Part shown: positions 1 through 64,000 of the stretch, piece after piece
Layout of the letters: each line of letters opens with the position of its first letter
How positions within the stretch are numbered: position 1 is the first letter of the stretch
Source: Patescibacteria group bacterium
GTDB lineage: Bacteria > Patescibacteriota > Minisyncoccia > Phycocordibacterales > Phycocordibacteraceae
DNA: 64,000 nt
Direction: 5' to 3'
Assembly: GCA_040384705.1 (NCBI GenBank)
Contig: JAZKIU010000001.1
Location: 542,053-606,052, forward strand
Notes under the pieces: generated by a model
The model's database searches: none
Told to the model about the DNA's origin: nothing
The model's input: the letters and a program-made list of their open reading frames with translations, nothing else
Position numbers and translations under genes: made by a program

Positions 1-585
1 CTCCTTACGTTCGATACCCTCGCACGGCCCCGCCGTATGGAATTCGAGCCTATAGATATCCGCACGATAGCCGAGACGGTGCTGCGCCGTCACCTGGCCC
101 TCGCCAAGGAGCGCGGCATACAGCTCGCCATGGATTCAGGGCGCCCGGCGTTCGTTGAAGGCAATCAGACGGCGCTCGAGCAGGTGCTCACGAACCTCGT
201 GAAGAACGCCATCAATTACACCCCGCAGCATAAGGGCGGGCTGGTGCGGGTGCTGGTCGAGCCCGATCCGAGTGGAAGTACCGTCGTTACGGTGGCTGAT
301 ACCGGTATCGGTATAGACCAGAAGGACCTCTTCCATATATTCGAGCCCTTCTATCGTGGCGACACCTCGAGGGCGCGCGGCGTGGGCTCAGGGACGTCGG
401 GCCTTGGTCTGGCCATCGTGAACGAGATAGTGCGCATGCATAAGGGCAGCATATCCATACGCAGCGCGGTCGGGCGCGGTACGGCCGTGAAGATAACGTT
501 CCCGCCGGCGAGCGGCAACGATTTCAAGAACCCGCTGACCGGCGAGCAGGCAGGGATGCACGAAGTATCATTGGATTTCTCATAA
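1..585 (+). CDS. Sensor histidine kinase, C-terminal HATPase_c catalytic domain (5' partial, continues upstream of window)
   Basis: Reading frame open to window start; N-box/G1/G2 ATP-lid motifs (LVKNAINYT, VADTGIGI, GSGTSGLGLAIV) typical of HisKA-HATPase_c kinases. Confidence 0.85.
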   Translation, partial: LLTFDTLARPRRMEFEPIDIRTIAETVLRRHLALAKERGIQLAMDSGRPAFVEGNQTALEQVLTNLVKNAINYTPQHKGGLVRVLVEPDPSGSTVVTVADTGIGIDQKDLFHIFEPFYRGDTSRARGVGSGTSGLGLAIVNEIVRMHKGSISIRSAVGRGTAVKITFPPASGNDFKNPLTGEQAGMHEVSLDFS

Positions 586-864
586 AAGATTTACACAGGC
601 GATTTCATATTTCTTTCATATCCCGTTTCGTATAGTACCTGCACGAGGTCGAGGAGAGACGTGTGCGCACGGTCTCACCTTCCTCATACCTTAAGTTCTT
701 TCCCAGACCGGGCTCAACAACAGTTATGCATCGACGATTGCTACGCTTGCAACGACTAGATACGGGATTGTTGTTGACCCCGCGTCAGTAGCGTCCGCTA
801 TTCTCGAGATATGGCGCTACCGCATCCGTTTACAAGTCTGACGCTAATTTGAGCGCCCATATGA

Positions 865-922
865 GACGGAAAAACGCTTAGTGGCCGGCCCGGCTTCGTA
901 CGAGTACGAAGCCGGGCCGGCC
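865..922 (-). terminator. Intrinsic terminator downstream of pentapeptide-repeat gene (19-bp GC-rich stem GGCCGGCCCGGCTTCGTAC/GTACGAAGCCGGGCCGGCC then T-run on minus strand)
   Basis: Perfect long inverted repeat at about 883-922 followed on the minus strand by TTTTTCC. Confidence 0.55.
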
Positions 923-931
923 CTTTGCCGT

Positions 932-1558
932 TCAATCCTTTATATGGAGGCCGAATACCCCGGAAAGATAGAGCGCTTGGCCGGTGGTTACGGTCACGTT
1001 CTCGATGCTCGCCTTGTCCAGGCTGATATCCTCGAGGTTGGAGCCCGGGAACTGCACGTCATCAAGCTTCCCGGAGAGGAATTGCGCGCCCGTGAGATTG
1101 CAGTTACGGAACTCCACCTGCTCGAGCTCGGCGCCCAGGAAATCGCAGCCAACCATCTCGCACTTATCGAACAATACTTCCTTAAGCTTGCTGAAGCGGA
1201 AGTTCGCGCCATCGAGCTTGGAGGAGGCGAAGTGCACGTCCTGGAGCGTTGACTCGGCGAGCGTCGTACCTTGGAAGCGCGTTGATTTTATTAATACGCG
1301 GTCGAGCCGGCATTCGTATAGCTCGGTGCCGGTGAAGCTGCATTTATCGAATATGCAGTCGGTGATATCGGCTTCCGCAGTGTTCGCACCATCGAAGCTG
1401 GTGCTTTCGACCACGCACTTATCAAGGGTGAGCTTCTCGATCTTTCGTTCATCGAAGGCGCCACCTACGAGGATGGACTCCTCCATATATATCTCAGCGC
1501 CTGCCTCGGGCATGGCGTGAGCCAATCTCTCGCGCTTAACGTCGGGCTTGCGGACCAT
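932..1558 (-). CDS. Pentapeptide-repeat protein
   Basis: Translation is almost entirely tandem A(D/N)LxG-like pentapeptides (DVHFASSKLDGANFRFSKLKEVLFDKCEMVGCDFLGAELEQVEF...); ATG at 1558. Confidence 0.85.
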   Translation of the reverse strand: MVRKPDVKRERLAHAMPEAGAEIYMEESILVGGAFDERKIEKLTLDKCVVESTSFDGANTAEADITDCIFDKCSFTGTELYECRLDRVLIKSTRFQGTTLAESTLQDVHFASSKLDGANFRFSKLKEVLFDKCEMVGCDFLGAELEQVEFRNCNLTGAQFLSGKLDDVQFPGSNLEDISLDKASIENVTVTTGQALYLSGVFGLHIKD

Positions 1559-1582
1559 TTCACTATTCTAGCGTATGAGTGA

Positions 1583-1600
1583 TGGGACGATGTTGGAGCC
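1583..1600. repeat. Partial copy (GGGACGATGTTGGAGCC) of the 28-nt module-boundary element
   Basis: 17/18 identity to the 3' half of the element at 1806, 2453 and 3211. Confidence 0.5.
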
Positions 1601-1603
1601 GTA

Positions 1604-1791
1604 ATTGTAAGGTGGTAGTTTGGTATGGGTGCTTGAGCAACCCCAGCGAGGTGATCGGATCAGTATGCCGACCCAAGGCTGTAAGCCAGTGATTATGAGT
1701 GGCCTCGCCGTTAGGTAAGGAAACTCGTCCTGAACGGGACTAACTGGTGCTCAAGCACCCACCCTACGCACCACTGCTGGTGCGTTTTTTG
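1604..1791 (+). ncRNA. Candidate structured small RNA (unknown family) closed by a 13-bp long-range stem and ending in an intrinsic terminator
   Basis: No plausible ORF. GGGTGCTTGAGCA (1627-1639) pairs with TGCTCAAGCACCC (1748-1760), enclosing about 108 nt with internal hairpins (GTCCtgaacGGGAC). Terminator hairpin plus T7 at 1768-1791. Flanked by boundary-element copies. Confidence 0.35.
1768..1791 (+). terminator. Intrinsic terminator (GCACCA-ctgc-TGGTGC + TTTTTTT)
   Basis: Hairpin followed by 7 T. Confidence 0.7.
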
Positions 1792-1805
1792 TAATCACAA
1801 GGTAG

Positions 1806-1833
1806 CTGGGGGTCTGAGACGATGTTGGAACTC
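1806..1833. repeat. 28-nt module-boundary element copy 1 (GCTGGGGGTCTGAGACGATGTTGGAACT)
   Basis: Near-identical to copies at 2453 and 3211. Lies 15 nt after a terminator and 38 nt before a TTGACATATAC promoter. Confidence 0.8.
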
Positions 1834-1871
1834 ATATACGATTCCGGATCCGAATTTGAATAGATTGATAG

Positions 1872-1900
1872 TTGACATATACCTCTTAATATGCTTTTAT
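1872..1900 (+). promoter_or_regulatory. Sigma70-like promoter (TTGACA, 17-nt spacer, extended -10 TGcTTTTAT) upstream of alpha-CTD-like gene
   Basis: TTGACATATAC block shared with the promoter at 2493. Confidence 0.45.
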
Positions 1901-1946
1901 CTTTGCGAAGTACTTTGTTCCAAGACAATAGACATGAGGATGTGTC

Positions 1947-2342
1947 ATGACTTCTCCTTTCAGTGAACACGAAGAGGGATGTGCTCCGCTTCGCCCCTGC
2001 CGCAGCTGCCAAGCTGTGACCTTTCTGAAATCAAAGCTGAACAGCCGAGACTTCTCGGCCTTCATGGGTCTTTGCGGAGTGAGTGTGCCACCCGTGAAGA
2101 CGGAAGACCTCGCTCGCTCGCTCGAGGAGCTCAATTTTTCCGCTCGGACCTTCAACTGCCTGAGGAACGACAACATCAAGACCGTCGGTGACCTCGTTCG
2201 TCAAACGGAAGAAGGCCTGCTTCGAATGCCGAACTTCGGACGTCACGGTCTTGCGGAAATCAAAGAGACGCTGTCCAGTATCGGCCACTGTCTCGGTGAA
2301 CTTCCCTTCGAACCGAGGGTTGTGGCCGACGCTAGCAGCTAG
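1947..2342 (+). CDS. Free-standing RNA polymerase alpha-subunit C-terminal-domain-like protein (HhH) with Cys-rich N-terminal segment
   Basis: Residues about 55-115 (LEELNFSARTFNCLRNDNIKTVGDLVRQTEEGLLRMPNFGRHGLAEIKETL) match the RpoA CTD signature (E. coli ...LELSVRSANCLK...IGDLVQRTE..LLKTPNLGKKSLTEIKDVL). N-terminus has CAPLRPCRSCQ. Confidence 0.7.
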   Translation: MTSPFSEHEEGCAPLRPCRSCQAVTFLKSKLNSRDFSAFMGLCGVSVPPVKTEDLARSLEELNFSARTFNCLRNDNIKTVGDLVRQTEEGLLRMPNFGRHGLAEIKETLSSIGHCLGELPFEPRVVADASS

Positions 2343-2373
2343 CCTAGGGCATCCGGCACGACTCGTAACAAAA

Positions 2374-2410
2374 CCACCCCGCATTTGGATAATGCGGGGT
2401 GAACTTTTTA
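2374..2410 (+). terminator. Intrinsic terminator after alpha-CTD-like gene (CACCCCGCA-loop-TGCGGGGTG + AACTTTTT)
   Basis: 9-bp stem followed by a T-run. Confidence 0.6.
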
Positions 2411-2452
2411 TACAAGGGTTCGAGAATGCTCCAGCCAGTGGGGCTGAGCAGT

Positions 2453-2480
2453 GCTGGGGGTCTGGGACGATGTTGGAACC
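2453..2480. repeat. 28-nt module-boundary element copy 2 (GCTGGGGGTCTGGGACGATGTTGGAACC)
   Basis: Lies between a terminator (2374-2410) and a consensus promoter (2493-2521). Confidence 0.8.
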
Positions 2481-2492
2481 ACTGCGGATATG

Positions 2493-2521
2493 TTGACATA
2501 TACTATTATTTGATATATAAT
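2493..2521 (+). promoter_or_regulatory. Near-consensus sigma70 promoter (TTGACA, 17 nt, TATAAT) upstream of the 201-aa gene
   Basis: TTGACA at 2493-2498, spacer of exactly 17 nt, TATAAT at 2516-2521. GGAGAAGAG RBS precedes ATG 2551. Confidence 0.6.
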
Positions 2522-2550
2522 GGTATTGGAATTGGAAATGGAGAAGAGCG

Positions 2551-3156
2551 ATGTTCCAAGCAATCAAAGATTGGTGGTACAAGCGCCAATCCAAACAGTA
2601 TGCCCGGCTAGTCGTCAAACGGGTGAGGACACAGCCTGAGTCAGGAAATGTGCTTTCTGAACTGGTCTCCCTTAAGCAGGCGATTAAGTTCTGGGGCCTA
2701 ACGTTTACCGACGCAGGCATCACCGAAACTGAATTCAATGCCCTGTGGGAAGAAGCGGTAACACAGAAAGCCCTTAATAGAGACAAATATATCTCCCACA
2801 CGCTACGCGTGTTACGGAAAGAGATCTCTCCCAACCTGTGGCCTCAAATGTCAGAGTGGGGTGCGTTTGAAACGGATCCGTTCTGGCTCGAAGGCCAGAT
2901 CAAAGAATCGGGCCGCTCTCTTGAAGAGTACGGTACCTCGCCCGAAGAGCTTCATCGCTTTCAACGAGAGTGGCACAAGAAGAGCGCTGCTGAAACACTC
3001 GACGAGCTGCGATACAGAACGAGCTACGAACGTCACGGGATGCTGATGAGCATGCTCGTAGAGCACCTTCAGAAGGGCGAACTACCGCCAGAAGAAATCG
3101 GCACTACCCGGGAAGAAATCGAGCAACTTAGGGTTAAGCTCTACGCCAAGCCCTAG
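2551..3156 (+). CDS. Hypothetical protein (201 aa), no recognisable domain
   Basis: Clean ORF with RBS, consensus promoter and its own terminator. Confidence 0.7.
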   Translation: MFQAIKDWWYKRQSKQYARLVVKRVRTQPESGNVLSELVSLKQAIKFWGLTFTDAGITETEFNALWEEAVTQKALNRDKYISHTLRVLRKEISPNLWPQMSEWGAFETDPFWLEGQIKESGRSLEEYGTSPEELHRFQREWHKKSAAETLDELRYRTSYERHGMLMSMLVEHLQKGELPPEEIGTTREEIEQLRVKLYAKP

Positions 3157-3162
3157 AATACT

Positions 3163-3200
3163 CCGTTCGACAAAGCAATTTGTCGGACGGTTTCTTTTTG
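3163..3200 (+). terminator. Intrinsic terminator (CCGTTCGACAAA-gcaa-TTTGTCGGACGG + TTTCTTTTTG)
   Basis: 12-bp stem followed by a T-run immediately after the stop at 3156. Confidence 0.6.
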
Positions 3201-3210
3201 TCTTAAAATT

Positions 3211-3238
3211 GCTGGGGGTCTGGGACGATATTGGAACC
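3211..3238. repeat. 28-nt module-boundary element copy 3 (GCTGGGGGTCTGGGACGATATTGGAACC), array end
   Basis: Follows terminator 3163-3200. No promoter or + strand gene follows. Confidence 0.8.
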
Positions 3239-3246
3239 GTCCTGAG

Positions 3247-3591
3247 CTAATTCCCCACTGTTACGTATACCAAACACACGAGACCAAAGACCGCTGCCCA
3301 TACCACTGCCGCAGAAGCAAAATCCTTGCTCCGTCCAATTGCTTCATCGTGCGTGGGATGGATTTTAGTAAGTGCCGTCTCGATGGCCGAGTTCTGAAGC
3401 TCGGTAACGACAACGAAGAACCAGCTGAATACGAGCAGCAACACCTCACCTGCTGTGAGGTTGAATATGAAATAAACGATAGGGAGTCCTATGACCAGTA
3501 GTGCTGTCTCGATACGAATTGCGTCATCGTGTAGGAACCCGTACTTCAATCCTCGAAATGGATGCGATAGTCGCTTGATCCAATACTCCAT
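3247..3591 (-). CDS. dgkA: Diacylglycerol kinase / undecaprenol kinase family (prokaryotic DgkA)
   Basis: ELQNSAIETA...HDEAIGRSKDFASAAVVWAAV matches the DgkA signature (E. coli EILNSAIEAVVDRIG..HELSGRAKDMGSAAVLIAIIV). Three TM helices. Confidence 0.85.
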   Translation of the reverse strand: MEYWIKRLSHPFRGLKYGFLHDDAIRIETALLVIGLPIVYFIFNLTAGEVLLLVFSWFFVVVTELQNSAIETALTKIHPTHDEAIGRSKDFASAAVVWAAVFGLVCLVYVTVGN

Positions 3592-3637
3592 AGAATCAGT
3601 ATATCTCTAGCTGGGAGATTAGGTTTCGAACCTTAGC

Positions 3638-4414
3638 TTACGACTTAATCCCTGCGCCCTTGTGGAAGAGATAGAGCGTCACGATGAACGCGACAAGAGT
3701 GAGTCCTCCCATGACCCCGAACGCGAGCGAGAGCGGTACGTCAGAGATACCGAGGAATCCGTAGCGGAATGCATTCACCATGTAGAGGATTGGGTTGAAC
3801 AAGGAGACGATGCGGAAGAACTCCGGCAGCTGGTCGATGGAGTAGAAGATACCGCCAAGGTACGTAAGCGGGGTGAGCACGAAGGTCGGCACGATGTTGA
3901 TGGCATCGAACGACTTTGCATAGATGGCATTGATGAGACCGAGGAGCGAGAACAGGAGCGCGGTAAGGAACGCTGCCCCGAAGACGACCGCCATCGAGAA
4001 CAGGGTCAGGTGCGTGAAGAAGAGGGAGACCGCGATAACGATGACGCCCACGAGGAAGGCACGAAGCACGCCTCCCGACACATAGCCTGCAACGACGGTC
4101 CACGACGGCATCGGCGACACGAGTATCTCATGAATGGTCTTGAGCCACTTCGCGAAATAGAAGGTGGAGACGGTATTCATGTAGGAGCTCGTGATGACGG
4201 ACATCATGACGAGGCCCGGCACGATGAACTGTATGTACGGGAACCCGTCGATTGCGTCCACCTGGCTCCCGATGAACGTACCGAATATGGCGAAGTAGAG
4301 CGCCATGGTGATAGCGGGCGGAAGCAGCGTCTGGGACCAGATGCGTATGATGCGCATGAAGTCCTTGCGGACCATGGTGTAGTAACCGATGAGGATTGGA
4401 GAGCGGGTAGCCAT
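3638..4414 (-). CDS. ABC-2 type transporter permease
   Basis: Six-TM protein of ABC-2 family type; start abuts the stop of the upstream ATPase gene. Confidence 0.85.
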   Translation of the reverse strand: MATRSPILIGYYTMVRKDFMRIIRIWSQTLLPPAITMALYFAIFGTFIGSQVDAIDGFPYIQFIVPGLVMMSVITSSYMNTVSTFYFAKWLKTIHEILVSPMPSWTVVAGYVSGGVLRAFLVGVIVIAVSLFFTHLTLFSMAVVFGAAFLTALLFSLLGLINAIYAKSFDAINIVPTFVLTPLTYLGGIFYSIDQLPEFFRIVSLFNPILYMVNAFRYGFLGISDVPLSLAFGVMGGLTLVAFIVTLYLFHKGAGIKS

Positions 4415-4415
4415 A

Positions 4416-5357
4416 TTATTTCTTTATGAGGTTCACGAATACTTCTTCGAGGCGGCTTCCGCTGTTGCGGATGTTCGCTATCTGGATGCCATTGGCCGAT
4501 ATCTTGCGCATGGCGTCGTTCACGGTCTCGCCCGGCTTAAGCGTTATCTCGAGCGTATTCTCGTCGGTACGCTTCACGTTGAGGTCGCGGAGCAATACCA
4601 TCGTCGCGTCCTTTATCGGCTCAGTGGCGTCGAGGATGAGCGTGACGTAGTTGAGCTTAGTGACGAGCTCCTTCACGGTCCCCTCCTCGATGATGACGCC
4701 CCCATTGATGATGGCGACCCGATTCGCGAGCATTTCAGCCTCCTCGAGGTAGTGGGTAGTGAGCACGATGGTGGTGCCGGAAGCCGATAGCTCGCGGAGG
4801 AAGTCCCACATCCCGCGACGCAGCTCGACGTCGACGCCTGCGGTCGGCTCGTCGAGAAGGAGCACCTTCGGCTCGTGGATGAGCGCGCGGGCGATGAGGA
4901 GACGACGCTTCATGCCTCCTGAGAGGTGCTGGGCCTGCGCATCCTTCTTCTCCCAGAGCCCGAGGTCCTTGAGAATCTTCTCCGCGCGCACGAGCGCGTC
5001 TGCACGGCTCACGCCGTAGTATCCGGCCTGGGTGACGATGATATTGATGACCTTCTCGAAGATATCGAAGTTGAACTCCTGGGGCACGAGACCGATATAC
5101 GACTTCGCTTTGTCGGGGTTCGTCGTCGCATCCACTCCGTGAATCTCGACCGTCCCCTCGCTCTTGTTCACGAGGCCCGAAAGTATGCCGATGAGGGTCG
5201 TCTTTCCGGCGCCGTTAGGGCCAAGGAGCGCAAGGAACTCGCCCTCTTTGACCGAGAGCGACACGCCCTTCAGGGCTTCTACGGGCGGCTGCTTCTTATC
5301 GGCTGGATAGGTCTTCGTGAGGTCGGTTACATGGATCGCATTGGTCTTTTCTGGCAT
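4416..5357 (-). CDS. ABC transporter ATP-binding protein
   Basis: Walker A GPNGAGKTT, signature LSGGMKRR, Walker B LLLDEPTAGVD, H-loop. Start trimmed to ATG 5357 (MPEKTNAIH...). The longer ORF to 5906 would overlap the GtrA gene and adds only an acidic non-homologous N-terminus. Confidence 0.85.
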   Translation of the reverse strand: MPEKTNAIHVTDLTKTYPADKKQPPVEALKGVSLSVKEGEFLALLGPNGAGKTTLIGILSGLVNKSEGTVEIHGVDATTNPDKAKSYIGLVPQEFNFDIFEKVINIIVTQAGYYGVSRADALVRAEKILKDLGLWEKKDAQAQHLSGGMKRRLLIARALIHEPKVLLLDEPTAGVDVELRRGMWDFLRELSASGTTIVLTTHYLEEAEMLANRVAIINGGVIIEEGTVKELVTKLNYVTLILDATEPIKDATMVLLRDLNVKRTDENTLEITLKPGETVNDAMRKISANGIQIANIRNSGSRLEEVFVNLIKK

Positions 5358-5405
5358 AGATAGAGCGATTATATCATCGGCCGTAGAACAAGCTATTATG
5401 TGCAT

Positions 5406-5852
5406 ATGTCGGCCTTCCGCTCGCCTGCTTTCGTTCGATTCCTTCGCTATGCAGGCGTAGGCGTGACTACGCTCGCGTTCGATCTGCTCCTGCTCGCGTT
5501 CGTCATCGAGGTCTTCCATATCCCCTACTACACGGCGGTGCCGCTCTGCTTCGCTATCGCGGTCTCCATCAACTACCTCATCAGTCGCTTTCATGTCTTC
5601 CAGGGCACGACGCGGAGTCTCCATGCCGGCTACTTCTATTTCATCCTCTCGGCTGGAACGGGTGCCGTACTCACCACGAGCGGCGTCGCGCTCCTCGTCG
5701 AGCTTCTGGGCTTCCACTACCTCCCCGCTCGCCTCCTGGTCGCTGGGTTCGTCGGCATATTGAACTACCTCCTGAACCTGCATTTCAACTTCAAGGTCGT
5801 CGGACTGCATCCATCTCGGGAAAATATGAAGAAAGTGGTGGATATCCCATAG
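5406..5852 (+). CDS. GtrA-family membrane protein (polysaccharide synthesis / lipid-linked sugar translocation accessory)
   Basis: Four-TM about 148 aa protein with GtrA-like pattern (RFxxVGxx ... NYLLNLHFNF). ATG 5406 (ORF-tool start at 5400 is GTG). Confidence 0.75.
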   Translation: MSAFRSPAFVRFLRYAGVGVTTLAFDLLLLAFVIEVFHIPYYTAVPLCFAIAVSINYLISRFHVFQGTTRSLHAGYFYFILSAGTGAVLTTSGVALLVELLGFHYLPARLLVAGFVGILNYLLNLHFNFKVVGLHPSRENMKKVVDIP

Positions 5853-5888
5853 GGAGAAACGGCACCAGCACGCTATTCTGGAAGGAGC

Positions 5889-6236
5889 ATGCTCGAAAAC
5901 CACCACAAAGAAGACCGTCCCTGGGGCTCATTCGAACGATTCACCTCGAACGAGCCAGCGACGGTGAAAATACTCCACGTGGAAGCGGGGAAGCGCTTCT
6001 CGCTCCAGAAGCACGCACACCGCGCGGAGTACTGGCGCGTCATCGAGGGCTCCGGTCGCGCTACTTCCGGTGACACCGTGCAGGATGTGGCGGTCGGCGA
6101 CACTATAGAGATACCGGTGGGTGCCGCGCACCGGCTTGAGGGCGGCCCTGAGGGTGTACGAGTGCTTGAAATAGCGCTCGGTCATTTCGATGAAGGAGAT
6201 ATCGAACGACTCGAGGACGACTTCGGGCGCACCTAA
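5889..6236 (+). CDS. Cupin-domain protein of the mannose-6-phosphate isomerase type II C-terminal kind
   Basis: RPWGSFE...KRFSLQKHAHRAEYWRVIEGSG...GDTIEIPVGAAHRL matches the cupin of ManC/XanB-type PMI. Good GGAAGGAG RBS. Confidence 0.75.
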   Translation: MLENHHKEDRPWGSFERFTSNEPATVKILHVEAGKRFSLQKHAHRAEYWRVIEGSGRATSGDTVQDVAVGDTIEIPVGAAHRLEGGPEGVRVLEIALGHFDEGDIERLEDDFGRT

Positions 6237-6241
6237 GAGCC

Positions 6242-7396
6242 ATGACCGAGATAACGCTCCTTCTCGTACACGTAAGCGCGCTTGCGATAACGCTTCTATT
6301 CCTCTTGGGAGCGTGGGAGGTGCTGCGTTCCGATAACCTCAAGGCGCGTGTCCGGGCGGTGCTCGATGCGCTCGGCCTCAAGCGTGTGGACCATAACCCG
6401 ATACTCTCGCGTACGAACTACGCATGGGAAGCGGAAGCGGTAATGAATCCGGCCGCGGTCGAGGTCGGTGACCGTACGCATCTCTTCTATCGCGCTATCG
6501 GGAACGATGGCGTGTCCCGCATTGGCTATGCATCGTCTGGAAACGGAACGCATTTCGATGAGCGACTCCCCTATCCCGTGTTCGCGCTCACTAATGCGCA
6601 GAGGCAACCGGCAAGCGCTCGCTCTAGGATGGAAAAGGAACATCCGGAGCTCGTAGCGTCGGGCGGCAGCTGGGCTGGGTGCGAGGATCCACGGGCCGTG
6701 GTCATCGAAGACCGCGTCTACCTCTCTTTCAACGCGTTCTCCGATTGGGGTTCGCTTCGTATAGGCGTGACATCCCTTTCGCTTCCCGACCTCGCAGCGA
6801 AGCGATGGAACTGGAAGCGACCCGTCTTCCTGTCTCCACCTAATACCGTGCAGAAGAATTGGGTCCTGTTCCCGAAGAAGATAAACGGGAAATTCGCGAT
6901 GTTCCAGGGATTGGAATTCCAGAACCGCGATAAAGCGCAGATAGCATATCTCGATACGCTCGACCGCGAGCCAAACGAGTATCTCGATAGCGACGCACGC
7001 TTCAGGAACAACGAATCCTATTCGACCGTATGGGACAGCCGTATACGCGGCGCAGCTACCCCTCCTATCGAGACGCCGCATGGTTGGCTCACCCTCTACC
7101 ACGCGAACGATGCGCGCGAACCAGAGCGCTATAAGATAGGCGCGATGCTGCTCGACCTTCTCGATCCTTCTAAGGTGCTGCTGCGCTCTCCGGCACCCAT
7201 ACTCGAGCCGGATGCGCACTACGAGAACGATGGTAAGCCAGGCATCGTGTACGCGTGCGGGGCGACGGTGCGCGATGGCCAGCTCCGCGTGTATTACGGC
7301 GGCGGCGACAAGACGGTCTGCACCGCCTCCACCCCCCTCGCTTCTTTCATGAAGACGCTTCTAGCTAATAAAACGCCACGACTGGCGCTCGCATAG
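6242..7396 (+). CDS. Glycoside hydrolase family 130 (DUF377) beta-mannoside phosphorylase-like, with N-terminal membrane anchor
   Basis: Hallmark GCEDPR motif, HLFYRAIG..IGYA and YHANDA motifs. N-terminal TM helix. Confidence 0.85.
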   Translation: MTEITLLLVHVSALAITLLFLLGAWEVLRSDNLKARVRAVLDALGLKRVDHNPILSRTNYAWEAEAVMNPAAVEVGDRTHLFYRAIGNDGVSRIGYASSGNGTHFDERLPYPVFALTNAQRQPASARSRMEKEHPELVASGGSWAGCEDPRAVVIEDRVYLSFNAFSDWGSLRIGVTSLSLPDLAAKRWNWKRPVFLSPPNTVQKNWVLFPKKINGKFAMFQGLEFQNRDKAQIAYLDTLDREPNEYLDSDARFRNNESYSTVWDSRIRGAATPPIETPHGWLTLYHANDAREPERYKIGAMLLDLLDPSKVLLRSPAPILEPDAHYENDGKPGIVYACGATVRDGQLRVYYGGGDKTVCTASTPLASFMKTLLANKTPRLALA

Positions 7397-7403
7397 ATTC
7401 CGT

Positions 7404-9329
7404 ATGCTCATCGTCAAACGCTCACCGAGCAATCCGCTCATCATCCCGTCCCGCGCCCGCTCCTTCGAGGCGGTCGGTACCTGCAATCCGTCCGTGGTAC
7501 GTAAGGATGGCGTGACCCACCTGTTCTACCGCGCGTTCGCGGAGCCCGATGCGCTCCTTACCCCCGACCGAGGTTTCTCCACCATTGGCTATGCAAAGAG
7601 CAGGAGCGAGGATTCTTTCGATGAGCATGCGCAAGTCATCTCCCCCACCGAGGAGTGGGAGAAGTATGGGTGCGAGGACCCGCGAGCGACCTGTTTCGAA
7701 GGCAAATGGTACGTCTTCTATACCGCGCTCGGTGGCTACCCGTTCGGTCCCGACAATATCAAGGTTGCGGTCGCTATCGGCGACAGGCCTGAGGCGCTCA
7801 CCGAGAAGCATCTCATCACGCCCTTCAATGCCAAGGCAGCGACGCTCTTCCCGGAGCGCGTGAATGGCGAGGTCGTCCTTCTCCTCACCGCGCACACCGA
7901 CTTCACGGAAGCAAACCCACGCCCGACTATCGGTATCGCGCGCGCCAAGGAAGTCGCTGAGTTCTTCGACCCTGCGTTCTGGGATAGATGGCACAAGGAC
8001 ATCGCAGAACACGCCATACCTGACGTCAGGCGTGCTGACACCGAGCACATGGAGGTGGCGGCGACGCCAGTGCGCATCAAGGAGGGATGGCTCCTTGTCT
8101 ATTCCCACATCCAGGATTATTACGATGAACCGAACCGTATATTCGGCGTCGAAGCGCTCGTGCTCGATGCGAATGACCCGAGGAGAATACTGATGAAGAC
8201 CGCATACCCGTTCATGGTGCCGGAGGAATCCTATGAGCGGTACGGGCTCGTCACGAATGTCGTATTCCCTACCGGCGTCTGTATCGAGGGCGACACGCTC
8301 CACATCTACTACGGCGCAGCCGACACTTCCTGCGCTATGGCGTCCTTATCACTTCCGCACCTTCTCTCGACGATGAGCGAGGAATCGCGCGCCGCATTCA
8401 TGCAGCGACTACCGGAGAACCCGATCATGAGCCCTATCGAGGAGCATGGATGGGAGTCCCGTTCAGTATCGAATGCCGCTGCCATAGATCTCGACGGGTC
8501 GGTACACCTCGTATATCGCGCGATGGGGGCGGATAACACATCGGTTATGGGATATGCGCGTCTTGAAGACGGGTTGCATATAGATGAGCGTCTTGAGGAG
8601 CCCGTGTACGCACCGAGACATGAGTCGGAACAGAAGCAGGGCAAGCCCGATGGAAATTCCGGAACCGAAGACCCGCGCCTTACGCTCATCGATGGCGTGC
8701 TCACGCTCGCATACACCGCGTACGATGGCGTGCACGAGCCACGCGGTGCGATATCGACTATCAGTCCTGAGGATTTCGTCGCGAAGAACTTCAACTGGTC
8801 GCCTCCAGTCTTGGTGACACCAGCTCGGGTCGGCGATAAGGATGTGTGCATATTCCCTGAGCGTATCGATGGGAAGATAGTCGTCATCCATCGTATTGAT
8901 CCGGATATCTGTGTTGAGCGCTTTGATTCCCTCGAGCAGATGGAGACTATCGAGCGCTCGGTGGAGATAATGGGGCCCCGAAGCGGGATGTGGGATGACA
9001 TCAAGGTGGGTGCTGCGGGTCCCCCTATCAAAGTGAGCGAGGGGTGGCTGTTCATCTACCACGGCGTGGGGAGCGACAAGGTGTATCGCCTTGGTGCGAC
9101 GCTTCTGAGCGAGGACGCGAGTACCGTCATCGCACGCACCGTAGCTCCGATACTCGAGCCGGTGCCGGAATGGGAGCGCGTCGGCATGGTGAACAACGTG
9201 GTCTTCTCGTGCGGGGCCGTTGTGCGTGGCGATACCCTCATCATCTATTACGGTGGTGCGGATACAAGGATAGGCATCGCTACCCTCTCCGTGAAAGAAC
9301 TTATGAGCCGTCTCCTCCCTTCCCTATGA
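7404..9329 (+). CDS. Tandem double GH130 (DUF377) glycoside phosphorylase/hydrolase fusion
   Basis: Two complete GH130 modules (GCEDPRATCF.. and GTEDPRLTLIDG..), each with HLxYRA and five-bladed beta-propeller signature motifs. Confidence 0.85.
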   Translation: MLIVKRSPSNPLIIPSRARSFEAVGTCNPSVVRKDGVTHLFYRAFAEPDALLTPDRGFSTIGYAKSRSEDSFDEHAQVISPTEEWEKYGCEDPRATCFEGKWYVFYTALGGYPFGPDNIKVAVAIGDRPEALTEKHLITPFNAKAATLFPERVNGEVVLLLTAHTDFTEANPRPTIGIARAKEVAEFFDPAFWDRWHKDIAEHAIPDVRRADTEHMEVAATPVRIKEGWLLVYSHIQDYYDEPNRIFGVEALVLDANDPRRILMKTAYPFMVPEESYERYGLVTNVVFPTGVCIEGDTLHIYYGAADTSCAMASLSLPHLLSTMSEESRAAFMQRLPENPIMSPIEEHGWESRSVSNAAAIDLDGSVHLVYRAMGADNTSVMGYARLEDGLHIDERLEEPVYAPRHESEQKQGKPDGNSGTEDPRLTLIDGVLTLAYTAYDGVHEPRGAISTISPEDFVAKNFNWSPPVLVTPARVGDKDVCIFPERIDGKIVVIHRIDPDICVERFDSLEQMETIERSVEIMGPRSGMWDDIKVGAAGPPIKVSEGWLFIYHGVGSDKVYRLGATLLSEDASTVIARTVAPILEPVPEWERVGMVNNVVFSCGAVVRGDTLIIYYGGADTRIGIATLSVKELMSRLLPSL

Positions 9330-10075
9330 TTCCTTCCGTCGTCATGTTCGATATAGATAAGACGCTTGCGAGAAGCAAGTCGGATATAGAGCCATTGATG
9401 AGCGAAGCGCTCGCGCGCCTCTTGATAGCGACGAAGGTCGGCATCATCTCGGGCGGCAAGCTCGAGCAGTTCATGAAGCAGGTGGTCGGCAAGCTTCCGC
9501 CTGGTACTCCCTTGTTCAACCTGTATCTGCTGCCAACTTCGGGCGGCGCGCTCTACGAATACCGCAGCGCATGGATGCCGATATACCAGGAACTGCTTGA
9601 GGCCGACGAGGTCGAGAGAATACAGGCAGCGATGGAGGAGGTCATCGATACGTGCAGCGTCATTGATCGCTCCCACCCGCCGTACGGCGACCGTATCGAG
9701 GTGCGTGGTCCGCAAGTGACGCTTTCGGCGCTCGGGCAGCAGGCGCCCGTTAAGGAGAAGGAAGCGTGGGACCCGGTGGGCACCAAGCGCGAGATACTGC
9801 GCGCAGCGCTTGCGAAGCGTCTTCCGGAGTTCGATGTGAAGCGCGGGGGATCTACCTCCATAGACGTCACGAAGCGAGGCGTGAACAAGGCGTTCGGGGT
9901 ACGGAAGCTTAGCGAGCACCTTTCAATCCCTGTAGGGACGATGCTCTATGTAGGCGATGCGCTCGCTCCGGGCGGTAACGACGAAGTAGTGAAGGAGACG
10001 GGCATTCCCACGCGCTCCGTGCTCGATCCTGACGAGACGCTTCTCGTGATCGAAGGACTTCTGAAGGGCGCCTGA
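9326..10075 (+). CDS. Eukaryotic-type phosphomannomutase (HAD-IIB, PMM family)
   Basis: FDIDKTL...KVGIISGGKLEQF and YVGDALAPGGNDEVV...VLDPDETL align closely with PMM2 (FDVDGTLT...KIGVVGGSDFEKV; FFGDKTMPGGNDHEIF). ATGA overlap with the preceding gene. Confidence 0.8.
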   Translation: MIPSVVMFDIDKTLARSKSDIEPLMSEALARLLIATKVGIISGGKLEQFMKQVVGKLPPGTPLFNLYLLPTSGGALYEYRSAWMPIYQELLEADEVERIQAAMEEVIDTCSVIDRSHPPYGDRIEVRGPQVTLSALGQQAPVKEKEAWDPVGTKREILRAALAKRLPEFDVKRGGSTSIDVTKRGVNKAFGVRKLSEHLSIPVGTMLYVGDALAPGGNDEVVKETGIPTRSVLDPDETLLVIEGLLKGA

Positions 10076-10101
10076 TACAATGCTCCCTTAACCTATCCCG
10101 C

Positions 10102-11091
10102 ATGCGCTATTTCCTCATTCCCACCGTCGTCTCTTCGCTCATCATGCTCGGCATCTTGCTGTGGCTCGGGCCCGTCGCGTTCGTGACCGCGCTTCTTCTT
10201 ACCGTGCTCGAGGTCACGCTTTCGTTCGATAACGCGGTGGTGAACGCCCGCGTGCTCATGCAGATGAGCGAGAAGTGGCAGCAGCGCTTCCTCACCTGGG
10301 GCATCCTCATCGCGGTCTTCGGCACCCGCCTCGTGCTTCCCATCCTCATCGTGAGCGTTTCGGTGTGGAGTTCGCCCTGGCTCGTCGCGCAGCTTGCGGC
10401 GTTCCATCCTGAGGAATACGGGCACCTGCTCGAGGGCGCCAAGCACGGCATCTATGCCTTCGGCGCTGCGTTCCTCCTCATGGTGTCGCTCAAGTACTTC
10501 TTCGACGAATCGAAGGAGGTGCACTGGATAGGTATCATCGAGAGGAACCTATCAAAGCTCGGACGTATCGAGGCGCTTGAGATAGGGGTCGCGCTGGTGA
10601 CGCTCGTGGGGCTTTCCTTTCTCGTCCCGAACGAGCAGGCCATCGTGCTCTCAGCCGGTATCATCGGCATCATCCTGTTCATATTCATGCAGGGACTCGC
10701 GAGCTCGTTCTCGGCGACCATGACTAATACTGCGGCGAGCGGGCTTGCGCTCTTCCTGTACCTGAACGTGCTCGACTCCGCGTTCTCGCTTGATAGCGTG
10801 GTGGGCGCGTTCGCGCTCTCGACCTCCATTCCTATCATCGTGGCAGGTCTTGGTATCGGTGCATGGTACGTCAGGAGCATGACCATCTACTTCGTGAAGA
10901 AGAATACGCTCGATACGCTCGTATACCTTGAGCATGGCGCGCACTGGGCGATCTTCGGTCTCGCGGCTTCCATGTTCGCAGGGCTTCTCTTCGAAGTTCC
11001 GGAGATAATCACGGGCGGTATCGGTCTCGCGTTCGTTGCAGCTGCGTACTACTCATCGCTGAGGCTTCGGAAGCATACGAAGACGGCATAG
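10102..11091 (+). CDS. DUF475-family integral membrane protein
   Basis: LEVTLSFDNAVVNA motif and about 8 TM helices. Confidence 0.7.
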   Translation: MRYFLIPTVVSSLIMLGILLWLGPVAFVTALLLTVLEVTLSFDNAVVNARVLMQMSEKWQQRFLTWGILIAVFGTRLVLPILIVSVSVWSSPWLVAQLAAFHPEEYGHLLEGAKHGIYAFGAAFLLMVSLKYFFDESKEVHWIGIIERNLSKLGRIEALEIGVALVTLVGLSFLVPNEQAIVLSAGIIGIILFIFMQGLASSFSATMTNTAASGLALFLYLNVLDSAFSLDSVVGAFALSTSIPIIVAGLGIGAWYVRSMTIYFVKKNTLDTLVYLEHGAHWAIFGLAASMFAGLLFEVPEIITGGIGLAFVAAAYYSSLRLRKHTKTA

Positions 11092-11194
11092 CCCTCGATT
11101 GTGAGGGCTTGACATATTTGAGTATATATGTATATAATACACCCGAATGTACGGGCGTCCTGCCCTTTGATTTGACTCCCGGAAGGAGAAAAAC

Positions 11195-11524
11195 ATGAAG
11201 CTTTTCGCTACCCTCGCGACCTGCCTGTCGCTCGCCGCTAGCCCGGCGTTTGCGCAGTCGACCAGCCCCGGCGCGTTCCCGCCGATGACGCCGTCCGCGG
11301 CGGTCATGGCCTCGCCGTGCGACAAATTGCTCACCTGGCGCCTGCAGCTCTACAGCGACGAGCTCGTGATCCGGGACTTGGAATCCCGGATGAAGCAGAC
11401 GCCCAATGTCTCCCAATCCATGTGGGACAGCCTGACCGAGATCAAGAAGAATATCATGGCGAGCAAGGCGAATCAGACCCAGCTCGAGAAGTACTGCGCG
11501 ATCGCTGCGCGCCTTCCGCGCTGA
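11195..11524 (+). CDS. Small secreted hypothetical protein (signal peptide)
   Basis: N-terminal MKLFATLATCLSLAASPAFAQ signal peptide, GGAAGGAG RBS, followed by a strong terminator. Confidence 0.6.
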   Translation: MKLFATLATCLSLAASPAFAQSTSPGAFPPMTPSAAVMASPCDKLLTWRLQLYSDELVIRDLESRMKQTPNVSQSMWDSLTEIKKNIMASKANQTQLEKYCAIAARLPR

Positions 11525-11550
11525 TCCCTCACCTGCCTCGCCTTCATCTA

Positions 11551-11612
11551 CCCCGTCGTCCGAATGCATTCGCACACAGCGAATCGCATTCGGACGACGG
11601 GGTTTTCATTTT
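11551..11612 (+). terminator. Intrinsic terminator (17-bp stem CCCCGTCGTCCGAATGC/GCATTCGGACGACGGGG + TTTTCATTTT)
   Basis: Perfect 17-bp inverted repeat followed by a T-run. Confidence 0.8.
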
Positions 11613-11630
11613 GCACGCTATACTCTGCTC

Positions 11631-13286
11631 ATGGATATTACTGCGAGACTCGCAGGCGTGATGAAGGGCGACCTAGCCACCGACAGCGAGACGCTCGCGA
11701 AAATGTCGCGCGATACGAGCGTCTTCGAACGTACGCCGTCCTTGGTGGTGTACCCGAAGGATACGCAGGATGTCTCCGTACTCGTGAAGACTATCGCTAG
11801 TGCAAAAGCTGCAGGCGACGATGTGTCAGTCACCGCACGCTCAGCGGGCACCGATATGTCAGGCGGTCCCCTCACTGACTCTGTAGTCGCTGTGTTCACG
11901 AAATACATGAACAAGGTGCATGAGGTCGCTGACGGCTATGCAGTAGCCGAGCCAGGCGTCTACTACCGCGACTTTGAGCGCGAGACGCGCAAGGTGAATA
12001 ACCAGCTGCTTCCCTCGTATCCGGCTTCGCGCGAGCTCGCGGCGCTCGGCGGGATAGTGAACAACGACTCAGGCGGCGAGCGCACGCTCGAATACGGCAA
12101 GACCCATGACTATGTCGAGGAGCTCGAAGTGGTGCTTTCTGATGGCTCTATAACCACCCTCAAAGCACTTACACCCACCGAGCTCGATGGAAAGCGTGCG
12201 CTCCATGGTCTCGAGGGCGATATATACCGGAAGATGAGTGCGCTCATCATGGATAATCTTGATGCGATACGGGATGCGAAGCCGAAGGTCTCCAAGAACT
12301 CTGCTGGGTACGCGCTCTGGGACGTGCTCGATAGCAAGCACGGTACTTTCAATCTCGCGAAGCTCATCACGGGCGCGCAGGGCACGCTCGCGCTCACGAC
12401 CAAGATGAAGCTACGACTCGTGAAGGAGCAGGGGTATCGCGCCATGCTCGTCGTATTCCTGAAGGATATCGACCACCTTCCGGAGATAGTGCATAAGGTA
12501 CTTCCGTATAACCCGGAGTCGTTCGAGAGCTACGACGACCAGACATTCAAGCTCGCCATCAAGTTCCTTCCGCAGATGCTTTCGCAGATGGGGCTCATGC
12601 GTGCTATACGGCTCGGGTTCTCCTTCCTACCGGAGGTCGGCATGGCAGCACGGGGCGGTATACCGAAGCTCATACTCATGGCCGAGTTCTCCGAGGATAC
12701 GCACGAGGAAGCGCTCAAGAAAGCGAAGCAGGCGCAAGAAGCTATTTCCCATCTGGGGGTTGTATCGAGCATAAAGGAGGACGAGAAGGCCGCGGAGAAG
12801 TATTGGATAGTGCGCAGGGAGAGCTTCGCGCTCCTGCGGAAGAACTCGCACGGCCTCTACGCATCCCCATTCATCGACGACTTCGTGGTGCCGGTGGATT
12901 CATATCCAACGTTCATGCCAGAACTGAACGCGCTTCTCGCCGAATATAAGGATAAGTTCATCTATACCATCGCTGGCCACATCGGTAACGGTAATTTCCA
13001 TATTATTCCGCTCATGGATCTCACGAAGGAGGAATCGAGGAAGACTATCCTCGAGCTGTCGCCACGCGTCTATGAGCTCGTTATCAAGTACGGTGGCACG
13101 ACCACAGGAGAACACAACGATGGCATCATCCGCACGCCGTACCTCCCTATGCTCTTTGGCGAGAAAGTAGTGGCGCTCTTCGCAGAGACCAAGCGCATAT
13201 TCGATCCGAACAATATCTTCAATCCAGGCAAAAAGGTCGGTGGTACCTTCGAGGATATCGAGCGGTCGATACTTACGAGCCTCTAA
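11631..13286 (+). CDS. FAD-linked oxidase (GlcD / D-lactate dehydrogenase family, PCMH-type FAD-binding domain)
   Basis: About 550 aa. N-terminal FAD_binding_4-like region (VVYPKDTQDVSVLVKTA...VTARSAGTDMSGG) and C-terminal FAD-oxidase_C features (HIGNGNFH, GGTTTGEHNDG). Confidence 0.85.
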   Translation: MDITARLAGVMKGDLATDSETLAKMSRDTSVFERTPSLVVYPKDTQDVSVLVKTIASAKAAGDDVSVTARSAGTDMSGGPLTDSVVAVFTKYMNKVHEVADGYAVAEPGVYYRDFERETRKVNNQLLPSYPASRELAALGGIVNNDSGGERTLEYGKTHDYVEELEVVLSDGSITTLKALTPTELDGKRALHGLEGDIYRKMSALIMDNLDAIRDAKPKVSKNSAGYALWDVLDSKHGTFNLAKLITGAQGTLALTTKMKLRLVKEQGYRAMLVVFLKDIDHLPEIVHKVLPYNPESFESYDDQTFKLAIKFLPQMLSQMGLMRAIRLGFSFLPEVGMAARGGIPKLILMAEFSEDTHEEALKKAKQAQEAISHLGVVSSIKEDEKAAEKYWIVRRESFALLRKNSHGLYASPFIDDFVVPVDSYPTFMPELNALLAEYKDKFIYTIAGHIGNGNFHIIPLMDLTKEESRKTILELSPRVYELVIKYGGTTTGEHNDGIIRTPYLPMLFGEKVVALFAETKRIFDPNNIFNPGKKVGGTFEDIERSILTSL

Positions 13287-13309
13287 CTGCCTCGTGATAA
13301 AGTACGGAC

Positions 13310-14041
13310 ATGAGCGAAGAATTCCTGGCGCACGAGGCGCTCGTCCAACAATTGAACGACCCTGCGCAGCGTGCAGCGTACGCTAAGCCGTATGACGGAT
13401 ACAAGGTCGGCTGGGTAGCGTCCATGCTCGGCTGGCTGCTCGTCAGTTCGGGCACGCTCGTATACGGCAAGAAGCCATCCTATGCAAAATTCAAGGCAAT
13501 CGAGGTCATCGCCCGCATTCCTTACCAATCGTGGGAAGTCGCTACCTATACTCTCCTGACTGCGCTCTATAAGAACGAGAAGCGCGCCATCGAGCTCGCG
13601 AAGACAAGCACCTTCAGCCGCTTCGCCCAGGACAACGAAACAATGCACGTCGTCGTGCTCTCGCAGATGGTATGCAAGATGAAGGCGCAGCGGTTCTTCA
13701 AGCACACATTCATCCCGCTCCTGTTCGCCTTCTTCTACTTCTGGACCATCTATCTCCTCTATATCGTGTACCGAAAGGCGGCGCTCGAGCTGAACTACAT
13801 TTTCGAGAACCATGCGTACCATCAATACTCGGAATTCCTGGAGCTCTATGGCGAGGAGATGAAGCACCGCGTCTGTATGTACGAGTTCCTCTCCTTCTAC
13901 GGCCGCAATGTGGTCACTGAATACGAGTTCTTCGAGTCGGTCAGGAACGATGAGCTCATCCACCGCAATATGACTATTCGGGAGCTCGAAGCAAGGGGTA
14001 TAAGCTGCGTTCCTAAGGAAGGGGGCTCCATCGCATACTAA
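13310..14041 (+). CDS. Alternative oxidase-like (AOX/PTOX family) membrane-associated diiron-carboxylate protein
   Basis: Four iron-ligand motifs in AOX order and spacing: IEVIARIP (cf. LETVAGVP), DNETMH (NERMH), FENHAYHQYSEF (LEEEAxxTYT), RNDELIHRN (RADEAHHRD). Hydrophobic helices lie between motifs 2 and 3. Confidence 0.6.
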   Translation: MSEEFLAHEALVQQLNDPAQRAAYAKPYDGYKVGWVASMLGWLLVSSGTLVYGKKPSYAKFKAIEVIARIPYQSWEVATYTLLTALYKNEKRAIELAKTSTFSRFAQDNETMHVVVLSQMVCKMKAQRFFKHTFIPLLFAFFYFWTIYLLYIVYRKAALELNYIFENHAYHQYSEFLELYGEEMKHRVCMYEFLSFYGRNVVTEYEFFESVRNDELIHRNMTIRELEARGISCVPKEGGSIAY

Positions 14042-14186
14042 TCCCCATACGACGCTTCCTACCCTTGCGCTTCCATGAGGTTCGTAGCATAGTGGGAATA
14101 ACTCGCAGGTGAGCGAAGCTTCGCGTGGCGTATGCGCCCCTCCAAGTGTTCAGTATCGGCGAGGTTATACGTATTTTTCTAGCCAC

Positions 14187-14555
14187 ATGGCATCAAACAA
14201 GCTCTATGTCGGCGGTATCCCATACCGCACGACCGAGGATGAGCTTCGCACCGCTTTCGAGGAAGCAGGCGAGGTAACGTCCGTCAGCATTATCAGCGAT
14301 CGCATGACCGGCCGCTCGCGCGGATTCGGTTTCGTCGAGATGGTAGACGAGGCTCAGGCCCAGGCTGCTATCGACCGTTGGGACGGCAAGGAAATGGACG
14401 GGCGCATGCTCTCCGTTTCCATGGCGCGCCCGCAGGGTGATCGTCCTCCTCGCGAGGGCGGTGCAGGCGGTGCTCGTGGCGGCGGCTTCGGCGGTGGAAA
14501 CCGTGGAGGCTTCGGCGGCGGCAACGATCGCGGTGGCTACGGCGGAGGTTACTAA
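14187..14555 (+). CDS. Glycine-rich RNA-binding protein (RRM domain)
   Basis: RNP-2 LYVGGI and RNP-1 RGFGFVEM motifs, C-terminal GGFGGG repeats. ATG at 14187. Confidence 0.85.
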   Translation: MASNKLYVGGIPYRTTEDELRTAFEEAGEVTSVSIISDRMTGRSRGFGFVEMVDEAQAQAAIDRWDGKEMDGRMLSVSMARPQGDRPPREGGAGGARGGGFGGGNRGGFGGGNDRGGYGGGY

Positions 14556-14568
14556 TCTCCCCTTACAG

Positions 14569-14604
14569 AAAAGGCCCGGACAATTTGTCCGGGCCTTTTC
14601 TTTT
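14569..14604. terminator. Bidirectional intrinsic terminator (AAGGCCCGGAC-aattt-GTCCGGGCCTT flanked by A-run/T-run)
   Basis: Perfect 11-bp stem between convergent genes. Confidence 0.8.
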
Positions 14605-14613
14605 ATCCTTTGC

Positions 14614-15072
14614 TTATCCGCACGTACCTCCCTTCCCGGTACCCGTTCCCTGTACCATCCGCTTCTTCGCTTCCGCGCTCCAGCCGACGAGGTTCGAGAT
14701 GAGCTGCAGGAACGAGCCGATAGCGGCAAGCGCGAGGATGAGAATGACCGGCCACGCGAACGGCGTCGCGAAGTACGCGAATACCACGACGAAGGAGAAC
14801 CAAAGGCCGACGCACCACGGGCAGGTCACGAGCGTGTTGAGCGTGCCGCGGAGCGATGAGGGAGACGCACCCGCGAACCAGTCACGTATGAAGTCAGTGA
14901 TGGCGTCATAGGTGAAGAGCCGGATCAGGCGCCATATGGCGAGCGCCATGAGGACAAAGTCCCCCATCGATACCTGGTGATTGAACCGCCCCGTTACGGC
15001 AAGCCAGGCGATGCCGAAGAAAAGAAGGATAGCGAAGAATACCGAGAACGTGATGTGCCAGAAGTGCTTCAT
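14614..15072 (-). CDS. DUF1360-family membrane protein
   Basis: TM protein containing TCPWCVGLW motif typical of DUF1360. Confidence 0.7.
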   Translation of the reverse strand: MKHFWHITFSVFFAILLFFGIAWLAVTGRFNHQVSMGDFVLMALAIWRLIRLFTYDAITDFIRDWFAGASPSSLRGTLNTLVTCPWCVGLWFSFVVVFAYFATPFAWPVILILALAAIGSFLQLISNLVGWSAEAKKRMVQGTGTGKGGTCG

Positions 15073-15129
15073 GACGCGATGATAGCATAACGGCCAGCGT
15101 ATGCTGGCCGTTATGCGCGTATAGATTGT

Positions 15130-15438
15130 TTATGCGGCCTGGCAATAGGTCGACGGGATGAAGTTCCCGCGACCTGGAAGCGTCAGAGGACGATTGCTTC
15201 CTTCCGGTGTATTCCCCTTTGACCACGAGATCGGAGATACCTTGCGCTCGTAGCGGATCTTAGGAGCGAGCGAGCGGCCGCAGATGACCGCATCGACGTC
15301 GAAGCACTTTTCGTCGAGCTCGCGACCCTCCTTGAACTCACGGAGGCAGGACGCGAGAATGACCCCTACGTCGCGCGACAACGCGTCGCGCACATAGGTA
15401 GGCTGAAGCTTTGCCCCTGGTGCCTTTTCGTTACTCAT
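15130..15438 (-). CDS. Hypothetical protein
   Basis: Clean ORF, ATG at 15438 (ORF-tool start at 15453 is GTG). No recognised domain. Confidence 0.45.
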   Translation of the reverse strand: MSNEKAPGAKLQPTYVRDALSRDVGVILASCLREFKEGRELDEKCFDVDAVICGRSLAPKIRYERKVSPISWSKGNTPEGSNRPLTLPGRGNFIPSTYCQAA

Positions 15439-15465
15439 AGTACTATTATGCACAATAGTCTATAT

Positions 15466-16221
15466 ATGTCAAGTACATCCGACCAGGATATCAGGGCACT
15501 CGTACGGGATAAGTACGACGGCGACGAAACCGTGGATATTCGGGGTGACGTAGCACGGCTCGAAGCCGGTGAGCCCCTCGCCTATGTCATCGGATGGATT
15601 CCCTTCCTTGGACTAAGTATCCATCTCGACAGCCGGCCGCTCATCCCCCGCCCGGAGACCGAGAGTTGGACGGAGGCACTCATCGAGAAACTCCAGAAGC
15701 GGTTCGGTGATAAGCCGTTCACCCTGCTCGACCTCTGCGCGGGCTCGGGCGCGATAGGACTTGTGGTGCTCGCTCGCTTCCCGAACGCGAAGGTGTCGTT
15801 CGGGGAGCTTGAGCTCGCGCATATCGACCTCATGAAGAAGAACATCGAGTCGAACGGGCTCGATGCGTCCCGCGCCATCATCCGTCGCGGCAATCTTCTC
15901 GCCCCGTTCGTAGGTGAACGCTTCGACTTCATCGTGACCAACCCGCCCTATATCCCGAGCGGTCGCGAATTAGATAATGCCGTTCTCGACTACGAACCCC
16001 CTATCGCCCTTTTCGCAGGAGAACGGGGACTCGACCTCATCGAACGCATCGCGCGCGAGGCTCCTCTTCACCTGAATGCAGGCGGCGAGCTCTGGATGGA
16101 ATGCGATATCGACAACATCGAGGATGCGCGGAATCTCGTGCTTGAGGGCGGCGCGATACGCGCCGACATACGCACCGATCAGTATGGCCGCCCCCGTACC
16201 CTCGTGGGATACTACGCGTAA
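15466..16221 (+). CDS. prmC: Release-factor glutamine N5-methyltransferase PrmC/HemK
   Basis: VTNPPY catalytic motif, LDLCAGSGAIG SAM motif I, PLAYVIGW. Start taken at ATG 15466 (MSSTSDQ...); upstream ATG 15448 also possible. Confidence 0.8.
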   Translation: MSSTSDQDIRALVRDKYDGDETVDIRGDVARLEAGEPLAYVIGWIPFLGLSIHLDSRPLIPRPETESWTEALIEKLQKRFGDKPFTLLDLCAGSGAIGLVVLARFPNAKVSFGELELAHIDLMKKNIESNGLDASRAIIRRGNLLAPFVGERFDFIVTNPPYIPSGRELDNAVLDYEPPIALFAGERGLDLIERIAREAPLHLNAGGELWMECDIDNIEDARNLVLEGGAIRADIRTDQYGRPRTLVGYYA

Positions 16222-16225
16222 CACC

Positions 16226-16468
16226 ATGCAAGACGCTCAAGCGCCCGCATTCCAGCTCGGACCTGCCTTCGAGGTCATGGAACCCGCGAAGATAGTCTCC
16301 GTCATCGCGTGGGTGATGTTCGTGTTCTGGGCCCTCTACACGCTCATCGCGGCGTACCACTGGGTGCGGTACGGCCAGAACTCATCGGTCGCCATCCCGG
16401 CCATCATCACGCACATCATCATCTCGCTCTCCCTCGCACTCTTCGCCGTGTCGGGTTTTGCGCCGTAG
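16226..16468 (+). CDS. Small membrane protein (2 TM), hypothetical
   Basis: ATG 16226 in frame of the listed ORF; hydrophobic 80-aa product; packed between prmC and the next gene. Confidence 0.5.
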   Translation: MQDAQAPAFQLGPAFEVMEPAKIVSVIAWVMFVFWALYTLIAAYHWVRYGQNSSVAIPAIITHIIISLSLALFAVSGFAP

Positions 16469-16471
16469 GTT

Positions 16472-17068
16472 ATGGAGGAATTCAAGCTAGAGCCCGGAGA
16501 GCACGTCATCCGTTCGGTACGGAAGCACTGGTTCGTCTTCTTCGCGCAGCTGCTTCCCTTCGCGCTGCTCGCGCTCCTGCCGCTCCTCATCCCTGGCTTC
16601 CTGCGCGGCCTCGCCGCGAGCGCTCCTGCCGCTGAAGCGTCGTTCGCCGCGCTCTCGCTCGCGAACGAATGGGCACGCCTCCTCCTCGGCGCCTGGTGGC
16701 TCTTCCTCTGGATGTTCGCGTTCAATACCTTCACCCAGTACTACCTCAACCGCTGGGTCATCACCGGCACGCGCATCGTCTATATCTATCAGTACGGTTT
16801 CTTCAGCCGCGAGGTCTCGAGCTTCCTCCTCGTACGCGTGCAGGACGTGACGACGGAGACGCATGGATTGTTCGCGACATTGCTCGGGTACGGCAACCTG
16901 GTCGTGCAGACCGCAAGCGAGAATTCCCAGCATTTCCGCATGACCGGCATCCCGCACCCCTCTGAGCTCCGCGACATCATCATGAAGCAGGTAGCGGACC
17001 TGCATGACGACGGCAAAGCCAACGACAGCAATCATGCGGTCCGCGATGTGATAAACGGGATTCTCTGA
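16472..17068 (+). CDS. Bacterial PH-domain (bPH_2 / YdbT-like) membrane protein
   Basis: N-terminal two TM helices followed by a PH-like domain (RWVITGTRIVYIYQ...LLVRVQDV...NLVVQTAS). Confidence 0.7.
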   Translation: MEEFKLEPGEHVIRSVRKHWFVFFAQLLPFALLALLPLLIPGFLRGLAASAPAAEASFAALSLANEWARLLLGAWWLFLWMFAFNTFTQYYLNRWVITGTRIVYIYQYGFFSREVSSFLLVRVQDVTTETHGLFATLLGYGNLVVQTASENSQHFRMTGIPHPSELRDIIMKQVADLHDDGKANDSNHAVRDVINGIL

Positions 17069-17107
17069 CCCTTAGAGGCCGGTGCCCAATCTGATACACT
17101 CATACGC

Positions 17108-18382
17108 ATGAGCGAGAAGGAACCCCTCTCCACCGAAAGCTATAAGGGCGTACGTGATTTCTACCCCGAGGACTGGACCCGCCTCCAGACCGTCTTCGAT
17201 ACTGTCCGTAAGGTGCTCCGCTCGTACGGCTTCGAGGAGTACAACGCATCCCCACTCGAGCGTGCCGAGCTCTACGAGAGCAAGACATCCGAGGAGATAG
17301 TGAACGAGCAGACGTATACGTTCACGGACCGCGGGGACAGGAGGGTGACGCTGCGTCCTGAGATGACACCGACGCTCGCGCGCATGGTGGCGGCTAAGCG
17401 TCGCGAGCTGGTGTATCCCCTTCGCTGGTTCTCCATCGGTAATCGCTTCAGGTATGAACGCCCTCAGAAAGGCCGATTGCGTGAGTTCTTCCAAGTTGAC
17501 GTGGATATCGTCGGAATCAAGGAAGCGAGCGCCGAGGGCGAGGCGGTCGTCATGGTGTACGAGATACTCCGCGCGTTCGGGGCGAAGAACAGCGATTTCT
17601 CTATCCGCATCAACTCCCGCACGCTCGTGAACGCAGCGACATCCGCGCTCGGTCTCTCGGAAGAAGAATCCACGAGCTATCTCGCGCTTATCGACCGCAA
17701 GAACAAGATGGATGAAGGAGCGTTCGAAGAAGCGCGTGCCCCATACCGCAGGGACGGGCATGACCCACTTGAGCTCATCGAATCCCATGAGAATGAAGCG
17801 GTAGAAGCCGAATACCAGAAGCTTGCGAGCCTCATCGAAGCGTTCAAGGCACGCGGCATGGATAATGTCGTATTCGATCCCACCGTCGCTCGCGGGTTCC
17901 TCTATTACACAGGTCTCGTGTTCGAGATATTCGATACGGACCCAGAGAATCCAAGGGCACTTGGCGGCGGAGGTCGCTATGACGGTCTTGTCGCCATGTT
18001 CGGCGGTGATGCACTCCCTGCCGTCGGTTTCGCTATGGGTGACGTCACGCTCCTCGATTTCCTCACCACCCATGACCTTCTCCCTGCGGTATCGAGCGCT
18101 CCCGAGCTCTATATCGGTACGCCCGCTGAGTCCGATATCGCAGGCGCACAGGGTCTGGCTGACACCGTGCGTGCGGATGGGGTGAGGGTCATAACGAACA
18201 TGACCGATAAGTCGCTCGGCGACCAGATACGCGAGGCGGCTAAGCGCGGAATCCCTTATTTCATCGCATATGGCGAGAGCGAAGCGGCTTCGGGAACCGT
18301 TCGCCTCAAGAACCTCGAGTCCGGTTTCGAGCAGGAGCTCGCTCCAGCAGCCGTCGCCGAGGCTATACGCTCCAATTCCTAG
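17108..18382 (+). CDS. hisS: Histidyl-tRNA synthetase
   Basis: Class II aaRS motifs; RVTLRPEMTP...RWFSIGNRFRYERPQKGRLREFFQ matches the HisRS signature. Confidence 0.9.
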   Translation: MSEKEPLSTESYKGVRDFYPEDWTRLQTVFDTVRKVLRSYGFEEYNASPLERAELYESKTSEEIVNEQTYTFTDRGDRRVTLRPEMTPTLARMVAAKRRELVYPLRWFSIGNRFRYERPQKGRLREFFQVDVDIVGIKEASAEGEAVVMVYEILRAFGAKNSDFSIRINSRTLVNAATSALGLSEEESTSYLALIDRKNKMDEGAFEEARAPYRRDGHDPLELIESHENEAVEAEYQKLASLIEAFKARGMDNVVFDPTVARGFLYYTGLVFEIFDTDPENPRALGGGGRYDGLVAMFGGDALPAVGFAMGDVTLLDFLTTHDLLPAVSSAPELYIGTPAESDIAGAQGLADTVRADGVRVITNMTDKSLGDQIREAAKRGIPYFIAYGESEAASGTVRLKNLESGFEQELAPAAVAEAIRSNS

Positions 18383-18386
18383 TGCT

Positions 18387-18965
18387 ATGCGTGAAGTGAC
18401 TTTCGATATAGAGACGGCGAACGCGTTCCCTACCTTCTCCCGCAGCGACTATGCGGCACTCGAGCTTTCCGTCGTGGGTGTCCACGACTCCGAGACGAAT
18501 GAATATACGGCATACACCAAGGAGGAGCTCCCGGCGCTGTGGCCCATCTTCGAGAAGGCCGATGTGCTCATCGGGTATAACTCCATCTCGTTCGACGTTC
18601 CTATCTTGAATAAATACTATCCGGGAGACCTTACCAAAATACGCTCCCTCGACCTCATGATGGAGGTGTATGAGGTGCTTGGAAGAAGGCTCCGGCTTCA
18701 GAACCTTGCCGAGGCGACGCTCAAGGTGGGTAAATCAGGCGACGGCCTCAAGGCGGTGGAGTGGTGGCAGCAAGGCCTCGTCGAGAAGGTGAAGGAATAC
18801 TGCATCCAGGACGTGCGCGTTACGCGCGGTCTCTACGACTACGCACTCGAGCATGGAAAGCTGAAGTATAAGGACCTGAAGGATGTTCGGGATATAAAAC
18901 TCGATACTTCTTCTTGGCGTACGGATGGGCCAGGGACAGCATTCACCCATACGCTTCCGTTGTAA
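18387..18965 (+). CDS. DEDDy-type 3'-5' exonuclease domain protein (RNase D / proofreading-exonuclease-like)
   Basis: Exo I FDIETANAF, Exo II IGYNSISFDVPIL, Exo III YCIQDVRVTRGLY. ATG 18387. Confidence 0.65.
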   Translation: MREVTFDIETANAFPTFSRSDYAALELSVVGVHDSETNEYTAYTKEELPALWPIFEKADVLIGYNSISFDVPILNKYYPGDLTKIRSLDLMMEVYEVLGRRLRLQNLAEATLKVGKSGDGLKAVEWWQQGLVEKVKEYCIQDVRVTRGLYDYALEHGKLKYKDLKDVRDIKLDTSSWRTDGPGTAFTHTLPL

Positions 18966-19011
18966 ATAAAATGGCGCCCCGGGGAAGGGGCGCCAGCGTG
19001 ACACGAAATAT

Positions 19012-19317
19012 TCAGTTGTTCCTGCTTGTCCGAAGCAACGTGAGCCCCATGGACACGTCCTTGTACGACGTTCTTAGTAGGCGGTACAGCCCCCGAACGA
19101 TTAGGAATCCTGCGAGCAAGAGCAGGCCCACGAAGAGAGCGAAGTTCGCTATCGCAACCCCGACCCGCATGAAGGCGAGCAACACCGTCGCATAGTTCCA
19201 TCCTTCAAGAGCGAGAAGAACGGCAGTGGCGAATTGCATCCATATCGCGAACCAAAGCATCATCGTAATCCGGTCGGATTGAGGATGCCGTTTCGTTACT
19301 GGGTGGTACGTACGCAT
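19012..19317 (-). CDS. Small membrane protein (hypothetical)
   Basis: C-terminal 101 codons of a longer listed ORF give a plausible 3-TM protein from ATG 19317. The upstream part overlaps the + strand gene and looks non-coding. Confidence 0.4.
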   Translation of the reverse strand: MRTYHPVTKRHPQSDRITMMLWFAIWMQFATAVLLALEGWNYATVLLAFMRVGVAIANFALFVGLLLLAGFLIVRGLYRLLRTSYKDVSMGLTLLRTSRNN

Positions 19318-19432
19318 GGCATCCTCCCGGAAGCGTTTGTCTGGGGAGAGGTTAACAATATTTTGCATATTTGTCAATGCCTTCCCTCCCTCTGCAGCGG
19401 GGAGGTTCTGAAGGGGATGGTAAGATTTGGAT

Positions 19433-20119
19433 ATGGAATCATCGTCGAGGAGCGTCTGGCTTATCCCCGGAGCCATCATAGTCGCGGGGCTCATCCTCGC
19501 CATCGCGATATTCGTCATCCGGACGACGAGCGCTAAGATCCCTGAATCAGCGAAGCCTGACGCCGTCCCGGCGGTTACGCCGACCGACCATATCATCGGG
19601 AACCCTGAGGCGCCCGTCGTTATCGTGGAGTACTCCGATATCGATTCGGACGACGGGAAGAACTTCCACGCCGCGCTGCAGCAGCTCATGACGGAATACG
19701 CAGCGGGAGGCCAGGTAGCCTGGGTGTACCGCCACCTCCCTCTTACGACCATGCATGCATACGCGCAGCGGCACGCGGAAGCGTCGGAGTGCGTCGCTTC
19801 CCTTTCGAGCCCCGAAGGGTTCTGGCGGTTCATCGACCAGGCGCATGCTATAGCATCGGGTTCCGCCGAGTTCAATCCGAAGAACTATCCAGTGGTACTC
19901 ACCTCGCTCGGTATACCGCAGGAAGGGTTCGACCAGTGCATGACGTCCGGGAAGTTCTCGAGCAAGGTCCGCAGCCAGGCGCACGACGCGCTCGGGGCCG
20001 GAGCCGAGGGGGCGCCGTTCACGGTGGTATTCATTGAGGGCCAGGAGCCGGTGGCGATAAACGGGGCGCTCCCGTATACGAGCTTGAAGGAGCTAGTTGA
20101 ACGTTCTATGGGCAGATAG
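19433..20119 (+). CDS. DsbA-like thioredoxin-fold protein with N-terminal TM anchor, active-site CxxC replaced (DSDD)
   Basis: Architecture and spacing like BdbD/DsbA (VVIVEYSDID..., later APFTVVFIEG). The position of CPxC reads DSDD. Confidence 0.55.
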   Translation: MESSSRSVWLIPGAIIVAGLILAIAIFVIRTTSAKIPESAKPDAVPAVTPTDHIIGNPEAPVVIVEYSDIDSDDGKNFHAALQQLMTEYAAGGQVAWVYRHLPLTTMHAYAQRHAEASECVASLSSPEGFWRFIDQAHAIASGSAEFNPKNYPVVLTSLGIPQEGFDQCMTSGKFSSKVRSQAHDALGAGAEGAPFTVVFIEGQEPVAINGALPYTSLKELVERSMGR

Positions 20120-20194
20120 TTGTTGGAAATGGCCGATTGACATACGAAGCGGGAGTGGGAAAATACTTATATATCAATATTCGATTCAAATACT

Positions 20195-20386
20195 ATGGGT
20201 GAAGGATTTTTCGGTTGGAGGAAGAAAGAGGGTGAGAAGCGTGAATTCGTCGACGCACAGACTAAAGAGCCGGCAGAGATGTTCGTTACGGATGATAAGG
20301 GGAACGTGATCGGCCATGCCGCAACCGAGGCGGAGGCAAAGCAAGTCGCCGCAGACGCGGGCGAGCATTTCCGAGAGGCAGCGTAG
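20195..20386 (+). CDS. Small hypothetical protein (63 aa)
   Basis: ORF with ATG; followed by a strong terminator. Confidence 0.35.
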   Translation: MGEGFFGWRKKEGEKREFVDAQTKEPAEMFVTDDKGNVIGHAATEAEAKQVAADAGEHFREAA

Positions 20387-20401
20387 TAGTTCGATTCATT
20401 G

Positions 20402-20439
20402 GCAAAGTCTCCCTGCGTACGCAGGGAGACTTTGCTTTA
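20402..20439. terminator. Bidirectional intrinsic terminator (16-bp stem GCAAAGTCTCCCTGCG/CGCAGGGAGACTTTGC)
   Basis: Perfect stem between convergent genes, flanked by T and A runs. Confidence 0.8.
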
Positions 20440-23247
20440 CCCGAAGAGCTGGAGAAGGTCGTCGTAGTCCGAAGGTTCTCCTGCGCGCCATATACCGGAC
20501 AATAGTTCGCCGATTACGGCATCGAGCGTGATTATTAGCTCCGCCCTCGTCTCAGCCGTAAGCGGTACGGGGAATTCGCGCACGAGCTCGGGACCGACCT
20601 GGACGATGCTGGCCGCCTTGAGGTCATGCTCATTCTCCTTGAGCAGGAGGTCATAGAACGCGAGCTGACGGGCGTGCTTCTCGTCCTTGATGTGGACGTC
20701 GGTGGAGGTCTTGAAGTCGACGATGCATTCCCCGGTCGGAGTATTGAATACCGCATCTACCTTTCCATACAGGAGTATCTCCTTCCCTTCTACCATCCGC
20801 TTCACGGAATACGCCTTCTCTATCGCAGTAGTCTCGCCGTCCTTATGCGCGCTTGCGAGATATGCCTTGAGCGAGAGCGTCGCGTGTTCGACCACGCGTT
20901 CGTAGGCGGCGTTGCGCGGGAGGAGCGAGTTCTTGAGGCAGCGGTTGAGCGCTCCGTACGCTTTGTCCTGGTCCTTCGTGGTGAGGTACTCGGCGATACC
21001 AGCATGCACCGCGATACCTATCGCAGTCGCGGGGGCCTCGGGCTCATGGAGCCTGAGGACACGGCGCGCGAAGAACGTAGGCGGGGATTCTAGGTATTCG
21101 TTCATTGCCGAAGGCGAGAGGCCTTCCTCGGTGAGGTAACGAAGCACGAGCTCGTTGACCACTGCCCGAGGCTTTATTTCAGCATGAAGAAGCGGAAGCG
21201 GGTCCGACGCAGGCGCTATCAGCTCAAGGCCCTCGGGTATGAGCGCCGAGGGCGGCGTGTCGCGGCCATCCCCGTTCTCCGATGCGTACGACAGGACGAG
21301 TTCGTCCTTGGCGCGCGTGATGGCGACATAGAAGAGTTTGGTAATATCCTCGATGCTCCTGGTCTGGTCTACGGGCGAAGGGATCTTGGCGGACATGCCT
21401 CCCTTCTCCCACTGGCGTGCGTTCATGCCGACCACGAAGACCTTCTCGAACTCCATGCCCTTGGCCTTATGCGCGGTGATCACCGTCACCTTCCCTTCCT
21501 CATGCGTCACCGAGGACTTCACGCTCTCGAGCCCATGCTCGTGCGCTTTCGTGAGCGCGCCTACCACGTCCGCAAACGAACGGTTCGGGTCGCGTCCGAC
21601 TATCTCCTCCATGTGCATGAATATGCGGCGCAGGAGCGCGACGTCATCGAGATGCTCCGCGTGCGAGAGCGCGTACGCGCGGGCGCCAGTGTCAGCGAGG
21701 AGCTTCGACATGAGCGGGAGCGGTGCGGCTGCGAGACTCTCCTTCTGCAGTTCCGTGAGCGTCTTGGCGATATCGGGATATACATTGGTGAGCGCAGCCC
21801 ATAGTTCTCGATCCCGGTTCTTAAGGAGGAGCTCGGCTCGCTCTTTCATAGGTATCGGGTACCAAGGAGCGAGGAGCGATTCCCGAAGCGCAGAAGTATC
21901 GAGTGGGTCGGCCACTGCGCGCATGAGCGCGAGAACGGAGCGCATGAAGGGGCGCGATGAGAGGAGGACATCGCCCGCACGGAGCACCGGGATGTTCCGG
22001 GCCGCAAGATGCTCCGCGAAGAGGTCAGCCGTCGAGTTACGGCTCGCGATGATAGCTATCTCATGGGGCTTCGTGCCACCTGCAATGGCGTCCTCGACCA
22101 GCTGCGCTACCTGGTCACGCTCGGCGAGCGGGTCCGGAGCGGCCAGGAGACGTATGGAAGCGAGTCCTTCTCTCGTCGCTACGAGCGGGTGGTGCTCGCC
22201 GGTCGCTGCAGGAACGGACGTGATGAGCGTATGGGAAGTGTCGAGGATACCGCTATACGAGCGGTAGCTGTCGGTGAGGTATATGGTCTCCGTTCGCGGG
22301 AAATGCTCGGTGAAGGTCTTGAAATGCGAGGAGTCGGCGCCTTGGAAGCGGTATATCGCCTGCTTTTCGTCTCCCACCACGAAGATGTTGGGGTGCTCGT
22401 CGTATGCGAGCGTGTCGAGGAGCGCGTGCTGGAGCGCGTTCGCGTCCTGGTGCTCGTCGGCCAATATATACTGGTATTGTTCCTGGATCGTTGCCTTGAG
22501 ATCCGCATCCTCGTTCAGCCCGTCCACCGCGATACGGAGCACGTCGGCGAAGTCGTACACGTCCCGCTCTTCCTTCTTCGCCTCGTACGCCTCTATGAGG
22601 CGCGCGGCTTCCCGTATCTTCTCGAGGCGCTCGAGCTTCTTCTCGCCTTCGGGCTTCAGCTGCCCCTTCTTCTCCCCTTTTACGTATAGGAGGGATTCAT
22701 CTCCTCGGATGCGAGCAGCTTCGGTGTCAGCCCATGCGCGGTATTCAGCGAGCGATATACGTTCGCGGAGCAGGTCGTCCCGTAGGTGCGCGAGGTCGCG
22801 CAGATAGAAATACGGGGACTTGGTGGTGCGGAGCGCGGAAAGCTCCTCGTTCTCGAGTACCTCCCGCCACAGGAGCGTGGACTCCACATCGCCCGCGAGC
22901 CGCTTGCCGCGCGCGTCCTTGAACGAGTCAGGGTACGTCGAGAGCAAATGCTCGGCGAAGCTATGGAAGGTCGAGATGAATACCTCTCGAGCGACCGCGT
23001 CCCCGACGAGCTCAGCCAAACGCTTTCGTACGGTCCTTGCCGCGGACTCGGTGAAGGTGAGCACGAGGATGTTAGTCGGGTTCGCTTGGGTCCTGTTCAG
23101 GATGTTCGCGATACGAAGCGTGAGGATGTGGGTCTTGCCGGTGCCGGGGCCCGCTATGACGAGGACCGGCCCCTCGACCGTATCGACCGCCTTCTTCTGA
23201 GCCGCATTCAGCTTCTTATATTGCTCTTCGAATAGTCCGGGGGCCAT
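20437..23247 (-). CDS. AddA/PcrA-like ATP-dependent helicase-nuclease (UvrD-family SF1 helicase with C-terminal PD-(D/E)XK RecB-type nuclease)
   Basis: Walker A AGPGTGKTH and helicase motifs. C-terminal GKVDAVF...ECIVDFKTS RecB nuclease motif. Start at ATG 23247 (MAPGLFEEQY). Confidence 0.85.
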   Translation of the reverse strand: MAPGLFEEQYKKLNAAQKKAVDTVEGPVLVIAGPGTGKTHILTLRIANILNRTQANPTNILVLTFTESAARTVRKRLAELVGDAVAREVFISTFHSFAEHLLSTYPDSFKDARGKRLAGDVESTLLWREVLENEELSALRTTKSPYFYLRDLAHLRDDLLRERISLAEYRAWADTEAARIRGDESLLYVKGEKKGQLKPEGEKKLERLEKIREAARLIEAYEAKKEERDVYDFADVLRIAVDGLNEDADLKATIQEQYQYILADEHQDANALQHALLDTLAYDEHPNIFVVGDEKQAIYRFQGADSSHFKTFTEHFPRTETIYLTDSYRSYSGILDTSHTLITSVPAATGEHHPLVATREGLASIRLLAAPDPLAERDQVAQLVEDAIAGGTKPHEIAIIASRNSTADLFAEHLAARNIPVLRAGDVLLSSRPFMRSVLALMRAVADPLDTSALRESLLAPWYPIPMKERAELLLKNRDRELWAALTNVYPDIAKTLTELQKESLAAAPLPLMSKLLADTGARAYALSHAEHLDDVALLRRIFMHMEEIVGRDPNRSFADVVGALTKAHEHGLESVKSSVTHEEGKVTVITAHKAKGMEFEKVFVVGMNARQWEKGGMSAKIPSPVDQTRSIEDITKLFYVAITRAKDELVLSYASENGDGRDTPPSALIPEGLELIAPASDPLPLLHAEIKPRAVVNELVLRYLTEEGLSPSAMNEYLESPPTFFARRVLRLHEPEAPATAIGIAVHAGIAEYLTTKDQDKAYGALNRCLKNSLLPRNAAYERVVEHATLSLKAYLASAHKDGETTAIEKAYSVKRMVEGKEILLYGKVDAVFNTPTGECIVDFKTSTDVHIKDEKHARQLAFYDLLLKENEHDLKAASIVQVGPELVREFPVPLTAETRAELIITLDAVIGELLSGIWRAGEPSDYDDLLQLFG

Positions 23248-23359
23248 TACCTGTATTCTACGTTGAATCCGTCCTGGCCAGTAGTTGGTTCGGAGGGGTG
23301 ACAAACCATAGGCGAGGTGTACTATCAGATTAGATGTGGCCTAATCAAGGAATACACTC

Positions 23360-23668
23360 ATGCGCCGAGCACCCCACGCTCCTAAAGCCCGTACACCCCT
23401 TCTCCGCCTGATAAAGGAGGGGGAGTATCTCATCATCACCGACCAGGCCGCTTCAAGGGCGGACATGCTCGACGATGCGCTGCTCGTCTACTCGGGCTTC
23501 CCTCAGCTTCTCGCCTACCTCGCGAGCGTTCCGGATCGGGAGCCGAAGCAGATACGGCCCGTGACCCGGATGGAGATCGTCGAGATATGGGGAGACGAAT
23601 GCCCGTTCGAGATCCGCGACTATCGTCCGGGCTCCTCGTTCGAGCGGCTTCCGCTCCATGAAGCGTAG
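23360..23668 (+). CDS. Hypothetical protein
   Basis: ORF only. Confidence 0.45.
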   Translation: MRRAPHAPKARTPLLRLIKEGEYLIITDQAASRADMLDDALLVYSGFPQLLAYLASVPDREPKQIRPVTRMEIVEIWGDECPFEIRDYRPGSSFERLPLHEA

Positions 23669-23824
23669 TACGCCAAAACAGATCGGCCGCCCCTAACAAG
23701 GCGGCCGATGTCTGTTATATCTCATCCTTCCTTCACCCTATCGGCATTACGATTATTCGAGCTTGGCCGCCTCGCATGACGACTAGCATGGTCGACTTAT
23801 CAGTGTGGTAAACGTATACAGCGT

Positions 23825-24025
23825 ATGTGGCAGCAATGGCTTACGGGACTCCTCGGCTTATGGCTCGTCCTCCTCGCCTTCCTCGGGTTCAGCGGTGATT
23901 CGCTCACGTGGTCGCTCATGATAACGGGCTTCCTGGTGACTGCGCTCGGCTTCTGGGGACTGGAAACGAGCGGACACACTGCGGACAGCGGAAGGGGTAG
24001 CTATAGCGATAGCGTATTCCAGTAA
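23825..24025 (+). CDS. Small membrane protein (2 TM)
   Basis: Hydrophobic 66-aa ORF. Confidence 0.45.
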   Translation: MWQQWLTGLLGLWLVLLAFLGFSGDSLTWSLMITGFLVTALGFWGLETSGHTADSGRGSYSDSVFQ

Positions 24026-24088
24026 TACATGGGAGTCAGCCCACGGATATCTCCCGCATGACCGACGCTTGTGGCGTCGGTCATGTCC

Positions 24089-24352
24089 TTATCGTTTATA
24101 TACCGACGCGAGCCACCACTTCTTTATGAACGGGAGGGATTGCGTCGAAAGCACGTATCCAAGGGCTGGCACTATTGCCGACAGGAGATAGTCTTGGGCG
24201 CCGATGACATAGAGGACGATAGCGGCGCAGATATAGGTTATGGCCGCGATGGTCCCTATGCGGAATCCGCTCGTCTCCCACGCCTTATCCGCCTCCACCC
24301 GGGCGTTGCGCTCGAGCATGCGCTCCACCGTTTCCCCGATGCGCTCTTCCAT
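24089..24352 (-). CDS. Small membrane protein
   Basis: 87-aa ORF with central TM region. Confidence 0.5.
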   Translation of the reverse strand: MEERIGETVERMLERNARVEADKAWETSGFRIGTIAAITYICAAIVLYVIGAQDYLLSAIVPALGYVLSTQSLPFIKKWWLASVYKR

Positions 24353-24374
24353 ATGCGTAAAGTATAGCTCGCCC

Positions 24375-24929
24375 CTAGAGGGAGTACCTGGTGCGAAGCT
24401 TACGGCGTAGTGCTAGGTGGTTGGGGACGGTGCGCGCTACCTCCGCCCAGAAGCTACTTGAATGATTGTGCTCCTTGGTGTGGCAGAGCTCGTGCACGAT
24501 GACGTAGTCTGCGAGCGCGCTCGGGAGGAATGCTATGCGGTAGTTGAAGGAGAGGTTCCCCGTGGCCGAGCAGCTTCCCCATCGTGTCTTCTGGTTCCGT
24601 ATCGATACAGTGCCATACGAGAAGCCATAGATTGCATTGAAGTGCCTCAGCCGCTCCGTAGCGAGCGTTCGTGCGGCAGCGATAGCCTCCTTATACGCTC
24701 GAGACCCCTTTCTGGGCTTCGAGAGCGGAATGGGAGGTGTGCCGCCCGTCTGCTTCAGGAACTTTGTTCGTGCCGACTCTATCCATACCTTGCGTGCCTG
24801 GATGAACTCCTCGACCTTCTTCTGGCTTATCCGTACCGGCTTCGTCACCACGACGCGGCTGTCCGGATGGACCGTTATGCGCAGGTGGCGTGCGCGCGAG
24901 GATTCGTGTATTTCATACTCGGTACCCAT
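24375..24929 (-). CDS. YgjP-like M48/SprT-type metallopeptidase (DUF45)
   Basis: HELCH zinc-binding motif near the C-terminus, RITVHPDSRVVV beta-strand N-terminus typical of DUF45. Confidence 0.8.
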   Translation of the reverse strand: MGTEYEIHESSRARHLRITVHPDSRVVVTKPVRISQKKVEEFIQARKVWIESARTKFLKQTGGTPPIPLSKPRKGSRAYKEAIAAARTLATERLRHFNAIYGFSYGTVSIRNQKTRWGSCSATGNLSFNYRIAFLPSALADYVIVHELCHTKEHNHSSSFWAEVARTVPNHLALRRKLRTRYSL

Positions 24930-25039
24930 TTCCCTTACTATACCGGGCGTAAAAGAAAGCCGCCCGCTCCGTGCGGAGGGGCGACCGGTAGTTGGGTTAG
25001 GCGGCTTCGAGGAGCGGCGAGCCGATGAATGGTCAAACG

Positions 25040-25341
25040 ACTGTAGTTCGAGGAAACTTGCAGACCACTGTTCCTAATGTGCTATAACGACTACAGCCCC
25101 CGGAAGCAACCATGAAGAGGTGCAAATGAAGCCATGGGGAGTGAGCGATACCGACCAGGTCCCTGCTCGAGAGAGCCAAGATCTTATGCGCGCATAGCGC
25201 TCTTAGTGACAGCAGAGGACGTTGCGGCCGGTGATCAAGCGCAGCGTTGGTCACCAGTAGGATGGCACACCGCGAAATCCTGTCGGGAATATACCGCTCG
25301 CTACACTTGAAAGGTCCGTGATTGTCACGGACCTATTTTTA
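25040..25341 (+). ncRNA. Candidate structured non-coding RNA of unknown family ending in a strong intrinsic terminator
   Basis: About 300 nt GC-rich region without a credible ORF. Multiple hairpins (ATGCGCGCAT, GGTGATCAAGC..GTTGGTCACC) and terminator GGTCCGTGA-ttg-TCACGGACC + TATTTTTA at 25312-25341. Confidence 0.3.
25312..25341 (+). terminator. Intrinsic terminator
   Basis: 9-bp perfect stem followed by TATTTTTA. Confidence 0.75.
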
Positions 25342-25552
25342 TCTGCGGCAAGATTAATCTTTTCATAAATACCCGTCTTCCCCGCATCATTTCCCATTCG
25401 GAAATGCTTATAGTAGGGTTGAGCTGAAGTTCGATCCTGAACCTTGAGAGGACGTCATGAGCTACGATCAGATCGCGACCGGCAGGGTTGCCTGCTTGTC
25501 GATTGACGGCTCCGCCGCTAGAAGCATCCGCTTCGTTGCAGTCACTGAATAA

Positions 25553-25777
25553 CTACCATTTGCTATCGTATTCATATCTAACTTCCTTATTGATAAATGA
25601 ACTGAGGCCCTGTCCACACCTTGCGAGCACCTTCATACTCTCGACATTTGATCTTCCAGTTCGCAAATAAGTGTACTTGTAGCACGAATCGTCACTGAAC
25701 TTCACAATGATGTAATCCTCACCGATCTTGTACTGCCGTATGTTTGATTGCCAAGATAAATTCTCGTATTGTTCCAT
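25553..25777 (-). CDS. KTSC-domain protein
   Basis: SNIRQYKIGEDYIIVKFSDDSCYKYTY...VESMKVLARCGQGLSSFINKEVRYEY matches the KTSC consensus. Lies in the AT-rich island. Confidence 0.55.
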   Translation of the reverse strand: MEQYENLSWQSNIRQYKIGEDYIIVKFSDDSCYKYTYLRTGRSNVESMKVLARCGQGLSSFINKEVRYEYDSKW

Positions 25778-25887
25778 ACGCTGTTGTTATTGATGTATGG
25801 GAACCTTATCAAGATGTGATTATGTAAATCTCAATTTTTTATAAAGAATTTATAAAAAATTGCCATCCACTTTTTACTATCCATAGT

Positions 25888-28605
25888 TTGATTGAAATAC
25901 TTATCAACACCTCTTTCAGTAAAGGGTATCATAACTATGATACCCTTTACTTTATGGAGGTCGTCGCTAAGCAATCATTCAAGGCAATTTATTTCCCTGA
26001 CATTAGGGAGCGGGATACGAAGTCCAAATCATTTACACTTGCCTTCCCGGAAAATGAGAAGAAGGTATACGAGACAATAAGGCACTTCTCAAGCCATGAG
26101 ATGAGGAAAGTTCTAGGAGTAAAGACTTTTTCTGATCTTGAAACGTATGCCACTAAGGCCGACTTGCCGGTAAATAAATTCTGTATTAATAAGCTTAAGT
26201 ATCAACTAGCAAGAGGCGTTAGCGCCGGCCAATTCCCTATTGACCCTGCCCATGTCACCTTCCAGGGCGCTAAGGATATGCCTCTGCAAAATTGGTATCC
26301 ATATCTTGAAGGTTACTCGCCGGACTTTGTTAAGCATATTATCGACACTCACGTTCATAAGTCTGCAAAGGTTATTTACGACCCCTTCTCGGGCACTGGA
26401 ACTACACCGATAGTTGCGTCTGCGCTCGGGTTCACGGCTCTGTATTCAGAAGTTAATCCTTTGCTTCAGTTCTTAACTAAAGTTAAGACAAAGGCGCGAA
26501 ATGCTCCGAACAGAAAGAAGCTTTTACGCCAACTTGAGGCAATTCTCCCTGATCTCAGAATAGAAATTCTTAAACATGACGAGGATCAGGAATTGAGGAA
26601 GACTTATGCAGACACCTTCGGAGAGAGTAAGTTCTTCTCTGAGAAGGTCTTTAGCCATGTTCTTAAGACAAGAACATACCTGAGTACTCTCTATTTTGAG
26701 GACATACTTCTATCCGAACTAGTAACAGTAGCGGTACTTTCCAGCCTAGTTGAGAACTCTTTTCTCAAGCGCCAGGGTGATCTTAGATTTAGACGCGGAA
26801 AGGAGCTCGATGACTTGAAGACGATTGACTTCTTTGAGAGCCTGACGACCCGACTGCAGCAAATGCTTAAGGACTTGGAGCAGATTAGCTCTAGCGATGC
26901 GCCTACATTAATAACTGAGGATGCCCGAAGTGTAGGTAAGCTTCCCTTTCTAGGAATAGACGCTGTCATCACGAGTCCACCCTATCTGAACGGAACAAAC
27001 TATTTCCGCAATACTAAGGTCGAACTCTGGTTCCTTGGGTACTTAAAGACGCAAGCAGATCTAACCAACTTCAGGAGATTGGCCGTTACGGCAGGTATTA
27101 ATGATGTATCTCTCAAAGCCGAGAAATCTGTACATAACCGGGAACTAAATACGCTACTTGAGACCTTGGAGAAGAAGGCCTATGACAAGCGGATACCAAA
27201 GATGGTCTATGACTACTTCGCGGATATGGAAACAATTTTTGGCGATTTGAGAGGACAGCTTAATAAGGATGCTGTACTTGCTATCGATCTTGGTGACTCT
27301 ATCTATGGGGGTGTTCATGTAAAAACGCATAACATACTGGTATCTGTATTGGAGAATATTGGCTACGTTTTTGAAAAGGAGATTGTTCTGAGAAAGCGAC
27401 AATCAAATAACGGTCAGGAGTTAAAGCAAGTCCTGCTTATATTTAGAAACCCAGATCGAATCCAGAAAGAAAAGATAAAGCCTGAATGGCAAAAAGACTG
27501 GAAGAATTTCAAGAAGAATATACCCCACCACCAAGGGGAAATGTCTAAGCGAAACTGGGGAGACCCAATCCATTCACTCTGTTCCTATCAAGGGAAGCTC
27601 AAGCCATCAATTGCTAGCCAACTAGTCTCAATATTTGTTCCTGAGAATGGGAAGATGCTCGATATTTTTGGAGGTGTTGGCACAATTCCGCTTGAGGCCT
27701 CGCTGCAAAACAAAAAATCATACTCCTTCGATATAAGCCCTACCGCCATAGCGATATCGAGAGCAAAGCTCAACCTTCCATCGGTAAAGAAGATATGGCA
27801 GATCGTTGCGGATTTGGATTCTTGGATTCAGAGTAAGAAGTTGTCACAGGACGAGATTCTCACGACAGCCAAGTTCGGAATGAATAAGACCATGAAGGAC
27901 TACTTTCATCCAAAGACGCTCGAGGAAATTACACTTGCAAGAAAGTATTTTGCTAAGGAGGGATACGCTACAACCGAGCATGCACTTGTAATGTCTGCTC
28001 TTATGCACATTCTGCATGGGAATCGACCTTATGCACTAAGCCGCCGTTCGCATGGGATAACTCCTTTCGCCCCTACTGGCGAATTTGAGTATAAGAGCCT
28101 GATAGAAAAGCTGACCGAGAAAGTTGATCGTACCTTGACCCATCTTCAGAGGGACACCTTTAGTCCGGGAGAAGTTTGTTTCCAAGATGCTACGAAGACA
28201 TGGCCAGCAGAAGTGCGCGATCTGGATGCGATCATTACCAGCCCTCCCTTCTTTGATAGCACCCGGTTCTATGCAGCAAACTGGATGCGTCTTTGGTTTG
28301 CTGGTTGGGATGCAGCGCACTTCAAGACTCAGCCAGTGAACTTCGTTGATGAGTTACAAAAAAAAGATTTATCCATCTACGACGGTATCTTTATGCAAGC
28401 ACGGGAACGCCTCAAGAAGGATGGGGTATTTGTACTACATCTCGGCAAAAGCCATAAGTGCGACATGGCAGATGCGCTATCAGGAAGAGCTGCTCGATGG
28501 TTCGAGGTATGCGATATCTTTGAGGAGAGTGTAGAAGATGGAGAGTCTCACGGTATCAAGGACCGCGGCTCGGTTACTAAGCACCAATACCTCGTACTAC
28601 GTTAG
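25888..28605 (+). CDS. Tandem double DNA methyltransferase (two SAM-MTase modules, each motif I DPFSGTGTT / DIFGGVGTI followed by SPPY / SPPF; N4-cytosine-type signature)
   Basis: Motif I at about aa 165 and about 585; motif IV ITSPPYLNG at about 355 and ITSPPFFDS at about 782. AT-rich codon usage unlike the flanks. Annotated start is TTG 25888, alternative ATG 25954. Confidence 0.85.
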   Translation: MIEILINTSFSKGYHNYDTLYFMEVVAKQSFKAIYFPDIRERDTKSKSFTLAFPENEKKVYETIRHFSSHEMRKVLGVKTFSDLETYATKADLPVNKFCINKLKYQLARGVSAGQFPIDPAHVTFQGAKDMPLQNWYPYLEGYSPDFVKHIIDTHVHKSAKVIYDPFSGTGTTPIVASALGFTALYSEVNPLLQFLTKVKTKARNAPNRKKLLRQLEAILPDLRIEILKHDEDQELRKTYADTFGESKFFSEKVFSHVLKTRTYLSTLYFEDILLSELVTVAVLSSLVENSFLKRQGDLRFRRGKELDDLKTIDFFESLTTRLQQMLKDLEQISSSDAPTLITEDARSVGKLPFLGIDAVITSPPYLNGTNYFRNTKVELWFLGYLKTQADLTNFRRLAVTAGINDVSLKAEKSVHNRELNTLLETLEKKAYDKRIPKMVYDYFADMETIFGDLRGQLNKDAVLAIDLGDSIYGGVHVKTHNILVSVLENIGYVFEKEIVLRKRQSNNGQELKQVLLIFRNPDRIQKEKIKPEWQKDWKNFKKNIPHHQGEMSKRNWGDPIHSLCSYQGKLKPSIASQLVSIFVPENGKMLDIFGGVGTIPLEASLQNKKSYSFDISPTAIAISRAKLNLPSVKKIWQIVADLDSWIQSKKLSQDEILTTAKFGMNKTMKDYFHPKTLEEITLARKYFAKEGYATTEHALVMSALMHILHGNRPYALSRRSHGITPFAPTGEFEYKSLIEKLTEKVDRTLTHLQRDTFSPGEVCFQDATKTWPAEVRDLDAIITSPPFFDSTRFYAANWMRLWFAGWDAAHFKTQPVNFVDELQKKDLSIYDGIFMQARERLKKDGVFVLHLGKSHKCDMADALSGRAARWFEVCDIFEESVEDGESHGIKDRGSVTKHQYLVLR

Positions 28606-29606
28606 ATATAGGCAAGTATCTTTCTATTTCCGGCTGACAGCTGGGATACGAGGTCGTAGTCTTCGAGAAGCTTCTTGAGCTCGTCGATGCGCTTAGCGAG
28701 ATCAGTACCGCCACGAACGGTGAGGAACCGTGTGACACAGGCATCAACGTCGATGTTTGCGTTTACAATAGGCATCTTACTTGCCATTAAGCCTAGGTCA
28801 GCACCTGTGATTCTAGCAAGCGCTATGAGTTCGTCGTTTGTATAGAAATCGCTCGGCCATCGATCGCTCTTATTACTATTCGCATCAGTTGAGAGCAGTG
28901 CAGCGTTCTCGTCCGTAAGTGGGTAGAGCCAACGGGACGGAAGAATATGATCAACTGCCCAGGATCTTCGATCCGCTAAGTCTAGAGACTTACCAGTCTT
29001 GAAGCACTTCCCTTCAAAACGTTCGAAAAGGGCCTTCAAATCGGGCTGCCTGTTCTCGCCTTGAAGGAGAAGTTCGGCGGTGCGCCGACGTATCGAAGAC
29101 TCATAGAGCTGCTCCTTGGTTCGCTTCGGATTAAGATCGGCATTGATAACGGCCTTACAGGCTCGGCACTCCATCTGTTTCTCCAATGGACCCCAACCAA
29201 CATGTTTACTGAAATCCCTGGCAGGCAGAATTCGGCCACAGGTCCCACACTGTTTCCAGTATGCTTCTCGCGTTTCAGTTGCTGTCCTGAAGAAAGCCAT
29301 CCAGAAACGTTGAGTTGGAAGATTGCCAGCAGCAGTTTGCTCAAGCTTCCAAGTAGTAAAGGGTAGGCCCTTCCCTTCCAAGTCCGTAAGCGGGAGAGAT
29401 GATCCTTTGGCATGCTCAAAACCGCACTTATTGCATACCCATGACTCTAATTCGTATGCTTCTGTTGGCCTAAGAAGCTGAGTGCCAAGGGGCACGGTAT
29501 TAGACGTTTGACAGCGCACACATACGAAATGTGCGAAGGCAGCGTGAATTGATACGCCCGAAACTCTGGCAATATTTGTCTTATTAGTTGTAGTTCGCCT
29601 AGCCAT
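28602..29606 (-). CDS. HNH-family endonuclease with two N-terminal zinc ribbons (candidate restriction endonuclease)
   Basis: CVRC..CNKCGFEH and CGTCGR..CRACK Cys4 ribbons. C-terminal AVDHILPSRW...NAALLSTDANSNK HNH (His-Asn-Asn/Lys) motif. Convergent with and overlapping the MTase by 4 bp. Confidence 0.75.
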   Translation of the reverse strand: MARRTTTNKTNIARVSGVSIHAAFAHFVCVRCQTSNTVPLGTQLLRPTEAYELESWVCNKCGFEHAKGSSLPLTDLEGKGLPFTTWKLEQTAAGNLPTQRFWMAFFRTATETREAYWKQCGTCGRILPARDFSKHVGWGPLEKQMECRACKAVINADLNPKRTKEQLYESSIRRRTAELLLQGENRQPDLKALFERFEGKCFKTGKSLDLADRRSWAVDHILPSRWLYPLTDENAALLSTDANSNKSDRWPSDFYTNDELIALARITGADLGLMASKMPIVNANIDVDACVTRFLTVRGGTDLAKRIDELKKLLEDYDLVSQLSAGNRKILAYI

Positions 29607-29677
29607 CTGAAAGTTGACGTTCGAAGATTACGATGCCAGAAGACAACCGTCAATTGACACCCTCTTAAGCCTTACTA

Positions 29678-31012
29678 CTAGTAGGACTTAAGTCTCCGAC
29701 TCTTCTCATGCGTCCGGATCTTCTCAAGCGCCTTCGCCTCAATCTGACGGATACGCTCACGAGTCACCCCAAACTCCTTCCCCACCTCTTCAAGCGTGTG
29801 ATACACACCATCAAGCAGCCCATGGCGCATCTCAAGGATCTTGCGCTCCTTCGGGCTTAGGTCCTCAAGGATGTCACGAACCTGTTCACCGAGAATACGC
29901 TCGGAGGATTCCTGTACGGGTGATGGAATCTTATCGTCAGCGATGAAGTCGCCGAGCGTAGAGTTCTGGTCGTCGTCGGAACCGATAGGGTTCTCGAGCG
30001 AGAGGGTGTCCTGGTTTATCTTCTCTATTTGGTAGATCTTCTCCACCTCGACGCCCATCTCTATCGCTATTTCCTCGGGCTGTGGGTCACGGCCAAGCGC
30101 CTGCGCGAGGCGGCGCGATACCTGCTTGTACTTCGCGATCGTCTCCACCATGTGGACCGGGATGCGGATAGTGCGGGACTGGTCGGCAAGCGCACGGGTG
30201 ATGGCCTGACGGATCCACCAGGTCGCATACGTCGAGAACTTGAAACCCTTATGGAAGTCGAACTTATCCACGGCCTTGAAGAGACCGAGGTTACCCTCCT
30301 GGATGAGGTCGAGAAGCGTGAGGTCCGGCGAGCGGCCTACGTACTTCTTCGCGATAGAGACCACGAGGCGGAGGTTCGAACGCGCAAGGATGTTGCGTGC
30401 CTCGTCCTCGCCGTCCTCGATGCGCTTGGCGAGCTCACGCTCTTCGGACGCGGTGAGGAGCGGGTACTGCCCTATCTCACGGAGGTATATCTGGATGGAG
30501 TCGTAGCTCGATGACTCGCGGCCCTTGATGTTACGGGTCGCAAGGTACTGGTCGGTCGTGTCCTCGAGCATGCCGCCTTCGAGGATATCGATGCCGTGGG
30601 CGGTGAACCGCTCATAGAGCTCGTCGAGGAACATGATGTCGTCCTCGATGTGCGGGAACTCCTTGAGGATCTCGGAGTACGTGATGTATCCGCGCTCCTT
30701 GCCCTTCACGATGAGGCGCTCTGCCTTGTCGCCCTTCTCCGCTGCTGCCTTCGCTTTGACGCCAGTGACGGCCGCGCGGACGACGCCCATAGCGCGGACG
30801 TTCTTCGCCGCCTTCTTCGCAGGGGTTCTCTTGGCAGCCTTCTTGACCACCTTCTTAGGCGTTTTCTTTACTGCCTTCTTCACGGCCTTTTTGGTGGGTT
30901 TCTTTGTGGTTGCCATTTTTTTGGATGCGGACTTGGAGGGCGTCTTCTTCGCGCTCTTCTTCACAGCTTTCGTTGCCGCCTTCTTCTTGGCGGGTTTCTT
31001 AGATGAAGCCAT
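29678..31012 (-). CDS. rpoD: RNA polymerase sigma-70 factor RpoD with histone H1-like Lys/Ala-rich N-terminal tail
   Basis: Regions 1.2-4 conserved ([39 protein letters not shown]; [21 protein letters not shown]). First about 85 aa are KKxAKK repeats. Confidence 0.9.
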
Positions 31013-31039
31013 AGGCGTTGTGAATACTCGGTTAAAGTT

Positions 31040-32731
31040 TTACGAAAATGATGAGAGCCGCGCTGCAAGGTCTTTGCACTCGGTCGCTACTATCTGTATC
31101 GCTTCTAGGTCGTTCGCGCTTTCGGCGAGCCGGAGCCGCATGGTAGCGTCCGTCAATCGCTCGCTAAGTACCGCACGTTCTAAGGTGCGGGTGAGATCAT
31201 CTGCCGCGGTTTCTTCCGGTGCCTCGCCAAAGGCTATGCCCGATTCAAAGAGAATGCGTTCGGGAACAGGCTCATCCGGAATACCTGCGCCAATAATACG
31301 AGAATACTCATTTTTAAGCCGTTCCGCAAGGGCGGTATCAGGATAGCTCTCTATGATGGCCCGTATCTGGAGGATGGTGCGCTCCGACGCTTTAGCTCGT
31401 GCCTGAACCACTGCTGCAGGGGCGCCTGGAGCTCGGAGGGCGGCATTCTCCGGTTGAGCTATATCCACTCGCTTAAGACCGTTCCGGATGGCGTCCGGGC
31501 TGCTCCCGAGCATACGGGCGGCAACCCCAACAAAATGCTCCCGCTCCATAGGGCTCTGTATGGAAGCCAGAAGCGGCAGGACGGTGCGCTCGGCCTCGAG
31601 TATGAGGCGATGAGGGTCCTTCTCTGTGGAAGCCAAGGTCTCGAGGAAGAACTCGATGATTGGCTTGGCCTCGGATACTCGGCGCGTGAAGTCCTGGGGC
31701 GTGTCTTTCGCGAGGTCTGCCGGGTCCTTGCCGAGCGGCATCTTCACCGCCTTTATGCGCATGCCGCTTGCAAGCGCTAAGGTCGCGGTCTTGAGCGAAG
31801 CCGCAAGCCCTGCCCTATCGGCGTCGAGCGCGAGCATGAGGTTATCGGCGTACCGCTTCATGAGCGCGAGGTGTTCCTTGGAGAGTGCGGTACCGGAAAG
31901 CGCGACCGTATTCTGGAACCCTATCTGATGCAGCATGAGGAGATCCATCTGGCCTTCGACGAGGATGGTGAAGCCGCGGGTGCGTATCGCATCCTTCGCC
32001 TTATCCATCCCGAAGAGAATCTCATGCTTCTTATACAGCTCCGTCTCGGGACTGTTCAGGTACTTCGCCTGATCGTCAGCGGAAAGCGCACGACCCGTGA
32101 ACGCGACAGTCCTTCCTGCGGAGTCGCGTATTGGGAACATGAGGCGGTTACGGAAACGGTCGTACCACGTTCCCTTCTTCCCGTCCGCCTCCTTGATGAG
32201 CCCAGCAGCAAGGAGCTCGTTCTGCGTAAAGCCGTCTGCGGTGAGCTTCTCGAGCACGACGCGCCAGGAGTCGGGAGCGAGTCCCAAGTTCCATGTCTTG
32301 ATGGATTCGGGAGTGAGCCCGCGCGAGAGCGCGTATTCGTATGCAGCACCTTTCGGGATGAGCTGCTCGGCGTAGAAGGCTTCAGCGCGACCGAGCGCTT
32401 CGCGCAGCCTGTCGAGCTTCCCTTTGTCGGCTCCGGTCCCGCGCTCATACACAAGCTCGACGCCCGCCTTCTCGGCAAGGAGCTTGAGCGCTCCCTTGAA
32501 GTCCACTCCCTCCATCTTCTCTACGAAGGTGAACATGTCGCCGCCTTGGGACGAGGAGAAACAGTAGTAGCTTCCCCGCTCGATATTCACGAAGAAGGAT
32601 GGGGTCTTCTCCTTGTTGAATGGAGAGAGACCGCGGTGATACCGCCCCGATTTGGTGAGCTTCACGTACTGCCCCACCACATCCACGATGGTGAGTTTCG
32701 CCTTTATCTGCTCTACGGTGTCTGCAGCCAT
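31040..32731 (-). CDS. dnaG: DNA primase DnaG
   Basis: N-terminal CHC2 zinc finger (SPFNKEKTPSFFVN..YYCFSSSQGGDMFTF), TOPRIM (ILVEGQMDLL...ALDADRAG). Confidence 0.9.
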   Translation of the reverse strand: MAADTVEQIKAKLTIVDVVGQYVKLTKSGRYHRGLSPFNKEKTPSFFVNIERGSYYCFSSSQGGDMFTFVEKMEGVDFKGALKLLAEKAGVELVYERGTGADKGKLDRLREALGRAEAFYAEQLIPKGAAYEYALSRGLTPESIKTWNLGLAPDSWRVVLEKLTADGFTQNELLAAGLIKEADGKKGTWYDRFRNRLMFPIRDSAGRTVAFTGRALSADDQAKYLNSPETELYKKHEILFGMDKAKDAIRTRGFTILVEGQMDLLMLHQIGFQNTVALSGTALSKEHLALMKRYADNLMLALDADRAGLAASLKTATLALASGMRIKAVKMPLGKDPADLAKDTPQDFTRRVSEAKPIIEFFLETLASTEKDPHRLILEAERTVLPLLASIQSPMEREHFVGVAARMLGSSPDAIRNGLKRVDIAQPENAALRAPGAPAAVVQARAKASERTILQIRAIIESYPDTALAERLKNEYSRIIGAGIPDEPVPERILFESGIAFGEAPEETAADDLTRTLERAVLSERLTDATMRLRLAESANDLEAIQIVATECKDLAARLSSFS

Positions 32732-32844
32732 TTCCCCTTAGTTTACTCTTTATCTCGGAAGTAGACCTCTGAGTTGACAAATCCACATATATATTCAAGA
32801 GTGTCATCAGAAAGATCTAGGCATCATCCTGAAGGGGATATCCA

Positions 32845-33255
32845 ATGCTGAAGTACGCACTATTTGCGACCGCCCTGACAACGCTCACGGCCTGCAGTGT
32901 GGCTACCGAACGAGATCTGAAACCCGTGAAGGAGGCGTGCGGGGAGCACGCCCAAGCGGCCGCGTTCTTCGCCCAAAAGGAGCTCGACGACAAACTGCCG
33001 GATGATCGCCCCTTTTCGAGGGGCGGGTACGCTTACGAAGACCTGTCCGAGCTCGAGATCCAGACCGTCGAGTATCGACTCGGCAGGGTCGCGAAATGGA
33101 ACAGAGAGGCGGGCGCCGACAAATGTGGCAAAGCTGCCTATGACTACGCTCTCGCTTCCGAACGCCGTGATGTCGCCTATGCTCGCAAGAAGCTCATCGA
33201 GAGCAAGACGGTCGAGGTGACCCTCAAACGCGTCCCCGAGCTTCCCTCGATCTAA
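32845..33255 (+). CDS. Putative lipoprotein (hypothetical)
   Basis: Signal peptide with lipobox LTTLTAC. Confidence 0.6.
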   Translation: MLKYALFATALTTLTACSVATERDLKPVKEACGEHAQAAAFFAQKELDDKLPDDRPFSRGGYAYEDLSELEIQTVEYRLGRVAKWNREAGADKCGKAAYDYALASERRDVAYARKKLIESKTVEVTLKRVPELPSI

Positions 33256-33366
33256 CGGGGCACCCAAACTCAACACTGAAGCCCGGCCTCGCGCTGGGCT
33301 TCCCTTTTATACATACGAACAAAGCCCACTCTTTCGAGCGGGCTTTGTTGCTTGTAAAAGCTGTGA

Positions 33367-40294
<6,928 letters not shown>

Positions 40295-40551
40295 GTCGCT
40301 GCGCGGTTAGTCGTCCCAGAAAACGGCAAACGGACCCGTATACACATACGAGCCGCGTCTCTCGTTTTCCGAGACGCTGTTTTGTAATAAAACCCTTGTT
40401 TTAGCCCAGCCCGACTCTCCTACCAGTCGTTACTCATTCGTATGAAGACTATACTCCCGGGCGGCCTGGGCCGCAAGGGTCCCTTGGGGAATATGGAAAT
40501 GGGCGACCCTCATTCTGAGAGTCGCCCAAGCGCGTAAACGCGGTGTTCTGA

Positions 40552-40869
40552 TTATTTCTCCTCCTTCGGGAGGCAGCCGAGCGAAACGCCCGTTGGTCTG
40601 GCGTACCGCTTGTCGAGCCAGTACGTCTCTCCGAAGGGATCCTTCTGGCCTCCGGTAGTGGACACCGATTTGGGCGGTCCCGAAAACCAGCGAGCGAGGA
40701 CATTGCCGATCGCCTTCACAGCAGAGCGGCGAGGCGTGCGAGTTCGCGGGAGATGCTTCACGTGGAGAGGTACCCATCCCGGCTCCTGAAACGCGATGGC
40801 CTTTTTGGCCACTACGATTCCAGCAACGAGGGCGACTAAGCCCCCCACGGACCATATAATCACTGACAT
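40552..40869 (-). CDS. Hypothetical membrane-anchored protein
   Basis: ATG 40869, N-terminal TM. Weak. Confidence 0.35.
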   Translation of the reverse strand: MSVIIWSVGGLVALVAGIVVAKKAIAFQEPGWVPLHVKHLPRTRTPRRSAVKAIGNVLARWFSGPPKSVSTTGGQKDPFGETYWLDKRYARPTGVSLGCLPKEEK

Positions 40870-41004
40870 GAGAAAGACCTGTGCAACCCCGACAACCCCT
40901 ATGGTCGGTATGTGTATTATGCAAATTTGCACACCAAAGTCAATTCAGCACTGTATATAAAATAGTTACAGGCGGCTTCCTCGAAAGGAAGTCGCCTGTA
41001 GGGG

Positions 41005-41346
41005 CTAGACGTGGACGTCGACGCGGGGCGTCGGAACCCGGTCCGCCGGCCGCTTGATGTTGGTCCGAGGTGCCGGAACCGCATCCAACCGGAGGAGGAG
41101 GGTCCAGGCGCACGAGGCCGCGATACCGACGAGCCCGAAGATCATGGTCAGGCCGAACTGCTCGAAATCGAAGTAGCGTTTCTCGCTGATGGAGCCAAGC
41201 TCCGTCGCGGCTCCAGCTCCGATGAACGCCACCAGGATGATCGGGATGAGGATGTAGCCGTCCTTGATGGAGCGGTATCCTCCGAGCGCCTTCGTGATGA
41301 AGAGCGCAGCCAAGGCCATAGCCACATAGAAGTAGATATCCGGCAT
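41005..41346 (-). CDS. Hypothetical small membrane protein (3 TM)
   Basis: ORF with hydrophobic helices. Confidence 0.5.
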   Translation of the reverse strand: MPDIYFYVAMALAALFITKALGGYRSIKDGYILIPIILVAFIGAGAATELGSISEKRYFDFEQFGLTMIFGLVGIAASCAWTLLLRLDAVPAPRTNIKRPADRVPTPRVDVHV

Positions 41347-41472
41347 TTCAGTTCCCCAACGGTGTGTCAGTGATGTAATGGACTGCTGAATGACACGAGT
41401 TCAGCGTCCGGACAGGCTGTATATACTATACACCTTCTTGCATAAAAAGTCAATACCTACAACGGTTGCGCC

Positions 41473-42132
41473 CTATTTCTTCGCTTTCTTGGCCCTATGC
41501 GCCTCTATCTTGGCGTGGTCCCCGGTGAGAAGCACCTTAGGCGCCTTGTACGCCTTCCCTTCCCACTCGATGACCTCGGGACGGGTATACGTGTCTGGCG
41601 ACGCTATGCGGCGCTCCTCCACCGACTCATCCTTGCCGAGCACGCCCGGGATACGGCGGGTGATGGCATCCACCATCGCCATAGCAGGGACTTCCCCGCC
41701 GGTGTACACCGCTTCGCCTACCGCGAACTTCTTCACGGGCGCGAGGGTCTTCAGTATCTTCTCCGCTCTCGCATCGATGCCTTCGTAGCGGCCGCAAACG
41801 AACGCCACCTCATCGAACTTGCTGAGCGCATCGGCATCCTTGTTCGTGAATTGCTTTGCGCTCGGTGAGAACCACACGATGACGCGCTTTCCATTCCGCT
41901 TCCCCAACGCCTTCTTCACTGCCTTCACTACCGGGAGAGCGGTCATAACCATGCCAGGGCCGCCACCGTACGGACGCTCGTCCACCTTGCCCCATTTGTT
42001 CGTTACAAAATCACGCGGCGACTGGTACGCCACGCTTATCTTCTTGTCCTTGCGAGCGCGCCCGAGAATAGATGCGCTCAGGTACGCCTCACAGGCTTCC
42101 GGGAACAGGGTTATGAGATGGAATTTCAGCAC
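41473..42132 (-). CDS. trmD: tRNA (guanine37-N1)-methyltransferase TrmD
   Basis: ITLFPE, YGGGPGMVM motifs. GTG start. Confidence 0.9.
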   Translation of the reverse strand: MLKFHLITLFPEACEAYLSASILGRARKDKKISVAYQSPRDFVTNKWGKVDERPYGGGPGMVMTALPVVKAVKKALGKRNGKRVIVWFSPSAKQFTNKDADALSKFDEVAFVCGRYEGIDARAEKILKTLAPVKKFAVGEAVYTGGEVPAMAMVDAITRRIPGVLGKDESVEERRIASPDTYTRPEVIEWEGKAYKAPKVLLTGDHAKIEAHRAKKAKK

Positions 42133-42135
42133 GGC

Positions 42136-42438
42136 TTAGCCGAGGTCTCCCACGACCTCATCGAGGGTGCGCCCTTCGTTCTCGCGCTTGCCACCTACCG
42201 GCTCGTTTATCTTCAGGTTCACGCGTGCGTTGTGCTTCATGCCGACAACGCGCAGGAGGGTACGGAGCGCCTTCGCGATGTTGCCGTCGCGACCGATTAT
42301 CTTGCCCATGTCGTCCGGAGAGACAGTGAGCGTCAGGAGGACACCCATCTCGTCCACGGTGCGGGTTATAGAGACCGCATCAGGATTATCTACCAGCGCC
42401 TTTATAACGTATTCGAGGAATGCGTGATCTTGTTCCAT
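42136..42438 (-). CDS. KH-domain RNA-binding protein (UPF0109/KhpA-like)
   Basis: GKIIGRDGNIAKALRTLL KH GxxG motif. Canonical position between rpsP and trmD. Confidence 0.8.
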   Translation of the reverse strand: MEQDHAFLEYVIKALVDNPDAVSITRTVDEMGVLLTLTVSPDDMGKIIGRDGNIAKALRTLLRVVGMKHNARVNLKINEPVGGKRENEGRTLDEVVGDLG

Positions 42439-42519
42439 ATCGTTTCAGAATTACGGGATAGCAGCAGTTTACGTAAACAATACCAAATGTAGATGAAGGA
42501 ACGGCGAACGCCGGGAAGG

Positions 42520-42987
42520 TTAGGCAGCTGCCTCCTCTTTCACCGGCTCCTCTGCAGGAACTTCCTCGGGCGCCTCAACCACTTCTGCGGGAGCAGCCTC
42601 TTCAGGAGCCGCAACTTCTGCTGGCGCCTCTTCAGCTACCGGAGCTGCAGCGGCTGCCGCAGCCTTAGCAGCAGCTTCCTCTTCGGCCGCCTTGTTCTTG
42701 GCAACGTTCTTCTCGAGGTTCTTCTTCGAGACAACGGCCTTCTTGCTGCCTTCGATGACGCCCTGCTTGATGAGGAGGTTCGAGAGGGTCGGGGAGAGCT
42801 GCGCGCCCTTGCCCATCCAATCCTTGATGCGGTCAGCATTGACCGTCATGGCCTTGGTCTTCGGGTTATAGGTACCGACGAGGTCGATATACTTGCCGGC
42901 CTTAGGGCCGCGCGCCTTCTCGAGGACTGCCATACGAAAAGCCGCGTCGTTCTTACGGCCTATTCGCTGGAAACGTATCATCAACAT
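42520..42987 (-). CDS. rpsP: 30S ribosomal protein S16 with Ala/Glu/Pro-rich C-terminal extension
   Basis: MLMIRFQRIGRKNDAAFRMAVLE. ATG 42987. Confidence 0.9.
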   Translation of the reverse strand: MLMIRFQRIGRKNDAAFRMAVLEKARGPKAGKYIDLVGTYNPKTKAMTVNADRIKDWMGKGAQLSPTLSNLLIKQGVIEGSKKAVVSKKNLEKNVAKNKAAEEEAAAKAAAAAAAPVAEEAPAEVAAPEEAAPAEVVEAPEEVPAEEPVKEEAAA

Positions 42988-43032
42988 AGTGGGTGGAACT
43001 GTAACAGAAACGGGTATTTGGGTCAAACGTAT

Positions 43033-43065
43033 AGGAAAAGGTGCGGCGGGTCGTACCGCCGCACC
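43033..43065 (-). terminator. Terminator-like hairpin on minus strand (GGTGCGGCGG-tacgac-CCGCCGCACC + TTTTCC) about 50 nt upstream of rpsP
   Basis: 10-bp GC stem plus T-run on the minus strand. Function (attenuator or sRNA 3' end) unknown. Confidence 0.45.
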
Positions 43066-43212
43066 TCTCAATCCTGAATCACCAGGCCACGTGGTTCTTC
43101 ACAGAACTAACCGTCCATCGGTGGCTATTCGATAGGACAGCCCTGGGGAATATCGGTCGCACCCTCAGGAATAGCCCGTCCGCAACGCGCAAGGAACGAG
43201 CCGGTGCGAGTA

Positions 43213-43253
43213 TAGCAAAAAGACGGCGGGGGTGGGAAATCCCCGCCGTCTTT
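43213..43253 (-). terminator. Terminator-like hairpin on minus strand (AGACGGCGGGG-loop-CCCCGCCGTCT + TTTTTGC)
   Basis: 11-bp stem followed by a T-run on the minus strand; no annotated gene upstream on that strand. Confidence 0.5.
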
Positions 43254-43340
43254 CCGAAAGTCCTGATACCAAGGAACACCCGTCTCACGACGCTTGCCAA
43301 CCAGTGCAGTCGCGCACCGGTCGCCACACTTACGCATGGT

Positions 43341-43363
43341 GCTGTATTCATAGCATATACAGC
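43341..43363. promoter_or_regulatory. Perfect 7-bp-arm palindrome GCTGTAT-N9-ATACAGC 24 nt upstream of rnr start (candidate operator)
   Basis: Inverted repeat seen directly upstream of ATG 43387. Confidence 0.35.
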
Positions 43364-43386
43364 CGTATCTGCTACAGTCTTAACAA

Positions 43387-45369
43387 ATGCCCGAGACGAA
43401 GGAGACATACGAAGGACCGATCATCATCACGCGTACCGGAAAAGGATTCTTCTCGGCCGACCCTGAGAAGCCCGACCTCTACATCCCTGCCGAGAACCTC
43501 GGCGGTGCGTTCCCTGGCGACATCGTCCGGATAGAGACAGCGGGAACCGAGTTCGACCCTAGGACGCGCGAGAAGCGCATCATCGGCAAGGTGGTGGATA
43601 TCGTGGAGCGTAACCGCACGACGTTCGTGGGAGCGCTATACCGGAACGAGGAAGAGAACCTTGTCATGCTCGCGCCCGATTGGAAGAAGATGTACGTGCC
43701 GTTCGTGGTGAAGGGCGAGTCGCTCCCGCTCGGCCACAAGGTGCTCATCCGTTTCCAGGGATGGGCGAGCAACCAGCCGTACCCGTGGGGCACGCTCGAG
43801 GAGATAATCGGGCCTGCCGGAGAGCACGAGACCGAGATGCGGGCGCTCGCACTTTCCCAAGGATTCCGCAGCGACTTCCCTCCCGGTGTGATGCAGGAAG
43901 CGAAGGAACTCGAGACGACAGGAAGGGCGACCATCGCTGCCGAGGCGGCAAAAGCGCTTCCCGAGAGCGAACGCGAGACGAAGGGACGCCATGACTTCCG
44001 CGGCATCACGACCTTCACCATCGATCCGTTCGATGCGAAGGACTTCGATGATGCGCTTTCAGTGCGCACGCTTGCGAACGGAAACACGGAGGTGGGCGTG
44101 CACATCGCCGACGTCTCGTATTTCGTACGCCCCGGCACATCGATAGACGCGGAGGGTCGCGCCCGCGCCACTTCGGTGTACCTCGTCGACCGCACCATCC
44201 CAATGCTCCCGCACGTCCTCTCGAACGACCTCTGCTCACTCAACCCGAACGAGGACCGGCTCGCGGTGTCCGCCGTCTTCGAGCTCGATGGCAATGCCGG
44301 GATAGTGAACCGATGGTTCGGCGAGACCGTCATCCACTCGGATAAGCGCTTTACGTATGAGGAGGCGCAGGAAGTGCTTGATGCGCAGGACGGCATCTTC
44401 CTTGCCGAACTTAATACCCTGAAGACGCTCGCCGATAAGATACGCGCCCGCCGCGTATCGAAGGGCGCGATAGCCTTTGATACCCCTGAAGTGAAGGTGC
44501 TCATCGACGAGAACGGCAAGCCGACCGATATCGTGCTCAAGGAGCGCCGCGCTACCAACCTCCTCATCGAGGATTTCATGCTGCTCGCGAACGAAGCGGT
44601 AGCCGAGTACCTCTCGGAAGCGACGAAAGCCGCGAACATCCAGAGTTCCGTCATATACCGCACGCACGATGTGCCTGATGCGGACCGCATCGAGAGCCTC
44701 GCGCAGTTCCTCAAAGTGATGGGCTACAACCTCGAGAGCACGAACGGCAGGGTGAAGGGCACCGCCATCAACGAACTGCTGACCGAAGTCGCCGGGAAGC
44801 CCGAGGAATACCTCATCAAGGTCGCCGCGCTCCGGTCCATGGCCAAGGCGATATACGCCACCAAGAACATCGGGCACTTCGGTCTCGCGTTCGAGTTCTA
44901 CACGCACTTCACTTCCCCAATCCGCCGCTACCCTGACCTCCTCATCCACCGCCTCCTCAAGCACTACCGCAACGAAGGCGAGTTCAGCAAGGCGCAGGTC
45001 GCAGAGCTCGACGAGCTATCCCTCCATTCGTCCGAGCGCGAAGTGTCCGCCGCCGAGGCCGAGCGCGATTCCATCAAGCTCAAGGTAGTGGAGTTCATGG
45101 CCGACAAGGTCGGCGAGGAGTTCGATGCGGTCATCTCCGGCGTGTCCGAGCGCGGTCTCTACGTTGAATTGAATACGACGCGTGCGGAAGGCATGATACG
45201 CATACGGGATCTCGGTGATGACTACTACATCCACGACGAGAAGCGCTACCGCATCGTGGGCGAGCGCACCAAGAAGGAGTACGCGCTCGGTGACCCTATC
45301 AAGGTGAAGCTCATCGCTGCCCGGGTGATGGAGCGCGAGCTCGATTTCGCTATCGTTCCGAAGGGTTAG
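43387..45369 (+). CDS. rnr: Ribonuclease R (RNB-family 3'-5' exoribonuclease with C-terminal S1 domain)
   Basis: RNB catalytic motifs (DFDDALSV, SVYLVDRTIPMLP), C-terminal S1 (FDAVISGVSERGLYVEL). Confidence 0.9.
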   Translation: MPETKETYEGPIIITRTGKGFFSADPEKPDLYIPAENLGGAFPGDIVRIETAGTEFDPRTREKRIIGKVVDIVERNRTTFVGALYRNEEENLVMLAPDWKKMYVPFVVKGESLPLGHKVLIRFQGWASNQPYPWGTLEEIIGPAGEHETEMRALALSQGFRSDFPPGVMQEAKELETTGRATIAAEAAKALPESERETKGRHDFRGITTFTIDPFDAKDFDDALSVRTLANGNTEVGVHIADVSYFVRPGTSIDAEGRARATSVYLVDRTIPMLPHVLSNDLCSLNPNEDRLAVSAVFELDGNAGIVNRWFGETVIHSDKRFTYEEAQEVLDAQDGIFLAELNTLKTLADKIRARRVSKGAIAFDTPEVKVLIDENGKPTDIVLKERRATNLLIEDFMLLANEAVAEYLSEATKAANIQSSVIYRTHDVPDADRIESLAQFLKVMGYNLESTNGRVKGTAINELLTEVAGKPEEYLIKVAALRSMAKAIYATKNIGHFGLAFEFYTHFTSPIRRYPDLLIHRLLKHYRNEGEFSKAQVAELDELSLHSSEREVSAAEAERDSIKLKVVEFMADKVGEEFDAVISGVSERGLYVELNTTRAEGMIRIRDLGDDYYIHDEKRYRIVGERTKKEYALGDPIKVKLIAARVMERELDFAIVPKG

Positions 45370-46094
45370 CCCGCGTCCGCAAGCGCCGCCTCGACCTTCT
45401 CGAACCAGATGCCGTATCCGTCCCCGCTCGGATGGAAGCGGTCGGCGGCATAGTATCGCTCTATATCCTTATTGAAGGGTTCATCTTCGCGTTCGTTAAA
45501 GAGATCGACATATCGAGCCGTAGGGTATAACGCTATGACTTCGAGATAGAGCTTTCGCACGCTCCGGGAACGTTCCGTATAGAGCGCGCTTAATGGCCAT
45601 CGGAATACCGGTGCCAGTCCTACGTTACCCGCGCATATGACGATGATATGGGGCGCCATAACGCTCGCCTGCTCAAGAGCCGTAGTGAGCCGGGCGCGAA
45701 TATCCTCCTCGGGGGTCATACCGATAACATCGTTCGCCCCTATCTGGAACACGACGAGGTCATAGCGTTCTTCCGTGCGTACTTCGAGCCGGTCGAGGAA
45801 CGCTTCGAGCTTCAGGCCATTCTCGGAATCATTCACAATCATCGCTTCCGGATAGCGAGCGCCAAGGCGCCCGGCAATGGATTCTTCGGGCCGGCCCCCT
45901 GTGCCGACGACAGTGCTGTCGCCCATAACGAGGATGCGCATCGAGGGTGCCGTGGGGTTCTGCACATAAGGCACAGTCGCTTCCATGAGCGGCTTCGTGT
46001 CGCGAACCGCTCGGACTATCGGAGCAAAGAGATACCCTCCGTATCCAATGATTGCTATCACGAGGACAGCTAGAAGTATCTGCAGAGGAGTCAT
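45366..46094 (-). CDS. SGNH/GDSL-family hydrolase with N-terminal TM anchor
   Basis: GDS block (VMGDSTV), GANDV block, catalytic DxxH near the C-terminus (DRFHPS). Confidence 0.75.
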   Translation of the reverse strand: MTPLQILLAVLVIAIIGYGGYLFAPIVRAVRDTKPLMEATVPYVQNPTAPSMRILVMGDSTVVGTGGRPEESIAGRLGARYPEAMIVNDSENGLKLEAFLDRLEVRTEERYDLVVFQIGANDVIGMTPEEDIRARLTTALEQASVMAPHIIVICAGNVGLAPVFRWPLSALYTERSRSVRKLYLEVIALYPTARYVDLFNEREDEPFNKDIERYYAADRFHPSGDGYGIWFEKVEAALADAG

Positions 46095-46157
46095 GAGCGC
46101 TGTATCCGTAGTATGGCTAGGAAGTAGTGAACGTGAGGTGAGACAGGATTCTACGAA

Positions 46158-47384
46158 TTATACGGTCTCGAGTATGCGGGTGAGCGCAAGCGCATACGCC
46201 GCCTCACGGAGCGTCACTCCCTTACCCTCCGCGAAGTCCGCGACGTCGCGATATGCATCATGCATGACGCCCGAAAGGCGCTCGCGCACCTGCTCCTTCG
46301 TCCACGACTCCCCTGCTCGGTTCTGGAGCCATTCGAAGTACGAAACAGTGACCCCTCCTGCGTTCGCGAGCACATCAGGAATGACCGTTATGCCCTGCTG
46401 AGTAAGCATCTCGTCAGCTTCAGGAGTGACGGGACCATTCGCCACCTCGAGCACCACATCGGTCGTGATGCTGCTCACGTTATCCGTGCGTATCTGCTCT
46501 TCGAGCGCTGCGGGTACCAAAATGACCGAAGGGGTCGATAGTACAGCGTCAGCCGGGAGCATCTGCGCATGTTCCATCTCTTTTGCGTTACACACCGAGC
46601 CGTGGAGCTCCTTGGCTTCGAGCGCCATTTCTATATCGAGCCCGGCGTCGCTACGGATAGTGCCATGACTATCAGCGAGCGCGATGACCTTCCCTCCATT
46701 CTGTTCTATGAGCCGCGCTATCTGCGCGCCTGCGTTACCCGCTCCTTGCACTGCTGCCGTGAGCCCTGCAAGAGAACGGTGCTGGTCGGTGAGGAGCGCA
46801 TTCAATACATCGAACGCCCCGTCAGCGGTCGCGGTGTCGCGCCCAAGCGACCCCCCACGATCGATAGGCTTCCCGGTTATCATCGCGGGCGATGGCTTCC
46901 CCACTATCTCCTCGTATTCGTCGAGCATCACCGCCATGATGTCGGCGTTCGTGTAGACGTCGGGCGCTGGGACATCGGTATCGGGACCGAGATGCTCCGC
47001 GAATGCTTTCACGTACTCGCGCGCGAGCGCATGCAGGTCAGCAGTCGCGAGCTTCTTTGGGTCGACGGCGACCCCGCCCTTCGCGCCTCCGAATGGGATA
47101 TCCACTACCGCGCATTTGATGGCCATCATCGCGGCGAGCGCTGATACCTCATCCTCGTCGGCGTCGGGGTGGAAACGTATACCGCCCTTGTACGGACCAC
47201 GCACGTTATTGAACTGCACGCGGTATGCCGGGAATGTAGCGGTTCCACCAGCTACAAGCGGAATGGTGAGCTCAGCGCGTAGGACACGATCAGGGGTCTC
47301 GAACCGCTCGCGCGTTCCGTCGGATAGAGCGAGGAGCTTCGCCGCCTTGTCTACGTGGTATTTGAAATAGTCGAGTGCGGCCAT
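46158..47384 (-). CDS. Glu/Leu/Phe/Val dehydrogenase family (glutamate dehydrogenase-like)
   Basis: GGIRFHP, IPFGGAKGG catalytic-lysine motif, C-terminal NAD(P) Rossmann GAGNAG. Confidence 0.9.
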   Translation of the reverse strand: MAALDYFKYHVDKAAKLLALSDGTRERFETPDRVLRAELTIPLVAGGTATFPAYRVQFNNVRGPYKGGIRFHPDADEDEVSALAAMMAIKCAVVDIPFGGAKGGVAVDPKKLATADLHALAREYVKAFAEHLGPDTDVPAPDVYTNADIMAVMLDEYEEIVGKPSPAMITGKPIDRGGSLGRDTATADGAFDVLNALLTDQHRSLAGLTAAVQGAGNAGAQIARLIEQNGGKVIALADSHGTIRSDAGLDIEMALEAKELHGSVCNAKEMEHAQMLPADAVLSTPSVILVPAALEEQIRTDNVSSITTDVVLEVANGPVTPEADEMLTQQGITVIPDVLANAGGVTVSYFEWLQNRAGESWTKEQVRERLSGVMHDAYRDVADFAEGKGVTLREAAYALALTRILETV

Positions 47385-47492
47385 AGGAAGAAGTTACAAG
47401 TATACGGCGTAACGAGGAAACGGGAAGCTGGGATAAGAAGACGCCCGCGGCTTTGCCGCGGGCGTTCGTGAAGGTGCTGGACTCCGTCATAT

Positions 47493-47675
47493 TCAGCCGA
47501 GCATATGCTTGCCCGGTGTTTTCGAGAGAATTCCAGCCTCTTCATGGAACTTCGGCTTGGGCGCCGAATGAGCAGATCGCGGAGGAAGCAATGCTTTCTC
47601 CTCCTCTCGCTTGAACCACTCATCTTCCTGGTCGGAAGAGATGCCAATCGGACCTTCGGTTGAATCCTCTGCCAT
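47493..47675 (-). CDS. Hypothetical small protein
   Basis: ORF only. Confidence 0.3.
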   Translation of the reverse strand: MAEDSTEGPIGISSDQEDEWFKREEEKALLPPRSAHSAPKPKFHEEAGILSKTPGKHMLG

Positions 47676-47739
47676 GACTGTACCCTCCTAGCCGTCTGTA
47701 TACCTGTAACCAGCGAAAACCGCAACTGGTTTCTATGGA

Positions 47740-49977
47740 TCATTTCGCCACGACCGCAGCCTCCTCGAACTTCACCGACAGAAGTTTCGAGATACCATCA
47801 TTGCCCATGGTGACGCCATAGAGTATTCCGGCGCGGCTCATGGTCTCCCGGTTATGCGTGATGACGATAAGCTGCGACTTCTTTGCGAGTTCCTCTATCA
47901 TGTCGCCATAGCGGCGGGAGTTCGCTTCATCGAGCGCAGCGTCGGTCTCATCGAGTATCAAGAATGGAGGCGGGTTCACCTGGCTCATGGCGAAGATGAG
48001 CGCGATGGAGGTGAGCGCGCGTTCGCCGCCCGAAAGCTGCATGAGCGACTGCACCTTCTTGCGTGGCAGGTTCACCGATATCTCGATGCCTGGCTTCCAC
48101 TGCTTCGTCTTCGACTCCTCCACTTCCTCGTATTCCTCTTCGTCGTCCTCATCACGACTCTTCCTCGGTTCAGGCTGCTCCTCGAGCACGAGGCGTGCGC
48201 CTCCACCTCCGAACATGAGCGCGAAGAATTCTCCGAACGAGGTGTTCACTTTAGCTAGCCCTTCAGCGAAGCTCTTCTGGAGCTCGGTATCAAGGTCCGT
48301 GATGAGAGAGCGTAGGCCCTCGGCCCCAGAAGCCAGGTCCTCGAGCTCACGCGTGAGGAAGGCTTCGCGCGCGGTCGCGTCCTCGTATTCCTTGCGTACG
48401 TCCTCTCCCGTGCCTCCTGCCTCCTCCAGGCGTATCTTGAGGCGCTCCAGCATGCGCTTACGATCCTCCTGCGCCCTCCGTTCTTCTTGAGGAAGCTCGG
48501 TGAGCGGGGTGTATGAAAATGCGGAGGAGCCCGCGAGTGCGAGCACTTCTGCCCTATCACGCCCGAGCTCCTCGCTGAGGTAGTTGAGCTCGCGCAAGCG
48601 CCCTTCCTCGCGCGCCAGCTGCCCTTCCTCATGCGCCTTGCTCTCCGCGAGCCCGAGGATGCGACGCTTCTCTTCGCGTCCCGTTTCCTCGTGCGCGAGC
48701 GCGGATTCGCGCGCCTTCATGAGCTCGCTCCGTGCGCGCTCTATCTTCGCTGCGAGCCCGCCATCCTTCTCGAGAAGTGCGGTGCGCTCGTTCTCGAGAC
48801 GCATGACGGTCTGCTCCTCCTCTGCCATATAGTCATCCGCAGGCGATGCGAACCGCTCGAAGAATGCGCTGACCATGCTGCGGACTGCTGAGAGCGCGGC
48901 ACGAAGCGCATCAGGGGTCGGATCCTCGATGCTTGCCTGCTTCTCTATCTCCTCACGAAGTGCCGCGAGGTCCTCTCGGGGCACTTTCACGTACGGCTCC
49001 CGCGCTATCTGCACGCTGCGCTTCTTCGCCTCATGCAGCCCTCCCTCGACCCGCCCTATCTCACGCGCAAGTTCGCTCCGTTCCGCTACCACCTTATCCA
49101 CGTCGCGCTCTGCCTGACGGATGGCTTCGGAACGCTTCATGCCTTCGGAATCGGTGGTCGCGCGCTCGTCGAACACCGCGAGCTCGGCGCTCGCGGCCTC
49201 GAGCTTCTCGCGAGCGTTTCGTTTCCTGCTTTCCGCCCCCTTCTTCTCTTCCTCTATGTACCGCTCCTCTATGGCGAAGTAGGTTCGCGCGAGCTCAGCG
49301 AGCTCGCGGGCGAGCTCCTCTGCGCGCTCGAGCTTCTGCACCTGCTTCTCGAGGAAGCGTATGTGCGGCGCTATCTCCCGGCGCAGCAGCTCTATCTCCC
49401 GCACGTTGTCTTCCGTCTTCTCGAGCTTGCGTTCTGCCTCCTGCTTCTTGAACTCGAAGACCTTGAGCCCGAGCGCGTCCTCGAGCATGGCACGGCGTTC
49501 TCTCGGGGCCGCGACCAGGATACGGTCGGCCTCGCCCTGGGAGATGATGTGGTGGCCGGTGTCACCGATGTTCGCGGCCGCGAGCAGCTCCTGCACATCG
49601 CGGAGGCGCGCTTTCGAGCCATTGATTGAGTATTCGCTTGCGCCATCTCGGAAGACCGCGCGCTCCACCGTCACCTCGTCGAAGTCGAGCTTCGGGAACG
49701 TGCGTGTCCCGTTCCTCTCCTGGTTATCGAAGACAATGGCGACCGCGGCACGGCTCGAGCGCGGGTGCGTGTGCGAGCCCGACCAGATGAGGTCCTCGCT
49801 GCGCTTCCCGCGCATGGACTTCATCGACTGCTCGCCGAGCGCGAAGCGGAATCCTTCCGCGACGTTCGATTTGCCGGAGCCGTTCGGGCCCACTATGGCG
49901 GTCGCAGCCGACGAGAAATCAAGCACGGTCTTCCGCGCGAATGATTTGAACCCTGCGATCTCGAGCCGCTTCAGCAT
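47740..49977 (-). CDS. smc: SMC-family chromosome segregation ATPase, unusually short (745 aa)
   Basis: N-terminal LEIAGFKSFARKTVLDFSSAATAIVGPNGSGKSN; C-terminal LSGGERALTSIALIFAM...LILDETDAALDEAN...IVITHN. Coiled-coil segments present but no obvious hinge. Confidence 0.85.
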   Translation of the reverse strand: MLKRLEIAGFKSFARKTVLDFSSAATAIVGPNGSGKSNVAEGFRFALGEQSMKSMRGKRSEDLIWSGSHTHPRSSRAAVAIVFDNQERNGTRTFPKLDFDEVTVERAVFRDGASEYSINGSKARLRDVQELLAAANIGDTGHHIISQGEADRILVAAPRERRAMLEDALGLKVFEFKKQEAERKLEKTEDNVREIELLRREIAPHIRFLEKQVQKLERAEELARELAELARTYFAIEERYIEEEKKGAESRKRNAREKLEAASAELAVFDERATTDSEGMKRSEAIRQAERDVDKVVAERSELAREIGRVEGGLHEAKKRSVQIAREPYVKVPREDLAALREEIEKQASIEDPTPDALRAALSAVRSMVSAFFERFASPADDYMAEEEQTVMRLENERTALLEKDGGLAAKIERARSELMKARESALAHEETGREEKRRILGLAESKAHEEGQLAREEGRLRELNYLSEELGRDRAEVLALAGSSAFSYTPLTELPQEERRAQEDRKRMLERLKIRLEEAGGTGEDVRKEYEDATAREAFLTRELEDLASGAEGLRSLITDLDTELQKSFAEGLAKVNTSFGEFFALMFGGGGARLVLEEQPEPRKSRDEDDEEEYEEVEESKTKQWKPGIEISVNLPRKKVQSLMQLSGGERALTSIALIFAMSQVNPPPFLILDETDAALDEANSRRYGDMIEELAKKSQLIVITHNRETMSRAGILYGVTMGNDGISKLLSVKFEEAAVVAK

Positions 49978-50048
49978 TTCCCCAATTATACCGTACGAAA
50001 AGACCGCCCTCTTGCGAGGACGGCCATGGTTCGAGCCTTCGACGAAGC

Positions 50049-50594
50049 TTATGCGTCCACGAAGGGTTCGGTGAGGAACGGATCGCGGGCGAAATGACCG
50101 GCGAGCGGTCCTATGAGCGCGGCTATTTCCTCCGAGCGCATGCTCGGAAGGATACCCGCCGCAAGCAGGATGCTCATCGGGATCTTCTCGATATCAGAAG
50201 CGCCGAGCGCCGAAAGCGCCATGAACGCGCCGCACACTCGCTCAAGAAGGCTATCGGCCGTGGAGCCGGTCGGCAGTGCCTGCGTCTCAACGTCACGAAG
50301 ACGCTGATCGAAGAATGGATGCGTAGTTCCCTTCGCGAACAAATCCGCCCAGGTGTAGGAGTCAACGAGCGCGAGCTCATCGGCCTCCATGTTGGTGCGA
50401 GCCACGCCAGCCAGGACGCTCCCATCCCGTGCGTACACCTCGAAGAGGATGGCGCAGGGGATGGCGGGCGACACCTTCATGAGATTCGTTCGATACAGGA
50501 ATCGAGCGAACGTTCCGCCCACCCTATCGCGCAGCCCGTCGAGTTCCGGGTTCGCGTAGCTGTACGGCCCCACGATCTTCAGGTTGGTATTCAC
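50049..50594 (-). CDS. Hypothetical protein
   Basis: Clean 181-aa ORF, no recognised motif. Confidence 0.55.
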   Translation of the reverse strand: MNTNLKIVGPYSYANPELDGLRDRVGGTFARFLYRTNLMKVSPAIPCAILFEVYARDGSVLAGVARTNMEADELALVDSYTWADLFAKGTTHPFFDQRLRDVETQALPTGSTADSLLERVCGAFMALSALGASDIEKIPMSILLAAGILPSMRSEEIAALIGPLAGHFARDPFLTEPFVDA

Positions 50595-50694
50595 GGTGGT
50601 TTCTCCCTAAATGCAGCTCTAAACCCACCTTCTCACACACGCCCGGATGTGGAAAGCCGCTCCCCCGAGATGGAGAAGCGGCTTGTTGTTGGCC

Positions 50695-51120
50695 CTACGG
50701 CGCATGCGCCGCATCGTCTTCCGTGCCGAGCTCGTAGTCGTTCTGCACGGTGAGCAGAGTGAGCGCGAGAATACCCAGGCACAGGGCGTCGAAGAATACG
50801 ATCGCTATCCCAGTCCAGACCGGCACGGATTCACCGGTGTGACGAAGTCCGATCATGAAGACCGAAGCAATCGCCGCCGCCAGGCCGAAGCACGCAGCAG
50901 TGCGTCCGGCATGGCTTCTGACATGGTCATCCATGAGATGGCTAGCGAAGAACGCGAGGAAGGTGCCGGTCGCGAACCAGTTGACGAAGTATGAGAGGAA
51001 CTTCGCGGTCGGCTCGTCCCCGAGAGTCGCCAGCACGAGCCATATCTGACTCGCCATCATGCCCCCGGCCGCCAGGAACACTGCCCAGGATTTGAGAAAC
51101 GACATCGTGCGTCGAAGCAT
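50695..51120 (-). CDS. Hypothetical membrane protein (4 TM)
   Basis: Hydrophobic ORF; start set at an internal ATG (MLRRTMSF); upstream part of the listed ORF is implausible. Confidence 0.5.
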   Translation of the reverse strand: MLRRTMSFLKSWAVFLAAGGMMASQIWLVLATLGDEPTAKFLSYFVNWFATGTFLAFFASHLMDDHVRSHAGRTAACFGLAAAIASVFMIGLRHTGESVPVWTGIAIVFFDALCLGILALTLLTVQNDYELGTEDDAAHAP

Positions 51121-51269
51121 AGCAAGTACCCCATTGCGCAGCCGGTGGATTCCGGACTGCATTCTGGTGCTGAGTATGCAGTAGATACTGTGGAGGTCAA
51201 TATCGATACGCACCATACGAAAAGCCGCCTCCCTTGGGGGAGGCGGCGGCCGTCATCTGGTGATGACGG

Positions 51270-51578
51270 CTAGAGCGGAAAGCCATCGATCGGCGTCCCG
51301 CGTGCACTGAGGAGGAGCATCCATCCGATCGCGAAGAACAGGCTCATGGCGATGGCGACTCCGATAGTGAGCGGCCAATAGCCGCGCCGGTACGTCTCGA
51401 TCATGGCGATGGTGCCGAGCACGATGCATGCGAGCTCGAAGACCATGAGCGGCAGGTCCACCGGGGTTATCCCTAGGACCCACGTGATGAGGCTCGCAGC
51501 GATCGCGATGGCGAACACTGCGGCCAGGCGTCGGAACCAACGGATGCGGCCGACTTCGAACAGATTTGAAAGACCCAT
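51270..51578 (-). CDS. Small membrane protein (3 TM)
   Basis: ORF with hydrophobic helices. Confidence 0.5.
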   Translation of the reverse strand: MGLSNLFEVGRIRWFRRLAAVFAIAIAASLITWVLGITPVDLPLMVFELACIVLGTIAMIETYRRGYWPLTIGVAIAMSLFFAIGWMLLLSARGTPIDGFPL

Positions 51579-51628
51579 ATGACCTCCTTATTCCCCGGAA
51601 ACGATTTCAGGTCGTATGGATTATACAA

Positions 51629-52315
51629 CTACACTATATCTTTAGCAAGCGCCGCCTGCGCCGCGCTCTGTTCCGCTTCCTGCTTGCTCCTCCCTGTTCC
51701 TTCTGCCACCTTCTCGTCACCGAGGTATACGCCCACCGTGAAGTGCTTGTCGTGGTCGGGACCCACTTCCGAAAGCGTCTTGTATGTGGGTGTCGTGCTC
51801 TTCTTATCCTGCGCTATCTCCTGGAAATGCGACTTCGCATCCTGGTATGAGCCGGTCGCGATGACGTTATCTATCTTCGAATAGAGATGCGTGGCGACGA
51901 ACGCTTCGGCAGCAACGTAGCCCTGGTCGAGGTATATGGCACCGAGGAGCGCCTCGAACGCGTTCGCGAGGATGATGAGGCGCGCGCGCCCCGTGTCCTT
52001 CTTCTCTCCCTTGGACAGCAGCAGCATGTCGTTGAGCCCTATGCGCTCCGCGACGTCGGCGAGCGAGTACGTATTCACGAGCGCCGCCCTGTATGCGGTG
52101 AGGTCGCCCTCCGGCTTGTTCGGGAAGCGGTTGAAGAGGAAGTGGGTGACGGCGAGCTCGAGCACGGCGTCGCCGAGGAACTCAAGGCGTTCGTTGTGGT
52201 TCCCTGCCCCGCGGTTCTCATTGAGATACGAGCGATGGGTAAGAGCCTCGATGAATATATCGAGGTCCTTGAAGGCGAGGCCCAGCTGCTCCGCGTGCGT
52301 CTTGAATTCAGGCAT
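51629..52315 (-). CDS. rnc: Ribonuclease III
   Basis: RNase III signature ERLEFLGDAVLEL, C-terminal dsRBD (GPDHDKHFTVGVYLGDEKVAEGTGRSKQEAEQSAA). ATG 52315. Confidence 0.9.
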   Translation of the reverse strand: MPEFKTHAEQLGLAFKDLDIFIEALTHRSYLNENRGAGNHNERLEFLGDAVLELAVTHFLFNRFPNKPEGDLTAYRAALVNTYSLADVAERIGLNDMLLLSKGEKKDTGRARLIILANAFEALLGAIYLDQGYVAAEAFVATHLYSKIDNVIATGSYQDAKSHFQEIAQDKKSTTPTYKTLSEVGPDHDKHFTVGVYLGDEKVAEGTGRSKQEAEQSAAQAALAKDIV

Positions 52316-52398
52316 AGAGTGAAGTGAACCACAAAATGTATAAAAGAAAAGCCGCGGCAGGTGGAGCTGCTGCGGCTTGGAGTCTGGTCGGTTCGCCA

Positions 52399-53058
52399 TT
52401 AGGGCCGGGTAAGGCCATTCATGCCCTCGTGGGTATCAGGAGGGACGATGATGAGGCCCTTCTCGTACAGGCGATGGTACTGGGAAGGAAGGAAGCCCTG
52501 GTCCGCCATGATCCGATGGAATTCGTCCACGCTGACGTATTTAGGCACTTCGCCTTCGTTCTCGTGATGCTCGCTATTGAGCAGCGACAGGACATTCTCC
52601 TCGACATCGACCGAGACGAGCACGTTCCAGAATCTTCCGCGCCAGACAGCGCCCTCGTACTGGTAGTGATGCGTCTCCGGCGAGAGCGCGAGGCCGGTCT
52701 CGCCATAGATTTCACGGACCCCGGTCGTGAGCACCGTTTCATCGTCGTGCTTCTTGCCGCCCGGCATCTTGTAGTACCAGGGCTGGCTCTTGCAGTAGTC
52801 GATGACGAACACGTATCCGAGGGGGATACGCTTCGGGCGTACGGCTTTCGCAGCAGCCTCCTCTTCGGTCAGCTCGCGACCGATCGGATCGACCGAGAGC
52901 GCTCCGTTCGGGAAGACCCTGATGAACGCGATGACCGACCACGTATCGTCGGGCCGACCGTTGTCGGCGATGAACCGATTCATGATCTGCTCGTCGATAG
53001 CGGATGGGATGCGAACCTCGCACCCATTGAGGTCGAGGGCCGAGAATCTGAGTGTCAA
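52399..53058 (-). CDS. NUDIX hydrolase
   Basis: Nudix box GGKKHDDETVLTTGVREIYGETG. Confidence 0.8.
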   Translation of the reverse strand: MTLRFSALDLNGCEVRIPSAIDEQIMNRFIADNGRPDDTWSVIAFIRVFPNGALSVDPIGRELTEEEAAAKAVRPKRIPLGYVFVIDYCKSQPWYYKMPGGKKHDDETVLTTGVREIYGETGLALSPETHHYQYEGAVWRGRFWNVLVSVDVEENVLSLLNSEHHENEGEVPKYVSVDEFHRIMADQGFLPSQYHRLYEKGLIIVPPDTHEGMNGLTRP

Positions 53059-53157
53059 AACGCACCTCCTCGCAGCTGTGCTGCGTTATTTCGAAGGAGG
53101 CGCACTACGCACCTCTGGCCGCATTATATATACGAGTACGGAAATGTCAATCTCTCC

Positions 53158-54060
53158 CTACGACGTCCTATCCAAGAGCTTCTGCACCGCTGCGGTCACT
53201 ATCGGCAGCATATCGTCATAGAAATTGAGGTCGAGGATGTCCTGGAGGCGGAACCACTTCGTATCATCGAGCCCGCCCTTCCCGGCCTCGAGCTTGAGCG
53301 GGACGTATTCGGAGCGCGCGAGGAAATAGATGACATGCTTCCGGAACTTCCCCTTCTCCGGGTGCGAGGCGACGTACTCGTTCTCTCCCACCTGCTCCTC
53401 GATGACGATATCGACGCCCATCTCCTCCTTTATCTCCCGGATGGTGCCTTCCTCCGCGTTCTCCCCTTCCTCGAGCTTCCCCTTCGAGAGCGTCCAATGG
53501 CCGAACACGTCGTGCACGAGCGCGAGATAGTACTGGCCCTCGTGCTTGGCATACACGACCGCGCCGCCGAGCCGCTCGACACGCATGTCCTCGTACCGCA
53601 TCTTCGACTTATCCTTCTTACCGGTCTCTTCCTTGCCGGGTTCGCCCAGCTCCTTATACACGGCACCGAGCACGCCGTTCACGAAGCGTCCCGAGGAGTC
53701 CCCACCGAACACTTTCGCGAGCTCGATAGCCTCGTTGATAGCGACCTTGGCCGGGACCTGCGCGCGGTCCGCGAACAGAAGCTCGAACAGGCCTATGCGC
53801 AGGATATTGCGGTCGACTGGCGCAATGCGGTCGAGCGGCCAATCAGGCGCTGCCTTCGTTATGACGAGGTCGAGATCCTCTTTCTTCGCGAGCACTCCCT
53901 TCAAAAGGGTTTCCATGAATGGCTTATCGGTATCATCCCCGCCGAATTCCTCGACGTTCCGCAGGAGCATTACATCCGCTTCGGAAACATCGGCACCCGT
54001 AGTGTCCCACTCGAAGAGCGTTTGTAGGACGACGGAACGTGCGAGATGTCGGTTAGCCAT
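53158..54060 (-). CDS. nusB: NusB-like antitermination domain fused to a C-terminal NUDIX hydrolase domain
   Basis: N-terminus ARSVVLQTLFEWD...DRNILRIGLFELLF...AINEAIELAKVFGGDSSGRFVNGVLGAV is NusB. C-terminus has Nudix box GKLEEGENAEEGTIREIKEEMGV. Confidence 0.8.
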   Translation of the reverse strand: MANRHLARSVVLQTLFEWDTTGADVSEADVMLLRNVEEFGGDDTDKPFMETLLKGVLAKKEDLDLVITKAAPDWPLDRIAPVDRNILRIGLFELLFADRAQVPAKVAINEAIELAKVFGGDSSGRFVNGVLGAVYKELGEPGKEETGKKDKSKMRYEDMRVERLGGAVVYAKHEGQYYLALVHDVFGHWTLSKGKLEEGENAEEGTIREIKEEMGVDIVIEEQVGENEYVASHPEKGKFRKHVIYFLARSEYVPLKLEAGKGGLDDTKWFRLQDILDLNFYDDMLPIVTAAVQKLLDRTS

Positions 54061-54137
54061 ATGGAAAGAACGTATCCATACAATACACCCGACATGATGA
54101 AAGATACTAGTAGCGGGTGGTGTGAATAAAAGATAAA

Positions 54138-54175
54138 AGAAAAAGCCGAGGACGAACCTCGGCTTTTTCTTTCTC
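54138..54175. terminator. Bidirectional intrinsic terminator (AGCCGAGG-acgaa-CCTCGGCT with A5/T5 flanks)
   Basis: Hairpin with flanking A-run and T-run, immediately downstream of rpmF. Confidence 0.8.
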
Positions 54176-54186
54176 TATCGAGTGGC

Positions 54187-54543
54187 TTATGCGCCGCCGC
54201 CGAAACCGGAGCGCGACTTCGCCTTGCCCTTGGTCATGCGACCGATGAGGCCCTGCTTCTTCTCCTTGGAATCCTCGACGGTGTGCTTCTCCTCGTGGAC
54301 CGGCTGCTTTGCGCCGAGCTCGAGGTCGGCGTTGTCCTTCTGGTTGCGATCCTTGCGCTTCTTGTCCTCCTTGAGTGCTTTCTTGCGCTCGGGCACGATG
54401 AGCTTGCCGCGGTACATTCCCGTAGCTTCATCGATGCGGTGCGGGAGGCGGAGGTTGCCGCTCTCCTTATCTTTCACGACCTTAGTAGCCGTCAGAGCGT
54501 GGTGGCTCCGGCGGTTCTTGGTATGCGAACTGGTGTGGCGCAT
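54187..54543 (-). CDS. rpmF: 50S ribosomal protein L32 with long Lys-rich C-terminal extension
   Basis: MRHTSSHTKNRRSHHALTA..LRLPHRIDEATGMYRGKLIV matches L32. About 65 extra basic residues at the C-terminus. Confidence 0.8.
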   Translation of the reverse strand: MRHTSSHTKNRRSHHALTATKVVKDKESGNLRLPHRIDEATGMYRGKLIVPERKKALKEDKKRKDRNQKDNADLELGAKQPVHEEKHTVEDSKEKKQGLIGRMTKGKAKSRSGFGGGA

Positions 54544-54991
54544 TCGTACTGACATAGGCCCTACCCTACCACACGGCCTTTTTCCTGGCTAGCGTTGCGC
54601 ACCCTTGGCACTTGCGGAAACGTGTAGGTGTGGGAATGTGAGATTAGCTACCGTCTGGAGAGAATCACTTGACCACGGCAGCCGTTCGCTGGCCCACGTT
54701 GGGTTCACAGAAGCCACTATCGAAGCCATGAGAGCTGAGATGAAGACTGAAGCGAATATTGACACTGTTGTTCTCGTCATCGAAAAAGGGGATGAGCTTC
54801 TGAACTTTTCCGTTGAGGTGGACGATCATCTTCCTCCTCCGGACGACTAGCACCTTTGGGGCTAGTCAACCCCCAGGATGCTGGGCTATATGAGCATCCA
54901 CTGCCAAAGTCCCTCGCCGATGCAGCGCTTGCGCCCGCTCAGTGAACCGGACAAAGGGTCGCGCGAATACTTTCGTGCGGCCCTTTCGGAT

Positions 54992-55573
54992 TTAGATATT
55001 TCGTAGGAATGAGCGACGATGCTCGATACAGGGACCGTGAGCCCGAATGAGTGCGATGTGCGTTTTCGTACCGTACCCCTTGTGCTGTTCGAATCCATAG
55101 AGCGGATACGTTTCTGCAAGCTTCACCATCATGCGATCACGCGTCACCTTCGCAGCGATAGAGGCGAGCATGATGGAAGGCACAATGCCGTCGCCTCCTA
55201 TTACCGTCTCCTGCTCGTATTCGGCCGGCGCCTTGAGCGAACCATCGAGCCACACCTTCCCTTCTTCGGGCGTGGGGAGGAGTTTCGTAACCCCCGTCAT
55301 TACCGCATGCCGTATCGCGGGCGCGATGCCTCCCTTATCTATGTTCGCTGCTGACACGAGCTGCACGCTCGCACGCACGTTTCCTGCCTTTATTTGTTCT
55401 TGAAGTATCTGAAATAATGCTTCGCGCTTTTTCTCCGAGAGTTTCTTGGAATCGTTAAGTCCTGGGAATACTGCAAGGATGTCGTACCCTTCAGCGACCG
55501 CGATGATGCCGACCGATACCGGTCCTGCGAGCGGCCCGCGACCCGCTTCATCCACCCCTACGACCCATTTCAT
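54992..55573 (-). CDS. rnhB: Ribonuclease HII
   Basis: VVGVDEAGRGPLAGPV catalytic motif. ATG 55573. The upstream extension of the listed ORF would overlap dnaE. Confidence 0.9.
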   Translation of the reverse strand: MKWVVGVDEAGRGPLAGPVSVGIIAVAEGYDILAVFPGLNDSKKLSEKKREALFQILQEQIKAGNVRASVQLVSAANIDKGGIAPAIRHAVMTGVTKLLPTPEEGKVWLDGSLKAPAEYEQETVIGGDGIVPSIMLASIAAKVTRDRMMVKLAETYPLYGFEQHKGYGTKTHIALIRAHGPCIEHRRSFLRNI

Positions 55574-55615
55574 CGATGAATCATAGCAGTACTGAAATTT
55601 GCTATTGTGTACCCA

Positions 55616-58600
55616 ATGGCCGGCCGCTTCATCCATCTCCACACACATAGCCACTATTCCTTCCTCCAGGCTCTCCCGAAGGTGCCGGAACTCGTCAAAG
55701 CAGCCAAGGCAGCGGGCATGGACGCGCTCGGCATCACGGACGCCGGCAATATGCACGGCACCATCGAGTTCTATAAAGCTGCGGAGAAAGCGGGCATCAA
55801 TCCGATAATCGGGGTGGATGCGTATCTCGCGCCCGGGTCACGCAAGGATGTGGGAGCAACGGAGATAGGAGGTCGCACACGTCTCGTGCTCCTTGCGGAG
55901 AACAATGCGGGGTACCAGAACCTCATGGCGCTCATCACGAAGTCGTTCACCGAGGGATATAGCGAGCGGCCGCACATGGACCGCGAGATATTGCGCGAGC
56001 ACCATGATGGGCTCATCGCGCTCATCCCCTCGTTCGCGGGTACGGTGGCGCAATATCTGAAGCATGGAGATAAGGACGGGGCGGCGGCGGCACTCGCGGA
56101 ATACGTCAGCATATTCGGCGAAGGTAATGTGTTCCTCGAGATAACGCATCACCCGAAGGCCGACGGCCACATGAAGCGCATGGAAGATATCATCGCGCTA
56201 TCGAAGAGCTCAGGAGTCCCGCTCGTCGCCCAGCATGACGTCTACTACCTCAAGCCCGCCGACAGCGAAGCGACCGAGGTCATGCGCCGCATCGCGCACG
56301 GCACGAGCAGCAAGAACGAGGAGGAGGACTTCTCCTTCGTGAGCGAGGAGCAGATGCTGAAATGGTTCCCCGAGCACAAGGATGCGGTGCTGCGCTCGGG
56401 CGAGATAGCGGATAGGTGCAAAGTGGAGCTCAAGCTCGGGAGCTGGAACTTCCCCGCGGTCGATGTCGAGCCCGGCAAGACGCATGCGGAGATGCTCCGT
56501 GAGCGCACGTACGCAGGACTCTCTGGGCGCGGCATGGAGCGCTCCGAGGAAGCTGAGAAGCGCATCGAATATGAGCTTGATGTCATCATCGGCAAAGGCT
56601 TCGCTCCGTACTTCCTCGCGGTGTCGGACCTGCTCGCGTACGCACGCGCGAACGGCATCCTCACCACGACTCGAGGGTCTGCCGCAGGCTCGCTCGTCTC
56701 GTACCTCACGGGCATCACGAACGTGGACCCGCTCGAGTACAAGCTTCCCTTCGAGCGCTTCTTGAACCCGGAACGCCCGAAGGCGCCGGATATCGACATG
56801 GACTTCGCCGACGATAGGCGCGACGACATGATCGCGTATGCGAAGGCGAAGTACGGGGAGGATAGGGTGGCGCAGATAGGAACGTTCGGAACCATGATGG
56901 CGAGGGCTGCGGTGCGAGACGTGTCGCGCGCCTTGGGCCACGCATACCGCACCGGCGACCGCATAGCGAAATTGATACCGCTCGGCTCCCAAGGCTTCCC
57001 GATGACGATAACCCGCGCGCTCGAGCTCGAGCCGGAACTCAAGACCCTATATAACGAGGACGACGATACGAGAGAGATAATCGACCTCGCGAAGCGCATC
57101 GAGGGCTGCGTGCGCCATACGGGAGTGCACGCGGCGGGCGTGGTCATTTCGCCAACCCCGCTCACCGAATGGACGCCGCTCCAGGTGGACCCTAAGACCG
57201 GGAAGCTGATAACGCAGTACGACATGCATGCGGTCGAGGATGCTGGGCTCCTCAAGTTCGACTTCCTCGGCATCAAGAACCTCGCCATCCTCTCGGATGC
57301 GGTCGAGCGCGTGCGGGAGACCAAGGGCATTTACATAGACATCGAGAACGTTCCCATAAATGACAGCAAGACGTTTGCCATGCTCGCCCGCGGCGAGACG
57401 GAAGGCACGTTCCAGCTGAACGGTTCGGGAATGACCCGGTACCTCAAGGAGCTCCAGCCCACGAGCATCCACGACATCAACGCTATGGTGGCGCTCTACC
57501 GCCCAGGCCCGATGGAAACCATCCCGCAGTACATCGAGCGCAAGAAGAACCCGAAGCTCGTCCGCTATATGGACGAGCGCATGAAGGACTATCTCGATGC
57601 TTCGTACGGGCTCCTCGTGTACCAGGACGACGTGCTCCTGACCGCTATCACCCTCGGCGGGTACTCGTGGCTCGAGGCCGATACGCTCCGAAAGGCCATG
57701 GGTAAGAAGATCCCGGCGGAGATGGAAGCGCAGAAGGAGAAGCTCCTTAACGGCTTTATGGAATACGGGAAGCTTTCGAAAGAGAAAGCGGAGACTATCT
57801 GGAAGCTCATCGAGCCGTTCGCCGCCTACGGGTTCAACAAGGCGCATGCCGCCTGCTACGGGAAGGTCGCGTACCAGACCGCCTATATGAAGGCGAACTA
57901 TCCGGTCGAGTACATGGCGGCACTCCTTACCGCTGACGCAGGCGACACCGAAGCCATCGCCATCCTCGCCGCCGAGTGCGAACGCTTGAACATTCCCCTT
58001 CTCCCGCCTGATGTGAACGAGAGCGGTGCGGACTTCACGGTCGCTGGAGAGAACAAGGACACGGTCCGTTTCGGGCTTACCTCTATCAAGAACTTCGGTG
58101 AGGGCATTTCCCAAGCGCTCATTAAAGAAAGGAAAGAGAACGGCACCTTCAAGGATCTTTCTGATTTCCTTTCGCGCGTCGGTACGAAGAACCTGAATCG
58201 CAAGTCGCTCGAGTGCCTCATCAAGACCGGGGCGTTGGATCGCTTCGGTGAGCGCGGCCATCTGCTCACCCACATCGAGAAGCTGCTTACCTTCCATCGG
58301 GATGCGACTGCCGAAGCGCCCCAGGATTCCCTCTTCGGCGCGTCGTTCGGTACGCCCGTTCTCACGCTTCCGCCTCCATCAGGCGAGACGTCCCTTTCCG
58401 AGAAACTGCTTTGGGAGAAAGATTTGCTCGGTATCTATGTGTCGGGCCATCCGCTCGATGCGCATACCGCGACCATGACGAAAGCAGGGCTCACCATCGG
58501 CCAACTGCTTGAGGAGCCACAGCCAGGACGGCTCGTAATCCTTCCGGTGCTCGTACAGGAAGTCCGCACCGTGCTCACTAAGACCGGAGAGAAGATGGCG

Positions 58601-58771
58601 TTCCTGCGCTTCGAGGATAAGTCGGCATCGATAGAGGCAGTGGCGTTCCCGAAGCTGTACAAGGAACATGGGCATCTCATTGCTGCGGGTAACTGCCTCC
58701 TCATCAAGGGAACGGTATCGAACAGGAACGGGGAGACGAGCATCGCGATAGATAACCTGAAGGCGCTGTGA
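55616..58771 (+). CDS. dnaE: DNA polymerase III alpha subunit (compact)
   Basis: N-terminal PHP domain (HLHTHSHYS), polymerase core and OB-fold regions collinear with DnaE. ATG 55616; GTG 55607 also possible. Confidence 0.9.
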   Translation: MAGRFIHLHTHSHYSFLQALPKVPELVKAAKAAGMDALGITDAGNMHGTIEFYKAAEKAGINPIIGVDAYLAPGSRKDVGATEIGGRTRLVLLAENNAGYQNLMALITKSFTEGYSERPHMDREILREHHDGLIALIPSFAGTVAQYLKHGDKDGAAAALAEYVSIFGEGNVFLEITHHPKADGHMKRMEDIIALSKSSGVPLVAQHDVYYLKPADSEATEVMRRIAHGTSSKNEEEDFSFVSEEQMLKWFPEHKDAVLRSGEIADRCKVELKLGSWNFPAVDVEPGKTHAEMLRERTYAGLSGRGMERSEEAEKRIEYELDVIIGKGFAPYFLAVSDLLAYARANGILTTTRGSAAGSLVSYLTGITNVDPLEYKLPFERFLNPERPKAPDIDMDFADDRRDDMIAYAKAKYGEDRVAQIGTFGTMMARAAVRDVSRALGHAYRTGDRIAKLIPLGSQGFPMTITRALELEPELKTLYNEDDDTREIIDLAKRIEGCVRHTGVHAAGVVISPTPLTEWTPLQVDPKTGKLITQYDMHAVEDAGLLKFDFLGIKNLAILSDAVERVRETKGIYIDIENVPINDSKTFAMLARGETEGTFQLNGSGMTRYLKELQPTSIHDINAMVALYRPGPMETIPQYIERKKNPKLVRYMDERMKDYLDASYGLLVYQDDVLLTAITLGGYSWLEADTLRKAMGKKIPAEMEAQKEKLLNGFMEYGKLSKEKAETIWKLIEPFAAYGFNKAHAACYGKVAYQTAYMKANYPVEYMAALLTADAGDTEAIAILAAECERLNIPLLPPDVNESGADFTVAGENKDTVRFGLTSIKNFGEGISQALIKERKENGTFKDLSDFLSRVGTKNLNRKSLECLIKTGALDRFGERGHLLTHIEKLLTFHRDATAEAPQDSLFGASFGTPVLTLPPPSGETSLSEKLLWEKDLLGIYVSGHPLDAHTATMTKAGLTIGQLLEEPQPGRLVILPVLVQEVRTVLTKTGEKMAFLRFEDKSASIEAVAFPKLYKEHGHLIAAGNCLLIKGTVSNRNGETSIAIDNLKAL

Positions 58772-58824
58772 TATATAGAGATGGGAATTTGTATTGGCTG
58801 TAACCAAGGGCGAGGAGTACATCA

Positions 58825-59037
58825 ATGAGTCTCAAGCCTCACAGACCGGCAAGCAGGATCGGGTCGATGGGCAACCCATCGACCTCCGGGCGCGCCTCCC
58901 AACCGACACATTCGGGAGACGACGATTCGGAGTTCCAGCTCGGCTACCCGCTTCACGGCGGCAGCTACGGCGCGAAGGACGACCTGGACGCCGCTCCCAT
59001 GCATGGAAGCGGGTACGGATCTCCTGGCCAGTTCTAG
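58825..59037 (+). CDS. Hypothetical small Gly/Ser-rich protein
   Basis: ORF with GGCGAGGAG RBS; low complexity. Confidence 0.3.
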   Translation: MSLKPHRPASRIGSMGNPSTSGRASQPTHSGDDDSEFQLGYPLHGGSYGAKDDLDAAPMHGSGYGSPGQF

Positions 59038-59101
59038 CGTGCGTACGCGGCGACCTCCTCTGGGGGCCGCCGCAAACGTTTATATGCTATCCTCATTTTC
59101 A

Positions 59102-60847
59102 ATGGCATCCCTCGAAGAAAAGCGCCACACGCTGGCCCACTTGCTCGCAGCAAGCGTCCTTGAACGGTATCCGCACGCCAAAGCAACCATTGGTCCTGCG
59201 ATAGACACCGGTTTCTATTACGACTTCGACTTCGCGGGCGGGAAGGCTCCCGGCGAAGCGGAGCTTGCCGAGCTCCAGTCCTCGATGGAGGAACTCCTTC
59301 CCTCCTGGACCGACATGTCGGGAACGGAGGTCTCGGAAGCCGATGCGCGCGACCGCTTCAAGGGCAATCAATACAAGCTCGAGATACTCGATGGCATTAC
59401 CGCTAGCGGCGACACCATCACGCTCTATACCGCAGGCAACTTCACCGACCTGTGCCGCGGCGGGCACTGCGACCATCCGGCGCACGAGATAAAAGCAGGC
59501 ACGTTCGAACTTGAACGTATTGCGGGCGCATACTGGCGCGGGGACGAGAAGAACCCGATGCTCACCCGCATCTATGGTCTCGCGTTTGATACGAAAGAAG
59601 AGCTCGAAGCATATAAGGAGCAGCGCGAGGAGGCGAAGAAGCGCGATCATAAGAAGCTTGGGAAGGAGCTCGACCTCTTCGTGTTCTCGGAACTCGTGGG
59701 TCCAGGACTTCCCCTTTGGACGCCGAAGGGTACGCTCGTACGCAACCTGCTCGATGATTTCGTATGGAGCCTCCGTGCGAGCGAGGGATACGAGAAAGTC
59801 GAAATCCCCCACATCACGAAGAAGGATTTGTATGAAGTATCCGGGCACTGGGACAAGTTCAAGGACGAGCTCTTCCGCATAACCACGCGCGAGGACCACG
59901 AGTTCGCGATGAAGCCGATGAATTGCCCGCACCACACGCAGATATACGCGCGTAAGCAGTGGAGCTACCGCGAGCTGCCCCAGCGCTATTCCAATACGAC
60001 CGCCTGCTACCGGGACGAGCAGTCCGGCGAGCTCTCCGGGCTCTCCCGCGTCCGTGCTTTCTCCCAGGACGATGCGCACGTATTCTGCCGCACGCAGGAC
60101 GTCAAAGCGGAGTTCCTCAAGGTCTGGGACATCATCCATGCCTTCTACCCTGCCTTCGGGTTCGAGCTCAAGGTACGGCTCTCGACCCACGATCCCGAGC
60201 ACCCTGAGAACTATCTGGGCGACGCTACGGTATGGGAGAAGTCCGAAGCGATGCTGAGGGAAATAGTTGAGGAGAAGGGCGTCGAGGCGGAAGCGGGCGT
60301 GGGCGAGGCCGCTTTCTACGGACCGAAGCTCGATTTCATGGCGCATGACTCCATCGGGCGCCGGTGGCAGGTCGCGACCATCCAGCTCGACATGAACCAG
60401 CCGGAGCGCTTCGACCTGTTCTGCATAAACGAGCAGGGCGAGAAGGAACGGATCGTGATGATACACGCCGCTATCATGGGCTCCATCGAGCGCTTCCTTT
60501 CGGTGCTCATCGAACACACTGCCGGCAACTTCCCCGTCTGGCTCTCCCCCGTCCAGGCACGCGTCCTCCCTATCTCAGGCGACAAGCATGGCGCGTACGC
60601 CGCTGAAGTAGTGAAAGCCCTTAAGGAGGCGGGCATCCGCGCCGATGTCGATGATGCGAACGAATCCCTCGGCAAGAAGATACGCAACGCGAAGGGCGAG
60701 AAGATCCCCTACATGCTCGTCGTGGGCGATGCAGAAATGGAGGCAGGTACCCTATCGGTAGAAAGCCGTGACGAAGGAAAGCTCGATGCGATGAAGACGG
60801 AGGATTTCACAAAGCGGGCGCAAGAAGAGATTCGTGCTCGCGCATAG
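59102..60847 (+). CDS. thrS: Threonyl-tRNA synthetase lacking the N-terminal TGS domain
   Basis: Begins at the editing (second additional) domain (HLLAASVLERYPHAKATIGPAIDTGFYYDFD, cf. E. coli [33 protein letters not shown]). Class II motifs and anticodon-binding domain present. Confidence 0.9.
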   Translation: MASLEEKRHTLAHLLAASVLERYPHAKATIGPAIDTGFYYDFDFAGGKAPGEAELAELQSSMEELLPSWTDMSGTEVSEADARDRFKGNQYKLEILDGITASGDTITLYTAGNFTDLCRGGHCDHPAHEIKAGTFELERIAGAYWRGDEKNPMLTRIYGLAFDTKEELEAYKEQREEAKKRDHKKLGKELDLFVFSELVGPGLPLWTPKGTLVRNLLDDFVWSLRASEGYEKVEIPHITKKDLYEVSGHWDKFKDELFRITTREDHEFAMKPMNCPHHTQIYARKQWSYRELPQRYSNTTACYRDEQSGELSGLSRVRAFSQDDAHVFCRTQDVKAEFLKVWDIIHAFYPAFGFELKVRLSTHDPEHPENYLGDATVWEKSEAMLREIVEEKGVEAEAGVGEAAFYGPKLDFMAHDSIGRRWQVATIQLDMNQPERFDLFCINEQGEKERIVMIHAAIMGSIERFLSVLIEHTAGNFPVWLSPVQARVLPISGDKHGAYAAEVVKALKEAGIRADVDDANESLGKKIRNAKGEKIPYMLVVGDAEMEAGTLSVESRDEGKLDAMKTEDFTKRAQEEIRARA

Positions 60848-60863
60848 TATCTATAGAAATCGA

Positions 60864-60900
60864 AAGGGCCGGCCCGCTGCGTGCGGGTCGGCCCTTTTGG
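60864..60900 (+). terminator. Intrinsic terminator after thrS
   Basis: GGGCCGGCCCGC-tgcgt-GCGGGTCGGCCC + TTTT. Confidence 0.75.
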
Positions 60901-60910
60901 GACTTTTCGA

Positions 60911-61099
60911 TCAGGGCTGGAAAGACAGGTCTCCTTGTTTTGCCGCTTCCCGTTCGGCTTCCCAGACAGGGCGCTGCTGCGCGATGTCATACTCGAACCA
61001 AGCTCCGTACAGCGGCAGTCCCGCAACCCAAACCAAGGCGGCGATGATCCACAGGATATGGATGTAGCGCTCGGGAACTTCTTGTGCGTAGTTTTTCAC
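60911..61099 (-). CDS. Small membrane peptide 3 (62 aa, GTG start)
   Basis: GGGAGGG SD 4 nt before GTG; one TM helix (IHILWIIAALVWVAGLPLYGAWF). Third of three tandem peptides. Confidence 0.4.
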   Translation of the reverse strand: MKNYAQEVPERYIHILWIIAALVWVAGLPLYGAWFEYDIAQQRPVWEAEREAAKQGDLSFQP

Positions 61100-61110
61100 G
61101 ATACCCTCCC

Positions 61111-61287
61111 CTAGCGCTTGGCGGGATAGGAAGTGAATTCGACGAGCTGCTCGTTGAAGTCGCTCGCCTTGCTCAGGCACATTTCCTTGATCGGTGGCAG
61201 CACAAAGGCCACAAAACCGGCCGCTCCGACCGCAAGGATGATGTAGAGGAACGCCTTAGGAACGTCCCCGTGGTCAGTCGATTGCAT
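61111..61287 (-). CDS. Small membrane peptide 2 (58 aa)
   Basis: GGGAGGAGACA SD before ATG 61287; product MQSTDHGDVPKAFLYIILAVGAAGFVAFVLPPIKEMCLSKASDFNEQLVEFTSYPAKR (hand-translated, below the ORF-track length cutoff). Confidence 0.45.
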   Translation of the reverse strand: MQSTDHGDVPKAFLYIILAVGAAGFVAFVLPPIKEMCLSKASDFNEQLVEFTSYPAKR

Positions 61288-61307
61288 TGTCTCCTCCCAG
61301 AGAATTA

Positions 61308-61418
61308 TCAGAATGTGCAGGCCAGGGCGACTCCAAGGAGTATCGACCCGACCAGAACGATGTAGTGGATGATGGTAGCGAGCGTATCCGTTGAGGGACC
61401 GCGGATGATGTTAGCCAT
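61308..61418 (-). CDS. Small membrane peptide 1 (36 aa)
   Basis: AGGGGGTAG SD before ATG 61418; product MANIIRGPSTDTLATIIHYIVLVGSILLGVALACTF (hand-translated). Confidence 0.4.
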   Translation of the reverse strand: MANIIRGPSTDTLATIIHYIVLVGSILLGVALACTF

Positions 61419-61465
61419 GTGACTACCCCCTGCTATCCGTCACGAGCATACTCCCCTTAGGGAAA

Positions 61466-61503
61466 AAGAAAAGCCGCTTCCTCTCGGAAGCGGCTTTTCT
61501 TCG
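61466..61503. terminator. Bidirectional intrinsic terminator downstream of surface-protein gene
   Basis: AAAAGCCGCTTCC-tctcg-GGAAGCGGCTTTT with flanking A/T runs. Confidence 0.7.
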
Positions 61504-61514
61504 GAACGTCTTGC

Positions 61515-63815
61515 TTAGCCGTTCACCACGCCAAGGGCGCGAGTGACTGCGAGCTTGACGCCCGTGACTCCGGTGGAGTACGTGCCATCGACCGCTGCAG
61601 AGAGCTGTCCGACGACCTTCTCGAGGAAGGATGGGTGGCAATCGTTCGTGAGCGCTGCGATCTCAGGGTGGACCGAGGTACCGTCAACCTTCGAGCGATA
61701 TGCGTCATCGAGGGCGCAGACGGCGTGCGTGAGGAACTCCTCGGCGCTGTCGCCGCGCTTCGTGACGTTACGGATGGAGCCGAATGCTGCATCCTTGTCG
61801 CCCGAGAGAAGCGCTTTGATGAATCCTGGGATATCGTCCGCGAGCATGAAGCTTTCGTTTGAAGGCTGTGCGATTGGCGCAGCTACAGGAGCTGCTACCG
61901 GAACCGATACCTCCTGGACCACATGCGACTGCGCTACCGGAGCGTGCGTCTCACGAGCGAGCCCGGTGACGATGTCGTCGATGGTGAGCGCGCCGTCCTG
62001 TGCGAACGAGCGGAAGCCATCGTATGACGAGTACTTGCTTGCGACCGCGGCAGGCCCGTACGACGGAAGCGTCGCTACGGAATGCGCTATGTGCGCTGCG
62101 GTATCATCATGCTCGTTGATCGACTCCTTAACGCTACCGCCGAATGCCTGCACCTTGCGGAGCACGAATGGCGTTGCGCTGAAGACGAGGAAGTACGCGA
62201 GTACTGCGCTCGTGCCGATAAGGAGGAACCAGTACATCATCGTCTCGAGCGGGCTCATCTCGACGCCCGTATACGGAAGGTCGTTGAGGTACACGAACGA
62301 GAATGGCTGGTCATCGATGGTTGGGAGCGCGTCGAGCGAAGCGCGAGGCTTCTTCTTGGTGCTTCCACCGCCACCGTTATCGTCCTCGACACGAAGGGTG
62401 TCGGAACAGGTGAGGGTCTCGCCGTTGGTGGCCTTGAAGGTTCCCGTGTAGGTGTAGCGGCCTTCGCGCGGGGATACTGAGCGCGAGCCGGATGCACCCA
62501 CCGAGCCGATACCCTCATTGATGGATACCGAGGTGATGTTGGTGCCGCCCCAACGGATGGTCGCGGAATCACCCTCATCTATCTCGCTTGGCGTGACCGA
62601 GAGGAAACAGGCTGGCGCCTCAGGCCCGTCCGAGACCGTTACGGTCGCGGAACACGTTACCGTCTGCCCGTTATTCCCTTCCGCAGTAAGCGTGTAGGTG
62701 GTCGTCTGGTTCGGTGAGACGGAGCGATTGCCTGTTGCGTTGACGCCGCCGATACCCTGATTGATGAAGACGGTGCCGGTCTTGACGCGGCTCGTGCTCC
62801 AGTTGAGGGTCGCGGATCCGCCACGCGTAATGGACGATGGCGAGATAGAGAGCTCGCAGACCGGAGGCTCGGGCTGGTTCGGTGGCACGACCGTGATGGT
62901 CGCGGTACACGTCACCTGGCCGCCGTTCCCTACCGCGGTGAGCGTATAGGTGGTGGTCACGCTCGGCGAAACGATACGGTTACCGTTGAGCTCTACGCCA
63001 TTGATACCCTGGTTGATGGTCACCGTGTGCGCCCGGTTCGTGGTCCACGAGAGGTTCGAGGAACCTCCCTGGTTTATCGAGGTCGGGTTCGCAGTCAACG
63101 TACAGACCGGAGCTACTTCCTGCGGGATGCTGGTGACCGTTACGGTCGCATGGCAGTTCACGGTCTTGCCGTTTCCGGTCGCCGTAAGGGTATACGTCGT
63201 GGTGACGGTCGGGAAAACCGAGAGGTCGGTATTCAGCGGAACGCTGCCGATGCCCTGGTTTAGGGATGCGGAATCTGCGTTACGCGTCGTCCAGGTGAGC
63301 TTCGAAGAGCCGCCAGGCGCTATGGAGGTCGGGGATGCGGAGAGCGTACAGACGGGGCTTGGAACCTCGACCGGCACGCAGTCGCCGTTCCCGTCCTTGG
63401 TCATGCCGCCCGGGACAGAATCCTGGTCGCCTGATAGGTTCGGACACTCATCCGGTGGCGGAGGAGGCAGAACTACGGGAGGAGGAAGGGGTGGTGGGGG
63501 CGGAGGAGGAGGCGGTGGGGGTGGTGGGGGCGGAGGAGGAGGCGGTGGGGGTGGTGGGGGCGGAGGAGGAGCTGGCGGCGCGCAGCATGGGGGACCAACT
63601 ACCTGAGCCTTGATGAGCTCGGGAGCGGTCATACCCATGAAGTGCGCGATGCCCATACCTATCACCAATACGGTAAGTACGGCAAATACACCGAGAAGTA
63701 TCGGTCGTTCTTTCGCGTAGGTCATCTGCTGATTGAAGTTCATATATTTCTGATTAGCACTTGATAAGTTCCTCGTTAATAAATCTTTCGCCCATGCCGC
63801 ATCCGCGGCGTACAA
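61515..63815 (-). CDS. Large cell-surface protein: N-terminal TM anchor, 29-residue poly-proline spacer, five tandem Cys-bounded Ig-like repeats (about 85 aa each), second TM helix, C-terminal domain of unknown function
   Basis: Repeats of form PVCTL(S/T)A(S/N)P(T/S)SI..GGSS.L.W.T..A.....NQGIG.V...G...VSP..TTTYTLTA.GN....C.ATVTV occur five times. The poly-Pro is encoded by a tandem GC repeat. Confidence 0.8.
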   Translation of the reverse strand: MYAADAAWAKDLLTRNLSSANQKYMNFNQQMTYAKERPILLGVFAVLTVLVIGMGIAHFMGMTAPELIKAQVVGPPCCAPPAPPPPPPPPPPPPPPPPPPPPPPPPPPPLPPPVVLPPPPPDECPNLSGDQDSVPGGMTKDGNGDCVPVEVPSPVCTLSASPTSIAPGGSSKLTWTTRNADSASLNQGIGSVPLNTDLSVFPTVTTTYTLTATGNGKTVNCHATVTVTSIPQEVAPVCTLTANPTSINQGGSSNLSWTTNRAHTVTINQGINGVELNGNRIVSPSVTTTYTLTAVGNGGQVTCTATITVVPPNQPEPPVCELSISPSSITRGGSATLNWSTSRVKTGTVFINQGIGGVNATGNRSVSPNQTTTYTLTAEGNNGQTVTCSATVTVSDGPEAPACFLSVTPSEIDEGDSATIRWGGTNITSVSINEGIGSVGASGSRSVSPREGRYTYTGTFKATNGETLTCSDTLRVEDDNGGGGSTKKKPRASLDALPTIDDQPFSFVYLNDLPYTGVEMSPLETMMYWFLLIGTSAVLAYFLVFSATPFVLRKVQAFGGSVKESINEHDDTAAHIAHSVATLPSYGPAAVASKYSSYDGFRSFAQDGALTIDDIVTGLARETHAPVAQSHVVQEVSVPVAAPVAAPIAQPSNESFMLADDIPGFIKALLSGDKDAAFGSIRNVTKRGDSAEEFLTHAVCALDDAYRSKVDGTSVHPEIAALTNDCHPSFLEKVVGQLSAAVDGTYSTGVTGVKLAVTRALGVVNG
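63481..63575. repeat. Tandem simple-sequence repeat, about 3 units of GGTGGTGGGGGCGGAGGAGGAGGCGGTGGG, encoding the poly-proline tract on the minus strand
   Basis: Direct tandem repetition visible in the sequence (..ggtggtgggggcggaggaggaggcggtggg x3). Confidence 0.8.
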
Positions 63816-64000
63816 AAAGAGTTGGGAGGTGAGTCGTAAGGACGACCCACCGCCGCAACCCGTTGCGATGCCCCTAGTTGGGGCAATCGCCGTTATCCGC
63901 CATCCATAGGCTGTCGGGCACCACGACGTGGTGCCTTCCCTGCCAATCCTGCGGTCGCATGTAGACGCCGCAGGTCTGGGAGCCGTCCGAAGCCTTCAGG

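Follow-up and report, generated by a model that had tools for sequence, protein, structure and literature searches.

Results

An AT-rich island of three genes next to rpoD

We analyzed a window of 64,000 nucleotides from a Patescibacteria (CPR) genome, the window being the whole stretch of DNA studied. The locus of interest lies beside the dnaG-rpoD operon and contains a small AT-rich cargo gene of 74 aa (orf74; 25553..25777, minus strand), a fused double DNA methyltransferase (MTase) of 883 aa (25954..28605, plus strand), and a putative restriction endonuclease of 334 aa (28602..29606, minus strand). The initial annotation had described an AT-rich foreign island with three ORFs, and the base composition and the ORF list confirmed this description. 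The mean GC content was 0.452 inside the island (eight 500-nt windows) compared to 0.587 ± 0.031 outside it (118 windows; z = -4.4). GC3 was 0.48-0.52 in the three island ORFs, with 0.52 in orf74, and 0.70-0.81 in the flanking host genes. This composition marks the island as a recent arrival.

The foreign DNA had been thought to begin at a terminator, at 25341. A terminator-like hairpin (25312-25334) followed by a T-run was indeed present, but the foreign segment begins only at about 25511-25540, because 25457-25510 still consists of host MOSC codons and the GC content falls only at about 25540. The left junction (25457..25510, plus strand; MSYDQIATGRVACLSIDG) is a 5' remnant, about 18 codons long, of a host MOSC-domain gene, whose frame enters the foreign sequence and stops at 25550-25552. 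Using blastn, the remnant showed 77% identity over 61 nt to L018, a relative, and using tblastn, 13/18 of its codons matched the N-terminal residues of a 209-aa protein of L018; this protein is an intact MOSC-domain protein (Pfam, 1.5e-12). The GC content was 0.60-0.62 in the remnant and 0.33 at 25540. In the slot immediately 3' of rpoD, the MTase and nuclease genes and the small phage-like ORF took the place of most of the host MOSC gene.

A structured RNA-like element had also been proposed to the left of the island. No RNA family was matched at the Rfam gathering threshold in the whole window or in 23-33 kb, and an E-value scan of 24850-25900 gave just a sub-threshold, terminator-like 'suhB' match. 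As the RNA fold of 24940-25345 had a z-score of only -1.2, the structured RNA was rejected. We found no tRNA or tmRNA integration site, no tandem repeats, and no flanking direct repeats around the island that could represent a target-site duplication.

orf74 had been assigned a KTSC domain. This assignment did not hold, since no match to KTSC (PF13619) was obtained from Pfam even at E ≤ 10, where nothing except DUF413 (0.12) appeared. Only PHROG families matched orf74, among them phrog_17428 (2e-21) and phrog_24656, a virion structural protein (4.9e-13). Its only homologue among 5.8 billion proteins was itself. It was absent from all 85 other cassette loci, and therefore lies outside the cassette; it is an unrelated small phage-like ORF that arrived together with it. 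Between orf74 and the MTase promoter, a perfect AT-only palindrome with 14-nt arms and a 3-nt spacer was found (25832..25862).

Two amino-methyltransferase modules in one polypeptide

The double MTase was first read as a frame of 905 aa. Its two modules were upheld but its length was not, as the most likely start is ATG 25954, giving 883 aa. The NCBI model and all homologues start at this codon, and the predicted promoter lies downstream of TTG 25888, where the longer frame would begin. The NCBI protein (P0121) is an 883-aa 'DNA methyltransferase' with 100% identity. An N-terminal domain of about 100 aa precedes module 1 (approximately residues 100-500) and module 2 (approximately residues 520-883).

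Each module contains the SAM-binding motif I and the catalytic motif IV. In module 1, these are DPFSGTGTT (26380..26406, plus strand), with D143, P144, F145, G147, G149, and T151 invariant in 32 homologues, and TSPPY (26971..26985, plus strand), with T340, S341, P342, and Y344 invariant. In module 2, they are DIFGGVGT (27661..27684, plus strand) and TSPPF (28237..28251, plus strand), in which D570, F572, G574, V575, G576, and T577, and T762, S763, P764, P765, and F766, respectively, were invariant in the same number of homologues. The two halves aligned collinearly with 24% identity (E = 4e-12). These results agree with the earlier observation of two complete modules, each with motif I followed by SPPY or SPPF about 190 aa later. 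In both modules of the 32 homologues, motif IV was S-P-P-Y/F, unlike D/N-P-P-Y/F. The best solved-structure match to the motif I stretch of module 2 was 8s9n, a 'DNA cytosine-N4 methyltransferase' (E = 6.8e-5). The MTase matched Pfam N6_N4_Mtase above the cut-off (1.2e-17) and the PADLOC Type II MTase model (MTase_II PDLC03389; 1.9e-75), the latter match spanning residues 122-521 in the numbering of the 905-aa frame. Judged from its sequence, the MTase is made up of two diverged alpha-class amino-methyltransferase modules, each with a SAM motif, a target-recognition region, and SPPY or SPPF.

The serine form of motif IV had been taken to suggest N4-cytosine methylation. This suggestion gained support from M.DraR1 of Deinococcus radiodurans (DraI system), which was a full-length homologue of module 1 (E = 5e-30, residues 103-471). 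M.DraR1 has an alpha-class layout like that of module 1 (FxGxG, target-recognition region, SPPY), and its VTSPPY aligned with TSPPY of module 1. It is an experimentally proven N4-cytosine MTase that makes C(m4C)GCGG (PMC6712171). It differs from the MTase studied here in having a single module and a palindromic site, CCGCGG. Its nuclease partner, R.DraR1, is a GIY-YIG enzyme encoded ten genes away (PMC10855626). A 330-aa neighbour of M.DraR1 was considered as a relative of the HNH protein and rejected, because the two showed no similarity.

A putative nuclease with two zinc ribbons and an HNH domain

The 334-aa protein had been described as carrying two Cys4 clusters and an HNH motif, and all of these residues were found to be invariant in 53 homologues. 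Zinc ribbon 1 consists of C29, C32, C58, and C61 (29424..29522, minus strand; pLDDT 94-97), and zinc ribbon 2 of C120, C123, C147, and C150 (29157..29249, minus strand). The HNH catalytic core is formed by D219-H220, N234, and N243 (28878..28952, minus strand), so that the catalytic residues are retained. The beta-beta-alpha fold was confirmed, with His as the general base and Asp and Asn as metal ligands. The domain is of the Cas9/McrA type. The motif was initially placed at the C-terminus; it occupies residues 219-243 of 334 and is followed by about 75 helical residues, which sets it away from the end of the protein.

From its N- to its C-terminus, the protein consists of the two-ribbon domain, a linker modelled with low confidence (approximately residues 160-190), the HNH domain, and a helical region. 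The AlphaFold model had a pLDDT of 84.9 and a pTM of 0.50 at full length, and residues 1-165 alone gave a pTM of 0.83. In the predicted model, the N-terminal domain is joined to the HNH domain via the linker, and the N-terminus is swapped among homologues: a core of residues 115-283, which includes zinc ribbon 2, is shared with proteins of 270-560 aa whose N-termini are different. No structural neighbours of the N-terminal double zinc-ribbon domain were found. Restriction-enzyme models of PADLOC, Pfam, and NCBIfam did not match the protein; only weak matches to the Cas9 HNH region and to zinc ribbons were obtained, including one of zinc ribbon 2 to the Cas12f1-like_TNB zinc ribbon of Pfam (3.4e-5). 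At least 580 homologues (clusters at 90% identity) were identified with 56-82% identity, all named 'hypothetical protein', and the NCBI annotation of the nuclease itself is a truncated hypothetical protein.

The closest solved fold was the HNH domain of Cas9 and IscB, which has the same D-H...N...N catalytic set. The similarity is limited to residues ~172-258, and the 334-aa protein, unlike Cas9 and IscB, lacks a RuvC domain. Neither a CRISPR array nor tandem repeats nor an Rfam RNA were found near the nuclease. The protein had been called a zinc-ribbon-guided nuclease, but nothing points to guiding in a non-classical sense.

Predicted promoter and dyad upstream of the MTase

A consensus scan predicted an MTase promoter with the -35 box TCAACA, a 17-nt spacer, and the -10 box TATCAT (25904..25932, plus strand). 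The -10 heptamer TAYCATA occurred ≤80 nt from the MTase ATG in 36 of the 39 distinct cassettes, compared to a background of 1-3%. The -35 context, TTATCAACA, was also present in L087, L089, L090, L093, and L094. An inverted-repeat search detected a perfect palindrome with 16-nt arms, AGTAAAGGGTATCATA-AC-TATGATACCCTTTACT, whose arms are 100% complementary (25918..25951). Its sequence overlaps with the -10 box, and 2 nt separate its end from the MTase ATG. The same palindrome was found in L001, and imperfect dyads of the form TAYCATA-n-TATGRTA were found in most other cassettes.

This palindrome is a candidate operator, and with the promoter inside a conserved dyad, autoregulation of the MTase would be possible. 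The idea is speculative, since searches for an HTH in the N-terminal domain of the MTase (Pfam on 22 members and a PDB profile search) yielded no consistent match. The window contained no controller protein, and there was no small HTH ORF between 29607 and rpoD; an XRE-type ORF ending at the HNH start codon was present in some cassettes (L090, L101, L121, and L141).

Strict pairing, mobility, and genomic slot

The two genes were confirmed to be convergent with a 4-bp overlap, as their stop codons overlap at 28602-28605, and each gene would have its own outward-facing promoter. In all 70 independent loci where the sequence 3' of the HNH gene extended for 1 kb or more, the fused MTase and the HNH gene were paired tail to tail (70/70). 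The gap between the paired genes was 0-40 bp in 67 loci, and an insert of 1-1.3 kb separated them in the other 3. Four loci had no MTase partner, each with a flank of <210 bp.

The core cassette spans approximately 25,899-29,636 (3.7 kb). An unrelated contig (L001) showed 80% nucleotide identity solely across 25899-29636, a segment that does not include the AT-only palindrome at 25832..25862. The contexts of the cassette differed among genomes, and serine recombinases were often found nearby. According to the record names, the carriers span several phyla, and the carriers of the fused form are all metagenome assemblies. The nuclease had no matches in INPHARED (50,697 phage records) or in the IMG/VR viral contigs, and a phage origin of the nuclease was rejected on this basis.

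We compared the genomic neighbourhood with that of relatives, as had been suggested, and the cassette was absent from the dnaG-rpoD locus in all 80 of them. In several relatives, the rpoD slot was occupied by different R-M enzymes (MmeI-like, Type ISP-like). The position beside dnaG-rpoD had been considered notable; it is explained by a recurrent accessory-gene slot at this place, with no link to the operon.

An unfused relative on a Psychrobacter plasmid

Plasmid pA39BP3 of Psychrobacter sp. ANT_P39B (NZ_MN657077) carries an unfused version of the cassette, consisting of an HTH controller, a nuclease, and two separate MTases. The nuclease has the same zinc-ribbon-2 and HNH core (35% identity over residues 95-271), the MTases, homologues of modules 1 and 2, share 44% identity with residues 93-882 of the fused MTase, and the nuclease and MTase genes are convergent, as in the cassette described here. 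It differs in that the MTases are separate genes without the N-terminal ~92 aa of the fused MTase, and an HTH controller precedes the nuclease. The plasmid nuclease is also longer (471 aa), and its N-terminal 200 aa are unrelated, so its specificity is probably different. We found no paper on the pA39BP3 cassette.

Discussion

The segment is very probably a horizontally acquired Type II R-M cassette, in which the double MTase is accompanied by its cognate nuclease. Its subtype is probably Type IIS-like with m4C modification. The strict pairing, the unfused Psychrobacter version, and the other R-M enzymes in the slot of relatives indicate Type II R-M, with no new defence class. As the rpoD slot is filled by other restriction systems in relatives, the gene layout is ordinary, and the uncharacterized part is the nuclease family only. 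The observations of the initial annotation were thus confirmed in part, and its interpretation was partly supported. Its view that the pair was not a textbook R-M layout and could be a distinct defence module was not sustained, since an unfused homologue exists and Type II and IIS enzymes with HNH and Cys4 motifs are known. HNH is the second commonest catalytic class among Type II restriction enzymes; it includes the Type IIS enzymes MboII, MnlI, and HpyAV, in which Cys4 zinc motifs are usual (PMC4081073).

The cassette resembles the Type IIS HNH systems (MboII, MnlI, HpyAV/Hin4II, and the Eco31I group) in its HNH (beta-beta-alpha-metal) nuclease with Cys4 motifs, its two predicted MTase activities for a putative asymmetric site, and its compact mobile form (PMC4081073). 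A nuclease of two domains joined by a flexible linker, as predicted here, would also fit the Type IIS plan. We infer for this enzyme nuclease activity, its block by methylation, and a cut position. Placement on unmethylated target DNA would be the task of the N-terminal pair of zinc ribbons, probably aided by the C-terminal helices, and cleavage that of the Cas9/McrA-type HNH site (D219-H220-N234-N243), acting with one metal ion. The target would be asymmetric, with one MTase module modifying each strand, most likely at cytosine N4. The presence of two diverged modules (24% identity), or of two separate MTases in the unfused relative, fits such strand-specific methylation.

In M.FokI, a single polypeptide contains two complete amino-MTase modules that act on opposite strands of an asymmetric Type IIS site. 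The cassette MTase resembles this type in combining two complete modules in one polypeptide. The M.FokI modules are N6-adenine, DPPY-type enzymes, and the FokI nuclease is a PD-(D/E)XK enzyme, both unlike the cassette.

We considered whether the HNH protein could be a homing-type or selfish nicking endonuclease that spreads the cassette via empty sites, with the MTase as an orphan or epigenetic passenger. The cassette is highly mobile, residues 111-257 of the nuclease matched the PHROG 'endonuclease VII' family (phrog_1035, 1.1e-17), and zinc-ribbon HNH homing and nicking enzymes are common in phages (PMC3592412). However, the nuclease was absent from the phage and viral records searched, the pairing with the MTase was complete and its convergent geometry fixed, and the insertion sites varied among genomes with no repeated homing site. 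The unfused relative also has the classical layout of a controller, a nuclease, and two MTases. These results make a homing function very unlikely.

It is likewise highly improbable that the pair acts in a non-R-M defence, in which an MTase-coupled nuclease would be triggered otherwise, for example as a modification-dependent (Type IV-like) or signal-activated enzyme. Searches detected neither a sensor nor an SRA, SBD, or SAVED domain. With two genes in convergent orientation and variants that include a controller, the cassette is organized like a Type II R-M system. If the nuclease were modification-dependent, its strict linkage to an active double MTase would make it self-toxic, unless the two enzymes had different specificities. 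That the large protein methylates RNA or protein, the adjacent HNH gene being functionally unrelated, can practically be dismissed. In favour of this reading, some homologues are named 'tRNA G10 N-methylase Trm11' by JGI, and there are matches to Pfam UPF0020 (3.7e-9) and weakly to NCBIfam Trm14, Trm5b, and PrmC. These Pfam and NCBIfam matches span about 50 residues at motif I of module 2 (residues 565-650) and lie far below curated cut-offs, whereas the full-length matches (PADLOC, M.DraR1) are DNA MTases, SPPY/SPPF is the motif IV of exocyclic-amino DNA MTases, and the linkage to the nuclease gene is strict.

Returning to the Type II R-M cassette, a broader reading is tentative and on balance doubtful. 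In this reading, the 334-aa protein would be the founding member of a new and widely distributed family of Type IIS-like restriction enzymes, comprising at least 580 clusters at 90% identity, with the double zinc-ribbon domain reading the DNA sequence. Its partner would be a dual alpha-class m4C MTase whose N-terminal domain binds the dyad promoter and so replaces the controller protein, and such cassettes would be part of the apparent excess of 'orphan' MTases in CPR.

Current defence annotators would label this locus an orphan MTase, because the nuclease family has no model. In a recent CPR survey, Type II nucleases were counted solely via a PD-(D/E)XK cluster, and MTases far outnumbered nucleases (bioRxiv 10.64898/2026.07.13.738296). 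Recognition of the HNH nuclease family would correct such counts of MTases and nucleases. The cassette leaves the concept of the R-M mechanism unchanged. In practical terms, it could supply a new restriction specificity protected by m4C, and its nuclease provides a Cas9-type HNH module of compact size on a small zinc-ribbon scaffold.

Methyltransferase and nuclease of the cassette

The cassette beside rpoD (about 25,899-29,636) consists of a fused double methyltransferase with two modules and a convergent zinc-ribbon HNH nuclease. ATG 25954 is the most likely start codon of the methyltransferase, because the NCBI model of an identical protein and all homologues begin there and the predicted promoter lies downstream of TTG 25888. 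This makes a length of 883 aa more likely than the 905 aa of the initial annotation. As expected for a DNA methylase, the protein matched Pfam N6_N4_Mtase (1.2e-17, above the cut-off), and the PADLOC Type II methyltransferase model PDLC03389 matched module 1 over its full length (1.9e-75), with other PADLOC models matching module 2. Matches to RNA or protein methyltransferases spanned only about 50 residues at the SAM-binding motif of module 2 and were far under curated cut-offs, and this identity was rejected. The two modules align collinearly, motif I on motif I and SPPY on SPPF (24% identity, E = 4e-12). DPFxGxGT and TSPPY of module 1 and DxFxGVGT and TSPPF of module 2 are invariant in 32 homologues. 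These results agree with the earlier description of two complete modules, and since the motifs are invariant, both modules look active.

The motif order in the modules (motif I, variable region, motif IV) is that of the alpha class. Residues 103-471 of module 1 align with the 434-aa methyltransferase of the D. radiodurans plasmid pCP1, M.DraR1 (DR_C0020), at E = 5e-30. M.DraR1 belongs to the alpha class and carries FxGxG and SPPY; experiments showed that it makes C(m4C)GCGG (PMC6712171). As module 1 is homologous to this proven m4C enzyme, N4-cytosine methylation is the best-supported chemistry of the fused methyltransferase. The proposal that SPPY/SPPF marks an N4-cytosine enzyme thus gains a homologue of demonstrated activity, while for the product of the fused enzyme itself we still infer the chemistry. 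An N-terminal domain of about 100 aa (residues 1-100, 25954-26250) is conserved in the fused forms and has no match in Pfam or PDB.

The nuclease gene encodes 334 aa (28602-29606), a frame supported by its homologues, 52 of which keep it entire from the first residues. Judged against them, the 232-aa NCBI model ("hypothetical protein"), which omits the first 102 residues together with zinc ribbon 1, is too short. At least 580 homologues were found at 56-82% identity, nearly all metagenomic and none named. Eight Cys residues in two CxxC...CxxC ribbons, D219-H220, N234 and N243 are invariant in 53 homologues, as anticipated from the zinc ribbons and HNH motif first noticed. Residues of about 172-258 gave sequence matches only to Cas9 HNH regions, and these were weak. 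In the AlphaFold model (pLDDT 84.9), a confident N-terminal domain is joined by an ill-defined linker at about 160-190 to the HNH domain, with helices at the C-terminus. Since pTM was 0.83 for residues 1-165 alone and 0.50 for the full-length protein, the model indicates two domains whose relative placement is uncertain. In a set of representatives clustered at 50% identity, proteins of 270-560 aa with different N-termini share the core (residues of about 115-283), a modular pattern expected of a cleavage module joined to varied recognition modules. By its sequence relationships, the protein belongs to a large, unnamed HNH family with predicted nuclease activity.

Pairing and identity of the system

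The methyltransferase and nuclease genes converge with a 4-bp overlap at 28602-28605, as originally described. Pairing was examined in 80 metagenome loci and in 5 loci that an exact-protein look-up had given, and only loci whose sequence continues for 1 kb or more 3' of the HNH gene were counted. The double methyltransferase was convergent and tail-to-tail with the nuclease in 70/70 such loci; the gap between the genes was 0-40 bp in 67 and held an insertion of 1-1.3 kb in 3. Four loci without the methyltransferase end no more than 210 bp past the HNH gene. In a Kiritimatiellae MAG (L004/L005), a 384-aa NOV_C-domain gene lies between the two genes (9118-10272), and the same site holds an insert of 1 kb in another cassette locus, L154. 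The surroundings of the cassette vary by locus, with serine recombinases or toxin-antitoxin genes frequent. The cassette locus L001 showed 80% nucleotide identity to the window only over 25899-29636, from promoter to promoter of both genes.

An unfused homologous system is present on plasmid pA39BP3 of Psychrobacter sp. ANT_P39B. This small plasmid carries a gene of the HTH controller type and one for a 471-aa protein that shares the zinc-ribbon-plus-HNH core of the 334-aa nuclease. Modules 1 and 2 correspond here to two separate methyltransferases, convergent with the gene for the 471-aa protein, and M1 lacks the N-terminal domain of about 100 aa of the fused forms. In L090, L101, L121 and L141, the HNH start codon coincides exactly with the end of an XRE-type HTH ORF, and these cassettes are versions of the system with a controller protein.

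In its genes, their geometry and its behaviour, the cassette corresponds to a Type II R-M system. The initial annotation had considered the layout not to be a textbook one and possibly a distinct defence module. However, among Type II enzymes only one catalytic class is commoner than HNH, and the HNH Type IIS members MboII, MnlI and HpyAV carry Cys4 zinc motifs, which are often structural (PMC4081073). The 334-aa nuclease likewise combines HNH with Cys4 motifs, and the layout is therefore not unorthodox. The cassette is best read as a Type II R-M system gained by horizontal transfer, probably Type IIS-like and probably with m4C methylation, and no new mechanism is suggested. It may nevertheless hold a new specificity and a new DNA-reading domain. 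Such loci have been read as orphan methyltransferases, also in CPR-wide surveys (bioRxiv 10.64898/2026.07.13.738296). This reflects an annotation gap, in which the nuclease partner is overlooked because no database model covers its HNH family.

Promoter region of the methyltransferase gene

A methyltransferase promoter is predicted at 25904-25932 (-35 TCAACA, -10 TATCAT). Its -10 box is overlapped by a perfect palindrome with 16-nt arms at 25918-25951, which stops 2 nt short of the methyltransferase ATG. In 36/39 distinct cassettes, compared with a background of 1-3%, TAYCATA lies no more than 80 nt from the methyltransferase start, usually 25-40 nt upstream of it. It is often half of an imperfect dyad, TAYCATA-n-TATGRTA, and the arms in the window are perfect 16-mers. 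Some other methyltransferases are known to regulate themselves without a controller. If the N-terminal domain of the fused methyltransferase binds the dyad, controller-free autoregulation would follow. Between this promoter and orf74, a 74-aa ORF (25553..25777, minus strand), there is a perfect A/T-only palindrome (25832-25862, arms of 14 nt, spacer of 3 nt).

Island and its position beside rpoD

The GC content was 0.52-0.63 across the 64-kb window except at 25-30 kb. In 500-nt windows, the AT-rich island averaged 0.452 versus 0.587 +/- 0.031 outside (z-score -4.4). GC3 was 0.48-0.52 in the three island ORFs and 0.70-0.81 in the helicase, YgjP-like, RpoD, DnaG and two more host genes. The ORFs initially named are present, and a hairpin (25312-25334) and the T-run after it form a terminator-like site. 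With the GC and GC3 contrast, the foreign character of the island, as first proposed, is well supported.

The left edge had been placed at the terminator, about 200 bp too far left. An 18-codon remnant at 25457-25510 encodes MSYDQIATGRVACLSIDG, which aligns with the start of a 209-aa MOSC-domain protein in L018, the dnaG-rpoD locus of a relative. There the gene is intact (13581-14210, minus strand) between rpoD and the orf87 gene. The reading frame of the remnant continues into foreign sequence and spans 25457-25552 in all, and no other part of an L018-type MOSC gene was found in the window. Because 25457-25510 is a host remnant and GC drops only from about 25540, the foreign DNA starts at about 25511-25540, in place of most of the host MOSC gene, the remainder of which was removed by the insertion. 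The near-palindrome CTTAAGCCTTACTACTAGTAGGACTTAAG (29663-29691) straddles the rpoD stop codon, marks the right-hand limit of the insertion zone and may be the rpoD terminator stem. Left of the terminator, a GC-rich stretch of about 380 nt (24930-25312) follows the YgjP-like gene without a convincing ORF. It had been called a structured RNA-like element, a label not borne out by Rfam (no match), folding energy (z-score -1.2, not unusual) or blastn (no conservation among 80 relatives).

A KTSC domain had been assigned to orf74, and Pfam gave no match to it, KTSC included. Only orf74 itself was retrieved from a large protein database. It matched two PHROG families (2e-21 and 4.9e-13) and occurred in none of the cassette loci compared (the 5 look-up and 80 metagenome loci). 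Although an orphan, orf74 is a genuine cargo gene of phage-like character.

The cassette was absent from the dnaG-rpoD region in 80/80 loci of related Patescibacteria (DnaG identity 34-98%). In relatives with long enough contigs, rpoD is followed, after 34 bp to 7.5 kb, by the YgjP-like and helicase genes of the window. In many cases the filler is GC-poor, and in many it encodes defence functions. Just 3' of rpoD lie a 1007-aa Type ISP/IIG-like enzyme (L022, 12051-15074), an MmeI-family enzyme with a helicase and a T5orf172 protein (L017, 14088-19858), a GHKL ATPase with a methyltransferase and a Schlafen-type helicase (L030, 13046-18990), and a ResIII helicase (L024, 5070-7418). Since this filler varies and often consists of low-GC defence genes, the convergent end of the dnaG-rpoD operon is a recurrent accessory or defence slot. 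The position next to dnaG-rpoD, thought notable at first, is real, but the recurrent slot accounts for it, and neither the window nor the 80 relatives' loci gave any sign of a functional tie. Residues 1-90 of RpoD (30740-31012) form a long Lys/Ala-rich, histone-H1-like N-terminal tail with an AT skew near -0.5, and L018 RpoD likewise has a Lys/Ala-rich N-terminal tail.

Follow-up and report, generated by a model that had tools for sequence, protein, structure and literature searches.

A double-zinc-ribbon HNH nuclease convergent with a fused double methyltransferase: a probable mobile Type II restriction-modification cassette

Introduction

HNH restriction endonucleases such as Eco31I, BsaI, BsmBI and Alw26I, Type IIS enzymes collected in Pfam PF09665, are accompanied by two methyltransferase activities that serve an asymmetric site. 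Eco31I-type enzymes are of ~500 aa or more, are not known to possess a double-ribbon N-terminal domain and are paired with m5C and m6A methyltransferases; Jakubauskas et al. reportedly ascribed, in 2007, a single HNH site composed of D311/H312/N334/K337 to Eco31I. Among methyltransferases, M.SsoII, M.EcoRII and M.MspI are self-regulating and carry an N-terminal DNA-binding domain.

In the Type IIS systems HpyAV and Hin4II, an HNH nuclease is combined with a two-methyltransferase fusion polypeptide and an asymmetric site; the HpyAV nuclease displays a colicin-E9-like H-H ... N ... H motif, its partner fuses C5-cytosine and N6-adenine methyltransferases, and the genes are co-directional (PMC2816704). 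Each subunit of Hpy99I and PacI contains more than one zinc site made up of four cysteines (PMC4081073, PMC2699513), and phage zinc-ribbon HNH endonucleases possess an extra zinc-ribbon domain that has either one zinc site or two (PMC3592412). Here we describe a two-gene locus within the window, that is the whole stretch of 64,000 nucleotides analysed.

Results

The nuclease gene (positions 28602–29606, minus strand) encodes 334 aa from an ATG start and comprises, from N- to C-terminus, a double-zinc-ribbon domain, a linker, a Cas9-type HNH domain and a C-terminal helical region; its extent is given by the ORF list, the AF2 model and more than 580 homologues of ~334 aa retrieved by database search. 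The NCBI annotation of the source genome places the gene start at M103 (232 aa, P0002), whereby ribbon 1 is lost. As conservation runs from M1 onwards, with M1, R3, R4, T10 and R14 invariant, the alignment of 68 homologues (56–82% identity) supports the full 334-aa reading and not the M103 start. The family is present in 112 species-level genomes, of which 80 were listed; all 80 come from metagenomes or uncultured organisms, a possible reason for the family never having been characterised.

Zinc ribbon 1 (C29xxC32 ... C58xxC61, CVRC/CNKC; 29424–29522, minus strand) and zinc ribbon 2 (C120xxC123 ... C147xxC150, CGTC/CRAC; 29157–29249, minus strand) each display four cysteines invariant in 68 sequences. 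Conservation within the nuclease is lowest in the ribbon 1 segment (residues 21–70; 54%) and highest in the ribbon 2 segment (residues 115–158; 83%); in P0145-type relatives the first knuckle of ribbon 1 is CxxxxC. Ribbon 2 scores 24.4 bits against the TnpB/Cas12f zinc-ribbon model PF07282, below the cut-off of 26.3, a match which is read as generic ribbon similarity. The AF2 model of the whole nuclease (pLDDT 84.6) consists of two lobes with a low-confidence linker between them, pTM being 0.48 for the whole nuclease versus 0.84 for residues 1–160 modelled alone. The linker and helix that connect the N-terminal domain with the HNH domain (residues 159–184; 29055–29132, minus strand) fall below pLDDT 50 at residues 160–175, and despite this N159, P160, R162, T163, Q166, E169, R174 and R175 are invariant in the 68 homologues. 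The C-terminal region (residues 257–334; 28605–28838, minus strand) is modelled as helices at pLDDT 71–93 and shows 65% conservation. A Foldseek search of solved structures retrieved no analogue of the N-terminal domain (best E 0.85).

The HNH beta-beta-alpha-metal core (C201 ... D219-H220 ... N234 ... N243-x-x-K246 ... P251; 28854–29006, minus strand), delineated by AF2 and Foldseek, contains AVDHILP (D219-H220), N234 and ANSNK (N243, K246), with strands 216–220 and 235–239 and helix 240–246 at pLDDT of about 84–95. D219, H220, N234, N243 and K246 are invariant in 68/68 homologues, and the domain is predicted to be catalytically intact. The double-ribbon plus HNH layout of the original prediction is thus borne out by motifs that are both present and invariant, as is the conserved histidine general base, which had been named beforehand as a test and is found as H220.

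The fold of this domain matches the HNH domains of Cas9 (Foldseek E 4e-5, probability 1.0) and all 50 best Foldseek PDB matches are Cas9; on the sequence level, Cas9-type HNH domains were matched in the PDB (E 2e-3), in NCBIfam (E 5e-6; 25 bits, the cut-off being 100) and in PADLOC (3.7e-7). SpCas9 809–873 aligns to residues 189–253, segments of equal length, and if this alignment is ungapped, D219, H220, N234 and N243 correspond to D839, H840, N854 and N863 of SpCas9. With the Cas9-type HNH domains (His-Me finger group 1: Pfam HNH/HNH_4/HNH_5; Cas9, McrA, MnlI) the nuclease shares the core D-H ... N ... N-x-x-K, and the four-cysteine zinc site is absent in both the nuclease and Cas9. Unlike Cas9, the nuclease has no RuvC domain, guide-RNA apparatus or CRISPR array and is a stand-alone, methyltransferase-coupled protein. 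An RNA-guided nuclease of the Cas9/IscB/TnpB kind was considered and rejected: the HNH part alone matches Cas9, the TnpB model scores 10 bits and there is no room for RuvC. No Rfam family reached threshold in 24–31 kb of the window.

A likeness to KpnI/Hpy99I, also proposed originally, has to be abandoned, as Cas9 HNH domains are the sole solved-structure matches by sequence and by fold, and Hpy99I, PacI and KpnI are absent from the phmmer PDB matches at E <= 10 as well as from the 50 best Foldseek matches. These are HNH-family restriction enzymes, as the window nuclease probably is, but belong to Type IIP, form small homodimers on palindromes and bear their zinc sites within the catalytic repeats and not in a separate N-terminal domain.

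Of the HNH zinc ligands, C201 alone is kept, with T204, S239 and A242 at the other three positions, so the observation that the core is devoid of the usual structural-zinc cysteines holds for three of four. Relatives read KCFxC...LCxxCNxxK at these positions, and CxxC...DH...CxxC is kept in P0121 and in 74/100 superfamily representatives. Because close relatives keep this arrangement, the missing cysteines are, as judged from the alignments, a lineage-specific loss, and 'minimal HNH cutter' is not an apt description of the family; rather, it would represent an HNH domain caught just after losing its structural zinc, with relatives still zinc-bearing and a Cas9-like end state. The zinc knuckle is absent from many His-Me fingers (PMC5714182). 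Against Pfam HNH-family models the window nuclease gave no match at E <= 1 and stays below all curated cut-offs, while the full-length, cysteine-retaining relative P0121 passes Pfam HNH PF01844 (24.1 vs 21.4 bits).

In the wider superfamily, 82 of 100 representatives share ribbon 2 and HNH alone ('core-only'), and 56 of these 82 carry unrelated N-termini 150 aa or more in length. Four distant relatives (P0145, P0121, P0190 and P0209) are convergent with two N6/N4 methyltransferases, as is a Psychrobacter plasmid relative, which carries an HTH controller-like gene as well. On these comparisons, ribbon 2 and HNH together are taken as a module common to a larger methyltransferase-linked superfamily with varied N-termini. 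Since ribbon 2 is best conserved and travels with the HNH domain across unrelated N-termini, it is predicted to belong to a conserved cleavage module and not to determine specificity.

The convergent partner is a fused double DNA methyltransferase of 883 aa (25954–28605, plus strand, from ATG 25954), identified by PADLOC (MTase_II, 1.9e-75) and by a match to Pfam N6_N4_Mtase. A mechanical ORF list places its start at TTG 25888; homologues begin with M-x-KQ[FY][FY]K and the called gene of the closest relative is of 883 aa, too. Domain 1 (26386–26985, plus strand) extends from motif I FSGTG (26386–26400) to motif IV SPPY (26974–26985) and domain 2 (27667–28251, plus strand) from motif I FGGVG (27667–27681) to motif IV SPPF (28240–28251). 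The halves are paralogous (24% identity, E 3e-12), each with FxGxG and SPP[YF]; the two complete domains are fused in the window family and separate in relatives.

The two genes lie tail-to-tail with a 4 bp overlap which includes both stop codons (TAG 28603–28605, plus strand; TAA 28602–28604, minus strand). A fused methyltransferase is found immediately downstream and convergent in 77 of the 80 species-level GTDB genomes, and as the contig ends within 89 bp in the other three, in 77/77 testable loci; the pairing spans many phyla, usually with overlapping or near-abutting genes, and metagenome contigs show the same arrangement. Pairwise identities of nuclease and methyltransferase correlate (r = 0.80), which argues for co-inheritance. 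The cassette forms a low-GC island in the window (0.35–0.52 vs 0.58–0.60), identity does not fall below 51% over more than 10 phyla, and in some loci serine recombinase or integrase genes adjoin the cassette, all of which indicates horizontal transfer; the nuclease-methyltransferase pair moves between phyla as a unit. Insertion contexts vary and share no common target.

Upstream of the methyltransferase gene, a perfect 16+16 nt dyad, AGTAAAGGGTATCATA AC TATGATACCCTTTACT (25918–25951), is a putative operator which ends 2 nt 5' of the ATG. The same dyad, 31 bp long with the consensus GAAGTAAsTATCA-N5-TGATAsTTACTTC, is conserved in many phyla (about 45 of 61 loci), with its centre 15–26 nt 5' of the methyltransferase ATG; upstream of the nuclease genes the dyad is absent and nothing else is conserved. 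A promoter-like site, TCAACA-17-TATCAT (25904–25932, plus strand), was found by consensus scan only; its -10 hexamer equals the left inner half-site of the dyad, and such sites are not more numerous in the region than in shuffled sequence.

The methyltransferase N-terminus includes a putative ribbon-helix-helix segment (~residues 45–90; 26086–26223, plus strand), indicated by weak matches. A profile of 56 N-termini retrieved PDB 1x93 (HP0222; E 0.006) and 2k9i (ORF56; E 0.69), both ribbon-helix-helix proteins, which the structure search output labels hypothetical or uncharacterised. Pfam RHH_7 matches 17 of the 56 N-termini (best 1.6e-4) and RHH_5 13, all below cut-off, and the N-terminus of the window methyltransferase itself does not match ribbon-helix-helix models. 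The dyad goes with this type of N-terminus, in the window family as in the relative L094; in relative L092 the double-ribbon nuclease is kept, the dyad is absent and the same N-terminal position holds Pfam HTH_26, and relative L010 has a separate HTH gene.

Discussion

We consider that the nuclease very probably serves as the restriction endonuclease in a Type II restriction-modification cassette which consists of two genes and is mobile. As the searches revealed no similarity to any characterised restriction enzyme, this function is deduced from gene context and catalytic motif: Pfam, NCBIfam and PADLOC restriction-enzyme models gave no match, and source names among the matches listed are 'hypothetical protein' or zinc-ribbon labels (rubredoxin, Com). 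The assignment to HNH nucleases of restriction-modification type, as originally predicted, gains strength from the methyltransferase linkage, and the idea that a new restriction-enzyme family may be defined is reasonable in view of the database results. Restriction-modification being a familiar defence, the cassette most likely represents not a new kind of system, but a widespread enzyme family without a database name.

The HpyAV system shares with the window cassette the HNH plus fused-double-methyltransferase layout, and neither HpyAV nor Hin4II shows sequence similarity to the nuclease (PDB sequence search, PADLOC). Eco31I-type enzymes resemble the nuclease in their single D-H ... N ... K site; no match to PF09665, the Eco31I/Alw26I/BsaI family, was obtained at E <= 1. 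BFVD fold matches of the nuclease are phage HNH endonucleases; the phage zinc-ribbon enzymes are terminase-associated nickases with an intact [CxxC]2 zinc site in the HNH, whereas the window family is methyltransferase-linked.

In the proposed mechanism, the strands of an asymmetric target would be modified by one methyltransferase domain each, in the manner of Type IIS/IIA systems, whereby the host would be protected; we infer this Type IIS-like target from one feature, the duplicated methyltransferase. A k-mer test for avoided sites, run on 589 kb of host flanks, yielded generic palindromes only. The nuclease would bind the same site when unmodified, mainly via its N-terminal part with basic tail, ribbon 1 and adjacent helices. 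The ribbon 1 region is a plausible specificity determinant since it is the sole family-specific part, and the originally proposed ribbon-mediated DNA recognition is accordingly only half plausible; in known HNH restriction enzymes the zinc sites are reported to be structural (PMC4081073), which counts against a recognition role. Ribbon 2, the conserved linker helix and HNH would form the cleavage module, in which D219 and N243 would coordinate one metal ion and H220 would act as general base. With only one active site per chain, cutting of both strands would require a dimer or two successive nicks.

The single HNH active site per chain also fits a strand-specific nicking or repair endonuclease that acts together with the methyltransferase, by a Vsr-like logic or as a natural nickase, and many phage zinc-ribbon HNH enzymes nick (PMC3592412). 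We regard this as improbable, as N6/N4 methylation does not create a mismatch-repair need comparable to m5C deamination and there are Type IIS enzymes, reportedly Eco31I among them, in which a single HNH site suffices for the cleavage of both strands; the nicking reading is really a sub-variant of the restriction-enzyme explanation.

HNH domains are common in homing endonucleases and the cassette is clearly mobile, occurring in differing genomic contexts, so that the nuclease could promote the spread of the methyltransferase cassette through cleavage of unoccupied target sites. Such a role has very little probability, given that the insertion contexts are without shared target, phage GenBank records and IMG/VR yielded no copies of the nuclease family, the mobility genes seen in some loci are recombinases or integrases, the sequence 5' of the nuclease gene shows no conservation and a double methyltransferase partner is the hallmark of restriction-modification and not of homing.

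Hardly probable at all is a modification-dependent (Type IV, McrA-like) or stand-alone HNH nuclease with a fortuitous methyltransferase neighbour. The HNH domain falls within the His-Me group that also contains McrA (PMC5714182), and two distant superfamily representatives are named '5-methylcytosine-specific restriction endonuclease McrA' by JGI; these names look automatic and lie outside the window family. The linkage is obligate across phyla and the proteins co-diverge, and a modified-DNA cutter beside an active methyltransferase would be suicidal unless aimed at a different modification. A DNA-binding, controller-like zinc-ribbon regulator of the methyltransferase gene with a vestigial nuclease, for which a conserved dyad in a cassette that has no separate controller gene and nuclease columns that track the dyad variant (e.g. 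position 46) might speak, has next to no probability, as the catalytic residues are all invariant, the dyad follows the ribbon-helix-helix-type N-terminus and is missing in L092 despite its double-ribbon nuclease, and the column associations are confounded by phylogeny.

Within the restriction-enzyme reading, a more far-reaching view, which we hold possible though rather unlikely, is that the ~160-residue double-ribbon N-terminal domain is a new sequence-reading, DNA-binding fold which, joined to a single-site, zinc-less Cas9-like HNH domain, makes a compact Type IIS-like enzyme of new specificity, with N-terminal recognition domains swapped onto one ribbon-plus-HNH cassette across the superfamily. 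If true, new specificities or programmable nickase scaffolds could naturally be sought in this superfamily. Restriction enzymes that bring a new fold or specificity remain of practical value, the nuclease family is compact and highly conserved, and a modular superfamily of varied N-terminal domains and a conserved ribbon-HNH part can be mined for new specificities.

The dyad together with the putative ribbon-helix-helix N-terminus suggests methyltransferase autoregulation: expression would probably be self-limited by binding of the N-terminus to the dyad, which overlaps the gene's own putative promoter and 5' end. M.SsoII-type methyltransferases likewise combine an N-terminal DNA-binding fusion with a palindrome in their own promoter region, their module being a helix-turn-helix, whereas that of the window methyltransferase looks like a ribbon-helix-helix on weak matches. 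Dyad and putative fusion offer a testable regulatory design for controller-less cassettes. The usual restriction-modification pattern, in which the nuclease is less conserved than the methyltransferase, is reversed in the present family, with a mean pairwise identity of 67% for the nuclease versus 56% for the methyltransferase.

A widespread double-ribbon nuclease family

Judged by PADLOC, Pfam and NCBIfam, whose restriction-enzyme models do not match it, the nuclease encoded by the minus-strand ORF 28602-29606 (334 aa) is a member of an uncharacterised, widespread family of putative restriction enzymes with an unmatched double-ribbon domain, in line with the original prediction that it may define a new family; source names of homologues, where given, read 'hypothetical protein' or carry a zinc-ribbon label, for example rubredoxin or Com. 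As had been read from the sequence, two CxxC...CxxC ribbons, ribbon 1 (CVRC/CNKC; C29, C32, C58, C61) and ribbon 2 (CGTC/CRAC; C120, C123, C147, C150), precede an HNH core (AVDHILP...N...ANSNK; D219, H220, N234, N243, K246). The eight ribbon cysteines and the five HNH residues, among them H220, the histidine on which the prediction of a nuclease hinged, are invariant in an alignment of 68 homologues with 56-82% identity, and the motifs can thus be considered real and under selection. In NCBI's annotation of the source MAG, from Patescibacteria, the protein begins at M103 (P0002, 232 aa), which drops the conserved N-terminal tail and ribbon 1 (29301-29606); as conservation runs from M1 onwards, the alignment supports the 334-aa form.

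Modelled alone, residues 1-160 reach a pLDDT of 91.4 and a pTM of 0.84 versus a pTM of 0.48 for the whole nuclease with its low-confidence linker 160-175, which indicates a two-lobed protein in the predicted structure. Internal duplication as the origin of the two ribbons was rejected, as their comparison revealed no similarity. Among the segments of the family's proteins, conservation peaks in ribbon 2 (83%) and is lowest in ribbon 1 (54%). An exhaustive profile search recovered 450 cluster representatives of a wider superfamily, few of them full-length; of the 100 that are 250 aa or longer, 82 have in common only profile positions ~115-144 to 280, equivalent to ribbon 2, the linker helix and the HNH core, and 56 of those 82 carry unrelated N-terminal regions that span 150 aa or more. 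Since these 82 share only this stretch and ribbon 2 is most conserved, ribbon 2 and HNH would form a conserved cleavage module, with the tail, ribbon 1 and the helices next to it as the family-specific part and likely specificity determinant. Zinc sites of HNH restriction enzymes are reported to be structural (PMC4081073). Every such relative examined (P0145, P0121, P0190, P0209 and the one on Psychrobacter plasmid pA39BP3) is convergent with two N6/N4 methyltransferases, separate or fused; the plasmid, on which a literature search found nothing, encodes an additional HTH controller-like gene.

Identity of the HNH domain

A Pfam search with the nuclease returned no family at its cut-off, and the only matches of its C-terminal half are Cas9 HNH domains, found with NCBIfam cas_Csn1 (5e-6), PADLOC Cas9 (3.7e-7), a PDB sequence search (2e-3) and Foldseek (4e-5). 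The Foldseek query, an AlphaFold2 model (pLDDT 84.6) of the kind proposed as a check, displays the strand-strand-helix core expected of an HNH domain (216-220, 235-239, 240-246). KpnI and Hpy99I, suggested for alignment, are absent from the PDB sequence matches at E <= 10 and from the 50 best Foldseek matches, as is PacI. In the PDB sequence search, nuclease residues 189-253 align to SpCas9 809-873; the equal length of the two stretches implies an ungapped alignment, in which case D219, H220, N234 and N243 would correspond to SpCas9 D839, H840, N854 and N863. An RNA-guided or TnpB-like nuclease, a reading prompted by the Cas9 matches together with a sub-threshold TnpB zinc-ribbon match, is rejected because a RuvC domain is missing, the scores lie far under the cut-offs and linkage to a methyltransferase is obligate; that Rfam detects no family at threshold around the cassette of nuclease and methyltransferase (24-31 kb) also counts against it.

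Where the window lineage has KCFKT...DH...LSTDANSNK, the motif is KCFxC...DH...LCxxCNxxK in full-length relative P0121, which scores above the Pfam HNH cut-off, and in a second subfamily that includes P0145; the window lineage has thus lost three of four HNH zinc ligands. The observation that the core lacks the usual zinc cysteines therefore stands, but not its interpretation as a 'minimal cutter' design, since 74 of those 100 longer superfamily representatives (250 aa or more) retain CxxC...DH...CxxC. As zinc-less His-Me fingers are, moreover, well known (PMC5714182), the cysteine-poor HNH is, judged from these relatives, a derived state and not a special design.

Matches to the nuclease model in BFVD are generic phage HNH endonucleases. 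Several giant-virus entries (including Clandestinovirus proteins named 'Stc1 domain', 'Zn-finger protein' or 'Restriction endonuclease HNH', and ORFs of Pithovirus and Fadolivirus) align over ~300 columns of the whole model, yet with low TM-scores, and may possess a similar multi-zinc and HNH layout.

The methyltransferase partner

The plus-strand gene 25954-28605 encodes two fused N6/N4 DNA methyltransferase domains, each with FxGxG followed by SPPY or SPPF, the two halves being 24% identical. Homologues place the true start at ATG 25954 (883 aa), upstream of which the mechanical ORF list begins at TTG 25888 (905 aa). Nuclease and methyltransferase genes are convergent with overlapping stop codons, and in the window the cassette forms a low-GC island (0.35-0.52 versus 0.58-0.60). 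Pairwise identities of the two proteins are correlated (r = 0.80); the nuclease has the higher mean identity (67% versus 56%) and is the more similar partner in 91% of 1540 pairs. This is unusual, as in restriction-modification systems the methyltransferase is commonly the better-conserved partner.

A 74-aa ORF (25553-25777, minus strand) within the island, divergent from the methyltransferase gene, has no family match at a useful E-value and seemingly lies outside the conserved cassette, because the annotated loci examined have no equivalent gene there. A terminator-like hairpin (25312-25334; 10-bp stem, then a T-run) that marks the island's left edge accounts for weak sub-threshold Rfam sRNA matches. 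Adjoining the cassette is a sigma-70 (RpoD-like) gene (29678-31012, minus strand) whose long N-terminal tail of AKK/KKA repeats is Lys/Ala-rich and histone-H1-like.

Distribution and mobility

When each GTDB species was represented by one genome, relatives were recovered in 112 genomes; the 80 kept share at least 51% identity. These 80, all MAGs or assemblies of uncultured organisms, belong to Patescibacteria, Saccharibacteria, Bacteroidota, Ignavibacteria, Nitrospirota, Verrucomicrobiota, Spirochaetes, Elusimicrobia, Planctomycetes, Thermodesulfobacteriota and Gammaproteobacteria, with one bin labelled archaeon. The fused methyltransferase is immediately downstream and convergent in 77; the remaining three contigs stop within 89 bp. 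On metagenome contigs the layout is no different although the neighbourhoods are unrelated, and serine recombinases or an integrase lie next to some of these cassettes. No phage copy was found in GenBank phages or IMG/VR.

In loci L001-L004, L096 and L094 the direct neighbour of the cassette is a large serine recombinase gene or a fragment of a phage-type integrase (9703-11025 in L001, 6540-7874 in L096, 7299-7886 in L094), consistent with carriage on mobile islands; none adjoins it in the window. A Kiritimatiellae MAG (L005/L026) is the only locus of the family with a gene between nuclease and methyltransferase (7118-8272; 384 aa, weak NOV_C match). Locus L036 is a 5.3-kb contig from a bin with the label 'uncultured archaeon'; the cassette on it may have truly crossed between domains, or the contig may have been binned wrongly.

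Relation to known systems and proposed mechanism

Comparative sequence analysis thus shows that the HNH is intact, that its linkage to the methyltransferase is obligate, that the cassette is horizontally mobile and that the superfamily is modular. We infer that the cassette is a Type II system, probably IIS/IIA-like, in which the two methyltransferase domains would protect both strands of an asymmetric site and sites left unmodified would be cut by the nuclease through one-metal HNH chemistry, double-strand cleavage requiring dimerisation or sequential nicking. In a k-mer avoidance analysis aimed at the recognition site, which covered 589 kb of host DNA flanking the 80 cassettes and used maximal-order Markov expectations, only generic palindromes are depleted (GATC, CTAG, GGCC, GGWCC and six-base palindromes) and no asymmetric word stands out.

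Eco31I/BsaI are HNH Type IIS enzymes with a single D-H...N...K site; the window system would work alike, although its nuclease is no member of that family. HpyAV likewise has a fused methyltransferase and would share the HNH Type IIS-like mode of working; HpyAV/Hin4II as the family of the nuclease is nevertheless rejected on account of their ColE9-like HH..N..H site, C5 plus N6A methyltransferase fusion and co-directional genes.

A candidate operator upstream of the methyltransferase

The methyltransferase ATG is preceded, at a distance of 2 nt, by a perfect 16+16 nt dyad (25918-25951). In ~45 of 61 loci across phyla (among L013-L091), the region before the methyltransferase start contains this same dyad, GAAGTAAsTATCA-N5-TGATAsTTACTTC (~31 bp, centred 15-26 nt before the ATG), and the half-sites change in pairs from TATCA/TGATA to TACCA/TGGTA. 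This conserved dyad is likely an operator; upstream of the nuclease genes no conserved element was found. An RNA hairpin is disfavoured, as in the sense strand C·A mismatches occur no less often than T·G and, in the window, a promoter-like -10 lies inside the left arm of the dyad; in Bacteroidota, where the host promoter motif is upstream of the dyad, a hairpin is conceivable.

The methyltransferase N-terminus (~100 aa; 25954-26343) gives weak but consistent ribbon-helix-helix signals. Among relatives, Pfam HTH_26 takes its place in L092, and in L010 the cassette comes with an HTH gene of its own, which suggests a swappable regulatory module. As the operator-like dyad accompanies the ribbon-helix-helix-type N-terminus in L094 and is absent in L092, these comparisons suggest that the methyltransferase may repress its own expression via the dyad. 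To see which protein would bind the dyad, its half-site variants (TATCA and TACCA) were compared with protein columns by mutual information, which gave a signal confounded by phylogeny. A second perfect palindrome with 14-nt arms (25832-25862; CAATTTTTTATAAA GAA TTTATAAAAAATTG) is located ~90 nt upstream of the methyltransferase start.

Follow-up and report, generated by a model that had tools for sequence, protein, structure and literature searches.

We find that one gene of a Patescibacteria group bacterium encodes a 300-residue protein in which a NusB domain is joined to a domain carrying a complete Nudix box. The gene, here called nusB::nudix, lies within the 64,000-nucleotide stretch of DNA that we analyzed (the window), and two-domain relatives are widespread in Patescibacteria. 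Decades of work have treated NusB as a small adaptor that only binds RNA and protein. A NusB with a covalently attached phosphohydrolase-type domain, encoded beside RNase III, is a candidate link of antitermination and RNA processing with the state of RNA 5' ends, by which we mean triphosphates or dinucleoside-polyphosphate caps. The carriers are candidate-phyla-radiation bacteria with reduced genomes and an almost unexplored RNA metabolism, and the fusion offers a concrete clonable protein together with a candidate RNA ligand, a GNUCUUU element. Public annotation labels the fusion proteins plain "NusB", which hides the Nudix domain. A literature search on NusB combined with Nudix, fusion or Patescibacteria turned up no description of the architecture, in agreement with the preliminary description of this DNA, which knew of no characterized example; the NusB-Nudix architecture appears to be undescribed so far.

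A single reading frame encodes both domains

The gene and its parts, all on the minus strand, are as follows.

53158..54060 (-), nusB::nudix fusion gene, 300 codons plus stop in an uninterrupted frame
53647..54060 (-), NusB domain (residues 1-138), seven helices, assigned by Pfam and TIGR01951, AF2 and Foldseek
53581..53646 (-), Lys/Glu-rich flexible linker (residues 139-160), low pLDDT
53161..53580 (-), Ap4A-hydrolase-like Nudix domain (residues 161-300), assigned by Pfam NUDIX, Foldseek and phmmer
53413..53481 (-), Nudix box GKLEEGENAEEGTIREIKEEMGV (residues 194-216), read from the translation

The preliminary description had claimed a genuine NusB and a complete Nudix box in one protein and had named a domain search as the check. 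Both models match the one open reading frame above their cutoffs: Pfam NusB (PF01029) on residues 7-136 with 119.9 bits (E 1.3e-34, GA 23.1) and Pfam NUDIX (PF00293) on residues 176-284 with 48.8 bits (E 9.2e-13, GA 21.1). Both domains are likewise present in all 120 of the best homologues (77-100% identity), and the identical 300-residue protein is found on a 640-kb NCBI contig. The phylogenetic distribution, also called for earlier, is broad. Relatives of the fusion are encoded in at least 349 GTDB species genomes of Patescibacteria (Kaiserbacteria, Nomurabacteria and other Paceibacteria) and fall into at least 57 clusters at 50% identity. Within a large block of Patescibacteria, the Paceibacteria including Kaiserbacteria and Nomurabacteria, the fusion is probably ancestral and close to universal.

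A fusion of this kind might be an artefact in which a frameshift or misassembly merged two genes, as the preliminary description had cautioned. Some 1-kb metagenome contigs do give apparent stand-alone halves, and we considered two of these, a NusB protein (P0191) and a Nudix protein (P0147) on contigs of about 1 kb, as natural split forms that could serve as Rosetta-stone support. However, tblastn identified such halves as frameshifted or truncated fusion genes themselves, and they count neither for nor against the fusion. Nothing within the window favors an artefact and the same single open reading frame recurs in hundreds of independent assemblies. Because there are hundreds of independent full-length homologues, the fusion is real, and we consider the chance of an artefact to be negligible.

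In the AF2 model of the fusion (pTM 0.63) pLDDT falls below 50 at residues 141-152, giving a disordered linker of about 20-25 residues in the window protein. Across the fusion family the linker varies from 9 to 39 residues, with E, K, D, P and G abundant. The Nudix domain itself is acidic (mean pI 5.7), and no obvious RNA-binding surface was seen on it. The disordered linker, the pTM value and the acidic character of the Nudix domain together suggest that this domain is tethered flexibly to NusB.

The N-terminal domain is a NusB

A merely superficial resemblance to NusB, the other reservation raised earlier, does not account for the N-terminal domain, which scores 128.7 bits against the NCBIfam nusB model TIGR01951 (cutoff 88.35). 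RsmB models match it weakly (61 versus 319 bits), and the domain scores as a true NusB instead. AF2 predicts an all-alpha NusB fold, with seven helices between residues 4 and 138 at a pLDDT that mostly exceeds 90, and Foldseek aligns this model with M. tuberculosis NusB (1eyv) at a TMt of 0.85 and 36% identity. The stretch VAINEAIELAK...FVNGVL is conserved in the PDB alignment to E. coli NusB. Within it F126, invariant in 57 of 57 representatives, is aligned with E. coli F122, the residue that stacks on U8 of BoxA (PMC3177189). Conservation of the N-terminal arginines R4 and R8 reaches at least 90% in the fusion family, and F16 stands at the position of E. coli Y18, a conservative change of a residue that belongs to the NusE interface (PMC3177189). 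A second NusB was not found within the 64-kb window. Judged by its sequence, the N-terminal domain is a canonical NusB and would be expected to pair with S10/NusE and to function in BoxA-dependent antitermination.

The fused Nudix domain is closest to Ap4A hydrolases

The box GKLEEGENAEEGTIREIKEEMGV is an exact fit to GX5EX7REUXEEXGU. The AF2 model of the domain is an alpha/beta/alpha fold resembling many Nudix structures. The best Foldseek match is the Aquifex Ap4A hydrolase 3i7u (TMt 0.86-0.90), with Rv2985, Ndx1, NUDT2 and CT771 also matched, and the best phmmer matches are Ndx1, CT771, Rv2985 and the C. elegans Ap4A hydrolase. By sequence and predicted structure the domain thus seems closest to the Ap4A/Ap6A hydrolases, with dinucleoside polyphosphates as candidate substrates. 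Features of the ApnA hydrolases are a W-x-x-P-K-G motif and adenine-stacking tyrosines. In the window protein the motif before the box reads WTLSKG, with the lysine kept and the proline replaced by serine. Y281 aligns with Y121 and Y245 with Y87 of the C. elegans enzyme (phmmer), which makes them candidate stacking residues; no curated model of the subfamily was matched above its cutoff.

Membership in the better known families was not indicated. The domain fell below the equivalog cutoff for RppH (NF001936, 25.4 versus 118 bits) and below the cutoffs for YtkD, the B. subtilis RppH (TIGR02705, 17.1 versus 154.4 bits), and for the MutT 8-oxo-dGTPases (NF008044, 22.9 versus 148 bits; TIGR00586, 20.4 versus 97.9 bits). 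A PHROGs scan returned generic Nudix families only. By these curated cutoffs the domain is not a member of the RppH or MutT family, and the erosion of catalytic residues in many divergent fusion lineages described below speaks against RNA decapping or nucleotide sanitation, as proposed earlier, being a role common to the whole fusion family.

Given these neighbors, the fused domain could be a co-expressed housekeeping enzyme, an Ap4A/ApnA or other nucleotide hydrolase that acts on free small molecules and leaves RNA ends untouched. It might clear dinucleoside polyphosphates that RNA polymerase could use as transcript starts, the fusion providing stoichiometric co-expression or local action. 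Its best neighbors (Aquifex aq_158, Ndx1, NUDT2, CT771 and Rv2985) are hydrolases of free ApnA, it is acidic like many small-molecule Nudix enzymes, and its box is intact in major clades. Nevertheless, we think such a role rather unlikely: the fusion is kept down to about 33% identity, always beside rnc, which points to RNA processing, and repeated catalytic erosion with retention of the domain and of its W, K and Y residues is hard to reconcile with it.

The Nudix box is kept in two large clades and eroded in many divergent lineages

Most of 120 Kaiserbacteria-type homologues retain REIKEE, and 95 of 120 homologues of the Nomurabacteria type retain RE; conservation of this kind indicates clear purifying selection on the full catalytic box in the two largest clades. 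About half of the divergent 50%-identity representatives show erosion of the catalytic Glu/Arg residues, and only 9 of the 57 keep all five catalytic residues. As the losses are scattered over a rough NJ tree of the representatives, hydrolysis seems to be dispensable in many lineages, and decapping or sanitation therefore cannot be the universally conserved role. Box-intact and box-eroded members together make the fusion family a natural series of variants.

What persists is different. In the 27 representatives with at most two of the five catalytic residues, W189, K193, Y229, Y245, W269 and Y281 are conserved in about 67-93%, and across the whole family the near-invariant positions of the Nudix domain are non-catalytic only. 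As the glutamates erode and the candidate ligand-binding residues W189, K193, Y245 and Y281 persist, binding, and not hydrolysis alone, looks to be the conserved role of the domain.

The same pattern could mean that the Nudix domain is a non-catalytic module, either a sensor (of Ap4A, ADP-ribose or another nucleotide) or an antitermination scaffold, with catalysis secondary. Besides the persistence of the six aromatic and lysine residues and the non-catalytic nature of the near-invariant positions, the Nudix domain of NrtR is among the Foldseek fold matches and E. coli offers SuhB as an enzyme-fold subunit of its antitermination complex; SuhB is a phosphatase-fold protein within this rRNA antitermination complex (PMC6614797, PMC6614801). 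However, purifying selection clearly acts on the full box in the two largest clades, the window protein has a perfect box, and the conserved aromatics could be mere fold-core residues. We consider such a module unlikely.

The fusion gene lies between rpmF and rnc

54187..54555 (-), rpmF (ribosomal protein L32) with a long C-terminal tail, conserved upstream neighbor
51629..52399 (-), rnc (RNase III), conserved downstream partner
52399..53058 (-), accessory stand-alone Nudix-fold gene, 219 residues, with a variant box REIYGETG and an ENEGE motif
53123..53150 (-), sigma-70 consensus promoter TTGACA-16-TATAAT before the accessory Nudix gene, 12 of 12 matches in a pattern scan

The rpmF product carries Pfam Ribosomal_L32p on residues 6-53 (E 1e-10) and scores 47.4 bits with TIGR01031; that of rnc scores 257.9 bits with TIGR02191 (cutoff 166.25) and has both the Ribonuclease_3 and dsrm domains. 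Alignments with RNase III relatives begin only near residue 28 of the window reading frame, and the true rnc start may be M29 at 52315. Of 80 related loci, 77 have rpmF upstream of the fusion and 75 have rnc after it, directly (within 150 nt) in 66 of those 75, which bears out the earlier remark that rnc adjoins. In the distant lineages L089-L092 rnc follows the fusion with gaps of 4-16 nt, and the order rpmF, fusion, rnc is also seen in 33-42%-identical lineages with a different wider neighborhood. Such persistent adjacency to rnc, in lineages down to about 33% identity, points to a connection with RNA processing. Scanned with Rfam at gathering thresholds, the window gave no matches, and neither the window nor the 80 loci contained rRNA genes for comparison of BoxA sequences.

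The preliminary description had included the second, stand-alone Nudix protein in the arrangement, a claim that does not survive comparison with other loci. Its gene has a promoter of its own, followed by a Shine-Dalgarno-like GAGGAGGTG 4 nt before a TTG start. The protein matches Pfam NUDIX weakly but above threshold (25.5 bits, GA 21.1), and its predicted fold is a generic Nudix (pLDDT 71) weakly like ADP-ribose pyrophosphatases. A canonical Nudix box is absent from the 219-residue protein, in which GKKHDDETVLTTGVREIYGETGL has REx2GE where REx2EE is expected. In REIYGETG a G takes the place of the first glutamate of EE, a glycine invariant in 8 of 8 family members, and both REx2GExG and ENEGExP are invariant in the family. 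We found only 8 homologues in 5.8 billion clusters and the gene in only 1 of the 80 related loci, and accordingly dismissed it as a conserved partner; a tandem duplication of the fused domain was rejected as well (BLASTP E 0.51).

A two-Nudix system, in which fused Nudix, stand-alone Nudix and RNase III form a dedicated module, would fit two observations. The few stand-alone homologues are mostly in the same nusB-rnc-smc locus (L020, L083/L084 and L085/L086), and the stop codon of the accessory gene overlaps the start of the rnc reading frame in the window. We nonetheless hold such a system to be highly improbable: besides the rarity just given, unrelated open reading frames fill the same slot in other genomes, one stand-alone homologue is located elsewhere, and the accessory gene combines a consensus promoter of its own with a sequence unrelated to the fused domain. 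The 219-residue Nudix is a rare accessory insertion and no core component.

A BoxA-like element precedes the fusion gene

54135..54173 (-), intrinsic-terminator-like hairpin and T-run after rpmF, found by pattern scan, with a 17-pair stem and T-rich tail
54080..54085 (-), -10-like hexamer TATTGT of the putative nusB::nudix promoter, read from the sequence
54065..54071 (-), BoxA-like core GTTCTTT, 4 nt before the nusB::nudix ATG, found by motif scan

In related loci a GC-rich hairpin followed by a T-run stands at the equivalent place. Their BoxA-like motif is preceded, at a distance of 8-10 nt, by the end of a TAnnnT hexamer that often reads TGCTATACT. GNTCTTT stands 2-6 nt ahead of the start codon in 66 of 79 related loci. 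A search for RNTCTTT within 22 nt upstream of the start in the 79 loci gave 66 of 79 for the fusion gene versus 0 of 67 for smc, 0 of 77 for rpmF and a background of 1.3%; hence the motif is specific to nusB::nudix. A general translation signal of the genome was excluded, since the motif is absent from other gene starts both in the window and in the loci.

The consensus of BoxA is GYTCTTTAANA (PMC5725501), and the match here is to the 7-nt core, positions 1-7, with the AANA tail absent. The relatives have GYTCTTT in 43 of the 79 loci, the third base of the motif is A and not Y in 22 of 67, and some distant AT-rich lineages lack the motif or have it at another position. As the -10-like hexamer ends about 9 nt upstream, the motif would lie 1-3 nt from the expected transcription start, and the predicted leader RNA of nusB::nudix itself is 5'-ACGUUCUUUCCAUAUG. 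The presence of the motif before nusB::nudix and its absence upstream of the neighboring genes suggest that the element autoregulates the operon. BoxA-mediated autoregulation of Nus factor genes has a precedent in the 5' UTR of E. coli suhB (Baniulyte et al. 2017, PMC5725501).

A model for the fusion protein

Coupling of nusB::nudix to RNA 5'-end chemistry is plausible on this evidence, and the reading we prefer, tentatively and as somewhat short of probable, is that NusB, S10 and BoxA deliver a tethered Nudix domain to the transcript 5' end, with autoregulation of the operon and a functional link to rnc. In this model nusB::nudix would be the NusB of the organism, pairing with S10/NusE on BoxA RNA in the rRNA antitermination complex, and would be co-transcribed with rnc. 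NusB and S10 would give RNA affinity and specificity through a BoxA near the transcript 5' end, so that the acidic Nudix domain, presumably a poor RNA binder alone, would be held beside a 5' nucleoside-polyphosphate end (5'-PPP or an NpnN-type cap). The domain would bind this end, and in the box-intact lineages, including that of the window, would hydrolyze it to a 5'-monophosphate. Hydrolysis together with RNase III cleavage might then license leader turnover and recycling of Nus factors. The mRNA of nusB::nudix is predicted to carry a BoxA-like element at its very 5' end, through which the same interaction could autoregulate the operon.

A bolder form of the proposal, which we regard as rather doubtful, makes the NusB of Paceibacteria a reader and eraser of RNA 5' ends, the box-eroded lineages keeping a cap-binding clamp. 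BoxA binding by the NusB domain together with S10 would bring the Nudix domain to the 5' end, triphosphate or NpnN-capped, of both nascent pre-rRNA and the gene's own mRNA, and leader decay, Nus-factor recycling and operon autoregulation would all be coupled to 5'-end chemistry. If true, the NusB of Paceibacteria would become the first Nus factor to act as an enzyme on the regulated transcript.

Comparison with known systems

The fusion protein shares with the canonical NusB proteins of E. coli, Aquifex and M. tuberculosis the helical fold, the FVNGVL sequence with its BoxA-stacking Phe and the N-terminal arginines. It differs in the added C-terminal Nudix domain of 140 residues on a flexible linker, and its gene differs in lying between rpmF and rnc with a BoxA-like element directly before its own start codon. 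RsmB/Sun joins a NusB-like domain at its N-terminus to a methyltransferase for 16S rRNA, and is a precedent for the NusB fold as the RNA-targeting module of an enzyme directed at rRNA, although the catalytic part is a methyltransferase in RsmB and a Nudix domain in the window.

The Ap4A/Ap6A hydrolases (Aquifex aq_158 3i7u, T. thermophilus Ndx1 1vc8, human NUDT2, C. elegans 1ktg, Chlamydia CT771 and M. tuberculosis Rv2985) are the best neighbors of the fused domain, with TMt up to 0.90, and share the W-x-x-x-K-G before the box, the aligned tyrosines and, in the window protein, a complete Nudix box. The fused domain is only 25-27% identical to them, however, and is joined to NusB, and many fusion relatives have a 5-residue insert in the GX5E loop or have lost catalytic glutamates. 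With RppH/NudH and YtkD the fused domain shares the Nudix fold, and the activity class of RppH is the one proposed here. In E. coli RppH/NudH, ApnA hydrolysis and RNA 5'-end decapping overlap, as the enzyme also hydrolyzes ApnA and removes both NpnN caps and 5'-PPP (PMC7044304). RppH binds RNA unaided, whereas the fused Nudix domain would obtain its RNA targeting from the NusB domain.

SuhB and the Nudix sensor of NrtR are likewise enzyme-fold domains within transcription complexes or regulators in which catalysis is secondary, a parallel to the box-eroded lineages. SuhB has no homology to the fused Nudix domain, however, and the likeness to NrtR is at the level of the fold only (rmsd about 9 Å). 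In the autoregulation of E. coli suhB, too, a Nus factor gene has a GYTCTTT-type element near its start codon. Here the predicted leader is very short and the candidate element is a 7-nt core match only, but it precedes nusB itself, a case that the E. coli study did not find directly (PMC5725501).

The fusion and its distribution

The 300-residue protein encoded at 53158-54060 (minus strand) joins a NusB domain (Pfam NusB, residues 7-136, E 1.3e-34) to a Nudix domain (Pfam NUDIX, residues 176-284, E 9.2e-13). It scored 128.7 bits against the NCBIfam NusB equivalog model TIGR01951 (cutoff 88.35), and its Nudix box, GKLEEGENAEEGTIREIKEEMGV, is an exact fit to GX5EX7REUXEEXGU. Given these matches, the preliminary description was correct in placing a NusB-NUDIX fusion here. 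It had left phylogenetic distribution to be checked: when one genome per GTDB species was scanned by pattern, 349 species encoded a close relative, and among 50%-identity cluster representatives searched exhaustively with HMMER at least 57 clusters of full-length fusions (270-360 aa) were listed, reaching as low as ~32% identity. A profile built from distant members recovered more two-domain proteins, named Nomurabacteria or Paceibacterota. An identical protein is encoded on a 640-kb NCBI contig, and both Pfam domains are present in all of the best 120 homologues (77-100% identity; from Patescibacteria, Kaiserbacteria and Paceibacterota), all annotated simply as "NusB". We conclude that the fusion is genuine and occurs widely.

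Apparent stand-alone NusB or Nudix halves proved to be frameshifted or truncated fusion genes on ~1-kb contigs. Several MAGs having near-identical loci (L006, L010, L080 and similar) are labelled Saccharibacteria or Bacillota; these are probably mislabelled Paceibacteria genomes.

Gene order

The fusion gene, nusB::nudix, is one of five co-oriented ORFs in the window, with smc further downstream and a divergent dnaE upstream.

54992-55756, minus strand: rnhB
54187-54555, minus strand: rpmF
53158-54060, minus strand: nusB::nudix, 300 aa
53123-53150, minus strand: perfect sigma-70 consensus promoter (TTGACA-16-TATAAT), ahead of the accessory Nudix gene
52399-53058, minus strand: accessory Nudix, 219 aa
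51629-52399, minus strand: rnc

Among 80 fetched related loci rpmF lies 5' of the fusion in 77 and rnc lies 3' in 75, directly following (within 150 nt) in 66 of the 75; rnhB, dnaE and smc are usually present too. Four lineages only 33-42% identical, with differing wider neighbourhoods, still have rnc after the fusion (gap of 4-16 nt), and three of the four have rpmF before it. Hence, the conserved unit is rpmF, nusB::nudix and rnc.

Other features of the region were recorded. The L32 protein (54187-54555, minus strand) has 122 residues, of which the L32 model covers only residues 6-53, and a C-terminal extension rich in Lys and Glu makes up the remainder; in distant relatives the protein is 63-72 aa long. 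The first 28 rnc codons (52315-52399, minus strand) overlap the accessory Nudix stop and are unaligned in relatives; translation may instead begin at M29 (52315). RNase R (43387-45369, plus strand), RNase HII (54992-55756, minus strand) and RNase III (51629-52399, minus strand) are each no more than 12 kb from the fusion, and RNase R is likewise near the related locus L083. A 567-aa ORF antisense to both Nudix genes (52324-54027, plus strand) is most likely a spurious open frame of GC-rich sequence. A low-GC island at ~25900-29600 (~44-50% vs ~59% GC), probably horizontally acquired, encodes a DNA methyltransferase of 905 aa (N6_N4_Mtase) and contains a 334-aa ORF whose weak match is Cas12f1/TnpB-like. 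Rfam at gathering thresholds gave no matches (no tRNA, rRNA or riboswitch) over 1-64000.

The accessory Nudix gene

The second NUDIX gene and rnc do follow the fusion in the window as first described; the second NUDIX is not part of a conserved arrangement, as the 219-aa gene was found in only 1 of 80 loci and has only eight detectable homologues, most in the same nusB-rnc-smc locus and one elsewhere. Other genomes have either no gene or unrelated ORFs (L028 5970-6431, L058 5955-6698, L076 5946-6452, L078 7010-8569) in the interval between fusion and rnc, which makes this interval a variable insertion hotspot. Members of the accessory family share a variant box, REx2GExG, that is invariant, together with an ENEGExP motif. 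The accessory protein shows no sequence relationship to the fused domain, and its model (pLDDT 71) is a generic Nudix fold weakly like ADP-ribose pyrophosphatases. Besides its consensus promoter the gene has a strong GAGGAGG ribosome-binding site; for most other window genes only a -10-like element, without a Shine-Dalgarno sequence, is seen. The accessory Nudix is a locus-associated but incidental gene, not a core component.

The NusB domain and a BoxA-like element

Alignment to E. coli NusB includes the segment VAINEAIELAK...FVNGVL and pairs F126 of the fusion with F122, the residue found stacked on U8 of BoxA in the crystal structure of NusB-NusE-BoxA (PMC3177189). All 57 representatives have F126, and conservation of R4 and R8 is 90% or higher. 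In the AF2 model (pLDDT 90.9) the NusB domain has seven helices, and it matches M. tuberculosis NusB with a TMt of 0.85. No second NusB was found within the 64-kb window.

GTTCTTT occurs at 54071-54065 (minus strand), 4 nt 5' of the fusion ATG. Of 79 related loci, 66 have RNTCTTT in the 22 nt preceding the fusion start; the corresponding figures were 0/67 for smc, 0/77 for rpmF and 1.3% of background windows, and no other gene start of the window has the motif. Among its neighbours the motif is specific to nusB::nudix. It corresponds to positions 1-7 of the BoxA consensus GYTCTTTAANA, a match to the core only. Just 5' of the fusion in L001-L080 the conserved form is GNTCTTT. Its logo is A-G-[C/A/T]-T-C-T-T-T-[C/T]-[C/A], with the end 2-6 nt from the ATG; in 22 of 67 loci the Y position of the core is A, and some AT-rich distant lineages have no proximal copy. 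A -10-like TAnnnT hexamer, often TGCTATACT, ends ~9 nt upstream, a spacing that with standard promoter geometry is predicted to put the motif 1-3 nt from the transcript 5' end. Nus factor genes of other bacteria are autoregulated through BoxA elements close to their start codons (PMC5725501). Many window genes have a TATACT-like hexamer 10-20 nt 5' of the ATG and no Shine-Dalgarno sequence, suggesting very short leaders.

The tethered Nudix domain

Residues 141-152 of the AF2 model have pLDDT <50 and the pTM is 0.63, so the two domains are flexibly tethered. Across the family the linker is 9-39 aa, with abundant K, E, D, P and G, and the Nudix domain is acidic (mean pI 5.7). Its top Foldseek match in the PDB was Aquifex Ap4A hydrolase (TMt 0.86-0.90), followed by Rv2985/MutT1, Ndx1 (an Ap6A hydrolase), NUDT2 and CT771; phmmer returned the same neighbours, and scores with the RppH, YtkD and MutT equivalog models were far under cutoff. 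These results argue that the domain is Ap4A-hydrolase-like and outside the RppH and MutT families, and a housekeeping enzyme for free ApnA is a credible reading of it. Family membership does not support the RppH-like decapping or nucleotide sanitation first proposed. ApnA hydrolysis and RNA 5'-end decapping are overlapping activity classes: E. coli RppH (NudH) both hydrolyses ApnA and strips RNA of NpnN caps and 5'-PPP (PMC7044304).

The catalytic residues vary. Kaiserbacteria-type fusions almost always retain REIKEE, and most (close homologues among P0004-P0120) have a 5-aa insert in the GX5E loop (e.g. GKIGDNPAIANE), absent from the window fusion, with EX7REUXEEXG kept. In the Nomurabacteria-type set RE is kept in 95 of 120 and the second E of the EE pair in 119. 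All five key residues are present in only 9 of 57 divergent representatives, and 27 have two or fewer. On a rough NJ tree, intact boxes are scattered among eroded ones (16 parsimony changes), a pattern that is only suggestive because the tree is poorly resolved. Eroded members retain W189, K193, Y245, W269 and Y281 (85-93% conserved) and, less often, Y229 (~67%). In C. elegans Ap4A hydrolase the residues aligned with K193, Y245 and Y281 are the PKG lysine, Y87 and Y121, the last of which stacks on adenine. Hydrolysis is probably lost in eroded members, yet the domain is kept, which suggests that its conserved role is structural or in binding a ligand; a sensor or scaffold without catalysis is also a credible reading.

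Discussion

The best-supported reading is that nusB::nudix is the lineage's NusB, works with S10 on BoxA RNA, carries a tethered Ap4A-hydrolase-type Nudix domain and is co-transcribed with RNase III. We favour a mechanism in which the NusB domain would supply RNA targeting and, on transcripts bearing BoxA, the Nudix domain would bind the 5' nucleoside-polyphosphate end and would also hydrolyse it in members with an intact box, such as the window fusion. Three points lead us to this model: the Nudix domain is acidic, NusB would target RNA, and the fusion's own leader has its candidate BoxA at the predicted 5' end. The rival housekeeping and sensor or scaffold readings are credible too. The observation in the preliminary description is confirmed and its interpretation partly supported: the coupling of antitermination to RNA 5'-end chemistry is plausible, and the second Nudix is not a component of the core. 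Literature searches found no published mention of a NusB-Nudix architecture, and we regard the arrangement as a variant of NusB, widespread yet undescribed, and not as a novel type of system.

What the first reader, a model, noticed from the sequence alone, without database searches (positions are those of the whole stretch)
61515..63815. Large surface protein with 29-residue poly-proline stalk, five Cys-bounded Ig-like repeats and two TM segments
The protein reads as a short cytoplasmic N-terminus, TM1, PPCCAPPAPPP...(P29)...LPPPVVLPPPPP, then five about 85-aa repeats each bracketed by Cys (probable disulfide-stabilised Ig/PKD-like domains). After that come TM2 and a 190-aa C-terminal domain. 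The topology suggests an extended rigid stalk displaying adhesin-like domains. The second TM and C-terminal domain suggest an unusual membrane re-entry or partner interaction.
Basis: seen in the sequence. Interest (0 to 1): 0.6.

Follow-up and report, generated by a model that had tools for sequence, protein, structure and literature searches.

The report
Sortase-linked surface protein with cytoplasmic tail
This is a conserved but unannotated envelope protein of tiny Paceibacteria (CPR) bacteria: a polyproline rod, four antibody-like domains and a sortase cell-wall-anchoring signal that, unusually, is followed by a conserved 214-residue domain inside the cell.

Summary
The ORF at 61515-63815 (minus strand) is real. 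It belongs to a large family with no Pfam or NCBIfam model, found in Patescibacteria (Paceibacterota, Parcubacteria, Kaiserbacteria). It missed the key feature. LPYTG (aa 513-517) lies about 10 residues before the second hydrophobic segment, and Arg-Lys follows that segment. This is a sortase sorting signal. PYTG is invariant in 66 aligned relatives. Relatives without the tail end in a classical SQ[IV]PYTG-hydrophobic-basic signal. In 37 of 38 related loci with enough upstream sequence, a sortase gene lies 0.8-1.7 kb upstream on the same strand, usually (44 of 47 loci) with one unknown Cys-rich gene ("X") between. The window ends inside X. "TM1" looks like a cleavable signal peptide (conserved small-x-Ala|Gln site) followed by a hinge-like PPCC motif. 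The unusual part is the tail after the sorting signal: 214 residues, conserved, probably cytoplasmic. It ends in a confidently modelled helical bundle that resembles the oligomerisation collar of clamp loaders. Best reading: a dedicated sortase substrate whose membrane remnant carries a functional cytoplasmic module. Cleavage is inferred, not shown. This is a new variant of a known kind.

The parts
61515..63815 (-). Whole ORF (766 codons from TTG; stop TAA at 61515-61517). The likely true CDS is 61515-63743, from ATG M25.
   Evidence: Homologues start 12-14 aa before the conserved 'RPI'. The only identical public gene call (P0001, 629 aa) starts at M138 and so lacks the signal peptide and polyPro.
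63606..63743 (-). Probable Sec signal peptide (aa 25-70): n-region with K/R, a long hydrophobic core (aa 38-62), then ...LIKA70|Q71.
   Evidence: Hydropathy. 43 of 49 full-length relatives have a small-x-Ala followed by Q/H/D/E within 20 aa of the hydrophobic core. Cleavage is inferred, not shown.
63453..63596 (-). Hinge-like 'GPPCC' motif plus polyproline tract (aa 74-121; 27 consecutive Pro at aa 83-109).
   Evidence: A perfect 30-nt tandem repeat x2.8 lies at 63488-63571. Among 49 relatives, 30 have a vicinal CC, 24 have PPCC, 24 have Pro runs >= 10 and 12 have runs >= 20.
63366..63452 (-). Short Cys loop (aa 122-150; C124...C146), not related to the Ig repeats.
63132..63359 (-). Ig-like repeat 1 (aa 153-228; C156/C221).
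   Evidence: alignment. AF2 pLDDT 97, 7-stranded sandwich. Foldseek hits to Ig tandems.
62886..63113 (-). Ig-like repeat 2 (aa 235-310; C238/C303).
62631..62867 (-). Ig-like repeat 3 (aa 317-395; C320/C388).
   Evidence: 57-62% identical to repeats 1 and 2.
62385..62618 (-). Ig-like repeat 4 (aa 400-477; C403/C470), the most divergent repeat. Its counterpart is conserved as the last repeat in relatives.
62238..62303 (-). Extended sorting box FSFVYLNDLPYTGVEMSPLETM (aa 505-526). The LPYTG pentapeptide is at 62265-62279 (aa 513-517).
   Evidence: P514, Y515, T516 and G517 are invariant in 66 sequences. [LIVM]PYTG occurs in nearly all of the top 120 hits and in the distant representatives.
62160..62237 (-). 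Hydrophobic stop-transfer segment of the sorting signal ('TM2', aa 527-552), followed by R554-K555.
   Evidence: AF2 helix over aa 522-568, pLDDT about 90 or higher across the membrane segment and falling to about 70 at its cytoplasmic end.
61950..62036 (-). Conserved linear motif in the cytoplasmic linker (aa 594-622, KYSSYDGFRSFAQDGALTIDDIVTGLARE).
   Evidence: F601, D614, V616 and G618 are invariant. Low pLDDT, so probably a binding motif rather than a folded domain.
61518..61835 (-). C-terminal helical bundle (aa 661-766) with a clamp-loader-collar-like fold.
   Evidence: AF2 pLDDT 95-98. Foldseek against PDB: the top hits (ranks 1-38 of those listed) are clamp-loader subunits (E. coli gamma/tau, delta-prime and delta; B. 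subtilis delta), then MgsA C-terminal fragments (ranks 39, 42, 46, 48); about 112 columns, rmsd 2-3 A, 15-17% identity, best E 9.5e-4. R682, D703, R707, G712, L731, E732, D743, Y746, R759 and A760 are invariant.
63878..64000 (-). Last 41 codons of the upstream gene 'X', a Cys-rich exported protein of unknown function. In relatives X lies between the sortase gene and this gene.
   Evidence: 67% identical to the C-terminus of X in L024, E 2e-19. The X family is present in 44 of 47 loci.

Best explanation
The gene encodes a core cell-envelope protein of a Paceibacteria (CPR/Patescibacteria) bacterium. It is most likely the dedicated substrate of a sortase encoded two genes upstream, just beyond the window end. 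Proposed path, all steps inferred: (1) Sec export, with signal-peptidase cleavage at A70|Q71. (2) The mature N-terminus is QVVGPPCC followed by a rigid polyproline-II rod about 15 nm long; the vicinal cysteines may form inter-chain disulfides, as in an antibody hinge. (3) Four Ig-like domains follow, each probably stapled by a disulfide between its first and last strand. (4) The box FVYL..LPYTG plus the hydrophobic segment plus RK holds the precursor in the membrane, and the sortase cleaves between T516 and G517. It then joins Thr516 to the cell wall or to another envelope amine. (5) Unlike any classical sortase substrate, the remnant left in the membrane is not a short peptide. It is a 250-residue protein: G517, the TM helix, a linker with a conserved motif, and a helical bundle. 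I infer that this cytoplasmic module oligomerises or docks the precursor before cleavage, or persists afterwards as a membrane-tethered signal or scaffold that reports or organises surface assembly. Shown here: the sequence anatomy, the folds, the family-wide conservation and the gene neighbourhood. Inferred: cleavage, wall linkage, disulfides, topology and the role of the tail.
For: 1. LPYTG lies 10 aa before a 26-residue hydrophobic segment that is followed by RK.
2. PYTG is invariant in 66 aligned family members. It is present in nearly all of the 120 best hits and, as SQ[IV]PYTG, in the most distant tail-bearing representatives.
3. Relatives that share the Ig repeats but lack the tail (for example P0107 and P0088) end in SQ[IV]PYTG + hydrophobic + basic residues, which is a textbook C-terminal sorting signal.
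4. A bona fide sortase gene lies 0.8-1.7 kb upstream on the same strand in 37 of 38 loci with enough upstream DNA (Pfam PF04203, E 1e-21 to 1e-23; TLVTC motif). This includes L005, a relative whose tail is 95% identical.
5. The window itself ends inside gene X, which sits between the sortase and this gene.
6. In Campbellbacteria the tail-less positional orthologue P0107, also next to thrS, again has an adjacent sortase. There the upstream context is rearranged and the sortase faces the other way.
7. The N-terminus has a conserved n-region, h-region and small-x-Ala|Gln junction.
8. The Ig fold is confirmed. 180 of 183 family repeats carry at least 2 Cys.
9. CPR genomes commonly encode sortase, an MdbA-like oxidoreductase and VKOR (PMC6744442).
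10. The tail is conserved over 384 representative clusters and sits at the C-terminus in the listed matches. It contains a confidently folded bundle resembling oligomerisation collars.
11. There is precedent that the membrane remnant of a sortase substrate can signal (S. gordonii C-peptide, as cited in PMC11502775).
Against: 1. No experiment shows cleavage.
2. In the 80 closest loci the whole block is collinear: gyrB 37/38, thrS 55/55, dnaE 54/55. Adjacency to the sortase is therefore no better conserved than adjacency to housekeeping genes, and could partly be inherited gene order.
3. One related locus (P0036, Kaiserbacteria) has VPYTG + TM + a different tail and no sortase within 8 kb.
4. 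A defining property of classical sorting signals, position at the extreme C-terminus, is not met.
5. The NCBIfam scan of the protein (E <= 1) returned only a GltJ hit, so no LPXTG-anchor model matched.
6. Residues on both sides of PYTG are more conserved than in ordinary sorting signals (VYLSQ upstream, LDLGPxGT downstream). That would also fit a structural juxtamembrane element.
7. The hydrophobic core of the putative signal peptide is long (about 25 aa), as in signal anchors.
8. The sortase fits none of the class-specific NCBIfam models listed (B-F, GN); best is class E at 58.5 bits against a cut-off of 160. Its specificity is therefore unknown.
9. The collar-fold match is borderline in E-value (about 1e-3) and comes from a small helical bundle.
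Confidence: 0.62

Rival explanations
1. It is an uncleaved membrane receptor or scaffold. After signal-peptide removal it is a type I membrane protein with an Ig-domain ectodomain, one TM helix and a cytoplasmic oligomerising domain, like a eukaryotic Ig-superfamily receptor. The PYTG box would be a structural juxtamembrane element, and the neighbouring sortase would serve other substrates.
For: The flanks of PYTG are unusually conserved on both sides. The large conserved cytoplasmic tail makes sense for a protein that stays intact. The whole region is collinear with housekeeping genes, so sortase adjacency may be inherited. The P0036 locus has no nearby sortase.
Against: The same SQ[IV]PYTG box serves as a classical terminal sorting signal in tail-less relatives. 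The P-x-T-G core is invariant. The sortase pairing survives rearrangement in Campbellbacteria. No other candidate sortase substrate is seen in the locus: X and the CARDB protein lack such a motif.
Confidence: 0.2
2. It is a membrane-to-wall tether. The N-terminal hydrophobic segment is an uncleaved signal anchor, and sortase links the C-terminal Thr to peptidoglycan. One molecule would then bridge membrane and wall, with the polyproline rod as a length-setting spacer, functionally like Braun's lipoprotein.
For: The first hydrophobic core is long, about 25 residues. The polyPro tract directly follows it and its length varies between relatives from 2 to 35 Pro. The gene is single-copy in a core-genome position.
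Against: The conserved small-x-Ala|Gln junction 8-12 residues after the hydrophobic core is what a signal-peptidase site looks like. About half of the relatives have little or no polyPro, so a spacer role cannot be universal.
Confidence: 0.1
3. It is a subunit of a sortase-polymerised fibre (pilus-like). The sortase would join Thr516 of one subunit to a lysine of the next, or to gene X as a base or tip partner, as in Gram-positive pilus islands.
For: The gene order sortase - X - substrate on one strand resembles a pilus islet. The domains are tandem Ig-like domains, as in pilins. The nearest solved sortases by sequence include class C pilus sortases.
Against: No pilin-type family was detected: Pfam hits are only sub-threshold (one distant homologue, P0054, carries a precomputed SpaA-type hit). 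No isopeptide or pilin motif (YPKN-like) was searched for. X has no sorting signal. The sortase scores higher with the class E (housekeeping) model than with class C. Repeat number varies from 0 to 15, which is unlike pilin shafts.
Confidence: 0.06
4. It is an assembly or annotation artefact. The polyPro tract would be a collapsed or expanded simple repeat that joins two unrelated ORFs.
For: A Logan contig of the same organism breaks exactly at the repeat, and the only identical public gene call starts at M138. The tract is a perfect 30-nt tandem repeat.
Against: Independent MAGs show the same continuous reading frame: signal peptide, PPCC, polyPro of 14-35 residues, then Ig repeats. This includes L005, a relative whose tail is 95% identical and which has 28 Pro.
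Confidence: 0.02

Closest known systems
LPXTG-type cell-wall-anchored surface proteins of Gram-positive bacteria (substrates of housekeeping sortases, class A/E)
   Same: N-terminal export signal, tandem Ig-like ectodomains, an LPXTG-like pentapeptide (LPYTG) followed by a hydrophobic segment and basic residues, and a sortase gene close by.
   Different: The sorting signal is internal: 214 conserved residues follow it, instead of a charged tail of about 5-10 residues. The motif is a fixed [LIVM]PYTG inside a longer conserved box. The Pro-rich tract is at the N-terminus, not in front of the anchor as in many Gram-positive wall-spanning regions (my own knowledge). The sortase fits no class-specific model. 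No Pfam or NCBIfam model matches.
Tail-less Patescibacteria relatives such as P0107 (Candidatus Campbellbacteria), P0088, P0067 and P0090
   Same: Same Ig-like repeats and the same SQ[IV]PYTG box. P0107 occupies the same genomic slot next to thrS and has an adjacent sortase.
   Different: They end within about 35-60 residues of the motif with a classical sorting signal (36-41 in P0107 and P0088, 48-49 in P0067 and P0090). The protein here has an added cytoplasmic linker and helical bundle.
Sortase 'C-peptide' signalling in Streptococcus gordonii (as described in PMC11502775, ref 53 there)
   Same: The membrane remnant left after sortase cleavage has a function of its own.
   Different: There the remnant is a peptide of about 30 residues that is sensed within the membrane by a histidine kinase. 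Here the remnant would be a 250-residue protein with its own folded cytoplasmic domain. No kinase link is known.
Domain III ('collar') of bacterial clamp-loader subunits gamma/tau, delta-prime and delta, and the C-terminal oligomerisation domain of MgsA/RarA
   Same: The fold of the last 106 residues: about 112 aligned columns, rmsd 2-3 A. Those domains hold oligomers together (my own knowledge of the clamp-loader structures).
   Different: No detectable sequence similarity: 15-17% identity in the structural alignment, and no Pfam hit. There is no AAA+ module. The domain is membrane-tethered. This is a resemblance of fold only, not family membership.
Antibody hinge regions (IgG/IgA Cys-Pro-rich hinges), by analogy only
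   Same: Vicinal or closely spaced Cys embedded in a Pro-rich rigid segment next to Ig-fold domains. Some relatives repeat the PPCC-Pro module several times.
   Different: No homology is implied. Inter-chain disulfides here are a hypothesis.

Membership tests
Sortase substrate with LPXTG-type cell-wall sorting signal | LPXTG-like pentapeptide | tested here: met
   LPYTG at aa 513-517. P, Y, T and G are invariant in 66 relatives.
Sortase substrate with LPXTG-type cell-wall sorting signal | Hydrophobic segment directly after the motif, followed by basic residues | tested here: met
   aa 527-552 are hydrophobic, then R554-K555. AF2 models a helix over aa 522-568.
Sortase substrate with LPXTG-type cell-wall sorting signal | The signal lies at the extreme C-terminus, with only a short charged tail after the hydrophobic segment | tested here: not met
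   214 residues follow the hydrophobic segment. Most family members have tails of 225-325 aa measured from the motif.
Sortase substrate with LPXTG-type cell-wall sorting signal | N-terminal cleavable signal peptide | tested here: inconclusive
   An n-region, an h-region and a conserved small-x-Ala|Gln junction are present. However, the h-region is long and no dedicated predictor was available.
Sortase substrate with LPXTG-type cell-wall sorting signal | A sortase encoded in the genome or nearby | tested here: met
   The sortase is not inside the window, which ends in gene X. In relatives it lies two genes upstream in 37 of 38 loci, including L005, whose tail is 95% identical.
Sortase substrate with LPXTG-type cell-wall sorting signal | Match to the curated LPXTG-anchor HMM (NCBIfam; TIGR01167 by my recollection) | tested here: not met
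   The NCBIfam scan at E <= 1 returned only a GltJ hit.
Sortase substrate with LPXTG-type cell-wall sorting signal | Cleavage between Thr and Gly and transpeptidation to the wall | not testable with these tools
   Needs biochemistry or proteomics.
Annotated bacterial Ig-like adhesin domains (Big_2, Cadherin, PKD, I-set and others) | Pfam match above the gathering threshold | tested here: not met
   Best hits for this protein: K319L-like_PKD 13 bits, Ig_ADGRF3 13 bits, I-set 10 bits, against cut-offs of 24-27 bits. Across the family, I-set matched 18 of 53 members at E <= 1.
Annotated bacterial Ig-like adhesin domains (Big_2, Cadherin, PKD, I-set and others) | Ig-like beta-sandwich fold | tested here: met
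   AF2 pLDDT 96.9. Foldseek gives 290 PDB hits at E <= 1e-3, led by Ig tandems.
Clamp-loader collar / MgsA C-terminal domain | Five-helix collar fold | tested here: met
Clamp-loader collar / MgsA C-terminal domain | Sequence homology and an AAA+ module upstream | tested here: not met
   No Pfam hit and no PDB sequence-profile hit for the tail. The upstream part is a TM helix and a linker.
Sortase classes A-F (for the neighbouring enzyme in relatives) | Score above a class-specific NCBIfam cut-off | tested here: not met
   Class E 58.5 bits against 160, class D 37.8 against 165, class C 34.3 against 160; generic sortase_fam 38.6 against 39.35. Pfam Sortase is met (81 bits against 26.6).

The most novel reading that the evidence does not exclude
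Sortase processing here yields two functional products from one precursor. One is a wall-linked, disulfide-cross-linkable Ig/polyproline surface rod. The other is a membrane-tethered 250-residue remnant whose cytoplasmic collar-like domain oligomerises. The remnant would couple surface assembly to something inside the cell, such as positioning, counting or signalling of envelope growth. This would be a built-in transmembrane reporter of sortase activity, conserved as a core gene in a large CPR lineage, and a class of sortase substrate not described before.
Probability: 0.3. Interest if true: 0.75.

Novelty: new variant of a known kind. Interest (0 to 1): 0.6.

Why it matters
CPR/Patescibacteria make up a large share of bacterial diversity, live attached to other cells, and have envelopes that are almost uncharacterised. 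This gene is a single-copy, core-genome, syntenic envelope module: a CARDB protein, a sortase, unknown gene X and this protein. It was confirmed in at least 184 matching stretches among GTDB species-representative genomes, yet no curated family covers it. The public gene call for this organism even lacks the signal peptide and the polyproline tract. If the sortase reading is right, it gives three things. First, a defined recognition motif ([LIVM]PYTG) for an unclassified sortase clade. Second, a candidate major surface structure of Paceibacteria. Third, the first example known to me of a sorting signal followed by a conserved folded cytoplasmic domain, which would extend what a sortase substrate can be. 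All three are directly testable with peptides and recombinant enzyme.

Tried and rejected
1. Pfam and NCBIfam scans of the protein found nothing above threshold. A PDB sequence-profile search found only weak Ig/PKD hits for the repeats and nothing for the tail.
2. I looked for a sortase inside the window by scanning about 49 ORFs against Pfam. There is none. The neighbours within about 20 kb are housekeeping genes or have no Pfam match.
3. Gene X has no Pfam, NCBIfam or PDB-profile match. Its function stays unknown.
5. Literature searches for LPYTG/IPYTG/VPYTG, for sortase in Parcubacteria/CPR, and for Ig-like surface proteins of Patescibacteria found no description of this family.
6. I first treated the 100% sortase adjacency as strong evidence of coupling. 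I then downgraded it, because the whole block, housekeeping genes included, is equally collinear. The rearranged Campbellbacteria locus restores part of the argument.
7. I considered that 'DIPGFIKAL' (family consensus DVPxF) resembles the FtsZ C-terminal peptide DIPAFL (from memory). I rejected it as evidence because it is the first helix of a confidently folded bundle.
8. I considered the polyPro tract to be a recent slippage artefact only. I rejected this because runs of 14-35 Pro recur in about half of the relatives.
Full report
OBSERVATION. The minus-strand ORF at 61515-63815 is real: 766 codons from a TTG. Relatives begin about 12-14 residues before the conserved 'RPI', so the likely start is ATG M25 at 63743.

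Direct reading and hydropathy give the following anatomy:
- a basic n-region and a hydrophobic core at aa 38-62;
- GPPCC, then a 48-residue tract with 39 Pro, of which 27 are consecutive (aa 83-109);
- a 23-residue Cys loop (C124-C146);
- four Cys-bracketed repeats of about 80 residues (C156/C221, C238/C303, C320/C388, C403/C470), 40-62% identical to each other;
- LPYTG at aa 513-517;
- a second hydrophobic segment at aa 527-552, followed by R554-K555;
- a 214-residue tail.

The corrections are 27 rather than 29 consecutive Pro, four rather than five repeats, and a 214-aa rather than 190-aa tail. The polyPro tract is coded by a perfect 30-nt tandem repeat x2.8. A Logan contig of the same organism breaks exactly there, and the only identical public gene call (P0001, 629 aa) starts at M138, so it lacks the export signal and the polyPro tract.

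WHAT FAMILY. Pfam and NCBIfam give nothing above threshold. A word-indexed search found more than 4,600 proteins at E <= 1e-3. The named ones are hypothetical proteins of Paceibacterota, Parcubacteria, Kaiserbacteria or Minisyncoccota, and many of the top-listed hits cover about 95% of the query. An exhaustive HMMER search with aa 491-766 alone found 384 representative clusters. In the listed matches this module lies at the C-terminus, in proteins of 94-1378 aa, the shortest being fragments. The window's other genes are housekeeping genes of a small genome: rpoB/C, dnaG, rpoD, dnaE, thrS, hisS and smc.

THE SORTING SIGNAL. In an alignment of 66 relatives, P514, Y515, T516 and G517 are invariant. 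L510, Y528, W529, L532, Y541 and P549 are also invariant. [LIVM]PYTG followed by a hydrophobic segment is present in nearly all of the 120 best hits. It also appears, as SQ[IV]PYTG[FLY], in the most distant tail-bearing representatives. Relatives that share the repeats but have no tail end in a textbook sorting signal. An example is P0107...YLSQIPYTGIPEMLISAFGYLFRFFAFGGLLYALYKVK. The motif is thus used as a classical C-terminal sortase signal in the same group of organisms.

NEIGHBOURHOOD. Three homologues on long contigs showed the order gyrB(+) | CARDB membrane protein(-) | Sortase(+) | unknown X(+) | this gene(+) | thrS(-) | dnaE(-). I then fetched 80 loci from GTDB species-representative genomes, out of 184 confirmed matching stretches. 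Of the loci with at least 5.5 kb of upstream sequence, 37 of 38 have a same-strand sortase 0.8-1.7 kb upstream. This sortase matches Pfam PF04203 (75-81 bits against a cut-off of 26.6) and carries a TLVTC motif. It reaches no class-specific NCBIfam cut-off; class E is best at 58.5 bits against 160. Gene X is 330-440 aa, has an N-terminal signal or TM segment and six conserved Cys, and matches no known family. It lies between the sortase and this gene in 44 of 47 loci.

In the window, thrS (59003-60847) and dnaE (55607-58771) are in the expected places. The last 123 nt of the window (63878-64000, minus strand) encode the C-terminus of an X protein that is 67% identical to X of L024 (E 2e-19). 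The sortase should therefore lie about 1.3 kb beyond the window end, as it does in L005, whose tail is 95% identical.

There is a caveat. In this set the whole block is collinear: gyrB 37/38, thrS 55/55 and dnaE 54/55. Adjacency alone therefore cannot separate functional coupling from inherited gene order. Three further loci bear on this:
- Two more distant members, P0114 and P0095 (33% identical), keep the same block.
- The tail-less Campbellbacteria orthologue P0107, also next to thrS, has a rearranged upstream context (rpoC-dnaG-rpoD). It still has an adjacent sortase, now divergently transcribed.
- One Kaiserbacteria locus (P0036) has VPYTG + TM + a different tail and no sortase within 8 kb.

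N-TERMINUS. I compared 49 full-length family ORFs re-derived from DNA; many public gene calls are truncated at the Pro-rich region. Their N-terminus follows a common pattern. It has a K/R-rich n-region, then a conserved hydrophobic core (RPIL.G.FAVLAV..G...AFATG..TP), and 8-12 residues later a small-x-Ala followed by Gln or another polar residue (43 of 49). This fits the -3/-1 rule of signal peptidase I. In the window the site is LIKA70|Q71. Directly after it, 30 of 49 have a vicinal CC, and 24 of these have 'PPCC'. Pro runs of at least 10 occur in 24 of 49 and of at least 20 in 12 of 49. Several relatives repeat a PPCC-Pro-rich module 2-5 times. The polyPro/CC element is therefore a family trait of variable length. 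It resembles an antibody hinge by analogy only.

MECHANISM (inferred). (1) Sec export and signal-peptide cleavage. (2) Oxidative folding of the Ig domains. CPR genomes commonly encode an MdbA-like oxidoreductase and VKOR, as well as sortase (PMC6744442). (3) Retention of the precursor by the sorting signal. (4) Sortase cleavage at T516|G517 and attachment of the ectodomain to the wall. The polyPro/CC end would then be distal and possibly disulfide-linked to neighbouring molecules. (5) A 250-residue remnant stays in the membrane, carrying a conserved cytoplasmic motif and an oligomerisation-type bundle.

The remnant is the unusual feature, because classical substrates leave only a peptide of about 30 residues. 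That peptide can itself signal, as in S. gordonii (cited in PMC11502775). I assign about 0.6 to 'dedicated sortase substrate with a functional cytoplasmic remnant'. The rivals are an uncleaved Ig-type membrane receptor (about 0.2), a membrane-to-wall tether with an uncleaved N-terminal anchor (about 0.1) and a pilus-like polymer (about 0.06).

COMPARISON AND NOVELTY. The protein works like an LPXTG surface protein but fails one defining feature of that family: the signal is not at the C-terminus. It also matches no curated model. The tail's fold resembles clamp-loader collars without sequence homology or the AAA+ context. Six searches of the held paper library found no description of this family or of [LIVM]PYTG as a CPR sorting motif. 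Verdict: a real feature, a new variant of a known kind (a sortase-dependent surface protein), and of moderate-to-high interest because of the conserved cytoplasmic module behind the sorting signal and its core-genome status in a major uncultivated lineage.

Noticed in passing
window 24000-30000: A low-GC island (GC 0.44-0.52 against about 0.59 elsewhere). It carries a 905-aa DNA methylase (25888-28605, N6_N4_Mtase) and a 334-aa ORF (28602-29606, minus strand) with a weak Cas12f1/TnpB-like TNB-domain hit. It is probably a horizontally acquired restriction-modification or transposon remnant.
   Followed up: partly
window 6242-9329: Two adjacent GH130 (beta-1,4-mannooligosaccharide phosphorylase) genes; the second is a 641-aa protein with two matched stretches. 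They sit next to a mannose-6-phosphate isomerase-like cupin (5889-6236). This is a sugar-salvage cluster in an otherwise minimal genome.
   Followed up: no
window 13310-14041: A 243-aa ORF just passes the Pfam cut-off for alternative oxidase (AOX, 23.5 bits against 22.7). It lies next to an FAD-linked oxidase (11631-13286). An AOX-like di-iron protein would be unusual in a CPR bacterium.
   Followed up: no
window 63404-63815, and L001: The only identical public gene product (P0001, 629 aa) starts at M138. The Logan contig of the same organism ends inside the polyPro repeat. In L002 and L004 the relatives' gene calls are likewise truncated, and in L004 a spurious opposite-strand ORF is called over the Pro-rich region. 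The N-terminal signal, PPCC and polyPro of this family are therefore systematically missing from public annotations.
   Followed up: yes
window 62950-63606 (+) and 61543-62451 (+): Long antisense shadow ORFs (218 and 302 aa) overlap the gene. One reads poly-Gly opposite the polyPro tract. They are artefacts of GC-rich repetitive coding sequence, not genes.
   Followed up: partly
window 60911-61180 (-): A small ORF with one TM helix lies directly downstream on the same strand; it is called as a 62-aa product in L001. Relatives also have a small single-TM ORF in this position (73 aa in L002, 51 aa in L004), but with no obvious sequence similarity.
   Followed up: partly
L002:4284-5450 (-), L004:6515-7615 (-), L005:5471-6271 (-): The divergently transcribed neighbour of the sortase is a conserved membrane-anchored CARDB-domain protein (37 of 38 loci). 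In L002 and L004 it ends in tandem Cys-containing 'DSNGRYCxYGTYYSNGRYYC' repeats. It may be another part of the same envelope module.
   Followed up: partly
L087:8001-11024 (P0036, Kaiserbacteria CG10): A positional orthologue next to thrS has VPYTG + TM but a different C-terminal tail, which ends ...NGWMVINKERLAALLTA. It has only a weak X-like ORF upstream and no sortase within 8 kb. The cytoplasmic tail therefore seems to be exchangeable in evolution.
   Followed up: partly
window aa 659-670 of the ORF (about 61806-61841): 'ADDIPGFIKALL' (family consensus DVPxF..ALL) resembles, from memory, the conserved FtsZ C-terminal peptide (DIPAFL). It is modelled as the first helix of the folded bundle, so the likeness is probably coincidental.
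   Followed up: no
window 1-64000: There is no Rfam match at gathering threshold anywhere in the 64 kb: no tRNA, rRNA or riboswitch. Several sizeable ORFs have no Pfam family, for example 52324-54027 (567 aa), 19012-19875 (287 aa) and 2031-2834 (267 aa).
   Followed up: no
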